Assembly (NCBI GenBank): GCA_903860135.1 | Contig: CAIOPG010000004.1 | Span: forward strand, 185,687-249,686 | Direction: 5' to 3' | DNA: 64,000 nucleotides | Source of the DNA: Candidatus Omnitrophota bacterium | Lineage (GTDB): Bacteria; Omnitrophota; Gorgyraeia; Zapsychrales; Fredricksoniimonadaceae | Shown here: piece after piece, positions 1 to 64,000 of the stretch | How positions within the stretch are numbered: the stretch's first letter is position 1 | Layout of the letters: every line of letters starts with the position of its first letter | Program-made: the position numbers and the translations under genes | Notes under the pieces: model-generated | The model's input: only the letters and a program-made list of their open reading frames with translations | Database searches by the model: none | What the model was told of the DNA's origin: nothing

Positions 1-173
1 TAACGCATGGTAACCGTCTGCACCACCCCGTCCCAAACACAATCCATGGCATATTTCCCGCAGAGATCCTCCAGGGTCGTCCCCGAATCCGCTCGATGCC
101 CCCCGCGCGGACTTGTCGCGCACCCCGCCAAAGCAACCAAAAAAACTGCAGCCAGCATATGGCACCAGAACAT
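1..173 (-). CDS. Lipoprotein, 5' part only (gene continues past window start); possible secretin-associated pilotin/PilP-like partner
   Basis: Hand translation of minus strand from ATG at 173-171: MFWCHMLAAVFLVALAGCATSPRGG..., a classic lipobox (LAGC) after a hydrophobic h-region. The ATG overlaps the secretin TGA stop by 1 nt, suggesting translational coupling. Not in the ORF track because it runs off the window. Confidence 0.35.
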   Translation of the reverse strand, partial: MFWCHMLAAVFLVALAGCATSPRGGHRADSGTTLEDLCGKYAMDCVWDGVVQTVTMR

Positions 174-1657
174 CACGGCTCACCCCCCGGAAGATCCGCA
201 CCTTCATCTGAGAATGCCTGCGAGAGGGAAACACTGCGGACTGTCAGAAAAATGGCAAATTCTTCATGACGCACAGCGCCGTCCATACGAAACGCAAACC
301 CCAGCAGGGGCAAATCGCCGAGCAACGGGATCTTGTGTGCCGCCGAGATCTGTTCGGAAATCAGGATACCGCCGATCACCGCCGTATACCCTTCCCGAGA
401 ACTCAACGTGTGAAAACGCTCTGGGGCCATTACGACTTTTCCTGCCAGGTGTGAACGCGCCAGGGTGATCGCTGTCACGACATCTCCGGTCACATCAAAA
501 GAAGGCCTGACTTTGAATTCCATGGACGTTCCCGCCAGCGCGCGCGGCAACGCCTCCTTGCCGGTATCAAGCACGGGCTCAGCCGCTATCGCCAGAAGCG
601 GATCGTCGAGCCTCAGGATAGCCGACGCCTGATCATCCCCCGAAACCGTCACCGATGACAATGGATATTCCTGAACAATGCCCACCGTGTCCAACGCCTC
701 GATCAAGGTCGCGAATTCATCACTGGCGATCATGCCCAGCCCCAGGGCGCGACCGCTGTTGCCCTCGGCCAGAAAATCATACCCCGCCGGAAGCCGCACC
801 CGCTGATAATCCTCCACAATACCCGCCCAATCCACGCCGCCGCGATGTTCGTCATCGAGCAAGATACGCACCAGCTTGGCCTCAAGGACCATAACCCGGC
901 CGCGCGCATCGGCCGCCGCCACAGCCCGGCGTACCTTTTCAAGACGGGCCAGGGTATCGGTGACCGTGAGCGTATTGGCCTTGGCATCGGCATCAACCGC
1001 CCCGATGCCACGGGTCAGGAGGTCCCGCACTTCGGGCACCAATGCCTCAACCATCACATGCCTGAGCGCGATGACCACCGTAGAAACCGGCACATCAACC
1101 TCGACCAGCAGTCTTTCCATCTCTTTGACCTTGGCGCGGTCATCCATGATAAAAATAGTCCCGGCCTCCTCGTTGGCCACGAGCTTACCCTTGGCGCTCT
1201 TCATTTCATCGAGAATTTTGAAAGCATCACGCAGCGGCATCACATGCAGTTTGACGAGCTTGGAAACAAGATCCTGCCCAAAGGCATAGCCGTAACGGGA
1301 CTTGAACTCATCGCCGGCCATGACCCGGATGATCCCGCCCTCTTCGACCGAAGCAAACCCGCCGGATTCAAGCACAGTCCGCAACGCTTCACGGGCATCG
1401 ACATGCTTGAGAAAGACCGTAATATTACCCCGGACATCTTTCCCGGCAATGATGTTCAGCCCGCTCTTCTGGGCAATGATCTCGATGGCTTTGGAAATGT
1501 CCGTATCCTTGAGTGCCAGCTCGTCAATGACCGGGCCGCCGAGCATGAGTGTCGCGGCCGTTGCTGAAGGCAACGCATATCTCTCCTGCTCCGCCCTCGC
1601 TGGAGAAAGAAATACGCACAAAATAAAGGCTATAAGGAGACAAGGTATTTTTTTCAT
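173..1657 (-). CDS. Type II/IV secretion system secretin (GspD/PilQ family)
   Basis: Signal peptide MKKIPCLLIAFILCVFLSPARA (ATG at 1657 preferred over the TTG at 1702 reported by the track). N0/secretin_N-like N-terminal domains. C-terminal secretin motif IPLLGDLPLLGFAFR. Confidence 0.85.
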   Translation of the reverse strand: MKKIPCLLIAFILCVFLSPARAEQERYALPSATAATLMLGGPVIDELALKDTDISKAIEIIAQKSGLNIIAGKDVRGNITVFLKHVDAREALRTVLESGGFASVEEGGIIRVMAGDEFKSRYGYAFGQDLVSKLVKLHVMPLRDAFKILDEMKSAKGKLVANEEAGTIFIMDDRAKVKEMERLLVEVDVPVSTVVIALRHVMVEALVPEVRDLLTRGIGAVDADAKANTLTVTDTLARLEKVRRAVAAADARGRVMVLEAKLVRILLDDEHRGGVDWAGIVEDYQRVRLPAGYDFLAEGNSGRALGLGMIASDEFATLIEALDTVGIVQEYPLSSVTVSGDDQASAILRLDDPLLAIAAEPVLDTGKEALPRALAGTSMEFKVRPSFDVTGDVVTAITLARSHLAGKVVMAPERFHTLSSREGYTAVIGGILISEQISAAHKIPLLGDLPLLGFAFRMDGAVRHEEFAIFLTVRSVSLSQAFSDEGADLPGGEP

Positions 1658-1727
1658 ATATTTAATGCACGTTATTGTCTTGGAATTGACAAAGACTGTC
1701 AATGGTTAAAGCCGGATTGTTTCTCGC

Positions 1728-3497
1728 TCACGTCCGCATGAAGTGGCGGTCGAGGAAACTGGCGCGCAATTCGATAAAGACAGGCCGGCCATGAGGGCAG
1801 GTAAAAGGGTTCGCACAGGCCATCAGGGCGCGTACCTGATGCAGGGCTTCCGTATCCTGCATGCGGTCGCCGGCCATGACCGAGGCGCGGCAGGCGCGAC
1901 GGGCCAAAGCATCGTGGTCAGATAAAGGGAAAGGTTCATCGGATAATAAAGCCCGTGCGGCATCCTCAGGGCGCGCCAGCAGGACAGGGGCGGTATGCAG
2001 CGCGATCGTGTCCCTGCCCGCCGCGGTAGTTTCAAAACCAAAAAGAAAAAGACGCTCCCCGGCCTCCTCGAAAACAACCTGTTCGCGCGGAGAAAGTTTC
2101 AATACCAAAGGCACCAGAAGACGCTGGACTTCCACCTTGCCGGCAACAACCTGGGCAGAAAACTTTTCAAAGAGGATCCTTTCCTGGGCGGCATGCTGGT
2201 CGATCACAAACAGGGCATCCCCGTCCTCAAAAAGATGGTAGGTACGGGCAAAAGTGCCGATGAAACGCGCGCGGGCAAGGCGGTCTTTCAACGTGTCTTC
2301 CCGTTCTTCAACGTAACGCGCGGCGAATCCGGGGAACACGCCTTGCGCGGGAACACCCGGCACTGACGGTGATGCAATGCGCGCGGATGATAGGGGCTGA
2401 CTGACGACGGGTAAATCCTCGGGCATGGGGAATAATGGCGTTGCGGGCTCAACAGGCCGGACAGGCCTGCCGGGCGCAAACGGCGCCGCGATCTCCCGCG
2501 CCCCACCCTGGCTCATCAAAAGATGTTCAGCTTGCGCACGCAGCAAGCCGCCCAGGCGGGCTTCCTGCCGGATACGCACCTCACGCTTGGCCGGATGGAT
2601 ATTCACATCCACATCTTCCGGCGGAATATCCAAAAAAATGGCAAACGCAGGATGAACGCCGTCGGGCATGATCATGCGGTACACATCATTGACATGAAAG
2701 AAGATCGCGCGGCTCTGCACCGGGCGGCCATTGACAAAGAGGAACTGCAGGTCGCGGCGCGGGCGCTGGATATTAATATCACCTAAGATCAACCGCACGG
2801 CAAAACCTTCCGCCGATACCGCCTTTTCACCGGCAATAATGTAGCGCTCTTCGAGGTTAAGGGCCGCCGCAAAACGCCCCGCCACCGAGGCTGACACAAG
2901 ATCCAGCAAGGTGCGGCCATTATGGGTCAGCAGGAATGAATGTCCCGGATACAACAACGCGTACGGCAGGACAACATGCAGGACCTGCTCAAGCTCGGCG
3001 GGATCGCTCTTGAGGAATTTCTTGCGGGCAGGCGTATTAAAGAAAAGCTCTTGCACACGCATCTCCGTCCCCTGCTCCGGCATGACCGCCGGGCATGCCG
3101 CCCCTTTCGCCCCGCCGTGCACCTCCATCGCCCAGGCCTCGTCCACACCGGCAACACGGCTTTTGATATGAACCTCTGCCACCGCACCAATGGAATAAAG
3201 CGCTTCACCTCGAAACCCGAGCGAGAGGACATTCTCAAGGTCAGCGGCCGTTGCTATCTTGCTTGTGGCGTGACGCTGGAACAGGAGCGCAAGATCATCC
3301 GGCGCGATCCCCTGACCGTTATCGCGGACATGAATAAGCGTTTTCCCGCCATCTTTAAGATGCACCTCAACGCGCGTGGCACCGGCGTCGAGGGCATTCT
3401 CAACAAGCTCCTTCACGACCGAGGCCGGACGTTCCACCACCTCGCCAGCAGCAATGCGCGCGATCAGCGCCGGTGAAAGAACATGGACAATAGGCAT
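1728..3497 (-). CDS. mutL: DNA mismatch repair protein MutL
   Basis: N-terminal GHKL ATPase motifs IARIAAGEVVERPASVVKELVENALDAGATRVEV. ATG at 3497 (MPIVHV) has AAGGA RBS 9 nt upstream; track start at 3515 is TTG. Immediately downstream of mutS. Confidence 0.9.
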   Translation of the reverse strand: MPIVHVLSPALIARIAAGEVVERPASVVKELVENALDAGATRVEVHLKDGGKTLIHVRDNGQGIAPDDLALLFQRHATSKIATAADLENVLSLGFRGEALYSIGAVAEVHIKSRVAGVDEAWAMEVHGGAKGAACPAVMPEQGTEMRVQELFFNTPARKKFLKSDPAELEQVLHVVLPYALLYPGHSFLLTHNGRTLLDLVSASVAGRFAAALNLEERYIIAGEKAVSAEGFAVRLILGDINIQRPRRDLQFLFVNGRPVQSRAIFFHVNDVYRMIMPDGVHPAFAIFLDIPPEDVDVNIHPAKREVRIRQEARLGGLLRAQAEHLLMSQGGAREIAAPFAPGRPVRPVEPATPLFPMPEDLPVVSQPLSSARIASPSVPGVPAQGVFPGFAARYVEEREDTLKDRLARARFIGTFARTYHLFEDGDALFVIDQHAAQERILFEKFSAQVVAGKVEVQRLLVPLVLKLSPREQVVFEEAGERLFLFGFETTAAGRDTIALHTAPVLLARPEDAARALLSDEPFPLSDHDALARRACRASVMAGDRMQDTEALHQVRALMACANPFTCPHGRPVFIELRASFLDRHFMRT

Positions 3498-3511
3498 AAG
3501 GCAAATCCTTC

Positions 3512-6052
3512 TCAAGCAACCAGTTTTTTAAGTTCATTCAACTTCGCAAGAGCAGCCAACGGTGTCATGGTGTTCACATCCAGCCCGGCAACCTCTAGGG
3601 CCAAAGCCGCATGGCGAGGGTCTTCACCCTTCGCTGAAGAAAAAAGATCAGGTTCTGCGTTAGCCGGCTTCGCGCCACGCAAGCGCTCCCTCAGGGCCCC
3701 GTCGCGTTCCAATCCGGCGAGTATTTTCTTCGCACGATGGACCACCGCCACCGGCATCCCGGCGAGTGTCGCCACGTAGATCCCGTAACTGTCATCCGTA
3801 CCTCCGGGAACGATCTTGTGCAGAAAAATGATCTTGTCTCCCCATTCCCGCACCGCGACATTGTAATTCTTCACCCCGCGGTACTGGTCAGCCAGAAGGG
3901 TCAACTCATGAAAATGTGTCGCAAAGAAAGTGCGGGCCTTTTTCTCGGCCAAAAATTCCGCCAGTGCCCAGGCCAGCGCCAAACCGTCGTACGTCGACGT
4001 GCCACGCCCGACCTCATCAAGGATCACAAGGCTTTGGGGTGTCAAATTATTAAGGATATCCGCCGCCTCGGTCATCTCGACCATGAACGTGCTTTGCCCC
4101 CGGGCGATCTCATCATGCGCACCGATGCGCGTGAAGATCTTGTCCACCACGCCGATCCGCGCCAGTGAAGCCGGGATGAAACTGCCTGTCTGCGCCAGGA
4201 TGACCAGAAGGGCATTCTGACGGATATATGTTGATTTACCCGCCATATTAGGGCCGGTCAGGATGATCAGATGCTCGCCGGTGCGGTCCATGCGCGTGTC
4301 ATTGGGGATAAACTCCGCCGGGCGCAAAGCCTCAACCACCGGATGCCGCCCGTCAGAAATAAAGAGCTCGTCACCATCGGTAACCTGCGGGCGGATATAA
4401 CCACGGCGCGATGCCAGCAAGCTCAGGCTGTAAAGAACGTCGATCATGGCCAGTTCCCGGCAATACTGATGCAGGGCCGCCGCCTGGGCAATGATACCGG
4501 CCGTCAGTTCCTTCATGAGCGCCGCCTCGATGCGCAAAACCTTTTCTTCGGCGGAAAGAACCCGTTGTTCAAACTCCTTTAATTCAGGCGTGATGTAACG
4601 TTCGCCGTTGGCAAGGGTCTGCTTGCGCTGATAATCCGGCGGCACAGCCTTCACATTGGCCTGCGTGATCTCAATGTAATAACCAAACACCCGGTTAAAC
4701 CCGACCTTGAGCGAATTGATCCCTGTCCGGCGAACTTCCTGCGCTTGATATGCGGCCAGCCAGGCGCGCCCGCCTTCTTGCAGGTCTTTCAGGGCATCGA
4801 GTTCTGCGTTGTAACCCCGGGCAATGACCTTGCCCTCGTTCTTGGCCAATGGCATCTGGGGATCAATGGCACGCTCCAGTTGTTCTCTCAGCGCAGGCAT
4901 ATCCGCCAGCACCAGGAACTGGCTTCTCCCGTCAAAAGGCAACAAGGCCGCGCGCAATTCTGGTCCGCGGCATAGTGCCTGGCGCACCACCAGCAGGTCT
5001 TTGGGCGCCGCGCAATTACAGCTCAAGCGTGATAAACTTTTTTCGACATCCGGGATATTTCTAAGAAGCCTTCCGCCGAGGTCGGAACCCAGACTGGGAT
5101 TTTCCAGCACAAGCGCCACCGCATCCTGCCGTGCCCTGATCTTCAGCACATCCTTTAAAGGATGATACAACCAGAAACGCATGGCCCGTCGCCCCATGGG
5201 CGTCAGCGTCCGGTCAATATTCTTTAACAAGGCCTCCATCTCAAGGCCGTGATGCGCGGCCGGTGCGATGAACACATATTCCCCGTCGTCATAAAGCGCG
5301 ATGCGGTCCACATGCGCCAGGGGCACCTTGTTCATCTCGCGCAGGTATTCCAGCAAGGCACCCGCAGCCGCCTGCGCCAGTGGCAAATCTTCAATGCCAA
5401 ACCCGCGCAGGGAATGGGTGCCGAAATGAGCACACACGGTGGCATACGCCCGCGCGCTGGCGAACGACCAATCGCGAAACGGTGTCATGACCGTATCCTT
5501 GAGCCTCAAGAGCGGATGGGCAAAAATATCAGGCTTTGCCTCTTCCGGGAACACACATTCGTTCAACCGCAGTTTCGCGAGCGCTTCCAACGTACGCGAA
5601 GCCGAGAACTGATTAACAAGGATCGCCCCGGTGGCCGTATCCGTGAACGCCAGGCCATACTGCTTGCCGTCGGAAACGATCGCCGCGATATGCCGGGCCT
5701 CAGAGGCCTCATCCAGATAAGTCCCCGCCGTTATGATCCGCACGACCTCGCGCCGGACAAGCCCCTTGGCCAGCACCGGATCCTCAACCTGCTCACAGAT
5801 CGCCACCTTCTTCCCGGCCTTCACGAGGCGGGCAATGTAATTGTCTGCGGAATGATACGGCACCCCGCACATGGGCACGCGTTTTTCGCCTGTGCCGCGT
5901 GATGTCAGGACAAGGTCCAATATGGCAGAAGCTTCGTGCGCATCGTCATAAAACATCTCATAAAAATCACCGAGCCGGAAAAAAAGGATACACTCCTTGT
6001 GACGTGACTTGATCTCGGCATACTGCTTTTGCATCGGCGTGGCGTTGTCCAT
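3512..6052 (-). CDS. mutS: DNA mismatch repair protein MutS
   Basis: 846 aa. N-terminal mismatch-binding region MQKQYAEIKSRHKECILFFRLGDFYEMFYDDA. Walker A GPNMAGKSTYIRQ. Typical MutS length and order with mutL. Confidence 0.95.
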   Translation of the reverse strand: MDNATPMQKQYAEIKSRHKECILFFRLGDFYEMFYDDAHEASAILDLVLTSRGTGEKRVPMCGVPYHSADNYIARLVKAGKKVAICEQVEDPVLAKGLVRREVVRIITAGTYLDEASEARHIAAIVSDGKQYGLAFTDTATGAILVNQFSASRTLEALAKLRLNECVFPEEAKPDIFAHPLLRLKDTVMTPFRDWSFASARAYATVCAHFGTHSLRGFGIEDLPLAQAAAGALLEYLREMNKVPLAHVDRIALYDDGEYVFIAPAAHHGLEMEALLKNIDRTLTPMGRRAMRFWLYHPLKDVLKIRARQDAVALVLENPSLGSDLGGRLLRNIPDVEKSLSRLSCNCAAPKDLLVVRQALCRGPELRAALLPFDGRSQFLVLADMPALREQLERAIDPQMPLAKNEGKVIARGYNAELDALKDLQEGGRAWLAAYQAQEVRRTGINSLKVGFNRVFGYYIEITQANVKAVPPDYQRKQTLANGERYITPELKEFEQRVLSAEEKVLRIEAALMKELTAGIIAQAAALHQYCRELAMIDVLYSLSLLASRRGYIRPQVTDGDELFISDGRHPVVEALRPAEFIPNDTRMDRTGEHLIILTGPNMAGKSTYIRQNALLVILAQTGSFIPASLARIGVVDKIFTRIGAHDEIARGQSTFMVEMTEAADILNNLTPQSLVILDEVGRGTSTYDGLALAWALAEFLAEKKARTFFATHFHELTLLADQYRGVKNYNVAVREWGDKIIFLHKIVPGGTDDSYGIYVATLAGMPVAVVHRAKKILAGLERDGALRERLRGAKPANAEPDLFSSAKGEDPRHAALALEVAGLDVNTMTPLAALAKLNELKKLVA

Positions 6053-6199
6053 GGTGCATTGTTATAGCATAATAATGCCATGGAGAAAACCAATATCCAT
6101 CCCTTCCTTCAGCCCTCTTTTATAAAAAAACAATATTTTTAAACCTGAACAGGTTATATTGTGTAAATATATATAAAAATTAATAGCATACGAGGCGAT

Positions 6200-7204
6200 A
6201 TGAAAAAATCATTCTTCCTGTTTTCCTTTTTATGTTTCAGCCTGACCAGCTTCACCGGTCCTGTTTCCAGTGCCGAAACAACAAAAACCAATGCCCCGGA
6301 TAATAAAGCCGCGGCCACGATCAAACCACGCAAATACACGCTGAACATCATGGAATTGACCAACGCTCAAAATTACCGTTATGGCCGGGAAATGTTCCTG
6401 ACCGGCAACTACCCGGAAGCCGTGCGCACCTTCAGGGAGATCCTGCGCCTCGACTGCCGCAACAGGCTCGCGCAATACCACCTGATGAAGATCGCCTCCA
6501 TGGACCCTGACTACAGCTATCTGCTGGACGAACTGAAACACCTGCCGTGTACCGCCTATGATTTTGTCAAAGAAGATTTTTTGCCCGCCTCCATTTATTA
6601 CGAAAAAGATACCGACATCCTCCTCGCCCAGATCATTGCTTACAATAAACGCCAGCGCCTGACTGAGAGCGAAATGAAGACCCAAGCCGGGAAATACAAC
6701 GACCTGGTCGCAGGTCTCGAAGCCAGGATCACCAACCTGACCGGAGACAACCCCAGAAAGCTGTCTGCCGCCGCCAGAGCCGCCCAGCTTCTTAAAGATG
6801 AACGCGCCGCCCGCAAGGCCGAGAAATATATCGTTTACCTCAAGGAGGAAGTTTCCTCCGACCGCATGAGCCAACAGAAAAATCTTCAAGACATGCGCAC
6901 CCGGCTGTCAGCGGCAGACAATTCGATCAGTGAAACCGGCGAAGACGGCGCGGCCGCCATGACCGAACCTCATTCCCCCAAAGCACTGTCGCTGATGGAA
7001 GCCATCGCCAAAGCCAGAGCTGAACTTGAAGGCAAGGAAAAAGCCTTTGCCAGGAAAGATATCGATCTCGCCAGCTTGCAAGCGCGTTTCAATGATATCC
7101 TGCACCGCCTGAAGATCATCCAGAAAACGATTGCAGAAAAGAACAGCCAGATCAAGTCCCTTGAAAACAACCTTCAATCCATCCAGGACCGCTCTAAATT
7201 ATGA
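6200..7204 (+). CDS. Secreted coiled-coil protein, hypothetical
   Basis: Signal peptide MKKSFFLFSFLCFSLTSFTGPVSSA. GAGG RBS 5-8 nt upstream of ATG. Long heptad-like, charged, Q/K/E-rich C-terminal half. ATGA overlap with next gene. Confidence 0.6.
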   Translation: MKKSFFLFSFLCFSLTSFTGPVSSAETTKTNAPDNKAAATIKPRKYTLNIMELTNAQNYRYGREMFLTGNYPEAVRTFREILRLDCRNRLAQYHLMKIASMDPDYSYLLDELKHLPCTAYDFVKEDFLPASIYYEKDTDILLAQIIAYNKRQRLTESEMKTQAGKYNDLVAGLEARITNLTGDNPRKLSAAARAAQLLKDERAARKAEKYIVYLKEEVSSDRMSQQKNLQDMRTRLSAADNSISETGEDGAAAMTEPHSPKALSLMEAIAKARAELEGKEKAFARKDIDLASLQARFNDILHRLKIIQKTIAEKNSQIKSLENNLQSIQDRSKL

Positions 7205-9558
7205 AAAGAAAAATCCTGATCTCTTTCCTGTGCGCTGTTTTTTGCCTGACACAAAATCTGCCTGTTTTCGCCCAGGACCCTGTTGCCACCAATAAAGAAT
7301 TAGTGGGGCTGGAACAGCTCGCCACGGACATCACCACGGCCAAGGACGCCATTAAAAGCTATCAGAACAACGAAAAAGACCTTACCAACATGATCCGCGA
7401 CCTCATCACAGAGAACGACGCGCTTTACACGTCGCTTTCCAAACGTTCGCGTGAAGTCGCCGAACTGCGCGCCAAATTCTACGGCATCCCCTATAACCAA
7501 GCTTACAACAAAGCCATGACGGATATGCCACCTGACCGCGTTCCCCAGCGCTTGCATCCTGATGATGATACACTACCGGTTCCCGTGCCCATGATCGACC
7601 TCGAAACCCCAACGATCGTTACCAACGACCCTGTCTCTGGGAAGAACAGGCAGGAGATCGACGATCTCATCGCCGACATTGCCATACTTCATCAAGCAAA
7701 GAACACCTCACGCAATCCTCAGGCTCTAGCTGACAAGAAAGCTGAAGCTTCCCTGCAGGCTAAAAAAGAAATGCTCCTGCTTGAAATACAAACATTGTCT
7801 GAAAAACAAGAACGCCTGACCGAAAAACAAAAATCCACTGAGGTCAAGATCAAAGAAAAAGTCGATAATCTCCAGGATCTGGAAGCCCCTAAGAAAACAG
7901 CCGAAAGCCATCCAGCCAAAGCAGTGCCAGCTCCGAAGAAAGAACCTGAAAGCCGCACCTCCAAAACTGTCCCATCTTCAAGAAAAGAACCTGAAAGCCG
8001 CACCACCCAAGCCATACCAACACCAAAGAAAACAGCTGAAGTCCAGCCTGTCAAAGTGCCACGCCCGACCAAGAAAGCCATTGAAACACTGCAAGTCAGA
8101 AAGAACACGCTGGTTAAAAAAGTGGCGACATTATCCGAGAAACAAAAGAGCCTCATCCGGGAACAAACCCCCGCTGTCAAAATCGCCGAAGCGAAACACA
8201 ACAGCAACGATACGGTCGGATCCCTACTGCAAGCCAAGAAAGACCGCCTGATCCAGGAAATCAGAAAAATCTCCGAAGAACAGCTCATCATTACCGCTCG
8301 ACAAAATGCAGGTAGCCACCAAACCGTCGTTGCGCCTATACCTTCCCAAAAAGAGCCTGCCCGAAGCTTACAGGCCAAGAAAGACCTTCTGACTGAAAAG
8401 ACCAAGTCTCTGGCTGAAAAACAACACAGCCTTGTCGCCCTGAAGCAAGAGTTAACCACGATCAACAAAGGCTTAAAGAACGCCAACAACCGTTATCTGG
8501 AAGCGATCAACAAGATCGACAACTATTATCGGGATATCAAAGGGGAAGTCTCGGGAAAGAACTACGTCCGCCAAACAATGTTCGCCAATCTGCTCAAGGA
8601 TTACACTCAGAAAACAAAAGAAGCCAACATGATCTGGAGTGCCGTCCGTAGCCGCGACAAGACCCTCCAGCAATTCAAGATGAAACTCGCCGAGCAAAAC
8701 ACCCGCATCAAAAACATCGATGACAATATGCTTGCCATGGATATTCAACTGGGCACTTACAAGGCAATGCTAACGCAATACAGGAACGAACTCGAACGCC
8801 GCGCCACGCTGATCCGAGACCAGAAAAAACTCCTCGACATGACCGACCAGAAACTGACAGAGGCTTCCACAAAAGTTTCCGTCATCGAAAAGACCCTCGA
8901 AGAAAGTAATGCCGCGCTCACCCGTATGCCGACCGGGATAGACCGCATCAGGCAAATGCTCATCCGGAAAGACAAAGCCATCAAAAAAATAAATGAAACC
9001 ATCAACCTCCGGCAAGAACACAATACCGGCAAGATCAACACCCTTAAAGATCAGGTCTTTGTCCAAACTGCCCACGCCGAAAAGCTAGTCGCTGAGAATG
9101 CGGAGATCACCGGACGCCTTGACACCAGCAGGAAAGAATTGGAAACTGCCAACGAACGCATCCGTTTCCTCGAACGCAGCCTCGAAAATATGGTCATCCG
9201 GTTGAAAGCCAACCGTATCCCCGTCGCCGCTCCGTCGACCAAAGATCTCGATGACAAGATCATGGATCTGGAAGCCAAGCTTGACCGTAAAGAAGTCCAG
9301 CTCGAAGAAGCCCGGACAAGGATATTCGACCTCACCCACCAGCCCAACACCCCGGCACCCGTCATCAAGCCAACAGCACCCCTAAGTCCGGCGGCTGAAG
9401 ATGCGCTCGCCCGCGCACGCATTACTGTGGCCGAACTGACAGCCAAACTTGAAAGCAACCTCGCCGAGATCGGCCGGTTGAAAGAACTGCTGGGCATTAA
9501 AGAAAAAGAATACCCGCAGACAAAGAAACCCTCAGGCCAGGTCGCGCAAAAACCTTGA
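7201..9558 (+). CDS. Secreted coiled-coil repeat protein, hypothetical
   Basis: Signal peptide MKRKILISFLCAVFCLTQNLPVFAQDP. Four copies of an LQAKK..L...SEKQ motif. Duplicated KKEPESRT segment (21-bp direct repeat near 7939 and 7984). Highly charged coiled-coil throughout. Confidence 0.6.
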   Translation: MKRKILISFLCAVFCLTQNLPVFAQDPVATNKELVGLEQLATDITTAKDAIKSYQNNEKDLTNMIRDLITENDALYTSLSKRSREVAELRAKFYGIPYNQAYNKAMTDMPPDRVPQRLHPDDDTLPVPVPMIDLETPTIVTNDPVSGKNRQEIDDLIADIAILHQAKNTSRNPQALADKKAEASLQAKKEMLLLEIQTLSEKQERLTEKQKSTEVKIKEKVDNLQDLEAPKKTAESHPAKAVPAPKKEPESRTSKTVPSSRKEPESRTTQAIPTPKKTAEVQPVKVPRPTKKAIETLQVRKNTLVKKVATLSEKQKSLIREQTPAVKIAEAKHNSNDTVGSLLQAKKDRLIQEIRKISEEQLIITARQNAGSHQTVVAPIPSQKEPARSLQAKKDLLTEKTKSLAEKQHSLVALKQELTTINKGLKNANNRYLEAINKIDNYYRDIKGEVSGKNYVRQTMFANLLKDYTQKTKEANMIWSAVRSRDKTLQQFKMKLAEQNTRIKNIDDNMLAMDIQLGTYKAMLTQYRNELERRATLIRDQKKLLDMTDQKLTEASTKVSVIEKTLEESNAALTRMPTGIDRIRQMLIRKDKAIKKINETINLRQEHNTGKINTLKDQVFVQTAHAEKLVAENAEITGRLDTSRKELETANERIRFLERSLENMVIRLKANRIPVAAPSTKDLDDKIMDLEAKLDRKEVQLEEARTRIFDLTHQPNTPAPVIKPTAPLSPAAEDALARARITVAELTAKLESNLAEIGRLKELLGIKEKEYPQTKKPSGQVAQKP

Positions 9559-10617
9559 TTTCCACAGGATCTCGGACCACTCCCCTTGCGGGGTTGAATC
9601 AATGACGATCCCTCCGCCGACACCCATAGCTCCCTGCGCACCATCGAGAAGAATGGTGCGTATGGGGACATTAAAATAAAGATCCCGCTGCGGTGTGATC
9701 CAGCCTATCGCGCCTGTATAAATATGCCGCGGCAACGGCTCCAAGCCCTGGATAAGCCCCATGGCTTTCACCTTGGGCACCCCCGTCACTGATCCCGACG
9801 GAAAAAGCGCGTGGAAGATAGCGCTGAACGGCAGGTTCACCGGAACCCGCGCGGTCACTGTCGATGTCATCTGAAAGATCGTCCTATACCCCGCCACCTC
9901 AAAAAGTTCCGGCACCCGCACCGTATCCCCGATGCGGCCAAGGTCATTGCGTAACAGATCCGCGATCATGACATTCTCGGCCCGATTCTTGGGGTCATGG
10001 TGCAGGCATAGCCCGCCGAACATATCGCGCCAACCTTCCCTGGGCCATGAGCCTTTCATGGGTTTCACCGTCATCCGGGCCCCTTCTTTCCTGAGGAACA
10101 TCTCGGGTGATAAAGAAAGGATAACGTGCCGGTCTGTTTCAATGTACGCCGGATATGGCACCGGCTGCCGCGTAAGGAGCGCCCTGTACAAGCTGTAAGC
10201 TGAACCTTTGAAGGAAAAAAGCCACGGCAGGCAATAGGTGATCTGATACACATCACCGGCCCGGATATATTCATGGATGCTATGGATGCCGCGGGTATAG
10301 GCATCGCGTGATATCCCGGGGGCAAGCCCCTCAACACGAAAAGATCCCCGTGTGTCCAACGGACGCTGGCGGCTGAAGGCCTTAAATACCCCCATCTGCA
10401 TCAGCGGAAACCCGTTGGCGGCCAAAGGTTTTACGCCTGTGGCAAAAGCATGCCCGGCTTCATAGGAAAGAAAGCCCGCCGCATAATAACCCTCGGCAAT
10501 GGCCCGCTCGAGGCGGTCAAAACAGCCCGAAAGTTCCGACGGCACCAAACAAGTGATAATTTCCCGGGGATGTTCAAAATAAAGAGGTTTGTTCTCAAAT
10601 TCAAAGAGTACCCGCAT
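9532..10617 (-). CDS. pabB: Chorismate-binding enzyme, aminodeoxychorismate synthase component I-like (PabB/TrpE family)
   Basis: 361 aa. Chorismate-binding domain motifs GDVYQITYCLP and PSGSVTGVPKVKAMGLIQGLE. folC nearby. Lacks the N-terminal regulatory domain, so assignment within the family is tentative. Confidence 0.7.
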   Translation of the reverse strand: MRVLFEFENKPLYFEHPREIITCLVPSELSGCFDRLERAIAEGYYAAGFLSYEAGHAFATGVKPLAANGFPLMQMGVFKAFSRQRPLDTRGSFRVEGLAPGISRDAYTRGIHSIHEYIRAGDVYQITYCLPWLFSFKGSAYSLYRALLTRQPVPYPAYIETDRHVILSLSPEMFLRKEGARMTVKPMKGSWPREGWRDMFGGLCLHHDPKNRAENVMIADLLRNDLGRIGDTVRVPELFEVAGYRTIFQMTSTVTARVPVNLPFSAIFHALFPSGSVTGVPKVKAMGLIQGLEPLPRHIYTGAIGWITPQRDLYFNVPIRTILLDGAQGAMGVGGGIVIDSTPQGEWSEILWKSRFLRDLA

Positions 10618-10738
10618 GAAACACCTTTCCCGTTAGGGTCTGGATGTTCCACAACAGTGAAACTAGGGCATGACCTGGCGTTTGGAAGACACGTACGCAA
10701 TACCGAGCCACGGATAGCCCGATATTTAGAATGCGTTA

Positions 10739-11128
10739 TTAATGAATAAACTCAAAATTCTTATTATCTTTCAAGCCCTTATCGAAAGTATACGTTTTCA
10801 GGTTCCTGGATCCGCCGATCTCGCCGATCAAGGCATCATTAAACGTGTACCCTTTCGCACATTTAGAGATAGCCAACCGAACCGAAGTTTCATATTCAAA
10901 GCAAAATTGTGGCACTTTTAACAGATCTTCAAAAGAGTTCAAGACACTTTCCTTGGGTAAGCCATATTTCTTGGTAAGCACAAAATACGTTTCGATCAAA
11001 ACGCCATAGCAGATAAATATTTCCCTAGAGCCGTAGCTTTCGATCAGGGTCAGTGCTTTTTTCACCCGGGCTTCATCATCAACGGCAACAATTCTGACAA
11101 GAATGTTCGTGTCCAAGGCGATCTTCAT
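10739..11128 (-). CDS. vapC: PIN-domain ribonuclease toxin (VapC family)
   Basis: MKIALDTNILVR... PIN N-terminal acidic motif. ATG at 11128 overlaps the antitoxin stop (ATGA), a typical type II TA arrangement. Confidence 0.75.
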   Translation of the reverse strand: MKIALDTNILVRIVAVDDEARVKKALTLIESYGSREIFICYGVLIETYFVLTKKYGLPKESVLNSFEDLLKVPQFCFEYETSVRLAISKCAKGYTFNDALIGEIGGSRNLKTYTFDKGLKDNKNFEFIH

Positions 11129-11382
11129 TTGCTCTCGCTTTCCTGCCATGCTTCGGTGCGCGCATTGCGGATCTCATCGTCGGTAAATTTCTTTGAGGTA
11201 TGCCCGCGATGTTTATTAACAAAATCGCTAATTGTAAATTTCTCGGCCTGGGGCTTCACTTCCATGTGCCCATTTCTTTCTTCAAAGACCAGCTGATCGC
11301 CCGGGTTCAACTTTAAGCGAAGCATGACCTTTAAGGGAACTGTAACCTGTCTTTTAGATGAAATCTTGGCTGCGGTGATCAT
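11125..11382 (-). CDS. AbrB/MazE-type (SpoVT-AbrB fold) antitoxin
   Basis: MITAAKISSKRQVTVPLKVMLRLKLNPGDQLVF swapped-hairpin motif. ATG at 11382 with GGAGG RBS 6 nt upstream. The track ORF is artificially extended to 11562. Confidence 0.7.
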   Translation of the reverse strand: MITAAKISSKRQVTVPLKVMLRLKLNPGDQLVFEERNGHMEVKPQAEKFTISDFVNKHRGHTSKKFTDDEIRNARTEAWQESESK

Positions 11383-11589
11383 TTCCCCTCCTTCATTGTT
11401 GTGATAACAATATATCTTTGTTCTCACAACAAATATACCATGCTCTCGGCCCTTAGCAAGGATCATTTCAAGAATATGTTTAGCGGGTGCCTCTGATTGA
11501 CACCCTCCTCCGCGAGCGAAGCGAGTGTGGGGGGCATGGGAGGGGGCGTCAAATAATAACAAAAAGTTTTTGCATGACTGGAAGAACGG

Positions 11590-11760
11590 CTGTTTGATTT
11601 CACGACGACTGCTTATAAGAATAAGAATTTACAACGGCTATCGAAACGCTTCGTTCAATCATGGCGAGATATGTTCCGGTTCCTGAAAGATCCGTCGCTA
11701 GACTGGAATAATAATCGTGCCGAAAGAATGATCAGGCCAAATGTTATTGGCTCTTTACAT
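11590..11760 (+). mobile_element. IS66-family transposase (TnpC) C-terminal fragment; remnant, no intact ORF
   Basis: Plus-frame translation ...SWRDMFRFLKDPSLDWNNNRAERMIRPNVIGS matches the conserved IS66 TnpC block (FL.D..L..NN.AER..RP...GRKNWLF). No upstream transposase body and no downstream continuation. Confidence 0.5.
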
Positions 11761-11781
11761 GCGTACCCATGCGTGTGTCGT

Positions 11782-12912
11782 CTAATGGTCATTTCCCATA
11801 ATATAGCTCGTACTTCTACCGCCGGCAGTTTCTTTCTGAAGGATCCCTTTTTCAACAAGATCAAGAATATCACGGAGCGACGTGTCATGGGAACACTTCG
11901 TGATCTTCGCCCATTTAGAAGACGTTAATTTACCTTCAAATCCATCAAGCAGTTTGTTTGCCATCAAACGCTGACGCTCATTCATCGAACTCTCTGCATG
12001 TCTTTCCCAAAAGCGTGCTTTACGAAAAACCACCGCCAGGATAGTTTCTGTACCGACGAGCGTACGATCAAGACATTCCAAATACCACTTAAGCCAAAGT
12101 GTGATGTCAATCCCAGCCCCCATTGTTTCACGGCCGATGCCCTTCTGTGTCTTTTCAAGAATATCATAATACGCAGCATGCTCCTTACGGATCTGCGAAG
12201 ACATACTATAAAACCGCTGCGAACTGCCGTCAGCCCGAGCGAGCTGCATATCCATTATGGCCCGTGCGATACGCCCATTCCCATCATCAAACGGATGAAT
12301 CGTGACAAACCATAAATGGGCGATTCCGGCCACAATCACCGGATCGACATCACTGTGTGTTTCAAACCAGTCAAGAAACCTCTTCATCTCATCATTGATA
12401 CGGACAGCTTCGGGCGCTTGAAAATGCACACGCTCACGGCCAATAGGCCCCGACACAACGGTCATGGGACCATGGCGATCATCACGCCAGGCACCAACCC
12501 CGATCTTAGCAAGCCCACTATGCCCGCTGGGAAATAGTGCCGCGTGCCAAGCAAACAGGCGCTTTCGCGTGAGTGGCTTCTTAAAATTCTGGGTAGCATC
12601 AAGCATCATCTCAACCACCCCGTCCACATGGCGATCAGAAGACCCAAGCCCGGCAATATCCATCCCTAGCCTGCGCGCCACGGATGACCGAACCTGTTTA
12701 GGATCAAGAATAACCCCTTCGATCTCGCTACTCTTTATAACATCCATCGTCAACGTCTCAAGCATCGCCTCGGCGCGTAGAGAAAACCCTAACGCTTCCA
12801 TGCGTCCCATTAATCGCCCTTGGCGATTGCGGACAACGCCCAGCAATGTCGGGATCTGTTTGTGATCCCAGTTAAACTTTGGCCAACTTTCAAGCTGATG
12901 AATAAATTGCAT
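11782..12912 (-). CDS. Fic/DOC family protein, class II (N-terminal DUF4172-like region, FIC domain, C-terminal wHTH)
   Basis: Canonical FIC motif HPFDDGNGRIARA. N-terminal inhibitory-helix motif SSEIEG ([ST]xxxEG). 376 aa, typical of this subfamily. Confidence 0.85.
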   Translation of the reverse strand: MQFIHQLESWPKFNWDHKQIPTLLGVVRNRQGRLMGRMEALGFSLRAEAMLETLTMDVIKSSEIEGVILDPKQVRSSVARRLGMDIAGLGSSDRHVDGVVEMMLDATQNFKKPLTRKRLFAWHAALFPSGHSGLAKIGVGAWRDDRHGPMTVVSGPIGRERVHFQAPEAVRINDEMKRFLDWFETHSDVDPVIVAGIAHLWFVTIHPFDDGNGRIARAIMDMQLARADGSSQRFYSMSSQIRKEHAAYYDILEKTQKGIGRETMGAGIDITLWLKWYLECLDRTLVGTETILAVVFRKARFWERHAESSMNERQRLMANKLLDGFEGKLTSSKWAKITKCSHDTSLRDILDLVEKGILQKETAGGRSTSYIMGNDH

Positions 12913-13062
12913 ATTTTACACCCTGTATGCGATGAATAACCAGTCTAATCTACGCACATCTTGCGTTGAATATAACACATATTCTACGCATGAACAAGAA
13001 TATCCCAACCTTAAGTCTACTCAACGGGTAACATTGTTCAATGAGTCAACGACCTCGTGTCA

Positions 13063-13100
13063 CCAAAAAAACAACCGGATATTATCACTGTATCCGGTTG
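13063..13100 (-). terminator. Rho-independent terminator downstream of the VapB-like gene
   Basis: 9-bp stem caaccggat/atccggttg (13072-13080 / 13092-13100) with an 11-nt loop. On the minus strand it is followed by TTTTTTT (complement of 13064-13070). Confidence 0.55.
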
Positions 13101-13211
13101 TCTCTGATCCTATTATCCAATTAAGAAGTAATAGCCAGTGCTAAATCTCAGTTTATGCGTAAGGATTAATGACTTATAAAGCGGGACACACTATTTTTCT
13201 CTTATCACCCA

Positions 13212-13409
13212 TTACCTGCTCCTTGAGCGTCGCACATCAATCTCAAGGGGCATCCGCCCTTTCAAGGCCATAAGCCTGTCGATCCGGCTTTTGCGAACAA
13301 CCTCTTGTAACCCAAGGACGATCGTCGCTGTCTTCGTCTTCGTCTTCATCCCGCTGGCATGCATCGCATCAGCCATTATTTCATCAGGAATATCAATCGT
13401 TGTTCTCAT
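13212..13409 (-). CDS. VapB-like type II antitoxin, apparently orphan
   Basis: MRTTIDIPDEIMADAMHASGMKTKTKTATIVLGLQEVV...RLMALKGRMPLEIDV resembles MRTT...-type antitoxins. GAGGAGG RBS 8 nt upstream of ATG at 13409. No PIN toxin ORF downstream before the terminator. Confidence 0.5.
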   Translation of the reverse strand: MRTTIDIPDEIMADAMHASGMKTKTKTATIVLGLQEVVRKSRIDRLMALKGRMPLEIDVRRSRSR

Positions 13410-13499
13410 GATCATTGCCTCCTCATGCCTAAAGAATAAATTATTCTTATGCCTTATGGAAAGAATTGGGACACGCTACGGGCGGACAGCCGTTCGCCC

Positions 13500-14876
13500 T
13501 TACTTCCCGATACAAAACTTCGCAAAAATATGATCGATGACATCAGCGTCGACATGGCGTCCGGTGATGGCGTCGAGGGCATTGACCGCGGCCTTAATGT
13601 CCTCGGCGGAAAATTCCAGGGGATCGCCTTGAAGCGCGGCATGCTTTGCCCGTTGAAGGGCCTCTTTTGCCCCTTGCAGGGCCTCGGCATGGCGCGCGTC
13701 ATTGACCAGCACCCCGCGCGCCTCAACGGCCGCATCGCCGGTGGCCATGCGCACCATGGCCCTCCGTAATTCATCCATGCCGTCACGCCGGAGCGCTGAA
13801 ACCTTGGGGCTTCCTTCGAACACGTCATGCCCCAGACCTGAAGGCAGATCCGCTTTATTCAACACCATGATCCGGCGCGGATGGCTGATCCCGGCGATTA
13901 AAGCACGATCCGTCTCATCCAAAGGGCAACTCTGGTCGAGAACACACAAGACGATATCCGCCGACGCGATCGCCTCACGCGAGCGGCGCACAGCTTCTTC
14001 TTCGACCTTGTCGCGCGGCACCAGGATCCCCGCCGTATCCACAAGATTAACGGGGATACCGTCGATGTTGACACATTCTTCGATGACATCGCGCGTCGTC
14101 CCGGCCACATCGGTTACGATCGCGCGCGGCGCGCGTAGAAGCGCGTTAAGCAACGACGACTTGCCCACATTAGGTTTACCGCAAATAACCACCCGGATGC
14201 CTTCCTTGAGGATCCGCCCGCGCGGCGCCGTCGAAAGCAATGCGTCAAGGCGTGTCAGGATCAGCGCCATATCGCGCACCACCTTTCCGGCCTGACCGGC
14301 ATCGGTGTCCTCTTCCGGAAAATTAAGGAGCGCTTCGATCCCGCCGAGGACACCCAGCAGCATCGCGCGCAACGTTTCAAGCTCGACGGAGAGATCGCCC
14401 TTCAATTGGCGTTCCACCGCCCGGACCCCGGCCTCGGTCCGCGCCGTGATGATATCCAGCACCGCTTCAGCCTGGGCCAGATCGATGCGCCCGTTCAGGA
14501 AAGCCCTTTTGGTAAATTCCCCCGGCGCCGCCAGCCGCGCGCCGGCCTGCAAGCAATGGTTCAAGATCAGGCGGATGACGGCCGGGCCGCCATGCCCGCT
14601 GATCTCTGCCACATCCTCGCACGTATAACTTTTGGGTCCCGGCATCCATGCCACCAAGACCTCATCGATGACATCTCCGGCCTCGGCCTTGATCCAGCCG
14701 TAATGGATGCTGTATGCCCGCCATTCCGACGGAGCGCCACAAGACTTCCCGGTAAAAATACGGCTCACGACACCGGCGGTGTCCTTGCCGCTCACCCGCA
14801 CGATTCCCACGCCGCCGGAACCTGCCGGTGTGATGATCGCCGCGATCGTGTCATCTTCCCCTTTATACTGATACAT
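13500..14876 (-). CDS. mnmE: tRNA modification GTPase MnmE
   Basis: G1 motif GKPNVGKSSLLNAL. C-terminal FCIGK. N-terminal DTIAAIITP. ATG at 14876 (GGAGG upstream) overlaps the folC 3' end by about 14 nt. Confidence 0.9.
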   Translation of the reverse strand: MYQYKGEDDTIAAIITPAGSGGVGIVRVSGKDTAGVVSRIFTGKSCGAPSEWRAYSIHYGWIKAEAGDVIDEVLVAWMPGPKSYTCEDVAEISGHGGPAVIRLILNHCLQAGARLAAPGEFTKRAFLNGRIDLAQAEAVLDIITARTEAGVRAVERQLKGDLSVELETLRAMLLGVLGGIEALLNFPEEDTDAGQAGKVVRDMALILTRLDALLSTAPRGRILKEGIRVVICGKPNVGKSSLLNALLRAPRAIVTDVAGTTRDVIEECVNIDGIPVNLVDTAGILVPRDKVEEEAVRRSREAIASADIVLCVLDQSCPLDETDRALIAGISHPRRIMVLNKADLPSGLGHDVFEGSPKVSALRRDGMDELRRAMVRMATGDAAVEARGVLVNDARHAEALQGAKEALQRAKHAALQGDPLEFSAEDIKAAVNALDAITGRHVDADVIDHIFAKFCIGK

Positions 14877-16215
14877 ACGCCCGCGCCTCCGCACCTACAA
14901 AAAGAGAGCCTGTCACAATCACAAGCCCCGCACTGCCCGCCGCACGCCGGGCTTCATCAACAGCCTCTGCCACACATTTTATCTTCGTCAGCGGTATCCC
15001 CGGCAGAACAGCTCCAATATCCGTCGAAGACAGGTCAGCCGCCCGCGGATGATCCGCCCGCGTCAGGATCATGGCCTGAGTGATCGGGGCAAGAACTTTG
15101 ATCACCGCCCCCGCATCCTTGTCAGCACTCATCCCCACAACAATGATCGCCTTACGCCCGGGATACGCCTGCTGCAGTGTCGCCACCAGCGACCACGCTG
15201 ATTCCACGGTGTGCGCCCCGTCGATGATCACAATCGGGTCAACCGCAACGCGTTCAAACCGCACCGGCCACCGCACATCTTTAACGCCCGCGCGCACCGC
15301 ATCTTCCGTCAGCAGAAACCCGAACATCTCCAGGTCTTCGGCCATGGCGATCGCCAACGCCGCATTCTGCGCCTGATGCGCGCCGGTCAGCGGCGACTCA
15401 AGCCCTCCGTACAACCGCCGCCCCTGCACATCAAAAACCACCTTATCCGGCAGAACCTTCTCGATATGGCAAATGACATCCTGCCCGATCAACGACGGCA
15501 TGATATTGAAATCCCGACAGCGCGCCGCAAGGACCGTCAAGGCTTCTGCCGGCTGAGGCGCCAGGGCAACCCGCTGATATGTTTCTTTTATAATACCGGC
15601 CTTTTCCGCCGCGATCGCCCCCAGCGTCTCCCCCAGAATATGCATATGATCAAAGCCAATGGGAGTGATGCCGCACACCGATGCCTCAAACACATTCGTC
15701 GCATCGAGCCTGCCGCCCAAACCGGTCTCAAGCACCACGATCTCGACCTCCCGCTGCACAAAATACGCCACGGCCAGCGCCGTGATCAATTCATAAAAAG
15801 TGACGCCCACCCCGGCGGCACGCAAGCCCTCAATAGCCTCCCGGTAATACTGAACCAGTTGCTCCAGCTGGCCAGCCGTGATGCTGTCATCAAACAAATC
15901 CTCCGCCGCCGGAGCTGCCATGACCTCCGCGTCGAGCACCCGTATCCGTTCACGCACATCATAAAGATGCGGCGACGTATAAAGCCCCACCTGATAGCCC
16001 TCAGCACGCAGGATCGACGCCAGAAAAGCGGCCGTGGATCCCTTGCCCTTGGTACCGGCAATGTGGGCAAAACGCAAACGCGCCTCTGGATGACCGAAGG
16101 CAGCAAGAAGCCGCTCCATGCGTTCCAGAGAGAACGCCGCCGGAGCGGCCTGTTGCAGTTTCGATTCCCAATTGAGGAATGTTTTAAAATAGTCGTCGAA
16201 TGCAAACGACGCCAT
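14863..16215 (-). CDS. folC: Bifunctional folylpolyglutamate synthase/dihydrofolate synthase
   Basis: Mur ligase family P-loop HIAGTKGKGSTAAFLASIL. About 450 aa. Position between purH and mnmE. Confidence 0.85.
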   Translation of the reverse strand: MASFAFDDYFKTFLNWESKLQQAAPAAFSLERMERLLAAFGHPEARLRFAHIAGTKGKGSTAAFLASILRAEGYQVGLYTSPHLYDVRERIRVLDAEVMAAPAAEDLFDDSITAGQLEQLVQYYREAIEGLRAAGVGVTFYELITALAVAYFVQREVEIVVLETGLGGRLDATNVFEASVCGITPIGFDHMHILGETLGAIAAEKAGIIKETYQRVALAPQPAEALTVLAARCRDFNIMPSLIGQDVICHIEKVLPDKVVFDVQGRRLYGGLESPLTGAHQAQNAALAIAMAEDLEMFGFLLTEDAVRAGVKDVRWPVRFERVAVDPIVIIDGAHTVESAWSLVATLQQAYPGRKAIIVVGMSADKDAGAVIKVLAPITQAMILTRADHPRAADLSSTDIGAVLPGIPLTKIKCVAEAVDEARRAAGSAGLVIVTGSLFVGAEARAYVSV

Positions 16216-16220
16216 ACCGC

Positions 16221-17777
<1,557 letters not shown>

Positions 17778-17857
17778 AACAACCTCATATAAATTTATTG
17801 AATGTACGCACCAGAAGCTGAAGGCATGCCGTAAGCTTCATTAATTACATATTTAAT

Positions 17858-17895
17858 ATTAAAAGAAAAACGCCGCTCCGTATGCCAGAGCGGCG
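17858..17895 (-). terminator. Rho-independent terminator of rpsU
   Basis: GC stem cgccgctc/gagcggcg (17871-17878 / 17888-17895) with a 9-nt loop. On the minus strand it is followed by TTTTTCTTTT. Confidence 0.6.
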
Positions 17896-17908
17896 TTGAT
17901 AGCAACAC

Positions 17909-18066
17909 TTAGATCCGCTTGCCCTTCTTGCGCTTGCGCTCGGAAGGTTTGGCGTAAAAACGACGCTCCTTCAATTCGACAAGAAACCCGTCGCGCTGGC
18001 ACTGCTTCTTGAACTGGCGCAGGGCCTTTTCAAACCCGTTCTTGTCGCTGATCTTGACTTCGACCA
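17909..18066 (-). CDS. rpsU: 30S ribosomal protein S21
   Basis: Hand translation: MVEVKISDKNGFEKALRQFKKQCQRDGFLVELKERRFYAKPSERKRKKGKRI. 52 aa, so below the ORF-track cutoff. Basic C-terminus and RRFYEKP-like motif typical of bS21. Confidence 0.8.
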
Positions 18067-18326
18067 TATAAAATTCACCCGCCCTTCACACCATGATATG
18101 GTGCTTGAATTAAAAAATTATACCTTTACGCGTAAAATCCGCTCCAAAACCACAATATTTTCCCAAAAAAGATGTGTTATGGTAGCACAAAGGCTAGCTT
18201 ACGTCAAATGCCTTGAAACCCGCGCCGGGATGTCCAGGGACGAGGTTGATGAAATTATTCCTCTGCGCGCAACACCACGGAACGGTTTAAAGCCGTTCCC
18301 TACAGCATAATGTAAAACATGGGACT

Positions 18327-19037
18327 TTATCCATTAACCCCGAACAAAGCCCCTGCGGCGGCTGTTACGGCCATGGATATGGCACCCCAGAAAACAATGC
18401 GGATGATGGCCCTGGTCATAGGCGCGCCGCCGATGAACGCTCCGGCAGCGCCGAAGCCGGCGAGAAAAACAAGTGTGGCGCCGAAAACAAGGCTGATCAC
18501 CCAGGCCCCTGGGGTAAGAAGCGCCACCAAAAGCGGCAGGATGCCGCCGATGGCAAACGATGCGGCCGACGCCAGCGCGGCTTGTACCGGACGAGCAGTG
18601 GTGATATGGGAAATGCCGAGTTCATCGCGCGCATGCGCCGCCAGGGCGTCATGGGCTGTCAATTGCCGGGCCACCTGCACGGCAAGATCCGGGTCAAGGC
18701 CGCGCCCACGGTAAATGGATGCCAGCTCCTCCAGCTCCTCCTCCGGCCCCTCCTCAAGTTCCCGGCGCTCCCGGGCCAGATCAGCGCGTTCTGTATCCGC
18801 CTGCGAACTGACCGAGACATATTCACCGGCGGCCATGGACATCGCCCCGGCGATCAACCCCGCCACACCGCTCACCAGGATCACACTGCGCGGCGCATGC
18901 GCGGCCGAAATACCGACCACCAGGCTGGCCACCGACAAAAGACCATCGTTGGCACCCAAGACAGCGGCACGCAACCACCCGATCCGGTCCGTCCGGTGCC
19001 TTTCAATGTTGCTTTTGATAACCATATCCACCCCCAT
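18327..19037 (-). CDS. VIT1/CCC1 family (DUF125) membrane protein, putative Fe/Mn transporter
   Basis: N-terminal LRAAVLGANDGLLSVASLVVG motif and a hydrophobic C-terminal half are characteristic of VIT-family proteins. Confidence 0.75.
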   Translation of the reverse strand: MGVDMVIKSNIERHRTDRIGWLRAAVLGANDGLLSVASLVVGISAAHAPRSVILVSGVAGLIAGAMSMAAGEYVSVSSQADTERADLARERRELEEGPEEELEELASIYRGRGLDPDLAVQVARQLTAHDALAAHARDELGISHITTARPVQAALASAASFAIGGILPLLVALLTPGAWVISLVFGATLVFLAGFGAAGAFIGGAPMTRAIIRIVFWGAISMAVTAAAGALFGVNG

Positions 19038-19100
19038 TGCCCGCGCGTGTTACGGCCTTTTCGCCTCAGCCTTCACCTGCGTTGTCTATCAACAAAGCCA

Positions 19101-20378
19101 TTAAAACGAAAATGTTTTCCTGAGCAACGCCCACAGCGGTGACAGCAACATCATGCCGGTCAAGGCGATCAGAACGATCGTTGTCGCCCAGCCGACGAAG
19201 TTCTGAAACTTGTTATTCACATAAGTTCCCATGACATACGGGCTGTTGACCATGTAGATCATGGACAATAACACGACCGGCAACAGCATGGCATTGATGA
19301 CCTGCGTCCAAATGGTGATCGCGATCAAAGGCGCGTTCGGCCAGAGGATGATCCCCACCGCCACCGCAATAATGCTTCCAAAAAGCCAGTAAAATTGCGG
19401 TGCCTCATCGACCCGCTTGTCGATGCCGGCCTCAAAACCAAAGGCCTCGCACACATAGAACGCCGTCGCCAGAGGCAGGATCGTCGCCGAGAAGGCGGAA
19501 GCGATAAAAAGCCCGAACGCAAAAACCTGTGACGCCAGGACCCCGGCAAAAGGCTGAAGTGCCAGCGCGGCATCGCTCGCTTCTTTGATCACCACGCCGT
19601 TCTTGTTCAACGTCGCCGCGCAGGCGATCATGATGAAGAAAGCCACCACAATAGTCGCGGTACAGCCGATCACCACATCAATGAGCGCGAACTTGTAATC
19701 CTTGATCGTGATGCCCTTTTCAATGACCGCTGACTGCATGTAAAACTGCATCCAGGGCGCGATCGTCGTCCCGATGATGCCAAGCACAATGCTCAGGTAT
19801 TCCCCGCCAAATTGCGCCCGGGGATGGATGATCGCGGCACCGACCTCGTGCCAGTCGGGTTTGGCCATGACCGCAGAAATGATATAAAAAAGCAGGCAGA
19901 AACTGAAGAACAGGAATATCCGCTCGGCGATCTTGTAATTCCCCTTGGTCGCCAGCACCCACACCGCCGCCGCTGTGAGCGGCACCGAAAGGTACTTGCT
20001 GACCCCGAAGATCGCCATACTGCCCGCCACCCCCGCGAATTCCGTGGCTGTATTGCCGATATCAGCCACAATAAGACCGAGGAAAATGAAAGCCGTGACC
20101 TTAACACCGAAATTCTCGCGGATCAGATCCGCCAGCCCCTTGCCGGTGATAACCCCCATGCGCAGGTTCATTTCCTGGATGACCAAAAGGGCAACGAAAG
20201 CAGGTCCCAGCGTCCACAGGAGATTATACCCGTACAGCGCGCCCGCCACCGAATAGGTCGTGATGCCGCCGGCGTCGTTGTCCACACTGCCGGTGACGAT
20301 GCCCGGCCCCAGGATGGCCAGGAACATCAGGACATTACGCGTCGCCGGGCTGTTCTTTATGTTTTCGATGATGCGCAT
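19101..20378 (-). CDS. NRAMP/SLC11-family transporter with non-canonical metal-site residues
   Basis: About 11 TM helices. ILGPG..SVDNDAGG..AGALYGYNLLW aligns to the TM1 DPGN region (reads D-A-G-G, Asn not conserved). TM6 reads SATILPL where canonical MntH has A..MPH. ATG at 20376-20378, 1 nt after the upstream gene stop. Confidence 0.85.
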   Translation of the reverse strand: MRIIENIKNSPATRNVLMFLAILGPGIVTGSVDNDAGGITTYSVAGALYGYNLLWTLGPAFVALLVIQEMNLRMGVITGKGLADLIRENFGVKVTAFIFLGLIVADIGNTATEFAGVAGSMAIFGVSKYLSVPLTAAAVWVLATKGNYKIAERIFLFFSFCLLFYIISAVMAKPDWHEVGAAIIHPRAQFGGEYLSIVLGIIGTTIAPWMQFYMQSAVIEKGITIKDYKFALIDVVIGCTATIVVAFFIMIACAATLNKNGVVIKEASDAALALQPFAGVLASQVFAFGLFIASAFSATILPLATAFYVCEAFGFEAGIDKRVDEAPQFYWLFGSIIAVAVGIILWPNAPLIAITIWTQVINAMLLPVVLLSMIYMVNSPYVMGTYVNNKFQNFVGWATTIVLIALTGMMLLSPLWALLRKTFSF

Positions 20379-20379
20379 A

Positions 20380-21672
20380 TCAGATCTGATCCTTATATTT
20401 ACCCCAGGCCATGGCAATGAGCTCTTCCATGACGTCATCGACCGTGATCGACCCCACGAGGATGTCATTCTCATCGAGCACCGGGATCGCCGAATATTTG
20501 TATTGCTCGATCAGGAGCGCCACTTTTTCCATCCCGTCATCCGTATAAACAAAAACCTTGTGGGGATGACAGGTATCGACCACGCGGTGATCCGGCGGCT
20601 CATTGATAAAACGCCGGATCGTCGTCGTGCCAAGGTACCGGCCTTGATCATCGGTGATATAAAGGGTGTTGAAACTACCGGGATAATCCACGGCACCCTT
20701 CAATTTGTTCATGGCATCCATCACCGTCGCGTTGACGCCCAGGGACAGGAATTCCGTCGCCATCAACCCGCCCGCCGAATCTTTCCGGAAACCCAGCAGG
20801 GTACGCAAGCGCTTGGACGCCTGTGATTCCATCTGCCGCATCAACTGCTGAACGCGCTCGCGGGGCACCGTCATCAGGAAATCCGCCGCTTCGTCGGAAG
20901 GGATGTGCGTGACGATCTGGACAAGCTCGTGATCCCCCAAAAGGCTCACCAACCCGGACTTGTCGTCGGGCGCCATATCCGCAAACACTTTAAGCTGAAC
21001 ATCGAACGTCAGCGAACGAAAAACAGAAAGCTGTTCGAACCGATCCAAGTCGCGCATGATGTCAGCCAACAGGACCGGCGGGATCTTCGCGATCTTGGCG
21101 CGCGCCACGTCGAGCTTGAGCACATTCTTCTGATTGCCCAAGGTCAAGACCTGGGCATTCTTCCACGACACCAGCTCCTCGGCCTTCAGGTAATCCGCTG
21201 CCGGACGAAAAAGCCGAATAACCGTATCAACCACAGGCTCCAGGTCAAGGCGGCGCACCAGCGCGCGCAGGCCGACATCAACGTGCGCGATATGGTACTG
21301 CTGTTCAACCTTGAGGATATGCACATCATTGACGCGCACCACCTTCTTGTTCTCGACGTCAACAACCTGCTGGTCGAGCACATCGCGCCGCAAGGCAAAA
21401 TCACTGGTGATCTTGGCTTTCTGAAAAAGAACCGCCGCAACAGGGATCCTGAGATAAACCTTGTCCTCGATGCGGAGCACATCCGTCAAAAGAACCTCGG
21501 CATACCGGCGGGGAAACAAACCGGCACAAATGATAAGACTTTTGGCCCGGGGATAAATGTCGTTATTGAGCGCCATGGAAAAATCATAGAATTGACCCAC
21601 AGCCCGGCCGTCCCGGTCGACGACAGGCTTGCCCAGCAATTCAAAAAGATAGACAAAGAATTGTTCACCCAT
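20380..21672 (-). CDS. Soluble PRC-barrel + MgtE_N + CBS-pair protein (MgtE cytoplasmic module without a membrane domain)
   Basis: N-terminal PRC-barrel-like GKPVVDRDGRAVGQFYDF. MgtE_N-like helical region. Two CBS motifs near the C-terminus (...SAIPVLDENDILVGSITVDDVMEEL). No hydrophobic segments. 430 aa. Confidence 0.75.
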   Translation of the reverse strand: MGEQFFVYLFELLGKPVVDRDGRAVGQFYDFSMALNNDIYPRAKSLIICAGLFPRRYAEVLLTDVLRIEDKVYLRIPVAAVLFQKAKITSDFALRRDVLDQQVVDVENKKVVRVNDVHILKVEQQYHIAHVDVGLRALVRRLDLEPVVDTVIRLFRPAADYLKAEELVSWKNAQVLTLGNQKNVLKLDVARAKIAKIPPVLLADIMRDLDRFEQLSVFRSLTFDVQLKVFADMAPDDKSGLVSLLGDHELVQIVTHIPSDEAADFLMTVPRERVQQLMRQMESQASKRLRTLLGFRKDSAGGLMATEFLSLGVNATVMDAMNKLKGAVDYPGSFNTLYITDDQGRYLGTTTIRRFINEPPDHRVVDTCHPHKVFVYTDDGMEKVALLIEQYKYSAIPVLDENDILVGSITVDDVMEELIAMAWGKYKDQI

Positions 21673-21719
21673 ACCGCGGGACTCTCGTTCTTTTCTGATC
21701 TTGCCAATGACGAAAAAAC

Positions 21720-22361
21720 TTACCGCGAAACCGTAACGCCGACTTTACCGCACCGCGTGTTGATGCCACAGGCAGAACACCGGGGTGAAACCGGGCGGCA
21801 CACATTCTGCCCCCACAATACAAGCACCCAGTTGATGTCTTTCCAGTACGCCGTCGGCAAGCGCTGGCGTAACACCTGCTCTGTCTCATCGGGCGTGCGC
21901 GTCCTGACATACCCTAACCGGTTGGTGATACGATGCACATGCGTATCAACGCATATCCCCGGCTTGCCAAACCCTTCGACTAAGACAAGATTGGCCGTCT
22001 TCTGCCCAACCCCTTTGAGACGTAATAACCCCTCGAGCGTATCGGGCACGCGACCACCGCATTCCTCAAGGATAACCCGGCTGATATCAAGGATCCGCCG
22101 GGCTTTGGTACGGTAGAAACCGACGGGATAAACAGCCTGCTCCACCTGATCACTCGACAACTTTAACATATGCTCCGGTGTATCCGCAAGGGCAAATAAA
22201 CGCTCCGCCGCCGGCAGGGTCGTTGTGTCCTTGGTCCGCAAGCTGAGCAGGCACGAAACCAGGACCAGGTAAGGGCTATGCCAGCGCTTCCCGACGAGCG
22301 TCACCGACGGATCCGGCCACGCCCTGACCGCCCGGCGCAACGCGTCCAGGGTGGCCGCCAT
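21720..22361 (-). CDS. nth: Endonuclease III (DNA glycosylase/AP lyase)
   Basis: HhH-GPD fold. 4Fe-4S cluster loop C-x6-C-x2-C-x5-C (CRPVSPRCSACGINTRC). ATG at 22361 with GGAGG RBS; the track start at 22376 is GTG. Confidence 0.85.
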   Translation of the reverse strand: MAATLDALRRAVRAWPDPSVTLVGKRWHSPYLVLVSCLLSLRTKDTTTLPAAERLFALADTPEHMLKLSSDQVEQAVYPVGFYRTKARRILDISRVILEECGGRVPDTLEGLLRLKGVGQKTANLVLVEGFGKPGICVDTHVHRITNRLGYVRTRTPDETEQVLRQRLPTAYWKDINWVLVLWGQNVCRPVSPRCSACGINTRCGKVGVTVSR

Positions 22362-22372
22362 TTGCACCTCCG

Positions 22373-24250
22373 TCACGGCCTTTGCTCCGCAAAATATTTC
22401 TTCAAATAAATCATCAGGATAGACACCGCCGCCGGCGTGATCCCCGAAATGCGGTTGGCCTGCCCGAGCGTCGCAGGCTTGAACCGCCCCAGTTTCTCAC
22501 GCGCCTCATGCGACAGGCTTTTGATCGCCGCGAAATCAAAGCCCTCCGGGATGCGTATATTTTCCAAATGCCGGAATTTCTCAACTTCTTTCTGCTGCTG
22601 GATAATGAAGCCTTCATACTTGATGTCATACTCGACCCGCGCCAGGATATCCGGCGGCACCGTCGCAAGCACCGTATCAAAAGGGCTGATCTGCGCGCAC
22701 GTGACGCCAGGCCGCTTGAGCACATCATACAGGGGCATCTTCTGCGCCAAAGGCGCCTGCCCCAAAGCTTCTAGGATCGGATTCATCTGGGCAGGGACGG
22801 CCACCGTATCGCGCAAATGCTGTGCCGTTTGACGGGCACGCGCGTACTTGTCCTCCACCGCACGGCAAACATCATCGGAAACAAGACCGAACTTCCGGCC
22901 GTAAGCCACAAGCCTTTCATCAGTATTATCCTCGCGCACGATCAACCGGTATTCCACGCGCGACGTGAACATGCGGTAAGGCTCCTCTGTCCCCTTAGTG
23001 ATCAAATCATCGATCAGAACCCCCGTATAAGCTTCATCCCGGCGCAACATGAAAGGCGCCTCTCCCCGGACGTACAATGCCGCGTTGATCCCTGCCACGA
23101 TCCCCTGCGCGGCGGCCTCCTCGTACCCGGTAGTGCCATTGACCTGTCCAGCAAAAAAAAGCCCGCCTATGCGCCGAGACTCCAGCGTAGCCTTCAACTC
23201 CTCGGCATAAATAACCCCGTGCTCGATCGAATACCCGTAACACAGGAAAGCCGCCTTCTCCAGCCCCGGGATCGTATGCACAAAAGCCTCCTGAACGGCT
23301 TCGGGAAGCCCCGTTGACAACCCGTTGGGATAGACCACCGGCGTCCCCAGGCCATCGGGCTCCAGGAAAACAGGATGCGATGTTTTATCCGCAAATTTCT
23401 TGAGCTTGTCCTCGATCGACGGGCAATACCGCACCCCAGTCGCAGATATCTGACCGGAATACATCGGCGAAAGATGGAAATTATCACGGATGATCTGGTG
23501 GGTGGTGGCGTTGGTGTGCGTGAACCAGCAGGGCAACAGCCTGTCGCGCGCAGGAATTTGCTTTGTTCGAAAAGAAAACGGCACTATAACATCATCGGAA
23601 TACTGAGCCTCAAGGCAAGAATAATCAATGGTTCGCGCATCGAGGCGCGGCGGTGTGCCGGTCTTAAAAGAACGGAGCGTGAACCCCAGCACTTCAAGGC
23701 TGCGCGCCAGATCAATCGCGGCGGCATCGCCACTACGGCCGCCCGGCGTGATCCTTGGTCCCAGATGACAGCGCCCGTCAAGGAATGTCCCGGCCGTCAC
23801 AACAACAGTCGGCGCTTCAAGGATCCCCCCATCCTTCAAACGCAAGCCCGTCACACGGCCATGGCCGAGCAATATCTCCACAGCTTCGCCTTCATAAAAC
23901 TCAAGGCCGGGCTGTGCTTTCACGACGCCCTGCATATACGCCCTGTAACGCATCCGGTCCGATTGCACACGCGAAGACCGTACCGCCTGGCCTTTGGAAG
24001 CATTCAACTGCCGGAACTGGACAGCCGTAAGATCTGCCGCAAGCCCCATGGCCCCGCCGAGAATATCCACTTCGCGCACCAGCTGACCCTTGCCGATCCC
24101 GCCAATGGCCGGATTACAGCTCATCAACCCTATTGTCGCCACGGAATAATTGACCATCAGGGTGGAAACACCCATGCGCGCCGAGACCAACGCCGCTTCT
24201 ACGCCCGCGTGGCCTGCTCCAATGACGATACAACCAAACGATCGTCGCAT
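22373..24250 (-). CDS. mnmG: tRNA uridine-5-carboxymethylaminomethyl modification enzyme MnmG (GidA)
   Basis: FAD-binding N-terminus CIVIGAGHAGVEAALVSARMG. 625 aa. Conserved MnmG C-terminal domain. Confidence 0.95.
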   Translation of the reverse strand: MRRSFGCIVIGAGHAGVEAALVSARMGVSTLMVNYSVATIGLMSCNPAIGGIGKGQLVREVDILGGAMGLAADLTAVQFRQLNASKGQAVRSSRVQSDRMRYRAYMQGVVKAQPGLEFYEGEAVEILLGHGRVTGLRLKDGGILEAPTVVVTAGTFLDGRCHLGPRITPGGRSGDAAAIDLARSLEVLGFTLRSFKTGTPPRLDARTIDYSCLEAQYSDDVIVPFSFRTKQIPARDRLLPCWFTHTNATTHQIIRDNFHLSPMYSGQISATGVRYCPSIEDKLKKFADKTSHPVFLEPDGLGTPVVYPNGLSTGLPEAVQEAFVHTIPGLEKAAFLCYGYSIEHGVIYAEELKATLESRRIGGLFFAGQVNGTTGYEEAAAQGIVAGINAALYVRGEAPFMLRRDEAYTGVLIDDLITKGTEEPYRMFTSRVEYRLIVREDNTDERLVAYGRKFGLVSDDVCRAVEDKYARARQTAQHLRDTVAVPAQMNPILEALGQAPLAQKMPLYDVLKRPGVTCAQISPFDTVLATVPPDILARVEYDIKYEGFIIQQQKEVEKFRHLENIRIPEGFDFAAIKSLSHEAREKLGRFKPATLGQANRISGITPAAVSILMIYLKKYFAEQRP

Positions 24251-24363
24251 ATATAATGCCTGATCAATTAATAAAAGGAAGGACTGCTAACGGTGTATTG
24301 CTCTTTAAAAACATAAAGCAGAAGGTATTTGCATTGTAAATAACGCCACCATGACCTCAATCG

Positions 24364-25710
24364 TTATTTTACGATATCCCCGACAGACAAAGCAGATGTT
24401 TTTTGCTTGATGTCGGCAGCAGAGATATCCTGACGGACCTGAATAACCTCAATGGTACCTACAACAGCACCCTTATGATAAACCTTGAATGAATCCCCAA
24501 CCTTGATGCCTGTTTTCTCACCCTGATCAATGATCACAAAATTATTGTCCTCATTCAGGCTGACAATACTACCCTGGATTTTACCAGTCCTCGTCGTTGT
24601 CTTTGCGGACGCATCCACAGATACCTTAACGGCCGGAACGGTCTTTTCCACATCAACCTTTTCCTGAACAGGCTCGTCCTTATTTACAACGATCGGTGCC
24701 AGCTCAACTTCTCCCGCTGGCTGTTTTATAACACGCCCTTCAAAACGCTTATCGATATCTTTTTTGATCTGCCATATTTCATCGATCCTGCTCTGAATAA
24801 TATTCTCGGTTTCCACCAGCTTCTTCTCGATCACATTCTTTTCCTCGGAAAGCCCGGCAATGCTCTTCTCAAGGGCAACTTTGGTCGTTGTTAACTGCTT
24901 GACATCCTGCCGGAGCTGCTGATTTTCCTCACCTATCTGGGCAGAACGATCGCTGGTCATCTTCTGCTCATTCCGCGCACGGGCCAGTTCAACAGAGAGA
25001 TTATCGGCAAGATCTTCACCATATTTAATCTTGCGCACGATCTCGTCGCGCTCATTCTTCACACGGCCAAGCTCAAGCTCCACATCAGAATTGCTTTTTT
25101 TGAGTTCCGATACAACTAAATTACTTTTGGTCAAATCTTCTTTAAGTTTTTTCAACTCTAGTTCAAGAGCCGCTTTCTGACGCACAACCCCCGCCCAGTA
25201 AAGATCGCTACCAGCTTCAACGGTTAAGGCTTGATTGGATACATTCTGGCCAGCCTCGGCAGGACTATCACGGTACACGATCTTTTCAACGATCTTTTCA
25301 ACCGTACCCTTGCTCTTTAACTCCGTCACTTGCTTGATCAACTCGTCGCGCTCGCGACGAACACTGGTCAATTTTTCATCCCAATCCAGCTGTGCTTTTT
25401 TGGTTTTCTGGATCTCGTTGTTTAATCGTGTGATTTCAAGCTGGGCATCGTCAGCTTTCTTGACAAATCCATCCCGCTCATTGTTGCGCTGATCAAGATC
25501 CTTCCGCAGGCTATCGGCATCTGCCTGCAAGCTGGATAATTTCTTTTGCTGCTCAATGGCCTTGGCCTCATATTCAGAAACCCGTCCAGAAAGGATTCCC
25601 ACTCGAGCCTCTGCTGATTGTTTCTGGGCAAAAAGAACATATCCGACAACCACGGCTAACGCAACGAGAACGCCAAGGATCAGAATGCTTTGTTTGATCT
25701 TTATCGACAT
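24364..25710 (-). CDS. Membrane-anchored coiled-coil protein with a C-terminal beta-rich domain, hypothetical
   Basis: ATG at 25710 (GGAGA RBS). One N-terminal TM helix ILILGVLVALAVVVGYVLF. About 300 aa of coiled coil. C-terminal GKIQGSIVSLNEDNNFVIIDQGEKTGIKVGDSFKVY... small-barrel-like domain. Confidence 0.5.
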   Translation of the reverse strand: MSIKIKQSILILGVLVALAVVVGYVLFAQKQSAEARVGILSGRVSEYEAKAIEQQKKLSSLQADADSLRKDLDQRNNERDGFVKKADDAQLEITRLNNEIQKTKKAQLDWDEKLTSVRRERDELIKQVTELKSKGTVEKIVEKIVYRDSPAEAGQNVSNQALTVEAGSDLYWAGVVRQKAALELELKKLKEDLTKSNLVVSELKKSNSDVELELGRVKNERDEIVRKIKYGEDLADNLSVELARARNEQKMTSDRSAQIGEENQQLRQDVKQLTTTKVALEKSIAGLSEEKNVIEKKLVETENIIQSRIDEIWQIKKDIDKRFEGRVIKQPAGEVELAPIVVNKDEPVQEKVDVEKTVPAVKVSVDASAKTTTRTGKIQGSIVSLNEDNNFVIIDQGEKTGIKVGDSFKVYHKGAVVGTIEVIQVRQDISAADIKQKTSALSVGDIVK

Positions 25711-25858
25711 AGTGTCTCCAAATAAAAACATTAAACCGAACTTATCGGTAATATTAACAAAGGTCAGTTAAACACTCAAGGAAAAAACAGATTATTTCCT
25801 TCATTCAAAGATTATCAAAGACATGACGACGGGAACAAAAAATGACACGAAATTACAA

Positions 25859-26542
25859 TTATTCAAAACGGATATTATCGAGATAAAAAGTGCAGTGGTG
25901 TGGATTGGCATCAACATTGGTGACCCAAGCAAAACCGCCACTGATATAGGAAAGATCCTTGCCGCGCAAGTCAATGGTGTATTCTTTCCATTCCTTAGTA
26001 AGAATGACCGGCCCGATAATGGCCGTGTCCGTATCGGGATATGTTTGACTGCCGCCAAGACCTCCCGTGCGAAATTCTTCAATGCGCTCTCCGCCCATTT
26101 CCCCCTTGGCCCAGAAAACAAGCCTGACAGCGCCTGTCAAATTATAACCGCCTTTTCTCGTTCCCCAATTGTCCGGCGGATTCTGCCAGTACATACCCGC
26201 CCATTTGCGACCTTCCCAGGAGCAGGCCACATCGTAAACAATACGCGTGCACGTTTTCCCTTCCTTTACATCATGCTGCCAGGCATCATCGAGATTCAGG
26301 CAGTCACCTGTAGGCATATAACCTGACGGTGTATATTTATTCCTAGAATTTTTATCTTGATAAACAATGAAGGGTTCAAACGCAACGCCCTGCGCCTGCG
26401 GCCTTACAGAAATAGATGCGGAAGCCGTGGTCGTTTCTCCGGCAGATTTCTTCCCAGCCGTGGTGCCGGGCGTGTTAGAACACGCCACGGCATTCACTGC
26501 CAGAAAAGAAACACAGATGAGGTAACAAAAACGTTTGATCAT
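25859..26542 (-). CDS. Lipoprotein, possible carbohydrate-binding module protein
   Basis: Lipobox LAVNAVAC. S/T-rich linker. Beta-sandwich-like aromatic-rich body. Last gene of the carbohydrate cluster. Stop/start overlap with the upstream gene. Confidence 0.45.
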   Translation of the reverse strand: MIKRFCYLICVSFLAVNAVACSNTPGTTAGKKSAGETTTASASISVRPQAQGVAFEPFIVYQDKNSRNKYTPSGYMPTGDCLNLDDAWQHDVKEGKTCTRIVYDVACSWEGRKWAGMYWQNPPDNWGTRKGGYNLTGAVRLVFWAKGEMGGERIEEFRTGGLGGSQTYPDTDTAIIGPVILTKEWKEYTIDLRGKDLSYISGGFAWVTNVDANPHHCTFYLDNIRFE

Positions 26543-27420
26543 TATTTCTTCACTTCAGCCCCGAGTTCCACTAACTTCTGCTCGGCCGCTTCCGAAGGCT
26601 TCCAGAACCAACCATTGGGATCCCAGCACTGTGAAAAACCAAAATTATTAACAACAGCCTGGAAAGCAGCCACCGCCTCTTCTTTCTTTTCTGCCTGACG
26701 GTAAGCTTCTCCTAGGATGAAATACCCTGTGCCCACATCGTTTAAAGCCCAATAAGAATGGATCTTTTCAGGTGATTCCCAGGCAAACTCCGTTAGGGAC
26801 GCCTGCATTTCCTTGGCTTTAGCCTCATAAACAGAAACCAGCTTGGCATGGTAGGCCATGACGAGCGTTAGGTCTTTCTTGCCTAATGAATCCCACAGAC
26901 GATTAACCAGCGTCGCCGAAGACATATTGCCGAAATCCAGATCAAGGCCTTTTTCCATCATGGAAATTTTATCCTTGGCCGCATCAACAGGCTTCCAGAA
27001 AGCTTTATTGACAGGATCATAAGTCTGTCCATATGAAAATTCATTGATGATCCGTTGGAACGCAACCTTGGCCTTGTCAAGCTGTTTGGCCTGGCGATAC
27101 GCTTCACCCTGGATATAAAGACTTGTGGCAACGTCATTGAGTGCCCAGAAAGAAAATACCTTTTGCGGTTCACCGGAAGGATACTCTTTCAGGCTGGCCT
27201 GCATCTTCGCCGCTTCACCCGCATAAAGCTCCAGACACTTGTTGGTGTAAATAACAACATTATCAAGATTCTTGTCTGCCAGCGCTTTCCAGCCCTTGCC
27301 GGCCAGCGTTTCGGATTTGAAATCACCAAAACTGACCGGTGCTGCTGCCTGTTGCGCGTTGGCGAACGGGATGCCGGCTGCGGCAAAGACCAGGGCGCAC
27401 ATCATCATGACCTTCTTCAT
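26542..27420 (-). CDS. Secreted protein with two copies of a novel ~65-aa helical repeat
   Basis: Signal peptide. AGGAGG RBS. Repeats SFWALNDVATSLYIQGEAYRQAKQLDKAKVAFQRIINEFSYGQTYDPVNKAFWKP and SYWALNDVGTGYFILGEAYRQAEKKEEAVAAFQAVVNNFGFSQCWDPNGWFWKP. The same module occurs at the N-terminus of the adjacent glycoside hydrolase. Confidence 0.55.
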   Translation of the reverse strand: MKKVMMMCALVFAAAGIPFANAQQAAAPVSFGDFKSETLAGKGWKALADKNLDNVVIYTNKCLELYAGEAAKMQASLKEYPSGEPQKVFSFWALNDVATSLYIQGEAYRQAKQLDKAKVAFQRIINEFSYGQTYDPVNKAFWKPVDAAKDKISMMEKGLDLDFGNMSSATLVNRLWDSLGKKDLTLVMAYHAKLVSVYEAKAKEMQASLTEFAWESPEKIHSYWALNDVGTGYFILGEAYRQAEKKEEAVAAFQAVVNNFGFSQCWDPNGWFWKPSEAAEQKLVELGAEVKK

Positions 27421-27528
27421 TTTACTACCTCCTGTTGGTTTAATTCTGCCATCTGCCCGGCAGATAAGATAAAAACTATCTTTTAATACGGGTAATTATG
27501 CCATAACTTTATCTTCTGTGCCACAATC

Positions 27529-29838
27529 TTATTTTCTGACCGACCACATTTCCTGATATTTATAGTAAGCTTTACGCGGCTGACGCAACAAAGGGCTTGC
27601 CACGCCATTGCCCTGACCGATCAGGCCGAACCATTCTTCAAAATAATATCCGCCCGCGAAAGGGCCTATAACGTCAGCCTTGGTATCATGCCGGCGAGGC
27701 TCATAATTTTTCCACCACTCATCCAGCCATTCGAACGCTATGCCGCCAACAGCATTGCCTTCACCTTCGGCATACCCCGCTGTGTTTGCCATGATATCCA
27801 GCCAGCTGCTTTGGTGGTACAACGCCTGGTCTTCTTCCGCTTCAAGCGCATCGGAGATCTTGGAATAACCAGGCGCACCATATTCAGTGATGAACGCGGG
27901 GCGATCCGCAGTCTCGCGAACCTCGTCCCAGAAAGCGCCAAACCCATAATCACCGCGGTAAACATTAGCACCATACGCATCAACTTCCGGTGCGAACTCT
28001 GCCATCTTATCCAAGAAAAGCGTGTCCCCGTTGCACACCGCTACGGGATGATCGGGGTCAAGCTCCTTGATCCTTTTGGCCACCGCGTTGACAAACCTGA
28101 AATACGCCTCGGGTTTTTTATCCGCATTCGAGGCTACGCCGTAATTATTCTCATTGCCCAAAAGCCACATCAGCATGAACGGTTCGTCCTTATAGGCCAT
28201 CACCATCGCCTCGACATTCCTCATCATGCTCGCCAGATGCCATTCATTCTCATAATCAGTCCCATTTTTCCAGTCAGCCCCTGAACCGAGCGCGTATTTG
28301 CCGAGAAAATCCCCCATAACAACCATGATGCCGTACTTGCTGTGCATCTCACGCAATAGCTCGACATTGATCTTATTGGTATTGTGATAGATGCGTACCG
28401 TGTTAACACCCATCTCTTTCATCAGCTGAAGGTCACCAACGGCGGGCTCATCCATATCTTGAACATTATTCTTATTCCCGTCAACCCACGCCTTGTGCGC
28501 GCTATCATCTTTCTGATACATCCAATTTTCCAGCGTCCCGTTATCCGGACTTTGCCCGATCTTCGTTGGGGCATAGGTAAGACCCTTGATCATATAGGGC
28601 TTCCCGTTAACAAACATACGCCAGTGCCCACTGGCATACTGAACAAATTTCACTTTCTTCCCGCCTAAAGTCCGTTTGACTTTCCCCAAAGAAACTTTTT
28701 TCACCGGTGCCGGCCCGTGGCACTGGCTCAAAAATCCCGGATCGATCTCAAAAACGTCATTGGTCGTATCATTGTCAGACCCGTTGATCACGCGAATCTT
28801 GCCGCCGGTGTAACACAAGCCGAGTTCCGGATGCAAACGGATAATATTCCTGATCTTCGCGACGGCTGCCTGCGCCGGATACCACGGTGTGTGCCAGTAG
28901 GTAAAACCCGAACAACGCGGAAAATGCACGACGAGGGCATGATAGGCCTTCACGGCTTCCTTATACATTTTCGCCTTCTCGAAAATAAGCGCCGTAAAGA
29001 AAAGTTTCATGCCTGGATCTTCGCCGGCGATCGCCCATTTGTAAAACCCAGCTTCAAGATCACGGGTATTCACATGCGCCCAATGTGATCCGTTCAGGCG
29101 ACCTTCATTAAAAAGTTCTCTGTAACGCGGATCCTTGATAGCATCGCCTGTATTGGGATAAATGCCTTCACCAACAGCCGCAGCCAGAATAGACGGTCGA
29201 AACATCTGATACCTGTAATCCGCCGTCCCGATACCTGTGAATTTTCCATATTTGGCATAATTCACCACCACATCTTTTCCCGGAAACGCGAGGGTTGGTT
29301 TTGTCCGTAGCGTATGGCGCGCCGTTGCTTCCTGCTGTTCGGCAACTCCGGTCAGCTGATCCATGACAATCTTGGACTTTTCAGCGATAGACCAGTACCC
29401 GCCGCGGCTGGCATCCCAGGCCTGCGCAAACGGGAATTTCTCGATCGTCAGCTTGGCCTGCGCCACAGCTTTCTCTGTAACACCCTGTGTCCGCAATGAT
29501 TCCAGAAGAACAAAATAAACTGTGCCCAGATCATTCATCACCTGATAGTCTTTGACACGATCACGGGTAGGAAAATCTTTAAGCCGCGAAGACAGTACCG
29601 CTGCTTCCTGACCGTATTGCGCCACCCCCGCATCAAAAAGAGCTTTCACCTGGGCATGATCCGCCTTGTTAAGGGCGTCCCAGGCCAAACGAGCCATTTC
29701 ATCCGACGACGGTAGCAGTTGAAGATTTGCTGTTTCCGCTGAAACAGGATCGACCGTTTCTGTCTGGGCAAAGACCGGACAGGCAGTTAATAGCAGAGAA
29801 ACACAAAAAAAGAGGTGTTTGATGCAGGCATTATTCAT
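27529..29838 (-). CDS. Secreted glycoside hydrolase (TIM-barrel, GH2/GH5-like) with an N-terminal repeat module
   Basis: ATG at 29838 (AAGGAAA RBS) gives signal peptide MNNACIKHLFFCVSLLLTACPVFA. C-terminal half has LLGNENNYG (acid/base-like NE) and FITEYGAPG (nucleophile-like TE). N-terminal module is homologous to the 292-aa neighbour. Confidence 0.6.
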   Translation of the reverse strand: MNNACIKHLFFCVSLLLTACPVFAQTETVDPVSAETANLQLLPSSDEMARLAWDALNKADHAQVKALFDAGVAQYGQEAAVLSSRLKDFPTRDRVKDYQVMNDLGTVYFVLLESLRTQGVTEKAVAQAKLTIEKFPFAQAWDASRGGYWSIAEKSKIVMDQLTGVAEQQEATARHTLRTKPTLAFPGKDVVVNYAKYGKFTGIGTADYRYQMFRPSILAAAVGEGIYPNTGDAIKDPRYRELFNEGRLNGSHWAHVNTRDLEAGFYKWAIAGEDPGMKLFFTALIFEKAKMYKEAVKAYHALVVHFPRCSGFTYWHTPWYPAQAAVAKIRNIIRLHPELGLCYTGGKIRVINGSDNDTTNDVFEIDPGFLSQCHGPAPVKKVSLGKVKRTLGGKKVKFVQYASGHWRMFVNGKPYMIKGLTYAPTKIGQSPDNGTLENWMYQKDDSAHKAWVDGNKNNVQDMDEPAVGDLQLMKEMGVNTVRIYHNTNKINVELLREMHSKYGIMVVMGDFLGKYALGSGADWKNGTDYENEWHLASMMRNVEAMVMAYKDEPFMLMWLLGNENNYGVASNADKKPEAYFRFVNAVAKRIKELDPDHPVAVCNGDTLFLDKMAEFAPEVDAYGANVYRGDYGFGAFWDEVRETADRPAFITEYGAPGYSKISDALEAEEDQALYHQSSWLDIMANTAGYAEGEGNAVGGIAFEWLDEWWKNYEPRRHDTKADVIGPFAGGYYFEEWFGLIGQGNGVASPLLRQPRKAYYKYQEMWSVRK

Positions 29839-29864
29839 ACGACATTTCCTTTTCAATTAAACCA

Positions 29865-30710
29865 CTAACCCACCACGGCACCCGAAGAAAGCCCCTTGAC
29901 AATATGTTTCTGCATGAGCAGATAAATCGCGATAACAGGAATAGCGGTCATTGTCAGCCCTGCCATCAAAACAGGATAATCCACCTGATACGGACCATTA
30001 AAAACCATCAAACCCCGTTGCAGTGGCATGAGATCCTGATTACTCAACAGCACGGTCGCCAAGATATACTCATTCCAGACATTCAACGAATTATAAATAA
30101 CAACAACCGCCAGCGCCGGAGCAGCCAGCGGGAGCGCCACATACCACCAGATCTGGAGCTGATTGCAACCGTCAATGCGGGCGGCATTCTCAAGATCCGG
30201 AGACATTTTATCAAAAAACGTCTTGAGCAAAAGGATACTCAAGGACAAGCCCACATTGATCATGCACAAGATATACCCCATGCGCGTGTCGACGAGGTGT
30301 AATTTGTTCATCAAAACAAAGAGCGGAACAAATGACCCTGGCAAAGGGATCATCAACGCCGCAACAAACACATAGAAAATAGCATTCTTGCCCGGAAACT
30401 GCAAGCGGGAAAAGGCAAAGGCGGCCAGCGAGGCAATAACCACGATCCCCGTCACAACGCTGATGGTATAGATCAGGCTGTTAATGAAATAAACAGCAAA
30501 ATTCCCGCGGGTCCAGGCCACGACATAATTATGCCAGTTCAGGTCGACCGGGATCAAGGCCTGATCCGTGAAAATGGTTGTGCCCGACATCAGCGACGAG
30601 CGTATCATCCAGAAGATCGGGAAAAGACAAGAAACCGTTACGGTCAAAAGAAAAATATGCAGGAGCGTGTTCCTGAAGAAATGCTGAACCTGGTATTTAT
30701 TGAAACCCAT
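29865..30710 (-). CDS. Carbohydrate ABC transporter permease (MalG-like)
   Basis: Six TM segments. EAA-loop region DGCNQLQIWWYVALPLAAPALAV. ATG at 30710, 1 nt after the upstream permease stop. Confidence 0.8.
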   Translation of the reverse strand: MGFNKYQVQHFFRNTLLHIFLLTVTVSCLFPIFWMIRSSLMSGTTIFTDQALIPVDLNWHNYVVAWTRGNFAVYFINSLIYTISVVTGIVVIASLAAFAFSRLQFPGKNAIFYVFVAALMIPLPGSFVPLFVLMNKLHLVDTRMGYILCMINVGLSLSILLLKTFFDKMSPDLENAARIDGCNQLQIWWYVALPLAAPALAVVVIYNSLNVWNEYILATVLLSNQDLMPLQRGLMVFNGPYQVDYPVLMAGLTMTAIPVIAIYLLMQKHIVKGLSSGAVVG

Positions 30711-30711
30711 A

Positions 30712-31635
30712 TCAAACCTGCTTGATGCGATTAGAGAAAGCTTTGAGCGTGAACGAAACAGCCACAAGGCTGATCCCGAAAACAACGGCCTGCGCACAGG
30801 CATAACCAAACTGGTTGGTCCCCCACATAGAACTAAAGATGCGGATCACCGGAACATCCGTATGATACACAAGCCCCTGGTTAACCAGCGAGAATATCAG
30901 AACAAAGACCTGCATCGATCCGAGGATCGTAAGCATGACAACCACCATGATCACCGGTACCATCATAGGAACCGTCACATGCCAGAAAAGGCGCCAGCTC
31001 CCGGCACCGTCGATCCGCGCCGCCTCATAAAGCTGGCGGTCAATGGTCTGCAGACCAGCCAGAAGCATGATAAACCCCCAACCAAACCCTTTCCAGGAAT
31101 GAACCACCGCAATACAAGTGAGCGACGTCTTAGGATCCGAAAGCCAGTCGTGTACCAATTGGGGGAAGCCGATGTGCGTCAGGAAATTATTAACAAGCCC
31201 TACCTGATGACCCTGATGCGTTCCCGAATTGAGCATCCAGTTCCAAAGAAAACCGACCACAACCTCGGAAAGAACCGGCGGTATAAAAAATACCAAACGA
31301 TAGAACCGCTTCATCCGGATCTCGCGGTCACACGCCAGAGCCAGAGCAAAAGCAAGGGCATTCTGAAACGTGAGCGCGATCAGCGTGACATAGCCCGCCT
31401 GCCCCATCGATAGCCACCAAACCTTGTCGGTGGCAAGCTCCTGAAAATTACGCATACCGACGAAGGTCTTTGGCCCTATGCCCGACCATTGATAAAGCGA
31501 CAGATTGAAAAGCTCAAAGAAAGGGTAGACATAAAAAATAATAAAGATCGTGACCGCCGGCACGATAAAAAGAAAATTCGTGAAAGCATCCAGAGATTTT
31601 GTGTTTGAATACCGACCGTTGGTTTTAACAAACAT
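30712..31635 (-). CDS. Carbohydrate ABC transporter permease (MalF-like)
   Basis: Polytopic. EAA-loop AARIDGAGSWRLFWHVTVPMM. Directly downstream of the SBP gene. Confidence 0.8.
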   Translation of the reverse strand: MFVKTNGRYSNTKSLDAFTNFLFIVPAVTIFIIFYVYPFFELFNLSLYQWSGIGPKTFVGMRNFQELATDKVWWLSMGQAGYVTLIALTFQNALAFALALACDREIRMKRFYRLVFFIPPVLSEVVVGFLWNWMLNSGTHQGHQVGLVNNFLTHIGFPQLVHDWLSDPKTSLTCIAVVHSWKGFGWGFIMLLAGLQTIDRQLYEAARIDGAGSWRLFWHVTVPMMVPVIMVVVMLTILGSMQVFVLIFSLVNQGLVYHTDVPVIRIFSSMWGTNQFGYACAQAVVFGISLVAVSFTLKAFSNRIKQV

Positions 31636-31647
31636 AGTTACCCTGGC

Positions 31648-32943
31648 TTATGGCTGTGAAGCCTTTTCTATCTGACGATCCTTGACAAGCTGCACATCCC
31701 GCGCCACCGCTTGTGGCGTCTTTTCACCAATGATGATCGCTTGGATCCCCTTGAGGAAAGCCTCACTGACCAGTGGATCCTCGTTCACAGGCCAGACCTT
31801 CGGATGGGTGCTTGTTTCCATGACCCTGGAAAAAGCCGCAAGATTCTCGGGAACACCGGCCATTGCCTCACGATTGACCGGAAGGCTGTAAAGGTGCGTG
31901 AAAAGAAATACCTGCTGTTCCCTCGCTGTCAACCATTTAAGGAACGCGATGGCCTTGTCCTTATCAGGCGAAAGGTTATTAACCACCAGCGACGTCTCGG
32001 CACCTCCCCAAGACACCATGGGCAAGGCTGGATTAAACACCGGAAGGGGAACAACGCCGTAATCGAGGTCCGGCCTCATCTGCCTGTAAACATGCACTGA
32101 CCATGCCCCGTTGAACGTAAAGGCCGCACGTTCAAAAACAGCAAAGTCCTGCTCGGCCAGCTTGTTGCCTTTGGTCACGATTCCGTTCATAAAAGCCCCG
32201 CGGTCATGCAATGTCTTGAAAATAGTAAAAACCCTGAGCCAATCCGGATCCGTATAAGAAACCTTGCCTCGGAACGTATCAAAAACCTTCTGTTCACCCA
32301 TAATATTGAACGCATAATTCGAAGCAAAACAGTCAATGAGCCACAACTCGCCAAAACCCGATACAAAAGGCGTAATGCCGGCACGCCGGAGCACATCAAT
32401 ATCCGCCAGCCACTCTTCAAACGTCGCCGGAGGACGGGTAATGCCAGCTTGCCGGAGCAGTGTTTTGTTATAAAGCAACTGCTGACTGCCGACGTCGATC
32501 GGCACCCCGTAAATACCCGGTTTTACCCCGTCAACATTCCCTTCCACAAAACGGTTCACGTCAACGGCCTTGGTAAAAAGACTTTTTTCCCAGGCATTAT
32601 TGTCCATCTGAAAAGCATCGGTCAGATCAGCCACAAACCCGGCCTTGATGAAAGCCGCGACAATGGCTTTCTTGTCAAGGATGCTGTAAACATCCGGCAA
32701 AATATTGGCTTGGGCAGCCGCAATGATCTTTTGGGTGTACGCATCAGAAGGGGCAAAAAGAGCCAACTTGACCTTAATGCCTGTCTGCGCTTCATATTTT
32801 CGGGCGAGCACCTCGAACGCATCCTGGCGATCGGTCATCCAATGCCACACCTCAATGGTGTTGGCCTCCTTCCCAGACTGACCGCAACCGCAGGCTGTTG
32901 CAGCCAGCATCAAGCCACATAGCAGGGCAAGAAATAGCTTCAT
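31648..32943 (-). CDS. ABC transporter extracellular solute-binding lipoprotein (family 1, sugar-type)
   Basis: Lipobox LMLAATACGCG. 431 aa. Aromatic-rich SBP-like sequence. ATGA overlap with the upstream GH94-like gene. Confidence 0.8.
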   Translation of the reverse strand: MKLFLALLCGLMLAATACGCGQSGKEANTIEVWHWMTDRQDAFEVLARKYEAQTGIKVKLALFAPSDAYTQKIIAAAQANILPDVYSILDKKAIVAAFIKAGFVADLTDAFQMDNNAWEKSLFTKAVDVNRFVEGNVDGVKPGIYGVPIDVGSQQLLYNKTLLRQAGITRPPATFEEWLADIDVLRRAGITPFVSGFGELWLIDCFASNYAFNIMGEQKVFDTFRGKVSYTDPDWLRVFTIFKTLHDRGAFMNGIVTKGNKLAEQDFAVFERAAFTFNGAWSVHVYRQMRPDLDYGVVPLPVFNPALPMVSWGGAETSLVVNNLSPDKDKAIAFLKWLTAREQQVFLFTHLYSLPVNREAMAGVPENLAAFSRVMETSTHPKVWPVNEDPLVSEAFLKGIQAIIIGEKTPQAVARDVQLVKDRQIEKASQP

Positions 32944-35654
32944 TTAGCTTTCACCTTGGCGCCCAAGAGAACCCTGAGTTCAATGTCCTGACCCAGCGCT
33001 TCCATGGTCGATCGGGGGATACAGCCATTGAAAGGGAAGGCTTTCCCGTTTATCTCAACCGCACACACCTGATACGCTCCGGCATCAAAACCCTGCGGGT
33101 TCTGATAAACAACGGTCAACCGGCGTCGCGCAAACTGGCAGCGGACACGCGCTTCACCACGGGCGTCGAATTCCTGCCGCACCAGCTGAGGCGCGACAAC
33201 AAGGTCGCCGGCGGCACCGCGCACCCCGTACACCTGTGTCAACATGGTCAACACATACCAGCTCGCCGAGCCAGTCAGAAAATGATACATCCCGCGCCCG
33301 GTGGCATCAAAATATTCCGGGATACCCGGATAAATGTGCGCCTGCGGGAAATCCATGCTCATCCGGTACAACGACCGCAGGACATCATGCCCCTCAGCCG
33401 CCATGCCCTGAGTGTAAAGCGCGTAGGCGTACATCACGCACATATGACTGAACACCGCACCATTCTCCTTGGTGCCGTACGCAAAAGCGAACGCTCTCCC
33501 CAGCGACAGGTAATGCCGGACACCAAAATCCGTATTCAGACGATAACCACCCCAAAGCGGGTCTTTCAAGAATTTACCAACAGCCTTCACGACGGACCGC
33601 GCCTCTGCCGGAGATGCCACGCCGTGCATGAGAGGAAATACCTGGCCTGTCAGGGTCATCCGGACAACGCCATTCTTCTCCCCTTCAACACGCGCACCCT
33701 GATCATCGTAATATCCGTTAAACCAGGTAAAAACTTCCCCGTCCCTATCGACGGAAACTTTCTCCTGGCGGCGAATATGCGCCAGCACCCAGTCCCCTTT
33801 GGCACGCAGGTCTTGGGCAAGCCGGGCCGCATCGAGCACCGCAGTCCTGCCGGAGATCACGGGCTGAACGGCCTTGAAATACCCCTCCATCAGCCGCGCG
33901 CGTTTCGCCGGAGCATCATCATAATCCACCGGCGTTCCCAACGTATCCAGCAAAAGAAGCAGTTCTTCCGCCACAGTGACGGTCTTGAACCCCTCGCCTG
34001 CTGCCAGTCGTTCCAGAAGCTTGGCCAGCGAAAGAAGATTCCCACCATAGAAAGCCATGAACGTAACGCTTTCACCGCGCCGGAACGCCATATCAAGGCC
34101 GTCATTCCAGTCCGCGCTTTCAAGGCGCGTGATATTGTGTTCACCGACATTGTAAAACTGAACAAGGTTCTGGACCAGCAGATGCTCGAGCACGGTTCCC
34201 GTGAAACTTCTGCCAAGGGTATCTTTGGCCTGATTGCCACAAGCCGGTGTCCATGCCGTGTCTTTTTCCAGGGCGCGCGCCATTTGCGGGTCGCGGAAAT
34301 ATGGCACCGGCTCCAGCAAGAACGCGTCGTCCCCGGTCTGGTCCACATAAAGCAGGGTCGTCAGCAGTGGCCACACGCCATGGTCCATCCACACGCGCGT
34401 GATCGCGTTACGGTCAGCGATAAACTCGCCGGGCTGTTGTCCGATGATAGTAGCATTGGAGCCGTCAAGCCGAATGCCGGCAAAATTATTCAGGAGGTCC
34501 TGGCGCACCTGCGCCGGTTCGATGAGAATAAGGGAAAGGAGGTCCTGCCAGATATCGCGCCAGCCCTTGCCACCTTTGCCGTAATCATGGTCGGGCAGAA
34601 AAGAACAACCAAAAATGCGACGCAATACCGGCTGAAGGGTCACCCAGCGCATCCAGGCGCTAAAATCAGGATCGCCGTTATCAAACGTGATAACAGCCGT
34701 CTTCTTTGCCCAGAATGCGGTGCAGGCGTCGAGCGCCGCGTCAAACTTCAGCGTCGTATTAAAACCAGTCACTGCCCCGATCGCCGCCGCACGGCTACTG
34801 GCCATCCCAGCGGCCATGATGAAATCCCTGCTTTCTCCCGGCGTCAACGTGACGTCGGCAAAACGCAACGCGCCCACCGCTTCCCGGCCATGCCGCTCAA
34901 CATCCGGCAGGAGGCTTGGCTGCGCCGGCGCAAAAACAGCCTCAGGCCGGCTAAAATCATTTGCTTGCCCATAAAAACTTTCATACGTCGGAAATGTCCC
35001 TGCCGGCAGTCGCCCGTCCCCCTCAGCCCCGAATACAAAATAAACATCGGCGCAGGGCTTATGACCTTCCTCATTAAAACACATGGTTGGTTCAACCACA
35101 ACCCCCTCAGGCAGTTGTGCTGTACGGTTCAACAGTGCCGTGACATGCTCGTGATCATGTTTATTGGAAAGTGCGCGGGCAAAGACAGGCACCACAGCCG
35201 TGGGCGTAACCACAACAGGACTACCTGAAACATTGCGCACGCGGAAACGGGTCAGTTCCAACTTCTCACCGGAAACAGGAACAAAACTGACGGCGCACAC
35301 CTCAACACCGGCGGCAGGAAAACAACGCGTCACCCTCTGCCACAGTTGACCGATCTCAACAACCAAGGCTCTCTCCCCGGCTGTTTCGGCCATGGCACCA
35401 ACAACACCGGCGGCTGTCCGGAAAAAGAAATTGCGCACCGGCGTCCGCAGATCCTCGCGTGAGGCGGGTTTTGTCACGTAATGTTGCCGGTCAACTTTAA
35501 TGTCACCGGAAAGATAGGGCGTGATCGCGGACTTGATGGCGGTCCCATCGATCCCACACAACGGCGCATATAAAAAACGGTCTTGGACAAAACAGTGCGG
35601 GGCACGAAAAGAAATGCCGTCAGCAAGAAAAACACAGCGGTTTTCGGCAGGCAT
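32940..35654 (-). CDS. (alpha/alpha)6-barrel glycoside phosphorylase/hydrolase, GH94-like
   Basis: ATG at 35654 (AGGAGA RBS). Roughly 900 aa. A DWNDGLD block resembles the catalytic Asp region of GH94-type phosphorylases. Family assignment is from memory of the motif and is tentative. Confidence 0.5.
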   Translation of the reverse strand: MPAENRCVFLADGISFRAPHCFVQDRFLYAPLCGIDGTAIKSAITPYLSGDIKVDRQHYVTKPASREDLRTPVRNFFFRTAAGVVGAMAETAGERALVVEIGQLWQRVTRCFPAAGVEVCAVSFVPVSGEKLELTRFRVRNVSGSPVVVTPTAVVPVFARALSNKHDHEHVTALLNRTAQLPEGVVVEPTMCFNEEGHKPCADVYFVFGAEGDGRLPAGTFPTYESFYGQANDFSRPEAVFAPAQPSLLPDVERHGREAVGALRFADVTLTPGESRDFIMAAGMASSRAAAIGAVTGFNTTLKFDAALDACTAFWAKKTAVITFDNGDPDFSAWMRWVTLQPVLRRIFGCSFLPDHDYGKGGKGWRDIWQDLLSLILIEPAQVRQDLLNNFAGIRLDGSNATIIGQQPGEFIADRNAITRVWMDHGVWPLLTTLLYVDQTGDDAFLLEPVPYFRDPQMARALEKDTAWTPACGNQAKDTLGRSFTGTVLEHLLVQNLVQFYNVGEHNITRLESADWNDGLDMAFRRGESVTFMAFYGGNLLSLAKLLERLAAGEGFKTVTVAEELLLLLDTLGTPVDYDDAPAKRARLMEGYFKAVQPVISGRTAVLDAARLAQDLRAKGDWVLAHIRRQEKVSVDRDGEVFTWFNGYYDDQGARVEGEKNGVVRMTLTGQVFPLMHGVASPAEARSVVKAVGKFLKDPLWGGYRLNTDFGVRHYLSLGRAFAFAYGTKENGAVFSHMCVMYAYALYTQGMAAEGHDVLRSLYRMSMDFPQAHIYPGIPEYFDATGRGMYHFLTGSASWYVLTMLTQVYGVRGAAGDLVVAPQLVRQEFDARGEARVRCQFARRRLTVVYQNPQGFDAGAYQVCAVEINGKAFPFNGCIPRSTMEALGQDIELRVLLGAKVKAK

Positions 35655-35740
35655 GAAAGAAATCTCCTGATTCAATTAAGGAATGGAACCGACGAATAAT
35701 TTTAACTTGGATTAAAATAAATAACAAGCGGAAAAAGGTG

Positions 35741-36115
35741 TTATGCGGCTATCCCCGCAACTTCGGAAGCGATCTTGACCAAGCGGTTCAACTGGAAAAG
35801 CTTGACCTGATGAAATTCCATCCCGACATCCCACAGCGAAACCGCCTGAGGCTTGGACCAACACACACGCCCGTTAAGGGCAAGGGGGTCTTTTCCATCA
35901 GGAAGTTCCACTTCAAGGGAAAGCCTGTCATCAATGAAAAACCGCTCCTTGGTGTGCAGGCGCACACCCGAAGCAGAAAAATCCCTCAAAAAAACATCAC
36001 CGCCATAATCTACAGATGAATCCTTGAACCGAACGGGAAATTTCGCTGAAAAACGCTCAAACATACGACGATTTTGCTTGCCTGACTGTTCCTGATCTTC
36101 AGATACGACATCCAT
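35741..36115 (-). CDS. PilZ domain protein (c-di-GMP binding), single-domain
   Basis: RRMFERF ... DFSASGVRL (RxxxR and D.SxxG motifs). ATG at 36115 with GAGGGGG RBS. The track ORF is over-extended to 36244. Confidence 0.7.
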   Translation of the reverse strand: MDVVSEDQEQSGKQNRRMFERFSAKFPVRFKDSSVDYGGDVFLRDFSASGVRLHTKERFFIDDRLSLEVELPDGKDPLALNGRVCWSKPQAVSLWDVGMEFHQVKLFQLNRLVKIASEVAGIAA

Positions 36116-36155
36116 GAAGCCCCCTCGTATTAACTGGACGCAATGCCCAGCACCC

Positions 36156-36509
36156 TCAAGCCGACATTTCGCGGTGCAGGAACGGCGCATCGAGCGCGCT
36201 ATCAATGTCTTTCTGGGTTCCATCAACCACATCCGCAAATACAAGCCCCACGCGGTAACGCTCGGATCCCGGAATTTTGTTCACCCATTTAACCTGACCA
36301 ATGACCAGGACGGGCTCCGCTCCGGCCTTGAGAACCAACTCAAGGGCTATTTTCTCGTTCACTGGAACATTATGCCTAGAAATAAAGCCCAAGCCATGAC
36401 GGCTGATATCAACGGTTTTAGCGGATGTGAACGGTGCCCCTTCTTTGCCATCAACAGGGACCGCGCAAGCCCAACGACTGAATTTTCTTTTATTATTGTC
36501 ATTTTGCAT
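36156..36509 (-). CDS. PilZ domain protein (c-di-GMP binding), single-domain
   Basis: RKFSRW ... DISRHGLGF (RxxxR and D.SxxG motifs). 117 aa. Confidence 0.7.
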   Translation of the reverse strand: MQNDNNKRKFSRWACAVPVDGKEGAPFTSAKTVDISRHGLGFISRHNVPVNEKIALELVLKAGAEPVLVIGQVKWVNKIPGSERYRVGLVFADVVDGTQKDIDSALDAPFLHREMSA

Positions 36510-36747
36510 AATTTTTATTCTAATACGCGGATTGACATTTACAAGTTATTTTCTTACTAAAAAGATGTCCAAAAACCCAAAACATCAACCAACCATTATA
36601 GTTACACATTACCGCAGGATCATGTGTGTCAATACAAGTATGCCATTAAAATGTTTTTACGCAACCCCAAAAACCAAAAGAATGAAAATTTTTCTTTTTT
36701 AAAGCTTTATGGGATTATAATCATAACATGAAAAGAGGCAGGCAAAT

Positions 36748-36936
36748 ATGACCCAAAAGAAAAAAGAAAAGATCTCCTACCAGGAATATGAACGACTGAA
36801 GGACAAGGAATTAAAACAGAAATTCAAGATACACTTTTACCCTTGGCCTGTTCTGGTGGCAATGCTGATACCGCTGGCTCTGCTGATCTACATGATGGTT
36901 TACTATTTTAGTGGCGTCTGGCGCCTGCCGGAATAA
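36748..36936 (+). CDS. Small single-TM membrane protein, hypothetical
   Basis: AAGAGG RBS 8 nt upstream. K/E-rich N-terminus then PWPVLVAMLIPLALLIYMMVYYF. Ends 2 nt before the cvpA start. Confidence 0.4.
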   Translation: MTQKKKEKISYQEYERLKDKELKQKFKIHFYPWPVLVAMLIPLALLIYMMVYYFSGVWRLPE

Positions 36937-36938
36937 CC

Positions 36939-37679
36939 ATGCTTTTGACGGATATTATTTTTCTTATCTTCCTTGGTGCCTGCGCCGGTCTTGGCGCCTG
37001 GCGCGGTTTTCTGCGCGCCCTGATCGGTCCCGCGGCTTTCTTAATAGCCTGCGCGCTCAGCGGTGCCTATTCCGCCCTGACACATAAAATCTTTGAAAGC
37101 CTCCTGGTCCTGCTCTTGGGGCCGCCGATCATTGGCTGGGGTCTGAAAGCCTTAGTGCGCCGAAAGGATCAGGATCAACCGCTGCCGCCGCTCGCCTGCG
37201 TCAATCGTGTTTTCGGTGCCATCATCGGCCTGACCTGGGGCGGCGTCATGGGGCTTGTGCTCATCGCCATCGTCGTGATCCTGCCGCTGGACAGCTTCGG
37301 CCTCGGCGACATCACCCGGGATGTCCACGCTTCCGCCACCCTCGCCCTGTTCAGGCACCCGCTCGAAGCCTGGCGGCTGATCCCGCCAAAAGAAATAAAC
37401 GCATGCCTCGACGGCCTGTGCGGTATGCCGAAAAAAACCCAGACCTCACTCGCCCAAGACCAGGATATCCAGGAGCTGGCCCAGGATCCCCGCCTGCAAA
37501 AACTCCTGCTTGATCCGGTTGTACAAAAAGCCATCACAGATAAAGACTTCCCCGCCCTCCTGTCCAACCCGCAGATCCTCGACATCGTCCGCGACCCCGC
37601 GCTCGTGGCCAAAATGCTGAAAGTGTTCCCCAAGATCAGGGCCGCCCAGCAGGCAGCATCAACCTCATCATCCCTGTAA
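36939..37679 (+). CDS. cvpA: CvpA family membrane protein
   Basis: N-terminal TM helices LLTDIIFLIFLGACAGLGAWRGFLRALIG... typical of CvpA (colicin V production). 246 aa. Converges on and overlaps the giant ORF 3' end. Confidence 0.7.
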   Translation: MLLTDIIFLIFLGACAGLGAWRGFLRALIGPAAFLIACALSGAYSALTHKIFESLLVLLLGPPIIGWGLKALVRRKDQDQPLPPLACVNRVFGAIIGLTWGGVMGLVLIAIVVILPLDSFGLGDITRDVHASATLALFRHPLEAWRLIPPKEINACLDGLCGMPKKTQTSLAQDQDIQELAQDPRLQKLLLDPVVQKAITDKDFPALLSNPQILDIVRDPALVAKMLKVFPKIRAAQQAASTSSSL

Positions 37680-40600
37680 AAGGCGTATACTGTGAATCCT
37701 CAATCAACGCATGCGTAAAATCAGCACCCTCCAGCTGAGCTCCTGTAAAATCACAACGGGATAGCTGTGCGCTGGAAAAATCAGCACCTCTCAAATCTGC
37801 ACCGCTGAAATTAACATTTTCAAAAATACCATGACTGAAATTGCCCTTAAAAGCATTGATGCCGCTGAAGTCAGAATCCACAACATTAGCTTGTGGCATG
37901 AAAATACGCGAAAAGTCTGCCCCTATGGCACTCACCCTGTTCATGCGGATAAATCGCAATGATGCCTCCTTGAAATTCGCTCGCTGCAAACTTACATCAA
38001 CAAGCCGTGCATCCATCAAGTTTGTTCTATAGAATTTTGCACCACTTAAATCAACATCATTCAATACAGGCAGATCACAGCTGATAATACTGTAATCCAT
38101 GCCTTTTAAAAGACTGATAAGCTTATTGCCAACAAGAGCACGTTCATTGATACGCAACAAAGGTTTGTTATCCTTCGGCATATTGACAATGTTCTCAAGC
38201 CTTTCTTTCACAGAAGAATTATTTAAAAAAGAGATGCCCACTTCGTTTTTGATAACAGAAAGTAATTGCCCCCCCCTAAAAGGACGGTACAAATACATAT
38301 CTATTTTACCTGCTTTCGGAGATCCATACCGAACAATCAGGCCTTCCAGGCGCCTTTTCCCTTGGATAACATCATATAAGATAGGAGCATCAAGGATCAC
38401 AGCTGTTCTTCGACCGGATAAACGCTCGACAGATTTCTTTAATACACAAACATCCCTTGAAAAATCACTCCCGTAAGTTGCAAGAGGGATAGCCTCCTCA
38501 GCATGAGAAGCTAAATAAAAATTAATCCTGTCAAACGGCATCCGAACCAATTCCCAATCATGCTTGTCCCAGGCCTGCCGAAAGTACGATTCAGCAAAAG
38601 GGCAAACCGGCTCAGTGATCCCCCAGCGCGTTTCAACCATGGGGACATCATCCTTCAACTCCTTGTTCTTCTCGTGCACCGCGGCGGCTTCCTGATGCGC
38701 GCGCCGGAGCGTTGTGGCCGCGTTGACTGCCGCTATCCCAACAGCGACGAGCGCCAGACTGCTGGCAAGGATAACAGCGGCGGGCACACCTGTCATGCCC
38801 GGGAGCATCAGGAAAAAAAGCGGCAGGGCGTGGCAAGCCAGAGGCTGCGGCCGCGGGGGGCGGGCGGCCATCTTGATCAGCTTGATATGCGCCGGTGCAC
38901 CCCAGTGTGTAACACTCACGCCACCGGCACTCAACCAGCGCAAGGGCTGTGCAGGATCCGCTGCCTGTTTCTGGGCAAGCAAAGGAAGAATATGATCTCG
39001 CAACAACCGATAAAAACCGTCGGCTTCAAACAAGCCCGGGATGTTCGTCTCTGCCGGAGCTGACTCCTGATACGCCACGGTCTTCAAGAACAAGCGCCCC
39101 AGCAATCCCGGCATCCGGCCACCCCCTGCACGCACCCGGGCCAACCAAGCCCGCACCTGCCCCAGCATGGCCTTGACAGCCGCCGCGCCACCAGGCATAT
39201 CAAACCAAGAAAACGGGATATCTTCGAGCGTGAACAGCAGGGGGGCCAGGCGGGGACGAATCAAGCGTTGCCGGGACGACAAGGTGTTCTTTGTCATCCA
39301 CACCTCCTGATCTTCCGGCCCCACACGTACTGCCTGAACCCAAATAACGCCCAGCGCGATCAACACAACCCCGACGGCCAACCAAGGCCATGCGCTGACA
39401 CCGATCGTAGCCACCAAAGAACCCAAGGAACCAGAGGATATTAAAAAAAGAAGCGGCCAGGCATGAACGGGTAGTTGCCGTGTCGCTGTCATTGATGAAG
39501 AAACATCTCTTTTTAACCCATAAGCCATGGGATTCCGCATAACATTCAGCCTCAAGGGCAAAGGCAAAGCAGATGCTAAGGCTACAACTTTTCTCGAATC
39601 GACGGATGTGCGCAAACCAGCGACCCAATTTTTGAATTCACCCCATCCATGAATGTTCGGAAAATAAAGCCCCGTCCCAACACAGCCTGACCATTTATAA
39701 TCATGTTTGCCGTACGGCACCATAAGTACAATATCCCCTTTTTGTGTATCTGCCAGCATGCTGCGATAAAAAGGCTGTTCACCGCGCATCTTGGCATTAT
39801 CACCCGGCCCTTTGTCAATCATGATCACACTGCTTGAAATACCTCGCCTCGTATGCCGCCATTGCTGCGACCAGGAATAATAATCTTCACTTGTCAATTC
39901 AACAGAAAACGTGCGTTGCGCATCAATGCTTCTGAGTTTGGTTAAACACTGCTGACGAAGATCTTCCATATTTTGCACAAATTCATACCCTGTTGAAATA
40001 AAATGGAATGTCGTTAAATTCGGGAAGTGTTGCGCCAACAAAACAGCATTAAGCGGATCACTATTCCCGGCGGCAGGATAAATCAGTGTTGTAAATGCGT
40101 GCAGATCAACGCCACGCGCCCTTAATAAATCCATACAATTCAACGCAACCTTATGCGCTGCACCAGAGACACGCTCGAACAATCCCTTGGCAAGCTGTTC
40201 CCCCAATTTAATATTATGTTCACGCGCCCGCTGAATTTCTTCCTCAGCCGTGACTGGCTTGGCTGATTTTCCAATAACAACCCCGGCGATCAACAGGGCG
40301 ACCCCACCTGCTACCAACGCAGCCGCAGAGATGGACGCTGTGGCACCAACTGCCGCCGCCGGCACAGCCGCCATGACCGGAACTGCCGTCAATAATATGC
40401 CGAGGATCAAAAGCACGGAAGATTTCGCCGCAAACTTCTTCAATCCCAACGCACCGACCAACAGGCTCAGTCCGGCAATCAAGCCACCCACCAACAGCCC
40501 ATCCTGGTTAACCATCGGGCTGACCCCAAAAGACCGCGCCTGAATCGCAGTCGCAGTCGCATCCGCCGGAGTTCCAAATTTGCCCTGGCCAGGGTTATCA

Positions 40601-43600
40601 TAAACAACGCCGGCTTTCGTGCGCGGCACAGGCAACGTCACCCGCGTCGCATCCGCCGGAGCCCCCTGCTTGCCCTGCCCCACCATCTCAGGCGTGACCA
40701 CAGCCACCGGTGCCGCCACCGGAACGGCCGTCACTGCCGGGATAGCCATATCAACCTTAACCGCAGCCTGCACGCGCTCAGCCGCCTCGGCGGAACCTCC
40801 CGCCAACAGCATCCCCAGGATCATCGCCGCAGTGGTATTCTTCTTGCGATTATTTCTGTTTGTGATCTTTTCAATACCGAAATGCGCAATAACAATGCAA
40901 CAGACCGTCCACATCATATTCTCGAAAGAAGCAATAAAGAAACACATGAACGTTGTTGTTGCTACTGTCTTTATCCAAAGAGCACCTCGGCCTTCACCCT
41001 TACCTTTAATTCCCAACATATATGCAATTAATATAACAATAGCAAAATCCAAAGCAAGATCCAAAGCAAGATCCAATATTTCCAACTCATATTCCAAACG
41101 TGCAACGGCTTCATCCGTTTCCTCTTGACGGCTTCTATCGTCTACATCCCATGATGACGCCATGGCAGTCGGTTGGACAGCACGCGCCTCAGCTTGAACC
41201 GGAGCCGCTGTCGATAGCATGCCAAGGACCAAAAGTATGGAAGATTTCGCCGCAAACTTCTTCAATCCCAACGCACCGACCAACAGGCTCAGTCCGGCAA
41301 TCAAGCCACCCACCAACAGCCCCTCCTGGTTAACCATCGGGCTGACCCCAAAAGACCGCGCCTGAATCGCAGTCGCAGTCGCAGTCGCCGGAGTTCCAAA
41401 TTTGCCCTGGCCAGGGTTATCATAAACAACGCCGGCTTTCGTGCGCGGCATAGGCAGCATCACCCGCGTCTTATCCGCCGGAGCTCCCTGCTTGCCCTGA
41501 CCAGGTGCGTCATAAACAAAAGGAGCGTGTACCTTCGGCAGGGGCACAACAACCCGCGTCGCATCGGCCGGCGCGTAGGCAACTGGCGCTGGTGTTTGCT
41601 GCAATACGGCGCGTGGCATTGTTGCCGGCATCGCGCCTTCTTGAATAACCCGAACCTGATACCCTATACCTGTCATGACCGACAAGCCCGCGATGGCCAA
41701 CCACAACTTGACCTGCCGGATTGCTTTCGCCATCGCTGTCGGTGATTCAGCAACAACGACAGGCACCGCCATTTTCTTCTTGTTTCTATCCCGTCTCTGT
41801 TCCGACTGTGCTTTACGCAGCAAGAAAGATGGAACAGCTACTCGACCATTCCTGTTTACATAAAATGTTTGCCGGCTCTGATTCTTACGCCCGATCACAC
41901 TGCCCATCACAACCAGCAACCCGCTGATCATGTCCAGCGCACGGTTATGCCCCTGCGCGACCGGTATAACCATATCAACCTTAACCGCAGCCTGCACGCG
42001 CTCAGCCGCCTCGGCGGAACCTCCCGCCAACAGCATCGCCAGGATCATCGCCGCAGTGGTATTCTTCTTGCGATTATTTCTGTTTGTTATCTTTTCAATA
42101 CCGAAATGCGCAATAACAATGCAACAGACCGTGCACATCATATTCTCGAAAGAAGCAATAAAGAAACACATGAACGTTGTTGTTGCTACTGTCTTTATCC
42201 AAAGAGCACCTCTGCCTTCACCCTTACCTTTAATTCCCAACATATATGCAATTAATATAACAATAGCAAAATACAATATTTCCGACTCATATTCTAAGAT
42301 AAAACTTATCTTCTGACGAAACTCATAACGCGCGACTTCCTCATTCGTCTCTTCTTGAAATTTCCTATCGCCCTCATCCTCCCTATACCTCAACGCATCC
42401 GCCGGTGCGCCATTGATACCCTGGCCAGGATTTTCGCCGATAACGACGGGCGACGCTACCGCAGGCAGTTGAACGGCACGCGCCTCGGCCTGAACCGGCG
42501 CCGCTGTCAACAACATCCCCAGTCCCAGCAGGATGAAGAATCTCGCCGCGAACTTCTTCACCGCCCTACCGGCGGCAATCAAGACCAACAGCACGGCCAC
42601 ACCACCCACGATTTCCAACCCCCTGTGATCCTCAACAACAGGATTTTGCGACGAAACCCACCTTTCCTGGTGCCTTCTTTCCTGGCCAACCATATCAACA
42701 CGCGTCTTGTCCGCCGGAGCTGATACCTGCAAGGCATCCATTACCGCTGGCTGTGCCGCAAACCACAATTCAACGGCTGAATCCATAAGCCGCTCGTCCT
42801 TTGGAGTTGATACAACGATCTTGTTCACATCAGAAGATATTACCGCAGGCTTTGCCGTGACAGAGCCGGGAAATAACAGGGAAGCAACAACAATAACGGG
42901 GAGGACAACAGAAGTAACCTTGCGGAAGAAATTTGAAACCCGTAAAACCCCGACGGGCGGGCTGGCGTCGGCCATGCGGCTGGCCTTCACATCCGGGCCG
43001 GCGTGCCATAACCAGGCGATGACAGCACCAACAGCAACCAGCACCAGCACCCCACCCACAAACGCCAGCACCGGCGGGCTCATCAGCGCGGAGAGGCTCC
43101 AGGTCGACGGTATCATCATTAGAAATAGCGGCAAGGCAAGGCCGGGCATGGCGGTAGAAGAAGGCGGCGCCGTCTTCGGATGAGATTCCCGTGAACGCAC
43201 ATACTTCACAACCGTCCCAACAGCCTGGCGTGCAATGTTAAGGGTCTTTGAAAAAATACTGTTATTCTTGCCATGCTGGCTGCCCTTATCCTTGTTATTC
43301 GATTGATCACCCTTATTGTTCTTGTCATTCTTATTCCCACGACGTAAAATCTTTCTCTCCTTGAAAACGCCCTTTATCTGCGCCGCCAGCACCGTTCTGG
43401 TCATGCCGATCATCTCGCGCACCGAGCGGAAACCGAAATAGCCCGTACCGGCGATCCCTAACACAAATATCCAATTCAACCAGATCGGCATCGCCAACGC
43501 CGTCCCTGACAAGAAAATACCAAACACAAGGAATGTTATGACCAGACCAGCAAATGTTCTGATGGCCCAACGATCACCGAACATTTCAGCCAGGCGCCAC

Positions 43601-46600
43601 CCGGATAACTGATACCGGCCATAACCATATTTCACAAAACGATCGAACTTATTCAGCGCAACAATGGTCTTTGGATCTATCGTCTTACCCGTTTCAACAG
43701 CGCTGACCTCTAAGAAATATCGCACCAACGACCCCAAAGCCGCGCCCCATGAAATCTTCACATCCACAAACGTGCCAAAAACACTTGTTCCCGTCAATAA
43801 CGCAATACCTAATAAAATATATGGCACAATTGACACAGCACCAATGGCCGTTGAAAAAAGAAATGGTACAACCCCAGCTAAGATAATAACCGTCCCCATA
43901 ATGCCGACCATGGGAATGCCGACTAGATGCACACGCGTCATCGTGTGCAGAACACCGGCCATCGCAAACAGGATCCCCGCCGCAGCAAGGGCAAACCAGG
44001 GCATCCAGGTATGTCCAACAGCAAGAATACTTGCCGGCAAGAAAAACCCGACAAATCCGGCCACCAAAAGAACCGTGGCCAGTGCTGTAAGCGATTTCTT
44101 CAATCTCTTTTCTGTATGCGCACCAAACTTCAGCAAGCCTTTACTAAAACGCGTAAAAGTATCAAAAAGCGCAAAAAGCGCTGTGCGCGACGTCGGAATA
44201 AAAGAGAACTTGAAGTGACTCACCATGAGGGCACCTTCCACAAATGACCATAACATGCTGACACAATAAGGAAAAGCACGATAAACATCTTGAACGAAAA
44301 GATAAAAGCCATACCAGAAACTGCCGTACCTGTAAATATGCCGCAGTAAATTAAAAAGATTGACCGCGTTCATCAAAATAATACTGGCTAACAACCAGCC
44401 CCAGATAGGCATTAGATACGCCATACCGCTCCAGGCCATCATCGTCGGGATCGCTAGGGACAATATAAACCCGAACGCAACGACCAGGTAATGGAAGAAG
44501 TTCTCAAGTACGCTCAGCTTGAAATCTGCCCCAATATGTTTGTTGGTGAAAACTTTATACATCATCGATGACAATAACATATACGAAACGTTAAACACAT
44601 ACCGCACCTCAGTCCAAAAAACGGATTCAGCATGCAAGCACGGCCTGAGCCATTCCCAAACCCATGCTAACTGCGTTGTGGCATAAACTTCAGGATTGAT
44701 CTCTTTCTGTATCAGATACGCGCCAGAATCCTCAACCGGCGTCATGAGCAGGTTGGCACCGGCAGCCGGATTGATCATCGCCTTGCCATAAAAGAGTGCC
44801 ATACCCTTAAATCCCATCTGGGCAACCTGGCTGAACACCTGCTGCATAAGTTTGTAAACCCGACGTCCCGGATACGCAAAACCGCTCGATCCCCAGATCA
44901 GGAACGCCGGATTAATGACAACCGCTTCCGGATGACGACCCATGAACTCCGCCGCATTAAGCCGGTAGGGGTTGGATCCCGGCATGACGCGGACCTGCGT
45001 ATCCTGGTAGGCACACACATTGTTATGCAGCCAGATATTCAAGGCAATACCGCCATTCTTTAAAGTCGAGATGATCTCATCACCCTCATAGATCGGAACA
45101 TGGGCATTGGAGGCATGGGCGGATTCGAAGACATGTGCCCATTCGATCATGGCATTATATTCCTTGATCACCCCACCCTCGAGGAACAGGTCATAATGCG
45201 TCGCGCGGAACCCCAGCACAAGTGCTGCAAATTCCATCTTGTCGGCAAATACAAACCGCTCGATCCCGTCCATAAAGAACAAATGCTGATCATAATTTGG
45301 AAATTTCTGCGCTACATACGCCGCAAAAGCCCGATTCACCGCACTGGCACCTGCCTTTTGACCCGCACGGATCTTTTCCGCCACTGGCATAAAGGCCCAC
45401 TTATGCGTAGCATCGGCAAAGCCCTTCTCCTCAGCCAAAGCCCGCGCACGTTCATCATTGAGCAGGCGAATATTGGACCTTGCCGGATCAGCATTCTGCC
45501 ACATCGTTGTCATCATGAGCATTTGCATGATCTTCGACTTTGTTATTTCTTTATAATGAGGAAACTGGGTGTCGGTGATAAATAGCTCCTTGAGGTGGAT
45601 CTGCTCCTGCGTTCCTGTCAAGGCCCCGACCTTACTGGCGGCTACCCAACGCTCATATGCCTCCTGAAGCGAATCGAACTCCTGATCCGCCAGCATCACC
45701 GCGTGCCGGTAATCTGTATCCGCATTACTCATGCCTGCCAGGAGATGAACCGTGATCACGGCCTTGGCAAAAGAAGCCATGACCGCACGGTTGGCCGGAT
45801 CGATCTCGTCCATCATCGGACCCATAAGATTAACCGCAGCCAACACCGCCTCAGGTGACGTTGCATACGCCTTCTTCAATACACCCATGAAATCAAAATG
45901 CTCATCCGCCAGCGCCAGATCATCGGCGAGTGCGGCAAAACCCTGCAGACGTAATTTAGCGAGCATATTGGCATATTCCACCCCATGCGTGCGTGCCAGA
46001 TAACCGAACATGCTCGCCGTGATACTGCCTTGAAGGATTTCGATCTTCGCCAGCTCGGCATCGATCTTTTTAACAAGATCCTCATCAATTTTATTTTCTG
46101 TCAGTATTCTTTTAACACCTGTACGCGTAAAGTCCGAATAAAGCTCGGCAGAACCATTTTTGATCAAGGTCAACACCTTACCCACCATATTCAAGCGTTC
46201 CATGGCACCCATCCCCTTGCGGGCATAATGCATCTTGATCATTTTAGCAAGCGCACGCTCTTGTGGCGCATCGATCACCAGCGACATCGTCCCCTTGCCC
46301 AAAAAAGCTTCCGGCGTATGCGACACTTGCTCAATATAGGTCTGCACATTGGTAACCATCTGCTTGTGTTTGGCATACGTGTCCACTTCAACCCGGCGAT
46401 ACGCCGGTGAATTCATGTTCATATATAAATATTCCCGTGCCTGCTCCCCCTCGAGGCGAGGAAAATCCGTGCCAAGGTAAACCGCACGCCTTAAGAGCTG
46501 TCGTTCACGCGCATTGATGCGGCCCGACCTGTACAACTCGATCCCTAAACCATCTATATGTTCGGCAAAGGTGACCCAGTTAGGCAGGATATAGCCATAA

Positions 46601-49600
46601 ACATTCTCAACCCTCTGATATACCCGATTAACCCGTCCGAAATATTTCCTGTTGTCACGATCCCAATAAGGTCTAAACAGCGAGAAGAACAAATTATGCC
46701 GGGATCGCACCACGGGATTCCATATCTCACTGCGTGTCTGATAATTGGATTTAATAACACGATAAACAACAATGACAGGCTTGAGCATAACAATGGTGAT
46801 AATCGCCCAAAGTGCCGCCGTATTGAACATACCAAAAGTGCCCGCCAGCATCATCGCCGTATACCATTTACCAAACAAGAGCCACGCCAGGATTCCTTCC
46901 ACAAGGCTGTAGGTCGTTGAAACAAATACCCAGAAAGTCTTCTCGCCCTTAACCGGCATATACGAAAAGAGGACCGCTGACGTGGATATGGACCAAAATA
47001 GGCCGAACACCAATAGCCCAACCGACCCGGTCACGCTCAGCAGCCAGAAAGAACCTGCAAGCCCCGTCAGCATCAAGGCCGCCAATACCGCACGCTTCAC
47101 CGGAGAATGGACGCCCAGCGTATCCTGGAACGTGGTCTGATGCTTACGTCCCGTGGCACTGCGCTTGAATTTACCCAGTAGCCCTCCAAACAAGCCGTAA
47201 ATACGCTTGTACAAATGGAACATCCCCTTCTTCTTTTCAACCTCGATCTCTTTGCGGAAAGCGATCGGTGAATCAAGCTCAAGCATATGCCAGTATGCGA
47301 TCAAGAACGGCTTAAAGCAAGGCAGGAGGGTTTCCATATACAAATTCGCAGCCGTGTTCTTGCCCTTGTTCGCTGATACCGCATTGATGCGTTGTTGCAG
47401 TCGTGCAAACACACCGTAATCGGCCGTATCCGTATCCTTCTTCGCCAACACCACCTTGATGCTTTGTTGCAGTCGCGCCAATACGCCGCGATCTTCATCA
47501 TCCCTGCGGGAATTGTCTTTCTCCATATCCTCTTCGGCGTACTTAGCCTTCACGGTCTTTTCATAAAATGCCGCCAAGCCTTCAACTTCCTCTACCGTTA
47601 AACCAAATACGTTGGCATTCTTATTGATCACATCCCATGATAATTCAAACTTCGCCTCATCATTGGCCACCCTGCGGATCGGAGCTTTTCCGTTAACCTT
47701 GATCTTGGTCATGGCATCATAAATAATCGCCCCCCTGGCTCCAGCCGCCGCCTCAAAACCAGCTTGCTTGAATGTTCCCTGCCGGGCTTTCAGCAATTCA
47801 CAACCTTCCAACACCATGGCTTCCCGCTCAGCACTTGTCTCGGCCACCTGCGCCAGCATCGCTTCAAATTCTTCAAAAACATCCATGTTATATGCCTCCA
47901 GGCTTGCTTCACGGCTAATATTTGTCCGTATAAGGCGCTTGGATAAATTCTGGAAGAAATACAATATCTTCTCGTCATAGAAACCATGTGTGAGCGTAAT
48001 GTTGCCCTGCTTTTTAATACCATGTTTATCAGAATCAGCCACCCAATTGTAGATCCCCTGCATTTCATTTGTCACATGCTTCAAGTTGTTCATATAGAAC
48101 AAATACCGCCAGAACCGGACATTCTGCCGGATAAAATCATGGTATTCTTTCATGGCCTGGGGATTAAGATTGGCGTCAGGATAAGCATTTCTCCTCTTGT
48201 CCATGAACCAATGCGTAAGGAACAGGACTTCCTGGAAAATGAAACCATCACCGCCAAAAGATAAATGCTCGGTTTCGTTGCGTGGCGACTGCATATATTT
48301 AAAGAAAAGATACGCCTCAAAAGTAACAGGTTCAGACGCCTTAAAGACCGTTGTCGGATTGCCGATAAAATTCATCTGCGCATAGGTCAACGGCATACGC
48401 GACGGCCGCTGGGCGACCTGGAACTCAAACTCCGCCAGCATCTGCCTGTAATAATCCTCCTTGTGCGTTTCTGTCGCAAACGACAACCCATGATAAACAA
48501 TGAATTCATCTATGCGGTTGCGCAGGACTTTTTCACGAATAAACATCTTTACAACATCGTTGAATGAATACAGCGCCTTATTCAAAGACAACGCCTCGGC
48601 ATGCTGCGCAAGAGCTTCCTCAAATCCAGCGTAATGATGTTCTAACAAGTGCACAGCTTCCCTGGCTTCAGGCGTCCTTAAACGGTAGAAGATGGAATGA
48701 TCCTTCGCCCCCTCATTGCCCGCCCTGACCTCAATGACCTTATACAGTTCCTGGATGCTGATTACTTCAAGGCTCTTTTCCTGCGTGTACTTCCGGGTGA
48801 TATCGCTCTTGTGTTTGACTTCAGTAATACTATAAATCCGCGCCAGTTGATTCTTGAATTTAAGCGTTGTGCTAACAAGATAAATGAGATTGGCATAGAT
48901 AGGCTCAAAAACCGCACGTTCATTACTGGCCATCTGACGCTGACGCTCCGCCTCAGCCGCCTTGAAAAGTTCTCTAAACCCAGGAATCGGGATTCCCGCC
49001 TCATCAAACTGCGTTTTCTTGGCATCCATGATCTGCTTGATCGTATTGTTAGAAACCTTCTTTGTCGCCGCATACGCATCTATCTGCTTTTTAGCGAGCT
49101 TAAGAAGAACAGCGTCAAATGAAAGGCGGTGAGTAAATGGCTCCGTCACAGCACTCCCCGGCATCCTTGCCGCCTCGGCCACAAGAACATCGAGATTATG
49201 CTTGGCCAAGAAAGCCCGCAAGACAGGTTCAAGTGCCCGTTCAAAAGCCGCATCGAGTGCTTCGGCAATCGTGACCTGCAAATTCTTATTACGGCGTTTT
49301 TCAACCTCAACCAAAGCCGCCTTCAACCACGCCCGCTTGCCCGCATCATCAAGTGGCAGAACCCTTTCGAGCAGATCCATGATCCCCACCGCATGGCGAA
49401 CACCCTTGGCGGCACGAACCCGTATCATGGTCAATAGGTCACCTGTTGTCAGCGGATCCTGAAGCAACGACTCCAGATGCCATGCCTTTTCCACCTTGTC
49501 CAGTATCGACGCCAGCCTAACCATCAATGAAACCAGCGGCCGACCCTCAAGCCGGGCCTTGATCGTCGTATTGGCTTTGATAACGCGCCTGACTTTATCA

Positions 49601-52600
49601 AACGCCCCCTTGATCCAAAGCGCCCTGCTCCTAGCCGCTTCCTCACTCCTGACCGCCTGCATATAATCCCTGGCATTCTCATCAAAGCTGATCACCTTTT
49701 TTTCATACATGGCAACAAGTTGCTCTACCTGCTCAGAATCCATTCCGCCCGCTTCCAAGCGCTCGCGCACCGTATAAGCATCAAGGATCTGTTTCTCCAG
49801 ACGCTCTAGGCCTCCGTGTTCCTCAATATTATCCATCGCCTGACGGAGTTTGCTCCTATTCTCCTGGTAAGCTTCATAAGAAAGCACGCCATCCCTGTAG
49901 GCACTCTTCCAGCCAGTCTCAATGGCATTGATCTTGTCCGTCAGGGAATATTGAGACTCAACATCTTCCCTGTTATCATCGGTGATCAAGTCGTACGTTT
50001 CAAGAAAATGCATCACATCCGCTTTCTTGCCAGGAACAATCAGCCCGTTAGCCAGATCAAAGGCGATCTTGGCCTTTGCCAAGGCTACCGCTTCTTCATG
50101 CGATAACCCGCCGCGCCGCTCAAACACCTCCACAATCTCATCGAGAGGCATCTCATGGTTCAGTTTAACCGTCCCGTAATGACGTGCCCAATAATCACGC
50201 AAACGACGTACAGACGGGAACACAGAGGACGTCAATGTCGCCAGCAAAATCGCCGCCAAAATAGGCAGTGTCAAGATCAATAACCAGTGCTGATTCACAA
50301 CATCATTATAAATCGGCATATCCGCTGATGGGTTGCGTGCAACGCTCGATGTGACAGAAGGTTCTTGCTTTTCCGCAGCCTGTTGCAGCGGCGTCCAGAT
50401 TTTCTGCCTGACACTAATATATTTTCCATTGATCGACATGACGCTTTTATCATTAAGCCCCAATGACATTAACGCACGCCCCGTCAAGGAATTCGAGAAA
50501 AGATCCAGATTGCTATTCTTATAAACTTCCCCATAAAAACGCTCACCATTAAGTAAATTAATAGTCTTGTTTATTGGATCCATCGCAAATACAGCAACAA
50601 CCTTGTTGTTCACAGAAAGCCTGGACAAGATCTCCGTATTATCTTGCGTCACCGGCACCTGGCGAACTTCCCTGACGATCGTGCCATCCGCAAGCTCAAA
50701 ATACCGCGTCATAAATGTGCTGTACTGATGAATATCCAACGTCGTCCTTGATCTTTCAGGACTCTTTAAATACTCCAAGGTGTTATCAAGATTCGTTAGC
50801 GTCCCGCCAAGGTGCATGGTGTACGCCGGCTTTCCGTCATATGTAACCTGAACAAAATGCTCTTTAGGATAAAACTCTTCAATCTTCCCGGAATCAAACC
50901 AATAAAGAATCTTGATCTGCGCCTTGGCATTAAACTCATGCTCTTGACGCCATTCATACAGCACAGAATAACTGTAGCAATGCGCAAAGGCCTGTTCGAA
51001 TTCTGTCTTGCGCACCACCCTGTTAGTCTCGGGCTGAACCGCCACCTCACCGGAAGCGACCATAAATGGCAATGCCATCTTCCGGTCAAAATAACCCTTT
51101 TGCACACTTCGGTATTCCATGAAACGATAAGCATTGTTTTCGATCTTGATCACATCCACAGGCAACGGGTCATTATCTGGAATATAACGCACCAAATTAA
51201 GATCAACTTTCTTGGTTGTATCATTCAAAGAACCCAACAAAGTACGCCGTTCAATCCTGATCAAGTTCTTATATCCTAGGAAAGCAAGATCCTTCTGCCT
51301 CTCAGCAAAGCCAATGACCTTATCCAACTGTTGCTGCCTGTAAAATTCCTCAGGCGCGATCCTTCCACCCGTTTTCTCAAAGTAAACATCACCTTGATGT
51401 CCCGTCGTTTCAGCGCGTGTCATGATCCCGTAAGCCTCGCTCGCCATTTGTTTATCAAACTGCGTGTTCACCACAAAAGTCGCATCTTCAACAAGCGGCG
51501 CTGACTGAAGTGCCACAATGTGGTTCTTGGGGTCTTCCTTGAGTTTCCGGACAAGATGCGTACCATTACCGATAATTTTCAAACGAGACTCAACAATATG
51601 AACGTCCCCCGTAATGCCCTGTTGTTGCTTAAGCATGGCAATCGTTTGGTCAAACTGCTCCAGCAATGTAACTTCCCGGCCATTGATATTGCCTTTAATA
51701 TTAAAGACCTGTTGACGCGCCTGTTCCAATGTTAACGTCAGGCTGTCTTGCGCCACCTCGATAAGCCTGGCATCCACAAAACGATTGGGATCATTTCTGT
51801 CCTGCTTGAGCACATACGTATAGGTGATATCCCCGCGGGTGTATTCCATCTTCCACCCCCAGATGCCGCCAAAATCAAGCGGAAAGATCGAACCAGGGAA
51901 ACGATTCGGCTGAAGAAGCGTTCCCCGCGCAAAATGATATTTTCCATCCTTGGGGTTATACGTATAAGCAGCTTTAACGCTCGGATGCGTAAGCACAGCC
52001 TTGCGTATCACCTCAGGTGACAGTGTCAAAACCTGCCTTGTTGGCGTATAGCTGACTTCATGACTAAAGTCAATGCCACGGGCTTGGCTGAAATTATACA
52101 TACGGCTTGTCCTGTCAGGGAACAACACCTCTACCATGCCGCTAACAGGCTTGCCATCACGATAAGTATCTGGATACCAGCTAATGAGCTTTTCCCCAAG
52201 GAAACTCTTATCATAATTGCCTTTGCTTGTCGTCTCTTTATCCGTGAGTGCAATCGCCGTGGCAAATAAATTCGTGGATGCATTGCTGGGATTTAAAATA
52301 TCCGAAACTTTAAGCTCAACATTCTTAAAATGAATTTTACCTCTTTCCACAACATAATTGATCGGCGTACGGCGGCCGGCAATGTAATCATCAAAACCAT
52401 AAACCTTGAGACCCTCGACAATCTTGGATCCCTTGCGGTCATCCATCAAATAGAAAGCCCCCAAGTTACGCGTCGTACCGTCACCAACTAAGCCAAGTTT
52501 GTCACCCTTTTCCACGTGCAGAACATCCACAAGGTCATGCCAATAAGCCTGCACCTGATTCAAAGTTACAAATACCTTATCCTTCCACTGCGCCTTCGCG

Positions 52601-55600
52601 CTGTCCTGCCGCGGGAACTCGACAAGATACGCACTATTCATCAAAGCACTTCCCTCTTCGGGGTCATTAAGTTCACAACGAATGATCGGTTGGCCGACAT
52701 CCATCCTGACAAGCCGCTGCGCCAGGCTCATATACTCAATCGTATTCCCGCCCAATGGATCCATATGGTCGATCGACAGCACATACTCCGCATATTTTGG
52801 AACTTCCTTAAGGACCTGTTCTTTACTGCTGAAGATCTTCGATGCTTTATCCTTGAGGACGACCACATAACTGCTCTCGTTATACGGGCGCTTCTTCAGC
52901 TGGGCGATTGACTCTTCGAGCGCCCCCTTCATGGGCTCAAGGATGATCGGATACGCACTGGTGATCGTCTTGCCGCCCAGCGTATACGTCCCTGCCGGCA
53001 GGACCATTGCATCACCGGCGCCCATAGGTAGCAGAATGCCGTTAACCTTAAGCGCAAACCGCTTCGTCTCCCTGTCATAGATAACCCCCATGCGCGCCAA
53101 CGCCTGATCCGTTCCCTTCCAATACTTGAGCGGTATCGCAAGTTTAAGATCCTTCCTGGTCAAATAGGCATATTCTTCCTTAGATACAGCCACAGGCAAT
53201 ATCCCCTGAACAATCGCCCGGCCCTGACCGTCATACATCGCCTTAAGCGTTTCAAGCACATCCGGCGAAAGATGAACCACCTGGCCATCACGCGTCATGA
53301 GGATGCTTGTCTGACCTTCCGATGAAACGTCACCGGTTACCGTGATCTCACGATTAATGGGCTGAGGGTCGACACTGTTATACGGCACCACCATATCCAG
53401 GTTTTGGATCGTCGTAGCATCGCGTGGCGTGCCTGCCGGGAGCTTTAGATCCTTATTTTTGTTCTTAACAACATCCAACGTAACCCCGCGCGTCAAGCTG
53501 AAGCCTGGGACCAGGCTCTGTCCTGGAGTAATACCCAAATTTGTCCCAATGCCAATATCAACGCCGCCACTAGCCTTCCAACCAGCGAACGTTTGCAATC
53601 CGCCCACCTTGGCCGAAAGACCAGCGCCGTAATTACCGTCGGAATAGAAACCATTCAAATGTCCCACTGTCCCGTTAATGCCAAGCCTGCCGTCATGGCT
53701 GTAAACAAGACTCGCCGAACTTTCCGCGCCCATCAGCGTGCCATTCAACGCCAGGCCGGCGAATGACGTCACACCAGCATTCTGCCGGCGCTCAACGCCC
53801 ACAGAAACCTTCAAGCCCTTGACGATCTCATACTGGTAAACAGCGCGTGCAAACTGCTCCGCCTGTGCCGCGCTCAGATTAATCTTTTCCGAAGGAACAA
53901 CATTCCCCTGGGCATCACGCAGCCGATCGTGGGTGAAGGCATCCCAATACGTGAACTCAGCGGTTGTATTGGCTGTCCCTTGGGTACGGCCTACTTCCAC
54001 CGTGATCTTGCCGCCATTCAAGATGGCATTACTGACCGCCGCCTGCACATTCGTCCCATAGGTGCGGGCATTGTTCTGATCCGCCCAGGCAACAAAACTA
54101 TCCCAGCCAAGATAAACAGATACCTTGTTAGAGCCGTTATCCGCCACATCGCGCTTAAAGGCAACGGCATAATCCAGGACGGTGGTGTTGGTATTCACCG
54201 TCGTATGACCAGCGTCACTCGTTGGATCATGGGCATCGAGAATAAGATAATTGGATTGTCGATACTGCGTAAGATTAAACGACGAGTTAAAGATCGTCGT
54301 CGGATTATACGTCAGCCAATTTACAGTGGCTGCTGTCAGGGACACAGGCGCAGCCGTCGCATCATAAGGCTGACGGCTTCCGGCACCGAGCGTCCACGTT
54401 GCACCATTAAAAAGCGGCCGCGTGGTGGAGCCAAAAGATACCGCCGTCCCATTATGGATATTGTTGGTAGAACTGCCCATCGCAGAAACTTCCGGCGTCA
54501 GGACAACAACCACGCCCGCCTCGTCCACAACATAAGCAGCCGCCTTGATGCGCGCCGCAAATTCCCCCTTCACCAGGCTGATGGCACTGGCTTCCGCCGC
54601 CGGCGCCAGATGAAGGCCCTTGATAACCTGCAGGGCCTTTTCAAGTTCTTCCTTGATCCGCTGGCTATAGACGGCTGCTTCTGCCGTGTACCGGGCAGAT
54701 ACCTCCAGGCGCTGCTTTTCAGCCGCCGCCATCTGCGCCTCAATTGCCTGAGCCGGAGCATAAGCATCCATAACCTGTTGCCGCGCATTATTCCGGGAGC
54801 CCAGCGCATCGTTGACAGCCCTCGAAGCCCCGGCACCGTTAGCCACCGCATTCCTGAGGTTATTCATCACCTCATCGGCAAATTCCTTGTTTTTCTTCAT
54901 TTTAGCCGCAACGTCCGGCGTAAAAATCGAAAGGTCATCAAATCCCGTCCGTAATTTCTGACTCAACCGCAAATTCTCGGCCCACAATGTCGACATGGTT
55001 TCATTGAAGCTCAGCGCATCCTGCGCCAACAACATAATGGGCCTGTCAAAATCCAGTTCACTGCCATGCGCGATGGCCACACGATCCATGGTCTCAACAT
55101 TATTGATCAGTGCTTGAACCGTAGCCGTAGCCTCCGGCGTCAAATTCTTGCCCTTCTGCAAATATGCCACTTCACTCATGATCTCCGTATGCCGTGCGCC
55201 CGTATAATACGGAATATATTCGGCAGGATCCTGCAACGGAATGTTCTTGAAATCCTGAACCGATACTATGATCGAGCTATCAAACAAAGTCTTGGTTTCA
55301 TTCAGGATCGCAATGTTTTCTGTCTCAATGGCGGTCTTCTCCGAAACAACCGCATCAAGATTAACAGGGCTGTAACCAAAATACTGCGTCGTCGGAGCGT
55401 TTCTATATAAAGCCTTGCTATTCTCAAGTACCGCGATATCTGCCTGCAGATTAGCGATTTTTTGATTAAAAACATTCGTCAAAGAAACAGGATTGTAGTT
55501 GAAATACTGTGTCGTCGGAGCACTCCGGTATACGTCCTTGCTTTGATTTAACGCCGCAATCCTGTCATTTATAATAGCGATCTTTTGGTCGACAACAGCA

Positions 55601-58600
55601 TATGGATCAAACCCGCCTGATTGCAAATCCACGGCATCCTGATTAACACGCGCCAGATCTGCAACGGCCACTAGCCGTTTTGCTGCCGTTTCATCTACAG
55701 CCTTTTGGAGAAACCCTGCCCACACCGTATCCCCTGCGGCTGTCGCCTTGTTCAGCTCGGCATTCCAATACGCAAGTCCGTTCTCAAGGGACTGGATATA
55801 ACCACCTGTTCCATTGGAACCCAAATAATAATTACGCGCCGCCTCTATCTGCGTTGGCGAGAATAAGACAGTAGAGAAATGCTGGCTTTCCATAAGATTA
55901 AGATTGTCGATATACCCCTGATTCGTGGAAATTTCGGCATCAATCAAGCTAACCTGCGATTGAATATAAGCCGCCGCATCATTATCCACAGACGGATCAT
56001 ACCTGGTCATATCTGTCCTGTCCTGCATAACGCGGACAAGATTCGCTCTGGCAGCCGTTAATGTGATCTCCGTGTTAGCAAGACAGCTTTCAAGAAACTG
56101 TACCCGCGCAGTGTCCCCTGCGGCATTCGCCTTGTCCCGTTCGGTATTCCAATACGTACGCCCATCTTCAAGAGACTTGATATAACCACCCGTTCCGTCA
56201 GCACCAACGTAATAATCATGCGCTGCGGTTATCTCTGCCTGCGATAAGAATACCGTCGAATAATCATTCTCCCTCGCCTTCGTCTGCAGACTGGCAAGAT
56301 TGTTCTGCGCTTTAAGAATATCGGCATCGATCTTATCGATCTGCCCCTGAAGGAAATTCGCCGCATCCGGATTAACAGCAGGGTCACTCAAAACCATATC
56401 CTTTGCATCCTGTACCACACGACCCCAAGCGCGCTCAATATTTATCTGTTTCCTCTGAGCAAGGCTCAATGCCTTCTCAAGAATCCCGATCAATGTGGGG
56501 TTCCCCTCGGCTTTAGCTAATTGCTGCCTCCAGAAAACAACAGAATTCTTCGCTTCCTCGATAGCCCCCACATTCCCATCCTTACCAAGGTAATAACCCC
56601 TCGCCTTTTCCATATCCGCTGGCGAAGAATATACCGTGTCATAATTGTGAGTATTCTGCAGGCTGAGCGCGGCAATATTTTGCTGGCTTTCAAGAATCGC
56701 CGGCGCGATCGGATCAATATAAGTCGACTGAATATACGCCACCGCCTGCTCATTGGTGGTAACAGTCTCTGGCGTAAAATAAAGCCGTCCCCACAAAAGC
56801 GGCGTTATTTCAGCATACCGGCGCATGACCGTTGCGCCGTCTGCAAATGATTTCACCTGTTTCGCTGCCCAGTCAAGGGCTTTGTCGTCGAACACCCCAG
56901 GGATCGTATTATAAAGCGGCGCGGTCTCCATCCGCGACAACCCGATCGATGAATGCAGGTACTGCAACTGATCGATCCTGGCCTGATTAACCGGCAGGTC
57001 CGCATCAAACGATAATCCGGCACCAGTCTTTTCTGCCTTGCGCACCGCCGACTGCGCCTGCCCTGCCAGCGCATACTGCTGAAGGTTCGAGCTCTCGATC
57101 TGCCGACCCAATTCCGTCAGCGTCCCATAGCCCTTTCCAAAACGCTTGAAATCCACGCCGCTCAAGGCCTGCTCCACCGCCGCATCCACCCGCAAACGAT
57201 TGCTCTCATAATCCGTCGGTATTGTTACTAACATCGGTACTTCAGGCACGGCCGTCAAATTACCCAAAGAATCTTCCGTTACACCTTTTGCATCCGGGTT
57301 CTCCTTAAATTTCTTCACGAGTTTCTTGTCATTGGAGCTGTACTCCATAAGCCCAACTTCACCGGGCTTTATACCCGGTCCATCCGTAACGATATTGCCT
57401 TGGGTGATATATTCCTCCGGATTGAGCCCACGGCTTCCCAAATACGTCTGGAACTTCAATTTATTATCCTCGCTCAGCGGCTCCACTTGGTATTGCTTCA
57501 TATCTGCCTGCGTGTACAAATATATAATCCTATCCGCAAGAATAATGCGTGCCAGCGACAATCCCGGCAAGGCCTTCGACAGATCAATATAAACCTCGAT
57601 CGTATCCTTGGTCTGACGCCCCGGCAGGCTCACGCCAGCGGGCAACAGCTCATACGCTGAACCACTCGTCAAATAGATCGGCGACGGAACCTTGTCCCCA
57701 AACGTCTTGCCCTTGTCAACATGCTGCGGCTCGACCTTAAAGGTGCCGACCGCATCAGGAGCCGTACCCGGACGTCTTTCCACCAATTCATAAACACTTT
57801 CCGGATGCTCCAGCGTCGGCTGCTGTTTCAACCTGAATACGAACGTCACGCCCGTGTGTACATCCCGGTCAAACGTGCCGCCCAAGGCAAAAGCCAGCGA
57901 CGACAATGTTTCTTTGGCGCTGGACAAAACAACGGCAAATACCGGCTTCGCTGGAACAAGAACATCCTTATCATCACGATGCTCCGGCCACATCAACGGC
58001 TTGCCTTCAGGCGTCAAGATCGGCCTGTCAAGATCCACCAACGCAGGCACCCACTGATATCTTCCGTCACGGAATGTTGGAACAGCCTGTATATCAAACC
58101 GGTGCTTTGTGTCATCTTTCAGATAAGAATCACCAAACTTCACGCCCGCAGACGGATTCACAGCAATACCCCTGTTCTCCCGGCCATTTTCCACACCCGC
58201 CTGCAAGCTCCTGGCCATAGCCGCATTCTGTTCCCTCTGCCTGCGGCTGATGATCGGTGCCACCTCCCCTTCATGCTGGAACAAACCAACACTCTTGAGC
58301 CATGCCGCTTTGAAATCCTCCAGCGGCGCATACAAGCCATCTGTCGTGCTGCCTTCAAAACGGAACACCTGGAACATCTCTGTCACACCCTCTTTACCCT
58401 GTGTGCTATACAGCTTGTTCCGGTCGATCTTGTAATAAATGAGGAACTGATCGCCCGGCAAAGTCTTGCTTTTCTTCGTCACGGACGTACCCTGGACAGG
58501 ACGGGATCTGACCCATGTGATGTTCTCATCGGTCTCATTATCCGCCGTTGTGTTGATCAGTTTTTCCATATCTCCCACAACAGCCGCCCATACATGACGC

Positions 58601-61600
58601 TTCAACACAAACGGTTCGTTGGTTCCAAACACATCCTTGACATACGGAATATTACCAAGGATTGACTTCAATAAACTTGTCGGAACTTTAATGATCGTCA
58701 GGCCTGTGGGCACTACGCGCTTACGATCACCCGTGTTAATAACATTGCCGTCAATAATATAACTGAACCCGTTATCCGTACGGCTGACAACATAACTTTC
58801 TTCGGCATCAGGGCCTCTAAAACTACCCGCAAAATTAATCGCCTGATCAATAACCCCGCCCACAGCCCAAACCCTGTTAAGCGTGGTCGTGAAAGGATCA
58901 CTCTTGCGTGTAGCCGCAGCAATAAGATTCGACAGGGACGTACTCCCCGGCACGGTTGGCCCGACACTCAAAAGAGACCCGAGACTATACGCGCCGCTGG
59001 GCATCTGATTATCAAGAATTACCCGCGCGTCTAATATCGACTGATCATCGCTCGCCCCGTTCTGCCTGGCAACGTTCAAGGCTTCCTTCTGCAGGGCTGC
59101 TGGCGTAAGATACTGCCCTAGCCATAGATTCTTCACAACACCAACAGCAGCTTCTCCGGCTTGTCTCGTCAAGGAAGAATTCTCCGGGGCATTGCCCCTC
59201 AACCGCGCAATTGTTTCCTCCAACCGTTCCTTTTCTCTCTTCTGTTTCGCCAATTCCTTCGCCGGATTATTGCTGAGATCATTCCCCCTATACCAATTCT
59301 CCACCGCTGTCAAAACTGTTCCCGGCAAACCCTGTGTCTTGTTCAGGCGGATCCTGGCAATGCTCACGGGCTTGCCATTCTGGCGGATCTCAACCGTATA
59401 CCCGTCCTTGGCCGTGGCCGAAGCAAATACCTCACCCGCCGTCGCCGCCTTGACCATATTAATATCCGTCAAGCCCTTGTAAACAACCGTAACATGACCC
59501 GAAGCGATCTCCACAACGCCCTTGCCCATCATCCGCGGCGTACCCGTCAGAATGGAGCGCACATGCGCCACTGAAGCCCTGCGCTCCTGCTGTCTAACCC
59601 CACGTTCGAACGTTACCCCCTTGATATGTGTCACCGAAGAACCTACAAGCTGTATGGACTCGGCCACCGGATCAATCTTGCCCTTGGGCAATGCGTACTG
59701 CGTCACCGGTGTCGGCAGCGCTTCAGACGCTGGCTTAAAGCCCTTGCGCAAGGAGTCTGGCATAACAGCCGCTTTAGACGAATCCAGCCCACCAGCCGTA
59801 GTGTCGAGCACGATCGGTGTGCTCGATGCCTGAACCTTAACAACCGGCTCTTTCTGCTGCGCAGAACAGCCCGCCAGCGCCAGCATCGCCACCAGCGATA
59901 AAAACCGCACGCTGCCGCTCATCCATCCATTCTTCTTGCCCCTCAACAGCGCTGGCACAAAGGCGCCGAGCATGAGGAGCGTCGCTAAACCATTGCCAGC
60001 CATACCAGCCAGTGTGAAATCGTTTGTGGAGGCCGGATTAAGAACAGGAACGGAGGGATGTCCTGTTAATCCAACCTCCACGCCCGCGACAGATTTGATT
60101 GCCGCAGGTTGTTGGGTGACGGACCCGAAATGGGTTGTTTGTATCAAATGATGTGTGAGAGCCGGGCCAAGAACAGTGGCGGAGGGATGCCCTGTTGACC
60201 CGACTCCCACGCCTGTGACAGACATATCTGCCTCAGGTATTTGGGCGACGAACCCGAAATTTATTGTGTTAAATGTTTGATGGTGTGTGATGAATTGATG
60301 ATGAGGATACGCATAAGCGCGCGCGGGAACTACTGTCTCAGCAACAAAAGCTGTTTCATCAGAAACAGTTTTACCGGCTCTCCAGGTTTCCCCTTCAGCC
60401 GTCAAATCATTCCTTACTGTGAATCTTTGCTCAACAAAATGAATCACTGGCTGTTCCGCGTCCTGTTGACGCCCAACAGCCACAAATTCTCTTGCTGATA
60501 AAGCTATAAGACCATAATTATTACGCGCATCCCGATTATCGTCAAACCGTGATTCACTAAACGTTGACGAAACCCTGGAAGCCGTAACAACTGACCATAT
60601 CAAAGAATAACTTCCTGTCGTATATACCACTTCTTCAGGGGCAGATACTTCAGGTATATTCCTTGTTAAGCTACCAACAGTTCCTTCTATCTTGTTCGCA
60701 GTAGAATTACCGAAACCTCGACCATTTGTCCTGCTAGAAGGATAAACACCCGTATACGTCTTAATTACGGTTGTTGCTTTTTCTGACGCACCCTTAATCC
60801 CAAGAACAACCAGCTCTTGCTGACGGGCATTCGTCACGATCCATTCAGGTTTAGTCAACCCATAATTCGGCTGATACACCTGATGAACCACCAATTCCAT
60901 ATCCTGCGTGTTAACAGGTAACCCTGAAACAGGTGCAGGTACGTTCTTGCTTTCTTCAGCCAACCAGCTTGCGCCAGTCGGGATATTTTCGTTCTTTCCG
61001 CTATAGTTCAACGCAGAAACAGAGCAATTGTTCGTTTCTACAGTAAGTGCTGCCTTTGAAACATTGCTGCTAACAACGTCACTACGATTTCCCTGAGCGC
61101 GATTGTAAGCCTTTGAACCGTCAGCCAGGAAATTAGCCGGTTCAACGCTTGTGCTGTTAATGCCATATTTAACCGATGCCCCTAACGCACGCTGGACATT
61201 CACGTTTGCTGCATTGTACAACATGTTCATGCTACGTAAACCATCTACAGTAAGCGCTACATCATTTGTCCAATCAGTCTTTGCGATCTTCTGTCCAGAG
61301 ATTGAACCTTCTGAAACAGAGCCGTTGTTAATGCCATCGATCTTAACCTGTATCCGGCTATTCTTTACGACCGTTACCACGTGAGTCGGACGAACCGTGG
61401 CAGTGCCGTTATGGCTGTTTAACCCTTCACCACTCTGTCCATCGTTTGCGACATCTTGCGCGGGCAGAGCTAGCGCATAGAAGCCGTTTTTCTCGTTACC
61501 TACGACCTCATCGACCTGTACCCCTAACGCATTCCGGGCACCCTCGTTCGTTACAAGAACAGTATTCGTTGCATTTCCTGCATTCCCTTGTCCTAACCAC

Positions 61601-63909
61601 TCTGCCCTGTATCCCGGGAAGGATACGGCAGAGGCATAACGGCCGCCATCGCCAAAGATTGAAGCTAATAATTCATCACTCATACCTTTCAAGCGTTCAC
61701 CAAACGCTACGACATCAGCCATTGTAATGGGACCGCTCACCCATGATAAAGAATGATCCGAACCAACAGGAGCCCCGCCACCGCCCCCCATATGTATGGC
61801 TGTAGGCGCCGGAGGAACGCCACCACCATTGCCGGGCAAAGCACTCCCTGGTGTGCCTGGACGTTCGGCATTTGATTGAACGGGTATTGCCTTCTCTCTT
61901 TCAGGGATTAATTTGAATTTATTTACAGGCATCTTTTGTTCGGCTGAATGACCTATGACCTGTGCAGGTATGGCCTTGTTATTAATCGGACGCGGATCCG
62001 TACTATCTGAAATTCTCAGGGCTGTCGCCAGACCCAATGTTTCCAGAATAACCGTACCCACAAGTATTTGGTGCAAATTATTGCTGACTTGCCGCCAGGT
62101 TCTTGTGATCAACGGACGCAATCCACGGGTCATTTCACGGTATCTAGCCAGAACTTCTGCCGCCTGCCTGGATTGCTCATCTGAAGATTCAGCCCAGTTG
62201 GCTTGATCTTGCACGAAACTCAAAACAATACTAGCGACATTGATAGCTTCCGTCTTCAAGCCACCATTGTTGATCGTCTCACGCAAGGTCATTAGAATAC
62301 GATTATCGGCATCAGCGACTTCGTCCCTGTTCTGTTCATACCAAACAAGGAAGGCGGCGGCTGTCTGGACAATCTGCGTTTCGTTCAACCCTTCAGCACG
62401 TGCAATAGTTACCGTAAATTTATCAACGTCGGTTGGTTGTTTAATTTTGGTGAGATCAATCCCAATGTTCAAGGTTACATGCTGTTTACCTGCCAGCAAT
62501 GTTTCAGTATGGACATTAATGCCATTTTCAGAAACGGTTACATTTTTATATTTACCTGTTTTCTTATCTTGGACAAAAGCGACACGCACATCCGAAGAAT
62601 TACCCTTAAAGATCAAAAGAGCAGAACCATATTTATTGTTGGTCATATGAACAACCTGATCGCCAGATTGAATGTCCAATTCAGGAATAGTTTCCTTAAC
62701 CCTCAAATGGACATTAAACCCGTTATTCCCATCAGGAAGACGCTCTTGAACAGTTTCTATTGCTTTGCCGTCTGCCAAAGTAAAGGCTTCACCGGCGGGC
62801 AAGGTTGCTTGCTGGAGTCGATCCTGTTCTTCGTTATATAAAGTAACTGTGTCACGTACCTCATTGCTAGAAATACTTCTGTTCGAACCGCACACAACCG
62901 TGATTGCTTCTGTGGCAACAACGTTCATATCCGAAGGCACGGCGCCATTTTTGAACTGATCGGCCATTTTTCTTAATGATGGATTCTCGCTATTTCGAAG
63001 AGCTTCTGCCAAACCAGGCTGATTGTCAATGACGCTGACAAGAAGCGCAGCAAAATGTGCGCGCTTCTGTGCTGTTAAATATGCTGGCAAACCAGTCAGT
63101 ATGACATCGGTGGCCTGTTCAACAATATAATGGCCCCCTTTATAATTAACCTTATATCCGACAACCAGTTGAACGGGTTCTGTCCCTGCCTGCAATACAG
63201 CCAGCGGTGCGTAAATAATACCGTCTTTGACAACCACTGATTGCCTTTCAGGATTTTGTTGATCCTGATAGAACGCCGCGCGCAACTCATCGGGATCCTC
63301 TTTCTTAAAGACAAGGATAATGTCAAAAGTCTTGGAACCATTTTTGTCCAAAAGAGCATCTTTGGTATTTCCAACGATGACGGTTTTTTCACCATAGAGC
63401 TTATGGCTAACGGGTTGAAGCATGATGCGGTCGCCCTGCTCAATACCCAGCGCCGGGATAGTCTGATCAGCCGTGAACTCTTCATATTTCTTGCCATGGG
63501 TATCTGTTTGAATAGTACGCGTGTATGGGATATTGATGCCATCGACTTGCAGGGCATCCGGATCTTGCCTAACACCCTCAAGATCGATGCGCTCAGCTTT
63601 GCCGTTCTTAAAGGCGATATACGCCACCGGGTGCTGCTCATTGAACGGAACATTGCGTCCTTTTTCATCCGTCTGTTGCGTCGTAGATTTCTTATAGACC
63701 GTCTGCGTCTGCCGATCAAGCACTTCTCCCGGCTGTAACACGACGGATCCCTGACCAAACACGGACAGCAACTTGCTATCTCCCTGCTCCAAATAACGCG
63801 CTTGTTCCTGCAAGCGGGATATGACCGCGCCCAGGCTTTGTTGGATGATCTCCACATTATTAGTCACATGAACAGCCTGAACAACGCGCAACGCTGTCAA
63901 CTCATCCAT
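37636..63909 (-). CDS. Giant multi-domain membrane protein, at least 8757 aa, 5' end probably outside the window; no family assignable
   Basis: Single uninterrupted 26,274-nt ORF. The frame stays open upstream of the ATG at 63909 to position 64000 (translates ...RQIHIWRKREQLLIADQPTGRAIIAHAAEE-MDEL). Contains repeats, an internal lipobox, OMP-like beta-rich region, more than 20 predicted TM helices and pentapeptide repeats (itemised as sub-features). Confidence 0.8.
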   Translation of the reverse strand: MDELTALRVVQAVHVTNNVEIIQQSLGAVISRLQEQARYLEQGDSKLLSVFGQGSVVLQPGEVLDRQTQTVYKKSTTQQTDEKGRNVPFNEQHPVAYIAFKNGKAERIDLEGVRQDPDALQVDGINIPYTRTIQTDTHGKKYEEFTADQTIPALGIEQGDRIMLQPVSHKLYGEKTVIVGNTKDALLDKNGSKTFDIILVFKKEDPDELRAAFYQDQQNPERQSVVVKDGIIYAPLAVLQAGTEPVQLVVGYKVNYKGGHYIVEQATDVILTGLPAYLTAQKRAHFAALLVSVIDNQPGLAEALRNSENPSLRKMADQFKNGAVPSDMNVVATEAITVVCGSNRSISSNEVRDTVTLYNEEQDRLQQATLPAGEAFTLADGKAIETVQERLPDGNNGFNVHLRVKETIPELDIQSGDQVVHMTNNKYGSALLIFKGNSSDVRVAFVQDKKTGKYKNVTVSENGINVHTETLLAGKQHVTLNIGIDLTKIKQPTDVDKFTVTIARAEGLNETQIVQTAAAFLVWYEQNRDEVADADNRILMTLRETINNGGLKTEAINVASIVLSFVQDQANWAESSDEQSRQAAEVLARYREMTRGLRPLITRTWRQVSNNLHQILVGTVILETLGLATALRISDSTDPRPINNKAIPAQVIGHSAEQKMPVNKFKLIPEREKAIPVQSNAERPGTPGSALPGNGGGVPPAPTAIHMGGGGGAPVGSDHSLSWVSGPITMADVVAFGERLKGMSDELLASIFGDGGRYASAVSFPGYRAEWLGQGNAGNATNTVLVTNEGARNALGVQVDEVVGNEKNGFYALALPAQDVANDGQSGEGLNSHNGTATVRPTHVVTVVKNSRIQVKIDGINNGSVSEGSISGQKIAKTDWTNDVALTVDGLRSMNMLYNAANVNVQRALGASVKYGINSTSVEPANFLADGSKAYNRAQGNRSDVVSSNVSKAALTVETNNCSVSALNYSGKNENIPTGASWLAEESKNVPAPVSGLPVNTQDMELVVHQVYQPNYGLTKPEWIVTNARQQELVVLGIKGASEKATTVIKTYTGVYPSSRTNGRGFGNSTANKIEGTVGSLTRNIPEVSAPEEVVYTTGSYSLIWSVVTASRVSSTFSESRFDDNRDARNNYGLIALSAREFVAVGRQQDAEQPVIHFVEQRFTVRNDLTAEGETWRAGKTVSDETAFVAETVVPARAYAYPHHQFITHHQTFNTINFGFVAQIPEADMSVTGVGVGSTGHPSATVLGPALTHHLIQTTHFGSVTQQPAAIKSVAGVEVGLTGHPSVPVLNPASTNDFTLAGMAGNGLATLLMLGAFVPALLRGKKNGWMSGSVRFLSLVAMLALAGCSAQQKEPVVKVQASSTPIVLDTTAGGLDSSKAAVMPDSLRKGFKPASEALPTPVTQYALPKGKIDPVAESIQLVGSSVTHIKGVTFERGVRQQERRASVAHVRSILTGTPRMMGKGVVEIASGHVTVVYKGLTDINMVKAATAGEVFASATAKDGYTVEIRQNGKPVSIARIRLNKTQGLPGTVLTAVENWYRGNDLSNNPAKELAKQKREKERLEETIARLRGNAPENSSLTRQAGEAAVGVVKNLWLGQYLTPAALQKEALNVARQNGASDDQSILDARVILDNQMPSGAYSLGSLLSVGPTVPGSTSLSNLIAAATRKSDPFTTTLNRVWAVGGVIDQAINFAGSFRGPDAEESYVVSRTDNGFSYIIDGNVINTGDRKRVVPTGLTIIKVPTSLLKSILGNIPYVKDVFGTNEPFVLKRHVWAAVVGDMEKLINTTADNETDENITWVRSRPVQGTSVTKKSKTLPGDQFLIYYKIDRNKLYSTQGKEGVTEMFQVFRFEGSTTDGLYAPLEDFKAAWLKSVGLFQHEGEVAPIISRRQREQNAAMARSLQAGVENGRENRGIAVNPSAGVKFGDSYLKDDTKHRFDIQAVPTFRDGRYQWVPALVDLDRPILTPEGKPLMWPEHRDDKDVLVPAKPVFAVVLSSAKETLSSLAFALGGTFDRDVHTGVTFVFRLKQQPTLEHPESVYELVERRPGTAPDAVGTFKVEPQHVDKGKTFGDKVPSPIYLTSGSAYELLPAGVSLPGRQTKDTIEVYIDLSKALPGLSLARIILADRIIYLYTQADMKQYQVEPLSEDNKLKFQTYLGSRGLNPEEYITQGNIVTDGPGIKPGEVGLMEYSSNDKKLVKKFKENPDAKGVTEDSLGNLTAVPEVPMLVTIPTDYESNRLRVDAAVEQALSGVDFKRFGKGYGTLTELGRQIESSNLQQYALAGQAQSAVRKAEKTGAGLSFDADLPVNQARIDQLQYLHSSIGLSRMETAPLYNTIPGVFDDKALDWAAKQVKSFADGATVMRRYAEITPLLWGRLYFTPETVTTNEQAVAYIQSTYIDPIAPAILESQQNIAALSLQNTHNYDTVYSSPADMEKARGYYLGKDGNVGAIEEAKNSVVFWRQQLAKAEGNPTLIGILEKALSLAQRKQINIERAWGRVVQDAKDMVLSDPAVNPDAANFLQGQIDKIDADILKAQNNLASLQTKARENDYSTVFLSQAEITAAHDYYVGADGTGGYIKSLEDGRTYWNTERDKANAAGDTARVQFLESCLANTEITLTAARANLVRVMQDRTDMTRYDPSVDNDAAAYIQSQVSLIDAEISTNQGYIDNLNLMESQHFSTVLFSPTQIEAARNYYLGSNGTGGYIQSLENGLAYWNAELNKATAAGDTVWAGFLQKAVDETAAKRLVAVADLARVNQDAVDLQSGGFDPYAVVDQKIAIINDRIAALNQSKDVYRSAPTTQYFNYNPVSLTNVFNQKIANLQADIAVLENSKALYRNAPTTQYFGYSPVNLDAVVSEKTAIETENIAILNETKTLFDSSIIVSVQDFKNIPLQDPAEYIPYYTGARHTEIMSEVAYLQKGKNLTPEATATVQALINNVETMDRVAIAHGSELDFDRPIMLLAQDALSFNETMSTLWAENLRLSQKLRTGFDDLSIFTPDVAAKMKKNKEFADEVMNNLRNAVANGAGASRAVNDALGSRNNARQQVMDAYAPAQAIEAQMAAAEKQRLEVSARYTAEAAVYSQRIKEELEKALQVIKGLHLAPAAEASAISLVKGEFAARIKAAAYVVDEAGVVVVLTPEVSAMGSSTNNIHNGTAVSFGSTTRPLFNGATWTLGAGSRQPYDATAAPVSLTAATVNWLTYNPTTIFNSSFNLTQYRQSNYLILDAHDPTSDAGHTTVNTNTTVLDYAVAFKRDVADNGSNKVSVYLGWDSFVAWADQNNARTYGTNVQAAVSNAILNGGKITVEVGRTQGTANTTAEFTYWDAFTHDRLRDAQGNVVPSEKINLSAAQAEQFARAVYQYEIVKGLKVSVGVERRQNAGVTSFAGLALNGTLMGAESSASLVYSHDGRLGINGTVGHLNGFYSDGNYGAGLSAKVGGLQTFAGWKASGGVDIGIGTNLGITPGQSLVPGFSLTRGVTLDVVKNKNKDLKLPAGTPRDATTIQNLDMVVPYNSVDPQPINREITVTGDVSSEGQTSILMTRDGQVVHLSPDVLETLKAMYDGQGRAIVQGILPVAVSKEEYAYLTRKDLKLAIPLKYWKGTDQALARMGVIYDRETKRFALKVNGILLPMGAGDAMVLPAGTYTLGGKTITSAYPIILEPMKGALEESIAQLKKRPYNESSYVVVLKDKASKIFSSKEQVLKEVPKYAEYVLSIDHMDPLGGNTIEYMSLAQRLVRMDVGQPIIRCELNDPEEGSALMNSAYLVEFPRQDSAKAQWKDKVFVTLNQVQAYWHDLVDVLHVEKGDKLGLVGDGTTRNLGAFYLMDDRKGSKIVEGLKVYGFDDYIAGRRTPINYVVERGKIHFKNVELKVSDILNPSNASTNLFATAIALTDKETTSKGNYDKSFLGEKLISWYPDTYRDGKPVSGMVEVLFPDRTSRMYNFSQARGIDFSHEVSYTPTRQVLTLSPEVIRKAVLTHPSVKAAYTYNPKDGKYHFARGTLLQPNRFPGSIFPLDFGGIWGWKMEYTRGDITYTYVLKQDRNDPNRFVDARLIEVAQDSLTLTLEQARQQVFNIKGNINGREVTLLEQFDQTIAMLKQQQGITGDVHIVESRLKIIGNGTHLVRKLKEDPKNHIVALQSAPLVEDATFVVNTQFDKQMASEAYGIMTRAETTGHQGDVYFEKTGGRIAPEEFYRQQQLDKVIGFAERQKDLAFLGYKNLIRIERRTLLGSLNDTTKKVDLNLVRYIPDNDPLPVDVIKIENNAYRFMEYRSVQKGYFDRKMALPFMVASGEVAVQPETNRVVRKTEFEQAFAHCYSYSVLYEWRQEHEFNAKAQIKILYWFDSGKIEEFYPKEHFVQVTYDGKPAYTMHLGGTLTNLDNTLEYLKSPERSRTTLDIHQYSTFMTRYFELADGTIVREVRQVPVTQDNTEILSRLSVNNKVVAVFAMDPINKTINLLNGERFYGEVYKNSNLDLFSNSLTGRALMSLGLNDKSVMSINGKYISVRQKIWTPLQQAAEKQEPSVTSSVARNPSADMPIYNDVVNQHWLLILTLPILAAILLATLTSSVFPSVRRLRDYWARHYGTVKLNHEMPLDEIVEVFERRGGLSHEEAVALAKAKIAFDLANGLIVPGKKADVMHFLETYDLITDDNREDVESQYSLTDKINAIETGWKSAYRDGVLSYEAYQENRSKLRQAMDNIEEHGGLERLEKQILDAYTVRERLEAGGMDSEQVEQLVAMYEKKVISFDENARDYMQAVRSEEAARSRALWIKGAFDKVRRVIKANTTIKARLEGRPLVSLMVRLASILDKVEKAWHLESLLQDPLTTGDLLTMIRVRAAKGVRHAVGIMDLLERVLPLDDAGKRAWLKAALVEVEKRRNKNLQVTIAEALDAAFERALEPVLRAFLAKHNLDVLVAEAARMPGSAVTEPFTHRLSFDAVLLKLAKKQIDAYAATKKVSNNTIKQIMDAKKTQFDEAGIPIPGFRELFKAAEAERQRQMASNERAVFEPIYANLIYLVSTTLKFKNQLARIYSITEVKHKSDITRKYTQEKSLEVISIQELYKVIEVRAGNEGAKDHSIFYRLRTPEAREAVHLLEHHYAGFEEALAQHAEALSLNKALYSFNDVVKMFIREKVLRNRIDEFIVYHGLSFATETHKEDYYRQMLAEFEFQVAQRPSRMPLTYAQMNFIGNPTTVFKASEPVTFEAYLFFKYMQSPRNETEHLSFGGDGFIFQEVLFLTHWFMDKRRNAYPDANLNPQAMKEYHDFIRQNVRFWRYLFYMNNLKHVTNEMQGIYNWVADSDKHGIKKQGNITLTHGFYDEKILYFFQNLSKRLIRTNISREASLEAYNMDVFEEFEAMLAQVAETSAEREAMVLEGCELLKARQGTFKQAGFEAAAGARGAIIYDAMTKIKVNGKAPIRRVANDEAKFELSWDVINKNANVFGLTVEEVEGLAAFYEKTVKAKYAEEDMEKDNSRRDDEDRGVLARLQQSIKVVLAKKDTDTADYGVFARLQQRINAVSANKGKNTAANLYMETLLPCFKPFLIAYWHMLELDSPIAFRKEIEVEKKKGMFHLYKRIYGLFGGLLGKFKRSATGRKHQTTFQDTLGVHSPVKRAVLAALMLTGLAGSFWLLSVTGSVGLLVFGLFWSISTSAVLFSYMPVKGEKTFWVFVSTTYSLVEGILAWLLFGKWYTAMMLAGTFGMFNTAALWAIITIVMLKPVIVVYRVIKSNYQTRSEIWNPVVRSRHNLFFSLFRPYWDRDNRKYFGRVNRVYQRVENVYGYILPNWVTFAEHIDGLGIELYRSGRINARERQLLRRAVYLGTDFPRLEGEQAREYLYMNMNSPAYRRVEVDTYAKHKQMVTNVQTYIEQVSHTPEAFLGKGTMSLVIDAPQERALAKMIKMHYARKGMGAMERLNMVGKVLTLIKNGSAELYSDFTRTGVKRILTENKIDEDLVKKIDAELAKIEILQGSITASMFGYLARTHGVEYANMLAKLRLQGFAALADDLALADEHFDFMGVLKKAYATSPEAVLAAVNLMGPMMDEIDPANRAVMASFAKAVITVHLLAGMSNADTDYRHAVMLADQEFDSLQEAYERWVAASKVGALTGTQEQIHLKELFITDTQFPHYKEITKSKIMQMLMMTTMWQNADPARSNIRLLNDERARALAEEKGFADATHKWAFMPVAEKIRAGQKAGASAVNRAFAAYVAQKFPNYDQHLFFMDGIERFVFADKMEFAALVLGFRATHYDLFLEGGVIKEYNAMIEWAHVFESAHASNAHVPIYEGDEIISTLKNGGIALNIWLHNNVCAYQDTQVRVMPGSNPYRLNAAEFMGRHPEAVVINPAFLIWGSSGFAYPGRRVYKLMQQVFSQVAQMGFKGMALFYGKAMINPAAGANLLMTPVEDSGAYLIQKEINPEVYATTQLAWVWEWLRPCLHAESVFWTEVRYVFNVSYMLLSSMMYKVFTNKHIGADFKLSVLENFFHYLVVAFGFILSLAIPTMMAWSGMAYLMPIWGWLLASIILMNAVNLFNLLRHIYRYGSFWYGFYLFVQDVYRAFPYCVSMLWSFVEGALMVSHFKFSFIPTSRTALFALFDTFTRFSKGLLKFGAHTEKRLKKSLTALATVLLVAGFVGFFLPASILAVGHTWMPWFALAAAGILFAMAGVLHTMTRVHLVGIPMVGIMGTVIILAGVVPFLFSTAIGAVSIVPYILLGIALLTGTSVFGTFVDVKISWGAALGSLVRYFLEVSAVETGKTIDPKTIVALNKFDRFVKYGYGRYQLSGWRLAEMFGDRWAIRTFAGLVITFLVFGIFLSGTALAMPIWLNWIFVLGIAGTGYFGFRSVREMIGMTRTVLAAQIKGVFKERKILRRGNKNDKNNKGDQSNNKDKGSQHGKNNSIFSKTLNIARQAVGTVVKYVRSRESHPKTAPPSSTAMPGLALPLFLMMIPSTWSLSALMSPPVLAFVGGVLVLVAVGAVIAWLWHAGPDVKASRMADASPPVGVLRVSNFFRKVTSVVLPVIVVASLLFPGSVTAKPAVISSDVNKIVVSTPKDERLMDSAVELWFAAQPAVMDALQVSAPADKTRVDMVGQERRHQERWVSSQNPVVEDHRGLEIVGGVAVLLVLIAAGRAVKKFAARFFILLGLGMLLTAAPVQAEARAVQLPAVASPVVIGENPGQGINGAPADALRYREDEGDRKFQEETNEEVARYEFRQKISFILEYESEILYFAIVILIAYMLGIKGKGEGRGALWIKTVATTTFMCFFIASFENMMCTVCCIVIAHFGIEKITNRNNRKKNTTAAMILAMLLAGGSAEAAERVQAAVKVDMVIPVAQGHNRALDMISGLLVVMGSVIGRKNQSRQTFYVNRNGRVAVPSFLLRKAQSEQRRDRNKKKMAVPVVVAESPTAMAKAIRQVKLWLAIAGLSVMTGIGYQVRVIQEGAMPATMPRAVLQQTPAPVAYAPADATRVVVPLPKVHAPFVYDAPGQGKQGAPADKTRVMLPMPRTKAGVVYDNPGQGKFGTPATATATAIQARSFGVSPMVNQEGLLVGGLIAGLSLLVGALGLKKFAAKSSILLVLGMLSTAAPVQAEARAVQPTAMASSWDVDDRSRQEETDEAVARLEYELEILDLALDLALDFAIVILIAYMLGIKGKGEGRGALWIKTVATTTFMCFFIASFENMMWTVCCIVIAHFGIEKITNRNNRKKNTTAAMILGMLLAGGSAEAAERVQAAVKVDMAIPAVTAVPVAAPVAVVTPEMVGQGKQGAPADATRVTLPVPRTKAGVVYDNPGQGKFGTPADATATAIQARSFGVSPMVNQDGLLVGGLIAGLSLLVGALGLKKFAAKSSVLLILGILLTAVPVMAAVPAAAVGATASISAAALVAGGVALLIAGVVIGKSAKPVTAEEEIQRAREHNIKLGEQLAKGLFERVSGAAHKVALNCMDLLRARGVDLHAFTTLIYPAAGNSDPLNAVLLAQHFPNLTTFHFISTGYEFVQNMEDLRQQCLTKLRSIDAQRTFSVELTSEDYYSWSQQWRHTRRGISSSVIMIDKGPGDNAKMRGEQPFYRSMLADTQKGDIVLMVPYGKHDYKWSGCVGTGLYFPNIHGWGEFKNWVAGLRTSVDSRKVVALASALPLPLRLNVMRNPMAYGLKRDVSSSMTATRQLPVHAWPLLFLISSGSLGSLVATIGVSAWPWLAVGVVLIALGVIWVQAVRVGPEDQEVWMTKNTLSSRQRLIRPRLAPLLFTLEDIPFSWFDMPGGAAAVKAMLGQVRAWLARVRAGGGRMPGLLGRLFLKTVAYQESAPAETNIPGLFEADGFYRLLRDHILPLLAQKQAADPAQPLRWLSAGGVSVTHWGAPAHIKLIKMAARPPRPQPLACHALPLFFLMLPGMTGVPAAVILASSLALVAVGIAAVNAATTLRRAHQEAAAVHEKNKELKDDVPMVETRWGITEPVCPFAESYFRQAWDKHDWELVRMPFDRINFYLASHAEEAIPLATYGSDFSRDVCVLKKSVERLSGRRTAVILDAPILYDVIQGKRRLEGLIVRYGSPKAGKIDMYLYRPFRGGQLLSVIKNEVGISFLNNSSVKERLENIVNMPKDNKPLLRINERALVGNKLISLLKGMDYSIISCDLPVLNDVDLSGAKFYRTNLMDARLVDVSLQRANFKEASLRFIRMNRVSAIGADFSRIFMPQANVVDSDFSGINAFKGNFSHGIFENVNFSGADLRGADFSSAQLSRCDFTGAQLEGADFTHALIEDSQYTPFTGMMRLMLPAGRP
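37639..38090 (-). other. C-terminal pentapeptide-repeat domain of giant protein
   Basis: Clean 5-residue periodicity: ADFSR IFMPQ ANVVD SDFSG INAFK GNFSH GIFEN VNFSG ADLRG ADFSS AQLSR CDFTG AQLEG ADFTH. Confidence 0.7.
40420..42650 (-). repeat. Intragenic tandem duplication (two units of ~1260 and ~820 bp plus a diverged partial copy), each with a ~250-bp AT-rich core
   Basis: Near-identical DNA at 42060-42310 vs 40860-41110 (AT-rich cores encoding FAIVILIAYMLGIKGKGEGRGALWIKTVATTTFMCFFIASFENMM.TVCCIVIAHFGIEKITNRNNRKK). Near-identical DNA also at 41241-41470 vs 40423-40650 (GQGKQGAPAD...LLVGGLIAGLSLLVGALGLKKFAAKSS). Confidence 0.75.
41047..41076. repeat. 12-bp microsatellite (atccaaagcaag x2.5) inside the second AT-rich core
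   Basis: Encodes LDLALDLALD. Absent from the first copy (42060-42310), so copy number differs between the duplicated units. Confidence 0.6.
42900..44800 (-). other. Polytopic membrane domain II of giant protein (about 15 TM helices) with K/N-rich low-complexity linker
   Basis: Consecutive hydrophobic helices, e.g. LVVAFGFILSLAIPTMMAWSGMAYLMPIWGWLLASIILMNAV and ILAGVVPFLFSTAIGAVSIVPYILLGIALLTG. Linker RRGNKNDKNNKGDQSNNKDKGSQHGKNNS at about 43250-43350. Confidence 0.6.
46700..47140 (-). other. Polytopic membrane domain I of giant protein (4-5 TM helices)
   Basis: LAALMLTGLAGSFWLLSVTGSVGLLVFGLFWSISTSAVLF ... TAMMLAGTFGMFNTAALWAIITIVMLKPVIVVY. Confidence 0.55.
53450..54130 (-). other. OMP-like beta-barrel-type segment of giant protein
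   Basis: Alternating hydrophobic/polar, G/Y/W/F-rich strands: SVYLGWDSFVAWADQ..., LKVSVGVERRQNAGVTSFAGLALNGTLMGAESSASLVYSHDGRLGINGTVGHLNGFYSDGNYGAGLSAKVGGLQTFAGWKASGGVDIGIGTNLGI. Resembles autotransporter/porin beta-domains. Fold not verified. Confidence 0.4.
55690..56640 (-). repeat. Three tandem ~381-bp (127-aa) repeats inside giant gene, followed by two ~45-aa repeats (55330-55570)
   Basis: Units ARGYYLGKDGNVGAIEEAK.., AHDYYVGADGTGGYIKSLEDGRTYWN.., ARNYYLGSNGTGGYIQSLENGLAYWN.. start at about 56605, 56225 and 55842. Then YRSAPTTQYFNYNPVSL.. and YRNAPTTQYFGYSPVNL... Confidence 0.7.
59860..59990 (-). other. Internal TM hairpin with lipoprotein-type signal (lipobox LAGC) at about residue 1330 of giant protein
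   Basis: LATLLMLGAFVPALLRGKKNGW-MSGSVRFLSLVAMLALAGCSAQQKEP. In-frame ATG at about 59922 preceded by a positively charged n-region. Confidence 0.5.
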
Positions 63910-64000
63910 TTCCTCGGCGGCATGGGCAATGATCGCCCGCCCTGTTGGTTGATCTGCTATTAATAACTGTTCTCTTTCTCCAAATGTGAATTTGTCTTCG

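Follow-up and report, generated by a model that had tools for sequence, protein, structure and literature searches.

The window analysed here, a 64,000-nucleotide stretch from a Candidatus Omnitrophota bacterium, carries a secretin gene at 173-1702 and, on the minus strand, an open reading frame for a protein of 8,757 residues. The presence of the secretin gene suggests a diderm host, so an outer membrane is likely. A preliminary description had flagged positions 53450-54130, inside the giant open reading frame, as a possible integral outer-membrane beta-barrel; coordinate mapping places this interval at aa 3260-3487. The giant open reading frame is a real gene, because it is collinear over aa 1143-3848 with a second protein (P0001), at 30-37% identity. 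Whole-protein searches of Pfam and NCBIfam matched only pentapeptide repeats at the C-terminus, and SecA_DEAD was absent from the whole-protein Pfam result. The features relevant to the flagged interval are the following:

37636..63909, minus strand, giant open reading frame of 8,757 aa, from the ORF list and its translation; contains the flagged interval
59944..60000, minus strand, hydrophobic helix at aa 1304-1322 followed by RGKK, from a hydropathy scan and K/R counts; conserved in P0001
59866..59922, minus strand, internal lipoprotein-type signal at aa 1330-1348, MSGSVRFLSLVAMLALAGC; N-terminal boundary of the presumed extracytoplasmic segment
54520..56712, minus strand, helix-looking repeat region at aa ~2400-3130, adjoining the beta region on its N-terminal side; identified by eye from the translation
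54148..54507, minus strand, T/N/S-rich stretch at aa 3135-3254, upstream of the flagged interval; poorly conserved
53848..54132, minus strand, N-terminal 95 residues of the flagged interval (aa 3260-3354); mixed alpha/beta, better conserved, free of beta alternation
53464..53847, minus strand, core Gly-rich amphipathic beta-meander (the module) at aa ~3355-3482; ~10-11 short strands
53464..53493, minus strand, last module strand TRGVTLDVV, then the Lys-rich linker KNKNKDLK; relaxed beta-signal pattern only
50227..50283, minus strand, transmembrane (TM) helix at aa 4543-4561, hydropathy 2.36; C-terminal boundary of the presumed extracytoplasmic segment
43450..47088, minus strand, downstream hydrophobic-helix clusters at aa 5608-5715 and 6465-6820, and further ones as far as aa 8395; from the hydropathy scan

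The signal at aa 1330-1348 combines a positively charged n-region, a hydrophobic core and the lipobox LAGC, which ends at Cys1348, and P0001 has a matching lipoprotein-type arrangement (MSYGFQLLSLVGLLSLAAC). At the other boundary, the TM helix at aa 4543-4561 has no K/R in the preceding 15 residues and four after it, so that by the positive-inside rule the side holding the flagged tile would lie outside the cytoplasm. Judged from these sequence features, the ~3,200-residue segment between the signal and the TM helix, which bears the module, is most likely extracytoplasmic in a diderm envelope. The Peptidase_M23 domain of P0001, on what is inferred to be the module's side of the membrane, is a further basis for a periplasmic placement. 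The preliminary description had also proposed inner-membrane-like helical bundles downstream, and the hydropathy scan located them in the clusters listed above.

The region directly N-terminal to the beta region contains an internal repeat, with aa 2573-2639 resembling aa 2701-2769 at 48% identity, and may form a helical stalk, its helicity being read by eye from the translation. It is followed by the T/N/S-rich stretch, which is 36.8% N+S+T+Q, shows period-2 z values of -0.6 and 1.1 when taken as aa 3135-3259 (-0.4 to 1.0 for aa 3135-3254) and shares few conserved columns with P0001. The flagged interval opens with 95 residues (aa 3260-3354) that form an alpha/beta segment separate from the beta module, with period-2 z values of 0.8 and -0.4 relative to shuffles and conserved motifs, among them YL.W..F.AW and F.YW, in the alignment with P0001. 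A low-confidence AlphaFold model placed helices in this segment. No second copy of the tile was found elsewhere in the giant protein (best E 0.03).

Alternation was measured as the mean period-2 hydrophobic moment, compared with shuffles of the same residues so that composition was kept. For aa 3355-3482, z was 2.6-2.7 on the Kyte-Doolittle scale and 3.4-3.7 on the Wimley-White scale (two runs), and among all 120-aa stretches of the giant protein this one scored highest, level with one other. Amphipathic dyad windows hold 88% of the module residues, and the coverage in the module and P0001 (0.88-0.90) was greater than in every control. The strict alternation originally described over 230 residues is therefore good over ~128 residues (aa ~3355-3482) and absent from aa 3260-3354. 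The enrichment in G, Y, W and F proposed at the same time holds for glycine, which makes up 19.5% of aa 3355-3482 and 14.0% of the flagged interval compared with 7.2% protein-wide, but not for the aromatic residues, since F+Y+W is 8.8% in the flagged interval and 8.7% protein-wide. Charged residues (K+R+D+E) account for 13% of the module.

In a hand-drawn table, whose strand borders are uncertain, the module strands average 8.8 aa (range 6-11). There are ~4.5 hydrophobic-face positions per strand, several hand-delineated strands having only 3-4, and after discounting glycines and polar residues, 7 of the 11 strands retain four or fewer hydrophobic-face residues. Turns are mostly 0-5 residues long, with one of 8, and are short on both sides, without alternation. 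Hairpins were assigned at aa ~3357-3445 by DSSP of the low-confidence AlphaFold model, and hairpin units of ~18-26 residues recur along the module, each closing with ..[YF]S.DG or ..GG. The ending strands, described earlier as containing F or W, do so in LQTFAGWKAS and SLVPGFSL, whereas the final strand, GVTLDVV, is without an aromatic residue. Two resemblances suggested by eye were set aside: RHS/YD repeats (VYSHDGRL, FVYDLNGMI) had no PF05593 match at E<=10 and none elsewhere in the protein, and a LytM-like resemblance was unsupported by Pfam and BLAST.

An exhaustive phmmer search of 1.84 billion representative proteins returned P0001 as the sole homologue covering the tile, with 33% identity, and 31% at the module. 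Its contig (NCBI GCA_037141995.1, 13.7 kb) holds only a fragment of the gene. The equivalent stretch of P0001 has period-2 z values of 2.8 and 2.5, the hydrophobic and polar faces of the two proteins agree in 89 of 94 assignable aligned columns, 38 of the 128 module positions are invariant, and indels sit at turns of both parities. Identity is 39% on the polar face and 27% on the hydrophobic face; we discarded this difference as a clue, since it is all due to glycine (9 versus 10 non-Gly identities). No further homologues were found by a word-index search with the tile, by a search with the two-sequence alignment, in GTDB genome contigs with a 1,200-aa query, or in JGI metagenome contigs with the tile alignment and a better-conserved upstream alignment. 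The module thus represents an orphan, conserved Gly-rich beta-hairpin domain with two members known among 1.84 billion representative proteins.

The preliminary description had assigned the interval to OMP or autotransporter beta-domains, and in the profile searches this assignment found no counterpart: at E<=10, Pfam gave no match to OMP_b-brl, OmpA, porin or autotransporter families for the tile, the sub-tile or the P0001 equivalents, the only match to any of these queries being a spurious one to PG_binding_1 (E 0.1-0.4). NCBIfam gave no match in the module's half of the giant protein, sequence and profile searches of the PDB gave no OMP match (the weakest hits were a capsid protein and a glucanase), and hmmsearch and hhalign comparisons with E. 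coli OMP controls gave noise and no preferential similarity. AlphaFold2 models had mean pLDDT values of 29.8 (single sequence) and 29.9 (two-sequence alignment), too low for the fold to be read and as expected with an alignment of only one or two sequences; Foldseek of the 29.9 model found no match in the PDB at E<0.5.

We then relied on comparison with controls, which were E. coli membrane barrels (10), soluble beta proteins (22 for polar-face Gly), TamB and fimbrial subunits; streptavidin served only as an informal control. The period-2 moment was dropped as a test for barrels, since OmpA scores no higher than TamB and the fimbrial subunits. Amphipathicity of this kind is not diagnostic of barrels, being equally strong in soluble fimbrial subunits and TamB, and alternation of hydrophobic and polar residues alone cannot separate membrane barrels, soluble beta domains and lipid-groove proteins. 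A beta-helix fold of the passenger type was rejected, since the Ag43 passenger is without a period-2 signal (z about -0.5) and the module has one.

F+Y+W amounts to 7.8% in the module and 10.4% in P0001; nine of the ten E. coli barrels have 11.9-16.9% and the soluble beta controls have 3.4-9.7%, the exception among the barrels being that of Ag43, at 7.9%. The aromatic fraction of the hydrophobic face is 0.12 in the module and 0.18 in P0001, and 0.18-0.30 in those nine barrels. Polar-face glycine is 0.31 in the module and 0.16 in P0001, compared with 0.10-0.22 in outer-membrane barrels and 0.00-0.14 in the 22 soluble beta controls. The strands of the module are Gly-rich, with a small/polar face of the lumen type, which is compatible with a barrel and insufficient to establish one. 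Charge on the hydrophobic face is 0.05, as low as in barrels. A composition classifier with a leave-one-protein-out AUC of 0.97-0.98 on E. coli proteins scored the module at 0.51-0.63 and the P0001 copy at 0.71-0.80, and nearly all soluble-control means at 0.05-0.41, which puts the module between the barrel and soluble classes; these scores are weak evidence, as the classifier transfers poorly and also flagged alpha-helical TM regions at aa ~5137-5233 and 6417-6481. The strict, aromatic-ended beta-signal was absent from aa 3000-3600. A relaxed form occurs at the last strand, at the same aligned position in the module (TRGVTLDV) and P0001 (SEGVTFGV), and is not significant (P=0.32) because the motif is common, at 0.29-0.95 per 100 aa. 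The alternation of short turns and long loops typical of OMPs is lacking, and the smallest control barrel, OmpX, has 148 residues in 8 strands, compared with 128 residues in the module. Strands of ~9 aa, as drawn by hand, would be short for spanning an outer membrane, which takes about 9-10 or more residues per strand, about 5 of them facing lipid.

Our best explanation, held tentatively and at somewhat less than even confidence, is that the module is a small soluble or peripheral beta-meander domain. In this proposal, aa ~3355-3482 would form an autonomous Gly-rich antiparallel beta-meander of ~10-11 strands, each 6-11 residues long, with tight G/N/D turns between them and with one hydrophobic and one small/polar face, placed after the long helix-looking repeat region and within the presumed extracytoplasmic segment. 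With the hydrophobic face turned inward, the result would be a small, water-soluble, at most membrane-peripheral, all-beta domain, and an up-and-down barrel or sandwich of avidin/lipocalin size would fit. The domain would act as a structural or binding part of the protein's exposed region, rather than as an integral outer-membrane barrel. The soluble reading is favoured because the alternation is confined to ~128 residues with its register conserved in the sole homologue, because soluble meander barrels are of similar size and have strands about as long as those of 128 residues in ~11 strands, because turns are short on both sides, unlike the short-turn/long-loop alternation of OMPs, and because aromatics are low and both an aromatic-ended beta-signal and OMP family matches are absent. 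The amphipathicity itself needs no membrane, as the fimbrial subunits and TamB indicate. In published work, more than 900 giant proteins of Omnitrophota were screened with DeepTMHMM and no credible beta-barrel emerged (bioRxiv 10.64898/2026.06.07.730766). Counting against the soluble reading are polar-face glycine above all 22 soluble beta controls in both homologues, the classifier scores (0.51-0.80), amphipathic coverage above all controls, the scarcity of charges (13%), and the relaxed beta-signal strand followed by a Lys-rich linker in both homologues.

It is unlikely, in our judgement, that the module is an integral outer-membrane beta-barrel of 10-12 strands. BAM would have to assemble such a barrel from the interior of a chain whose alpha-helices hold it in the inner membrane, and the chain would thus tether the two membranes. 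The amphipathic dyad pattern conserved in register, the glycine content, which both overall and for the polar face reaches or exceeds OMP values and surpasses every soluble control, the classifier scores and the low charge of the hydrophobic face would all suit such a barrel, as would the relaxed beta-signal-like last strand with its basic linker in both homologues. In P0001, aromatic residues also cluster near both strand ends (by eye), the segment is probably extracytoplasmic, with the M23 domain of P0001 on the same inferred side, and the secretin gene in the window points to an outer membrane. However, no OMP or autotransporter family was matched at any threshold, aromatic content is below that of nine of the ten control barrels, and the strands are ~9 residues long, seven of the eleven with four or fewer hydrophobic-face residues and with tight turns on both sides. 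Moreover, every control barrel is longer than 128 residues, only the relaxed beta-signal, which is not significant, occurs in place of the strict aromatic one, and the classifier transfers poorly, marking alpha-helical TM stretches of the giant protein as well. The more specific arrangement, a minimal barrel of 10-12 strands in ~128 residues, with inner-membrane anchors provided by the lipoprotein-type signal/helix upstream and the alpha-helical bundles downstream as a single-chain tether, we regard as rather unlikely. No earlier case is known to us in which a barrel lies inside a chain, with thousands of residues and inner-membrane helices to either side of it, a literature search turned up none, and a topology that would link the two membranes of a diderm through one covalent chain is known to us only from multi-protein assemblies. 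A true barrel here would make a single protein an integral part of both diderm membranes, and would raise the questions of how BAM handles a substrate that lies inside a chain with thousands of residues around it, how such a giant is exported, whether it fixes the distance between the membranes, and whether it builds contact sites.

We consider it improbable that the module forms an amphipathic beta-sheet that is open or acts on membranes, either a groove of the TamB/AsmA/Lpt type, which would here be short, hydrophobic and suited to binding lipid or a partner's strand, or a pre-pore hairpin array entering the membrane of another cell during predatory or episymbiotic contact. The per-128-aa z of TamB (2.9 and 2.1) is comparable to that of the module (2.7 and 3.7), the repeated hairpin units with their common endings are consistent with an array, and the M23 peptidase of P0001 suggests action on cell walls. 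In predatory Omnitrophota, giant proteins have been suggested to serve as devices of attack at the cell surface (bioRxiv 10.1101/2023.11.21.568195). Nevertheless, AsmA, TamB/DUF490, OstA and pore-forming-toxin families were unmatched in Pfam, and TamB-like grooves span hundreds of residues and have a charged outer face, with K+R+D+E at 21.7% in TamB compared with 13% in the module. A predatory lifestyle of the host would also be an assumption: the MnmG of the window has its best match in an Omnitrophota MAG at only 51% identity, barely ahead of Gammaproteobacteria, and many phyla reach 47-51%. That the module is without a discrete fold, being a disordered or low-complexity Gly-rich linker in which composition alone produces the alternation, is highly improbable: pLDDT was ~30 in both AlphaFold runs, glycine is 19.5% and the family is unrecognised, but such pLDDT values are expected with a one- or two-sequence alignment, the composition-keeping shuffles are still exceeded (z 2.6-3.7), and the register of the faces is kept in 89 of 94 columns at 31% identity, with 38 of 128 positions invariant.

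The giant protein as a whole resembles those reported from other Omnitrophota (West-Roberts et al. bioRxiv 2023; Nielsen & Lui bioRxiv 2026), which also comprise open reading frames of several thousand residues with many TM helices and large, presumably extracellular regions, are mostly unannotated, and have wall-degrading domains in relatives (here, M23 in P0001). It differs from them in that SecA_DEAD is undetected and pentapeptide repeats are the only Pfam domain. Neither of the two studies reported beta-barrel modules.

Within the module, the antiparallel amphipathic strands and polar-face glycines resemble those of OmpX, the OmpA N-domain and OmpW (clan MBB, e.g., OMP_b-brl PF13505), as do the low charge of the hydrophobic face and the pattern of the last strand, polar-x-G-x-x-hydrophobic-x-hydrophobic. 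Unlike these small outer-membrane barrels, the module has no profile match, fewer aromatics and shorter strands, and lacks both a side with long loops and an aromatic residue at its end; it is 128 aa long rather than at least 148 aa, and is internal to a chain of 8,757 aa instead of standing alone or at a terminus. The covalent joining of a putative barrel to large non-barrel parts is shared with the beta-domains of autotransporters, intimin and invasin, and the Ag43 beta-domain control is similar in its low aromatic content (7.9%) and strong period-2 signal. Barrels of autotransporters and inverse autotransporters have 12 strands in ~250-280 aa, lie at the chain terminus and are detected by Pfam. 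In contrast, the module has no PF03797 match and is internal, with 5,270 residues after it that include alpha-helical TM bundles.

Very strong period-2 amphipathicity is also a property of TamB and AsmA-like beta-taco proteins, which are envelope-spanning, inner-membrane-anchored proteins of diderms (PMC11014939), as the giant protein may be. The groove of TamB is ~1,200 aa long and rich in charges, whereas the pattern in the module extends over ~128 aa, and AsmA/DUF490 matches are absent in Pfam and NCBIfam. For the calycins (avidin/streptavidin, lipocalins such as E. coli Blc, and YceI), no Pfam match to Lipocalin, Avidin or YceI and no PDB match was found for the module. Unlike the module and P0001 (0.31 and 0.16), Blc, YceI and streptavidin have polar-face glycine of only 0.07-0.12, and their polar-face charge, at 0.30-0.47, is higher than the 0.24-0.25 of the module and P0001. 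Calycins are nonetheless extracytoplasmic proteins of ~125-170 aa, with 8-10 short strands and a mixed aliphatic/aromatic hydrophobic face, and the module is like them in the size of its meander, its short strands, its tight turns and its mixed hydrophobic face, and probably in lying outside the cytoplasm.

The giant protein is encoded by a single frame in both the ORF list and the translation, and the interval from 53450 to 54130, where an outer-membrane barrel had been proposed, corresponds to its residues 3260-3487. Pfam and NCBIfam searches of the whole protein annotated nothing besides its C-terminal pentapeptide repeats.

37636-63909, minus strand: giant ORF, 8,757 codons
~37675-38112, minus strand: pentapeptide repeats, C-terminal ~150 residues (Pfam PF00805, E 2.8e-18)

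Residues 3130-4329 were compared exhaustively by phmmer with 1.84 billion representative proteins. The sole protein covering the interval was P0001, a 4,584-aa fragment (E 9.9e-75, 33% identity) whose gene fragment wholly occupies a 13.7-kb NCBI MAG contig; no additional homologues were found to deepen the alignment of the interval, and six further matches were restricted to regions downstream of it. Since P0001 is collinear with the giant protein across residues 1143-3848, the ORF is a real gene. A plus-strand ORF of 341 codons (53929-54954) lies wholly within this gene and overlaps the interval, and is most likely spurious, because it is the minus-strand frame that is conserved in P0001. Residues ~4081-4327 (50929-51669, minus strand), which had no Pfam match, are more widespread than the remainder of that part of the protein, with about 240 residues common to five other large proteins, P0003-P0007 (608-6,432 aa, 28-34% identity).

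Alternation was measured as the period-2 hydrophobic moment relative to shuffles of the same residues, using the Kyte-Doolittle and Wimley-White scales.

Period-2 alternation (z, Kyte-Doolittle; z, Wimley-White)
Residues 3355-3482: 2.6-2.7; 3.4-3.7
P0001 equivalent of residues 3355-3482: 2.8; 2.5
Residues 3260-3354: 0.8; -0.4
Residues 3135-3259: -0.6; 1.1

Among the giant-protein regions tested, only residues 3355-3482 gave a significant signal, and they form the joint-highest 120-residue window for this moment in the entire protein. Hydrophobic and polar faces, assigned separately in each homologue, agree with P0001 in 89 of 94 aligned columns. Because the signal is confined to this stretch and the pattern is kept in P0001, the strict alternation ascribed to some 230 residues is a real conserved feature of only ~128 residues; the N-terminal 95 residues of the interval are part of another segment, which is mixed alpha/beta and better conserved. 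Of the reported G/Y/W/F enrichment, the glycine component stands (19.5% in the module and 14% across the interval, vs 7.2% in the whole protein), whereas F+Y+W are not enriched (8.8% vs 8.7%).

Strands were delineated from the P0001 alignment and the DSSP string of a low-confidence model, which predict ~11 strands of 6-11 residues (mean 8.8), joined by mostly G/N/D-rich turns of 0-5 residues and one turn of 8, with repeated hairpin units of ~18-26 residues. One face carries V/L/I/A/F/Y/W and the other G/S/T/N with ~24% charged residues. Few parts of the module are as well conserved as its last strand, TRGVTLDVV (SEGVTFGVV in P0001), which a Lys-rich linker follows in both proteins.

To calibrate the barrel reading, we used E. 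coli K-12 controls comprising 10 established barrels, 22 beta-rich soluble proteins or protein segments (with streptavidin among them as an informal control) and 11 general proteins. Alternation, which had been taken as an OMP or autotransporter signature, does not discriminate barrels from other beta proteins: the scores of OmpA, OmpW and the Ag43 barrel are equalled by those of TamB, FimG and ElfA. The aromatic residues speak against a classical barrel, with F+Y+W at 7.8% in the module and 10.4% in P0001 vs 11.9-16.9% in nine of the ten barrels, and hydrophobic-face aromatics at 0.12 and 0.18 vs 0.18-0.30. Polar-face glycine argues in favour of one (module 0.31, P0001 0.16, barrels 0.10-0.22, all soluble controls 0.00-0.14). 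A logistic classifier built on composition and moments (leave-one-protein-out AUC 0.97-0.98 on the control classes) scored the module 0.51-0.63 and the P0001 copy 0.71-0.80, intermediate between classes, but it wrongly flags stretches of TM alpha-helix in the giant protein and therefore transfers poorly. The relaxed beta-signal (polar-x-G-x-x-hydrophobic-x-hydrophobic) matches the last strand of the module and of P0001, but is unconvincing: proteins of every kind contain it 0.3-0.95 times per 100 residues (chance occurrence here, P 0.32), and a motif search of residues 3000-3600 found no version with an aromatic end. Geometry also leans against a barrel. Several strands have merely 3 or 4 hydrophobic-face residues, and indels relative to P0001 fall at turns of both parities; unlike the short-turn/long-loop pattern of OMPs, the module has tight turns on both sides and packs ~11 short strands into 128 residues, whereas OmpX, the smallest control barrel, uses 148 for 8.

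Family searches gave no support to the expected OMP or autotransporter profile. At E<=10, Pfam searches with the tile, its sub-tile and the two equivalent stretches of P0001 returned no OMP, porin, OmpA, autotransporter, AsmA/TamB, OstA, lipocalin or RHS family; the sole match, PG_binding_1 (E 0.1-0.4), was judged spurious. Neither phmmer nor profile searches of all PDB sequences with the module region found a relevant match. Structure prediction reached a mean pLDDT of 29.8 with one sequence as input and 29.9 with the alignment of both homologues, and Foldseek with the latter low-confidence model gave no match below E 0.5.

These results establish a conserved orphan Gly-rich amphipathic beta-meander of ~128 residues, which falls outside every described family and sits in a probably exposed stretch of the giant membrane protein. 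We tentatively favour a soluble or membrane-peripheral all-beta domain with its hydrophobic face inward, because of its size, strand length, turn pattern and aromatic content, and the lack of a convincing beta-signal or OMP family signal. Such a domain would be a structural or binding part positioned after the long helix-looking repeat region. An integral outer-membrane barrel would accommodate the unusual glycine pattern, low charge, very high amphipathic coverage and intermediate classifier score, but is unlikely given the absent family match, low aromatics, non-aromatic beta-signal end, short strands, two-sided tight turns and small size. An open lipid- or membrane-active sheet is slightly less likely again, and a non-folded linker is highly improbable because the face register is conserved.

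Where the all-beta module would lie was considered from hydropathy and the encoded envelope genes.

Residues 1304-1322, minus strand: hydrophobic helix, then RGKK (hydropathy scan)
Residues 1330-1348, minus strand: lipoprotein-type signal of textbook form MSGSVRFLSLVAMLALAGC, lipobox LAGC (sequence)
Residues 4543-4561, minus strand: next hydrophobic helix, K/R 0 in the 15 residues before and 4 after (hydropathy scan)
41965-42645 and 40741-41343, minus strand: copies of a TM-containing duplication
173-1702, minus strand: GspD/PilQ-like secretin (Secretin_N, GspD N0 and Secretin domains)

By the positive-inside rule, residues 1349-4542, module included, are probably extracytoplasmic. The helix, the RGKK loop and the lipoprotein-type signal behind them (59866-60000, minus strand, residues 1304-1348) lie beyond residue 1,300 of the ORF; this whole arrangement, including Met, Cys and lipobox, is kept in P0001, and could point to an internal start, to processing or to an anchor in the form of a helical hairpin. 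Upstream of the anchor, on the same predicted side, P0001 has a Peptidase_M23 domain (aa 140-280, Pfam E 2.3e-22), which fits an extracytoplasmic, wall-directed role. In the giant protein, residues 1109-1135 (60505-60585, minus strand) match the first ~27 residues of that M23 region at 44% identity and the rest is missing, suggestive of a lost domain. Of the motifs shared by the two giant proteins, the best conserved is GY.VEIRQNGKPV (residues ~1500-1540; 58900-59400, minus strand), which shows a putative resemblance to the LytM/M23 C-terminal strand, minus the catalytic histidines; BLAST against the P0001 M23 domain gave E values no better than 0.3-1.1.

As the window encodes a secretin, an outer membrane is most probably present in this organism; the neighbours of the secretin gene are the housekeeping genes mutL, mutS, mnmE, mnmG and purH. 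The best match of MnmG lies in an Omnitrophota MAG (51% identity), with numerous phyla reaching 47-51%, so that membership of the Omnitrophota is tentative on this marker. The inner-membrane-like helical bundles noted downstream were borne out by the hydropathy scan as dense alpha-helical TM clusters from residue 5608 onward. A module of ~200-230 residues with TM helices is duplicated at 66% identity (residues 7089-7315 and 7523-7723), and shorter repeats occur at residues 2573-2639/2701-2769 (48%) and 1207-1250/1251-1293 (57%). With the module putatively extracytoplasmic, an outer membrane likely and TM clusters downstream, an envelope-spanning architecture is topologically possible; that one chain is integral to both membranes is, on our estimate, quite unlikely. 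No credible beta-barrel was reported among more than 900 giant Omnitrophota proteins screened (bioRxiv 10.64898/2026.06.07.730766), and we found no literature precedent for a single-chain envelope-spanning protein. On the best-supported reading, the module is another unannotated beta module of a giant surface-associated protein; only if one chain did prove integral to both membranes would the finding be categorically new, the known envelope-spanning systems being multi-protein.

Follow-up and report, generated by a model that had tools for sequence, protein, structure and literature searches.

A lipoprotein-type signal within a probable conserved membrane hairpin deep inside a giant open reading frame of Candidatus Omnitrophota

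The giant open reading frame (ORF) found in the 64,000-nucleotide stretch of Candidatus Omnitrophota DNA analyzed here (the window) contained an internal lipoprotein-type motif. This motif probably forms the second of two helices in a conserved membrane hairpin and acts within the continuous chain as an internal export signal. Under this best explanation, the giant protein would belong to the multi-pass envelope proteins known from Candidatus Omnitrophota. The sequence features of the motif, its gap-free conservation in one homolog (P0001), the equivalent hairpin in a more distant relative (P0003) and the asymmetry of charges around the hairpin are established.

The giant ORF occupied positions 37636..63999 of the minus strand, and all features described below are on the same strand. 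It comprised 8,757 codons counted from the first in-window ATG (63909), and the frame was free of stop codons over 30 further codons from there to the window end, giving at least 8,787 open codons and 26 kb of stop-free sequence at a GC content of about 50%. Because the frame was open to the window edge, the true N-terminus lies beyond the window, and residue numbers, which start here at the first in-window ATG, are lower bounds. The first-pass annotation of this DNA had placed the signal about 1330 residues into the ORF; the figure holds when counted from the in-window ATG, as a minimum, with the signal at least 1,360 codons inside the open frame. Pfam matches in the in-window part of the protein were limited to pentapeptide repeats at the extreme C-terminus, and no SecA_DEAD, C39, S8 or dockerin domain was found there by Pfam. 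A Kyte-Doolittle scan flagged 54 overlapping windows, corresponding to about 30 hydrophobic segments. Five A-x-A-type hairpins were located close to the C-terminus (aa 7118-7848), and a later hairpin of the protein had a sub-threshold match to PVV-CTERM (E 0.0034, 17.1 bits vs. a cut-off of 27). Glycoside-hydrolase genes adjoined the giant ORF, a PilZ protein was also encoded nearby, and Rfam and tRNA scans of the window were empty. The MnmG of the window had its occurrences solely on metagenome and MAG contigs. A gene for a secretin was present, which suggests that the organism has an outer membrane. A neighboring solute-binding protein had a normal lipoprotein signal predicted at its N-terminus, the sole indirect hint that lipoproteins are made in this organism.

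Directly before the hairpin, a motif of roughly 37 aa (FG.V.Q.P.A..SV.GV.VG.TGHPS..VL.PA.T) occurred twice (aa 1218-1299, 60013..60258), as recognized from the sequence. Helix 1, the proposed stop-transfer segment, was a 23-residue hydrophobic helix (aa 1300-1322, LAGMAGNGLATLLMLGAFVPALL, 59944..60012), followed by a basic loop, or n-region (aa 1323-1335, RGKKNGWMSGSVR, 59905..59943), that included M1330 (ATG at 59920-59922). Helix 2 (aa 1336-1348, FLSLVAMLALAGC, 59866..59904) combined a 12-residue apolar h-region with the lipobox L-A-G-C (aa 1345-1348), the codon of Cys1348 being at 59866-59868. Both elements reported in the first-pass annotation were thus present, namely the n/h/lipobox architecture (M1330, R1335, the 12-residue apolar run, L-A-G-C and Cys1348) and its position directly after another hydrophobic helix, from which it was separated by the K/R loop. 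Counted from M1330, the segment agreed with the PROSITE PS51257-type rule, having R1335 within the first 7 residues, uncharged positions -10 to -5 and Cys at 19, and L-A-G-C fitted the lipobox pattern tested, [LVI][ASTVI][GAS]C after an uncharged hydrophobic stretch. The aa 1336-1348 region was the sole PS51257-core match within 8,757 residues. The location differed from that of a lipoprotein signal, being internal to the open frame rather than N-terminal.

The Cys was followed by a poorly conserved stretch rich in Ser, Thr, Pro, Ala, Gln and Lys (aa 1349-1404, 59698..59865), which looks like a lipoprotein tether, and then by the first conserved domain (aa 1405-1545, containing GYTVEIRQNGKPV, 59275..59697). 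Only the P0001 copy of this domain had a sub-threshold Peptidase_M23 match (E 8.6e-4, 19.9 bits vs. a cut-off of 28.7). PDB sequence and profile searches with the domain gave nothing meaningful, an AlphaFold model from a two-sequence alignment was unusable (pLDDT 33), and a comparison with the genuine M23 domain of P0001 by hhalign returned a probability of 0.3%. An NlpD-like lipoprotein with a LytM domain was dropped as a candidate on these results, with only the sub-threshold match of the P0001 copy left in its favor. The next membrane helix (aa 4542-4566, 50212..50286) was followed by VRRLRDYWARH.

An exhaustive HMMER scan of 1.84 billion representatives yielded three related proteins. P0001 occupied an entire contig of an Omnitrophota MAG (JBAXBM010000034.1, MEI8011446.1; L004, 13.7 kb) with zero in-frame stops, and P0001 and P0002 were fragments of one close relative, both from this one MAG; the more distant P0003 was labeled Elusimicrobia. 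P0002 extended >2,000 aa further upstream than the in-window start, and its part corresponding to the region beyond the window showed a P-loop and DEVD by eye and a faint DEAD match (E 0.12). A word-indexed protein search with aa 1100-2100, repeated with the two-sequence alignment, gave no match and did not return P0001 itself, so these proteins seem to be absent from that index. Among GTDB species-representative genomes, the single-protein query found nothing and the alignment query found only the P0001 contig. No homolog was found in JGI metagenome contigs, searched with different patterns, or in IMG/VR viral contigs, phage records and plasmid records. The family is very rare in public data.

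P0001 was the sole homolog covering the hairpin, with 41% identity and a gap-free alignment from helix 1 to the Cys. MAGNG in helix 1, GK, WMS, LSLV and L-A-x-C were invariant between the two proteins, the P0001 lipobox being L-A-A-C. Identity was 65% in the pre-hairpin repeat, the best-conserved stretch of the giant protein, 48% in helix 1, 38% in the loop and 62% in the signal helix with its lipobox; it was 14% in the 56-residue tether, where P0001 carried insertions, and 50% in the next domain. Over 3,939 aligned columns, our protein had 7 Cys and P0001 had 8, and only that of the lipobox was common to both. This conservation is nevertheless weaker evidence than it appears, as the region is the best conserved (52-53% identity per 100-residue window around the hairpin) and one homolog covers the motif. 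P0003 had a hairpin at the equivalent position, 360 aa before a shared homology block (363 in P0001 and 381 in ours), but its helix 2 ended in an SPase-I-type V-A-E-A|A (A-x-A) in place of the lipobox Cys. The lipobox is hence not universal across the wider family.

The distribution of charged residues bore on the orientation of the hairpin. The loop carried +4 K/R in our protein, +3 in P0001 and more in P0003, and the outer flank of helix 1 had zero K/R in both our protein (15 residues upstream) and P0001. At the aa 4542-4566 helix, there were likewise 0 K/R before and +4 after; P0001 had an equivalent of this helix 3,083 aa past its lipobox Cys. From this positive-inside pattern, which the three proteins share and which recurs at the next helix, we infer that the loop (aa 1323-1335) is cytoplasmic. 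A location of aa 1349-4541 (roughly 3,190 residues) outside the cytoplasm fits the K/R residues around the aa 4542-4566 helix, and the domains found upstream of the hairpin in homologs, Peptidase_M23 in P0001 (E 2e-22) and NAGPA in P0003 (E 7e-15), suggest that both hairpin flanks are exported. The loop charge, the charges at the next helix and these upstream domains all support the earlier proposal of a hairpin whose two flanks face the same side of the membrane. That proposal had put the roughly 1,300 N-terminal residues on this side; probably not all of them are outside, and a conserved, if moderately hydrophobic, segment (aa 615-631, ILVGTVILETLGLATAL, 62017..62067) may be the first membrane crossing. 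This putative membrane segment contained one Glu, with 3 K/R in its N-flank, and P0002 had a positional equivalent containing Asp.

The topology and export function that we infer for the hairpin would involve the following steps. Helix 1 would halt translocation of the preceding exported segment, the K/R-rich loop would remain in the cytoplasm, and helix 2 would re-engage the Sec machinery, its N-terminus staying inside and its C-terminus facing outward, leading to export of the next roughly 3,190 residues until the stop-transfer helix at aa 4542-4566. The hairpin resembles a basic-tailed C-terminal membrane anchor that runs straight into a full N-terminal signal peptide, and it likely originated by fusion of two adjacent genes, with their sorting signals retained. 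A PEP-CTERM, LPXTG or GlyGly-CTERM-like sorting signal was rejected for helix 1 with its basic tail, as no curated model matched; in NCBIfam, there was no match to this helix in our protein, P0001 or P0003 at E <= 10.

The chance of finding such a motif was estimated from the 26 Cys and 236 lipobox-compatible contexts of the giant protein. A core lipobox match was expected by chance with P about 0.5, and a full M..K/R..lipobox match with P about 0.14, or 0.16 by shuffling of 15-residue blocks. By itself, the lipobox pattern is not beyond chance in a protein so large and so rich in membrane helices, and it gains credibility because it is conserved in P0001. Lipidation of Cys1348 by Lgt and cleavage at G1347|C1348 by LspA, a sub-claim outside our core claim, would be plausible, if somewhat short of an even chance, because the Cys would be at the periplasmic face in prolipoprotein geometry, has been retained in P0001 and precedes a variable tether. 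After cleavage at this point, the upstream piece would stay anchored by the hairpin, and a lipid anchor would hold the downstream one. The motif could instead belong to an ordinary membrane hairpin in which L-A-G-C is coincidental, with no lipidation or cleavage and with the P0001 match reflecting shared ancestry, a serious reading that we put somewhat below an even chance. Coincidence would accord with the full-pattern chance expectation of 0.14-0.16, with a position in the best-conserved stretch, where retention of any residue is unsurprising, and with the missing Cys of P0003; moreover, the 20 uncharged residues from W to C in P0001 are enough for a normal membrane helix. The strictly apolar run was, however, just 12 residues long in both proteins, a length typical of signal peptides rather than of membrane-spanning helices, and it was flanked by R or Q at one end and by C and then polar residues at the other. 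Coincidence also leaves aside that the lipobox Cys was the sole conserved Cys in the whole alignment, that identity dropped to 14% right after it, as in lipoprotein tethers, and that the distant P0003 had a different cleavage-type motif, A-x-A, at the equivalent position. A tentative extension, which we consider rather doubtful, is that the giant ORF encodes a polyprotein, cut by LspA at the lipobox and perhaps by SPase I at the five C-terminal A-x-A hairpins. If true, several membrane- or lipid-anchored products would come from one translation unit, as a bacterial counterpart of viral signal-peptidase processing, and Omnitrophota-type giant proteins would have their first defined cleavage points.

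As its alternative, the first-pass annotation had suggested that translation starts internally and yields a lipidated isoform of reduced length. With initiation at M1330, a separate lipoprotein of about 7,400 aa would be made, beside or replacing the full chain, and we regard this as very unlikely. An in-frame ATG was present exactly where the n-region would begin and was kept in P0001, P0003 had a Met at the start of the loop and another at the start of the second helix, and it is from M1330 that the PS51257-type rule was fully satisfied. The purine-rich GAGGGGCAAGAAG 10-22 nt upstream of the ATG could be taken for a ribosome-binding site of the kind to be looked for upstream of about 59922, but it is set by K/R/G codons and badly spaced, and the best Shine-Dalgarno-like match was 4/6, a score that 75 of the 228 in-frame ATGs equaled or exceeded. 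The folding of the mRNA at -30..+20 was average in both genomes (66-70% of in-frame windows were less structured or equal), and the promoter scan gave one promoter-like site, about 600 nt upstream, a number as expected by chance. Furthermore, the Met-started peptide of P0001 (MSYGFQLLSLVGLLSLAAC) had no K/R, its basic residues all being upstream of the Met, so that P0001 has a basic n-region only when the signal is read as part of the continuous chain. Mis-assembly, or a merger of two genes through a sequencing error that deleted a stop codon, is extremely improbable. The junction did look like a gene end (a membrane anchor with a basic tail) followed by a gene start (Met and a signal peptide), and another assembly of the same population apparently breaks inside the repeated C-terminal part, as judged from contig coordinates. 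Against this, the same uninterrupted in-frame junction, without indels, was present in the P0001 contig, which comes from another organism and was assembled independently, and a positionally equivalent junction was present in P0003; 26 kb without a stop at this GC content is not accidental either. A chimeric join or missed stop codon is ruled out because P0001 is collinear and free of indels across the hairpin.

In the reading that we prefer, that of an in-chain hairpin, the protein can be compared with several known systems. Giant Omnitrophota proteins with very many membrane helices have already been described (10.1101/2023.11.21.568195; 10.64898/2026.06.07.730766). They share with ours a very long single ORF, many membrane helices and hardly any recognizable domains, as well as cell-wall or glycan-hydrolase domains in relatives and adjacent glycoside-hydrolase genes. 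A divergent SecA DEAD-like domain occurs in most members (10.1101/2023.11.21.568195); SecA_DEAD, C39, S8 and dockerin domains went undetected in the in-window part of our protein, and the upstream part of the homolog gave only the faint DEAD match. Whether such proteins function as one chain or are cut is an open question, and their cleavage points are not known (10.1101/2023.11.21.568195). Lipoproteins go unmentioned in the main text of both papers (10.1101/2023.11.21.568195; 10.64898/2026.06.07.730766), and internal signal-peptide calls were suppressed as chunking artefacts in one of them (10.64898/2026.06.07.730766). The view that the arrangement is unusual for a single polypeptide therefore has to be narrowed, since giant multi-helix proteins are on record in this phylum; a conserved internal lipobox appears in neither paper, and to that extent the view stands.

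Prolipoprotein signals, the substrates of Lgt, LspA and Lnt (e.g., Lpp and NlpD), resemble the hairpin in their basic n-region, 12-residue h-region, L-A-[GA]-C and flexible tether after the Cys, and the orientation expected from the charges would likewise place the Cys at the periplasmic face. Such signals are N-terminal, whereas ours is internal, directly behind a membrane helix, and its processing is putative. In subunit II of the quinol oxidases (CyoA/QoxA), a lipid-modified Cys is followed further downstream by ordinary membrane helices, so lipidation and multi-pass topology are compatible; in these small proteins, unlike ours, the lipoprotein signal is N-terminal. When the literature was searched for lipoboxes that occur naturally inside proteins, or for bacterial polyproteins cut by signal peptidase, viral examples alone came up (reviews such as PMC7926653). 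In flavivirus and pestivirus polyproteins and the bunyavirus glycoprotein precursor, the elements follow one another as proposed for our hairpin: a stop-transfer helix comes first, then a short loop in the cytoplasm, then an internal signal helix carrying a cleavage motif. The internal signal stays after the cut as the membrane anchor of the upstream product. The viral proteins are processed by the eukaryotic ER signal peptidase of the host at an A-x-A type motif without lipidation, and their cleavage is experimentally established, whereas cleavage of ours is a hypothesis.

An internal lipobox that is conserved and would be correctly oriented in the membrane provides a precise hypothesis for a cleavage point in giant proteins. 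If processing occurs, the ordinary Lgt/LspA pathway would act on internal signals in nature, and bacteria would be able to use polyproteins processed by signal peptidases. If it does not, the hairpin would still anchor a model of the topology of a protein at least 8.8 thousand residues long, and it would illustrate one possible way in which giant genes may grow, by fusion of neighbors with their sorting signals kept as hairpins.

The giant ORF (37636..63909, minus strand) contained 8,757 codons from the first in-window ATG at 63909, from which amino acids are numbered here. The 30 codons between this ATG and the window end (63910-63999, minus strand) were stop-free, with EDKFTFGEREQLLIADQPTGRAIIAHAAEE preceding the ATG. 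Because the frame is open to the window edge and one database relative, P0002, extends >2,000 aa further upstream, the full giant gene probably runs well beyond 8,757 codons. A Pfam search of the giant protein recognised no domain other than pentapeptide repeats at the extreme C-terminus (aa 8655-8742; window 37684-37947, minus strand; E 2.8e-18).

The hairpin, on the minus strand, consisted of helix 1 (LAGMAGNGLATLLMLGAFVPALL; aa 1300-1322; window 59944-60012), a basic loop (RGKKNGWMSGSVR; aa 1323-1335) containing M1330 at 59920-59922, and an apolar run with lipobox (FLSLVAMLALAGC; aa 1336-1348; Cys codon 59866-59868), directly followed by a Ser/Thr/Pro/Ala/Gln/Lys-rich linker. The first-pass annotation had described a lipoprotein-type signal (n-region, apolar run and lipobox) directly after a hydrophobic helix, about 1330 residues in. 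This architecture was confirmed, the sequence from M1330 conforming to the PROSITE PS51257-type rule as the sole core match in the giant protein; the position is correct from the first in-window ATG and is a lower bound, the true N-terminus probably lying upstream of this ATG, since the frame is open to the window edge. When the giant protein's 26 Cys were permuted, a core match arose with P of about 0.5 and the full M..K/R..lipobox pattern with P of about 0.14; block shuffling put the latter at 0.16. The lipobox pattern by itself is statistically unremarkable in a protein this large and this helix-rich.

An exhaustive HMMER scan with aa 900-2099 against 1.84 billion representative proteins found three proteins, and the remaining sequence collections searched for homologues returned zero matches; the family is extremely rare. 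P0001 (MEI8011446.1; 4,584 aa) and P0002 (MEI8011921.1; 3,164 aa) each take up an entire contig in the same Omnitrophota MAG and are probably two fragments of one giant gene; P0003 (NLE64408.1; 5,596 aa) came from a MAG labelled Elusimicrobia. P0001 shared 41% identity within aa 1143-2099; across all 3,939 aligned columns the value was about 35%, and much of aa 2550-2950 aligned poorly. P0002 aligned to aa 46-1073 at 37% identity. At aa ~1150-1500, P0002 carried a P-loop (GGNNSGKT) together with a DEVD motif. By eye, this region is similar to the SecA DEAD motor described in giant proteins of Omnitrophota, but Pfam returned only a faint DEAD match (E 0.12); the window genome may carry an equivalent beyond the window edge.

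Alignment with P0001 was gap-free through the entire hairpin (FALASMAGNGVSAFIMFGLLLTALVKGKRSSWMSYGFQLLSLVGLLSLAAC/KNDAEE in P0001 vs FTLAGMAGNGLATLLMLGAFVPALLRGKKNGWMSGSVRFLSLVAMLALAGC/SAQQKE in the giant protein). Identity was 65% in the repeat preceding the hairpin, 48% in helix 1, 38% in the loop and 62% in the signal helix with lipobox; it was 14% over the 56 residues following the Cys, with insertions in P0001, and 50% in the next domain. Within the 3,939 aligned columns, the giant protein had 7 Cys and P0001 had 8, of which only the lipobox Cys was common to both. P0003 had a hairpin at the equivalent position, 360 aa ahead of a shared homology block (363 aa in P0001; 381 aa in the giant protein). 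Its second helix ended in an SPase-I-type motif (GAGASVAEA/AVP) with no lipobox, and the preceding loop (KKMASFRSSRGTRPSRFGGRM) resembles the n-region of an intact signal peptide. Independent, collinear assemblies exclude both chimeric joining and loss of a stop codon at the hairpin. Abutting helix 1 were two tandem copies of a ~37-aa motif (FG.V.Q.P.A..SV.GV.VG.TGHPS..VL.PA.T; aa 1218-1299; window 60013-60258), a stretch whose 65% identity to P0001 was the highest conservation in the whole protein.

The K/R charge of the loop was +4 in the giant protein and +3 in P0001, reaching at least +5 in P0003, and the 15 residues ahead of helix 1 had 0 K/R in both the giant protein and P0001. At the following membrane helix (aa 4542-4566), the K/R count was 0 on the N-terminal side and +4 on the C-terminal side (0 and +5 in P0001). 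These counts follow the positive-inside rule, and the loop would therefore be cytoplasmic and aa 1349-4541 outside the cytoplasm. Just upstream of the hairpin, P0001 contained a Peptidase_M23 domain (aa 161-250; E 2e-22) and P0003 a NAGPA phosphodiester-glycosidase domain (aa 55-217; E 7e-15). Since both domain types work outside the cytoplasm, the upstream segment is probably outside as well. The giant protein had no recognisable domain just ahead of the hairpin, and given these differences the segment looks like a variable 'head'. A moderately hydrophobic segment conserved in P0002 (aa 615-631) may be the first membrane crossing, in which case roughly aa 632-1299 would be exported. The proposal of a hairpin with both flanks on one side is thus supported, though perhaps for only roughly aa 632-1299 of the 1,300-aa N-terminus. 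The proposed exported region also held three tandem ~125-aa repeats (aa 2373-2785; window 55555-56793; 31-36% mutual identity).

The alternative put forward earlier, an internal translation start at M1330, found no support. The purine-rich stretch ahead of it is made up of Lys, Arg and Gly codons and is poorly spaced, and the Shine-Dalgarno-like score (4/6) was equalled or bettered at 75 of 228 in-frame ATGs. Predicted mRNA structure from -30 to +20 around the ATG was average in both genomes, and a promoter scan upstream detected promoter-like sites at chance level only. Most telling is P0001, in which a peptide begun at the conserved Met has zero K/R, the basic n-region being present only in the longer-chain reading.

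Lipidation and cleavage at the lipobox appear possible, if somewhat short of probable. As the lone Cys conserved within the aligned region, the lipobox Cys cannot belong to a conserved intramolecular disulfide there. In the giant protein and P0001 alike, the strictly apolar stretch spans 12 residues, a signal-peptide length, and the variable tether begins exactly at the Cys. The motif for the other type of signal peptidase at the same position in P0003 also counts in favour, and the inferred orientation would expose the Cys to Lgt and LspA in the manner of an ordinary prolipoprotein. E. coli signal peptidase I cuts engineered internal cleavage cassettes that lie behind an internal signal helix, so there is no obvious need for a free N-terminus. 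Against this, the match may be coincidental and the lipobox unused: the chance expectation is appreciable, a single homologue is informative, the motif lies inside the best-conserved part of the protein, and the Cys is absent in P0003.

Five further hairpins of a common design (membrane helix, K/R loop and short apolar run with a textbook A-x-A end, e.g., KKFAARFFILLGLGMLLTAAPVQAEA and NRNNRKKNTTAAMILAMLLAGGSAEAA) occurred at aa 7118-7848 (window 40366-42558, minus strand) and look like internal SPase-I-type signal peptides. The sequence SPMVNQEGLLVGGLIAGLSLLVGALGLKKFAAK (aa 7514-7555; window 41245-41370) matched the PVV-CTERM model NF051874 below its cut-off of 27 (17.1 bits; E 0.0034); it would be a C-terminal-type sorting signal in mid-chain, directly ahead of a signal-peptide-like helix. 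A ~290-aa module was duplicated at aa 7014-7300 and 7440-7708 (window 40786-42870; 50-88% identity), and part of a third copy occurred further along the chain. By contig coordinates, another assembly from this population seems to end near these repeats, some 2.9 kb short of the stop codon.

The window is ordinary bacterial chromosome, with MutS, MutL, MnmE, MnmG, PurH, secretin, sugar ABC transporter, GH94-like, GH2-like and PilZ genes; matches to MnmG were confined to metagenome and MAG contigs. The secretin gene points to an outer membrane, and a normal N-terminal lipoprotein signal on the neighbouring solute-binding protein (MKLFLALLCGLMLAATACGCGQS) suggests that the lipoprotein pathway is in use in this organism. 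Directly downstream of the giant gene on the minus strand (26542-36244 and 31648-32943) were PilZ, GH94-like, sugar ABC transporter, GH2-like and TPR genes; MKLFLALLCGLMLAATAC is the N-terminal lipoprotein signal on the solute-binding protein of this transporter. Glycoside hydrolases adjoining giant genes have also been noted for Omnitrophota (10.64898/2026.06.07.730766). A 152-codon ORF without a Pfam match (37175-37633, minus strand) began 2 nt past the giant ORF's stop, overlapped by a plus-strand ORF (36939-37679) with a sub-threshold CvpA (Colicin_V) match (27.0 bits; cut-off 29.3).

The hairpin's second helix is predicted to be a conserved lipoprotein-type export signal situated inside a giant envelope protein. 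The behaviour ascribed to it is like that of internal signal (start-transfer) sequences, and by position, away from the N-terminus, it falls outside the classical lipoprotein signal peptides. Its probable origin is the fusion of two genes, with the sorting signals of both retained. When the literature was searched for internal lipoboxes in nature or for bacterial polyproteins processed by signal peptidase, viral polyproteins were the only examples. Omnitrophota giant proteins with many membrane helices are documented, and whether they are cut up into smaller proteins has been explicitly posed as an open question, with no cleavage points known (10.1101/2023.11.21.568195). The main text of a 2026 survey makes no mention of lipoproteins, and internal signal-peptide calls are suppressed there as chunking artefacts (10.64898/2026.06.07.730766). 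To the known giant-protein class and its multi-pass topology, the present analysis adds a conserved internal lipobox, which provides a sharp, cheaply testable hypothesis for a processing site in a giant protein.
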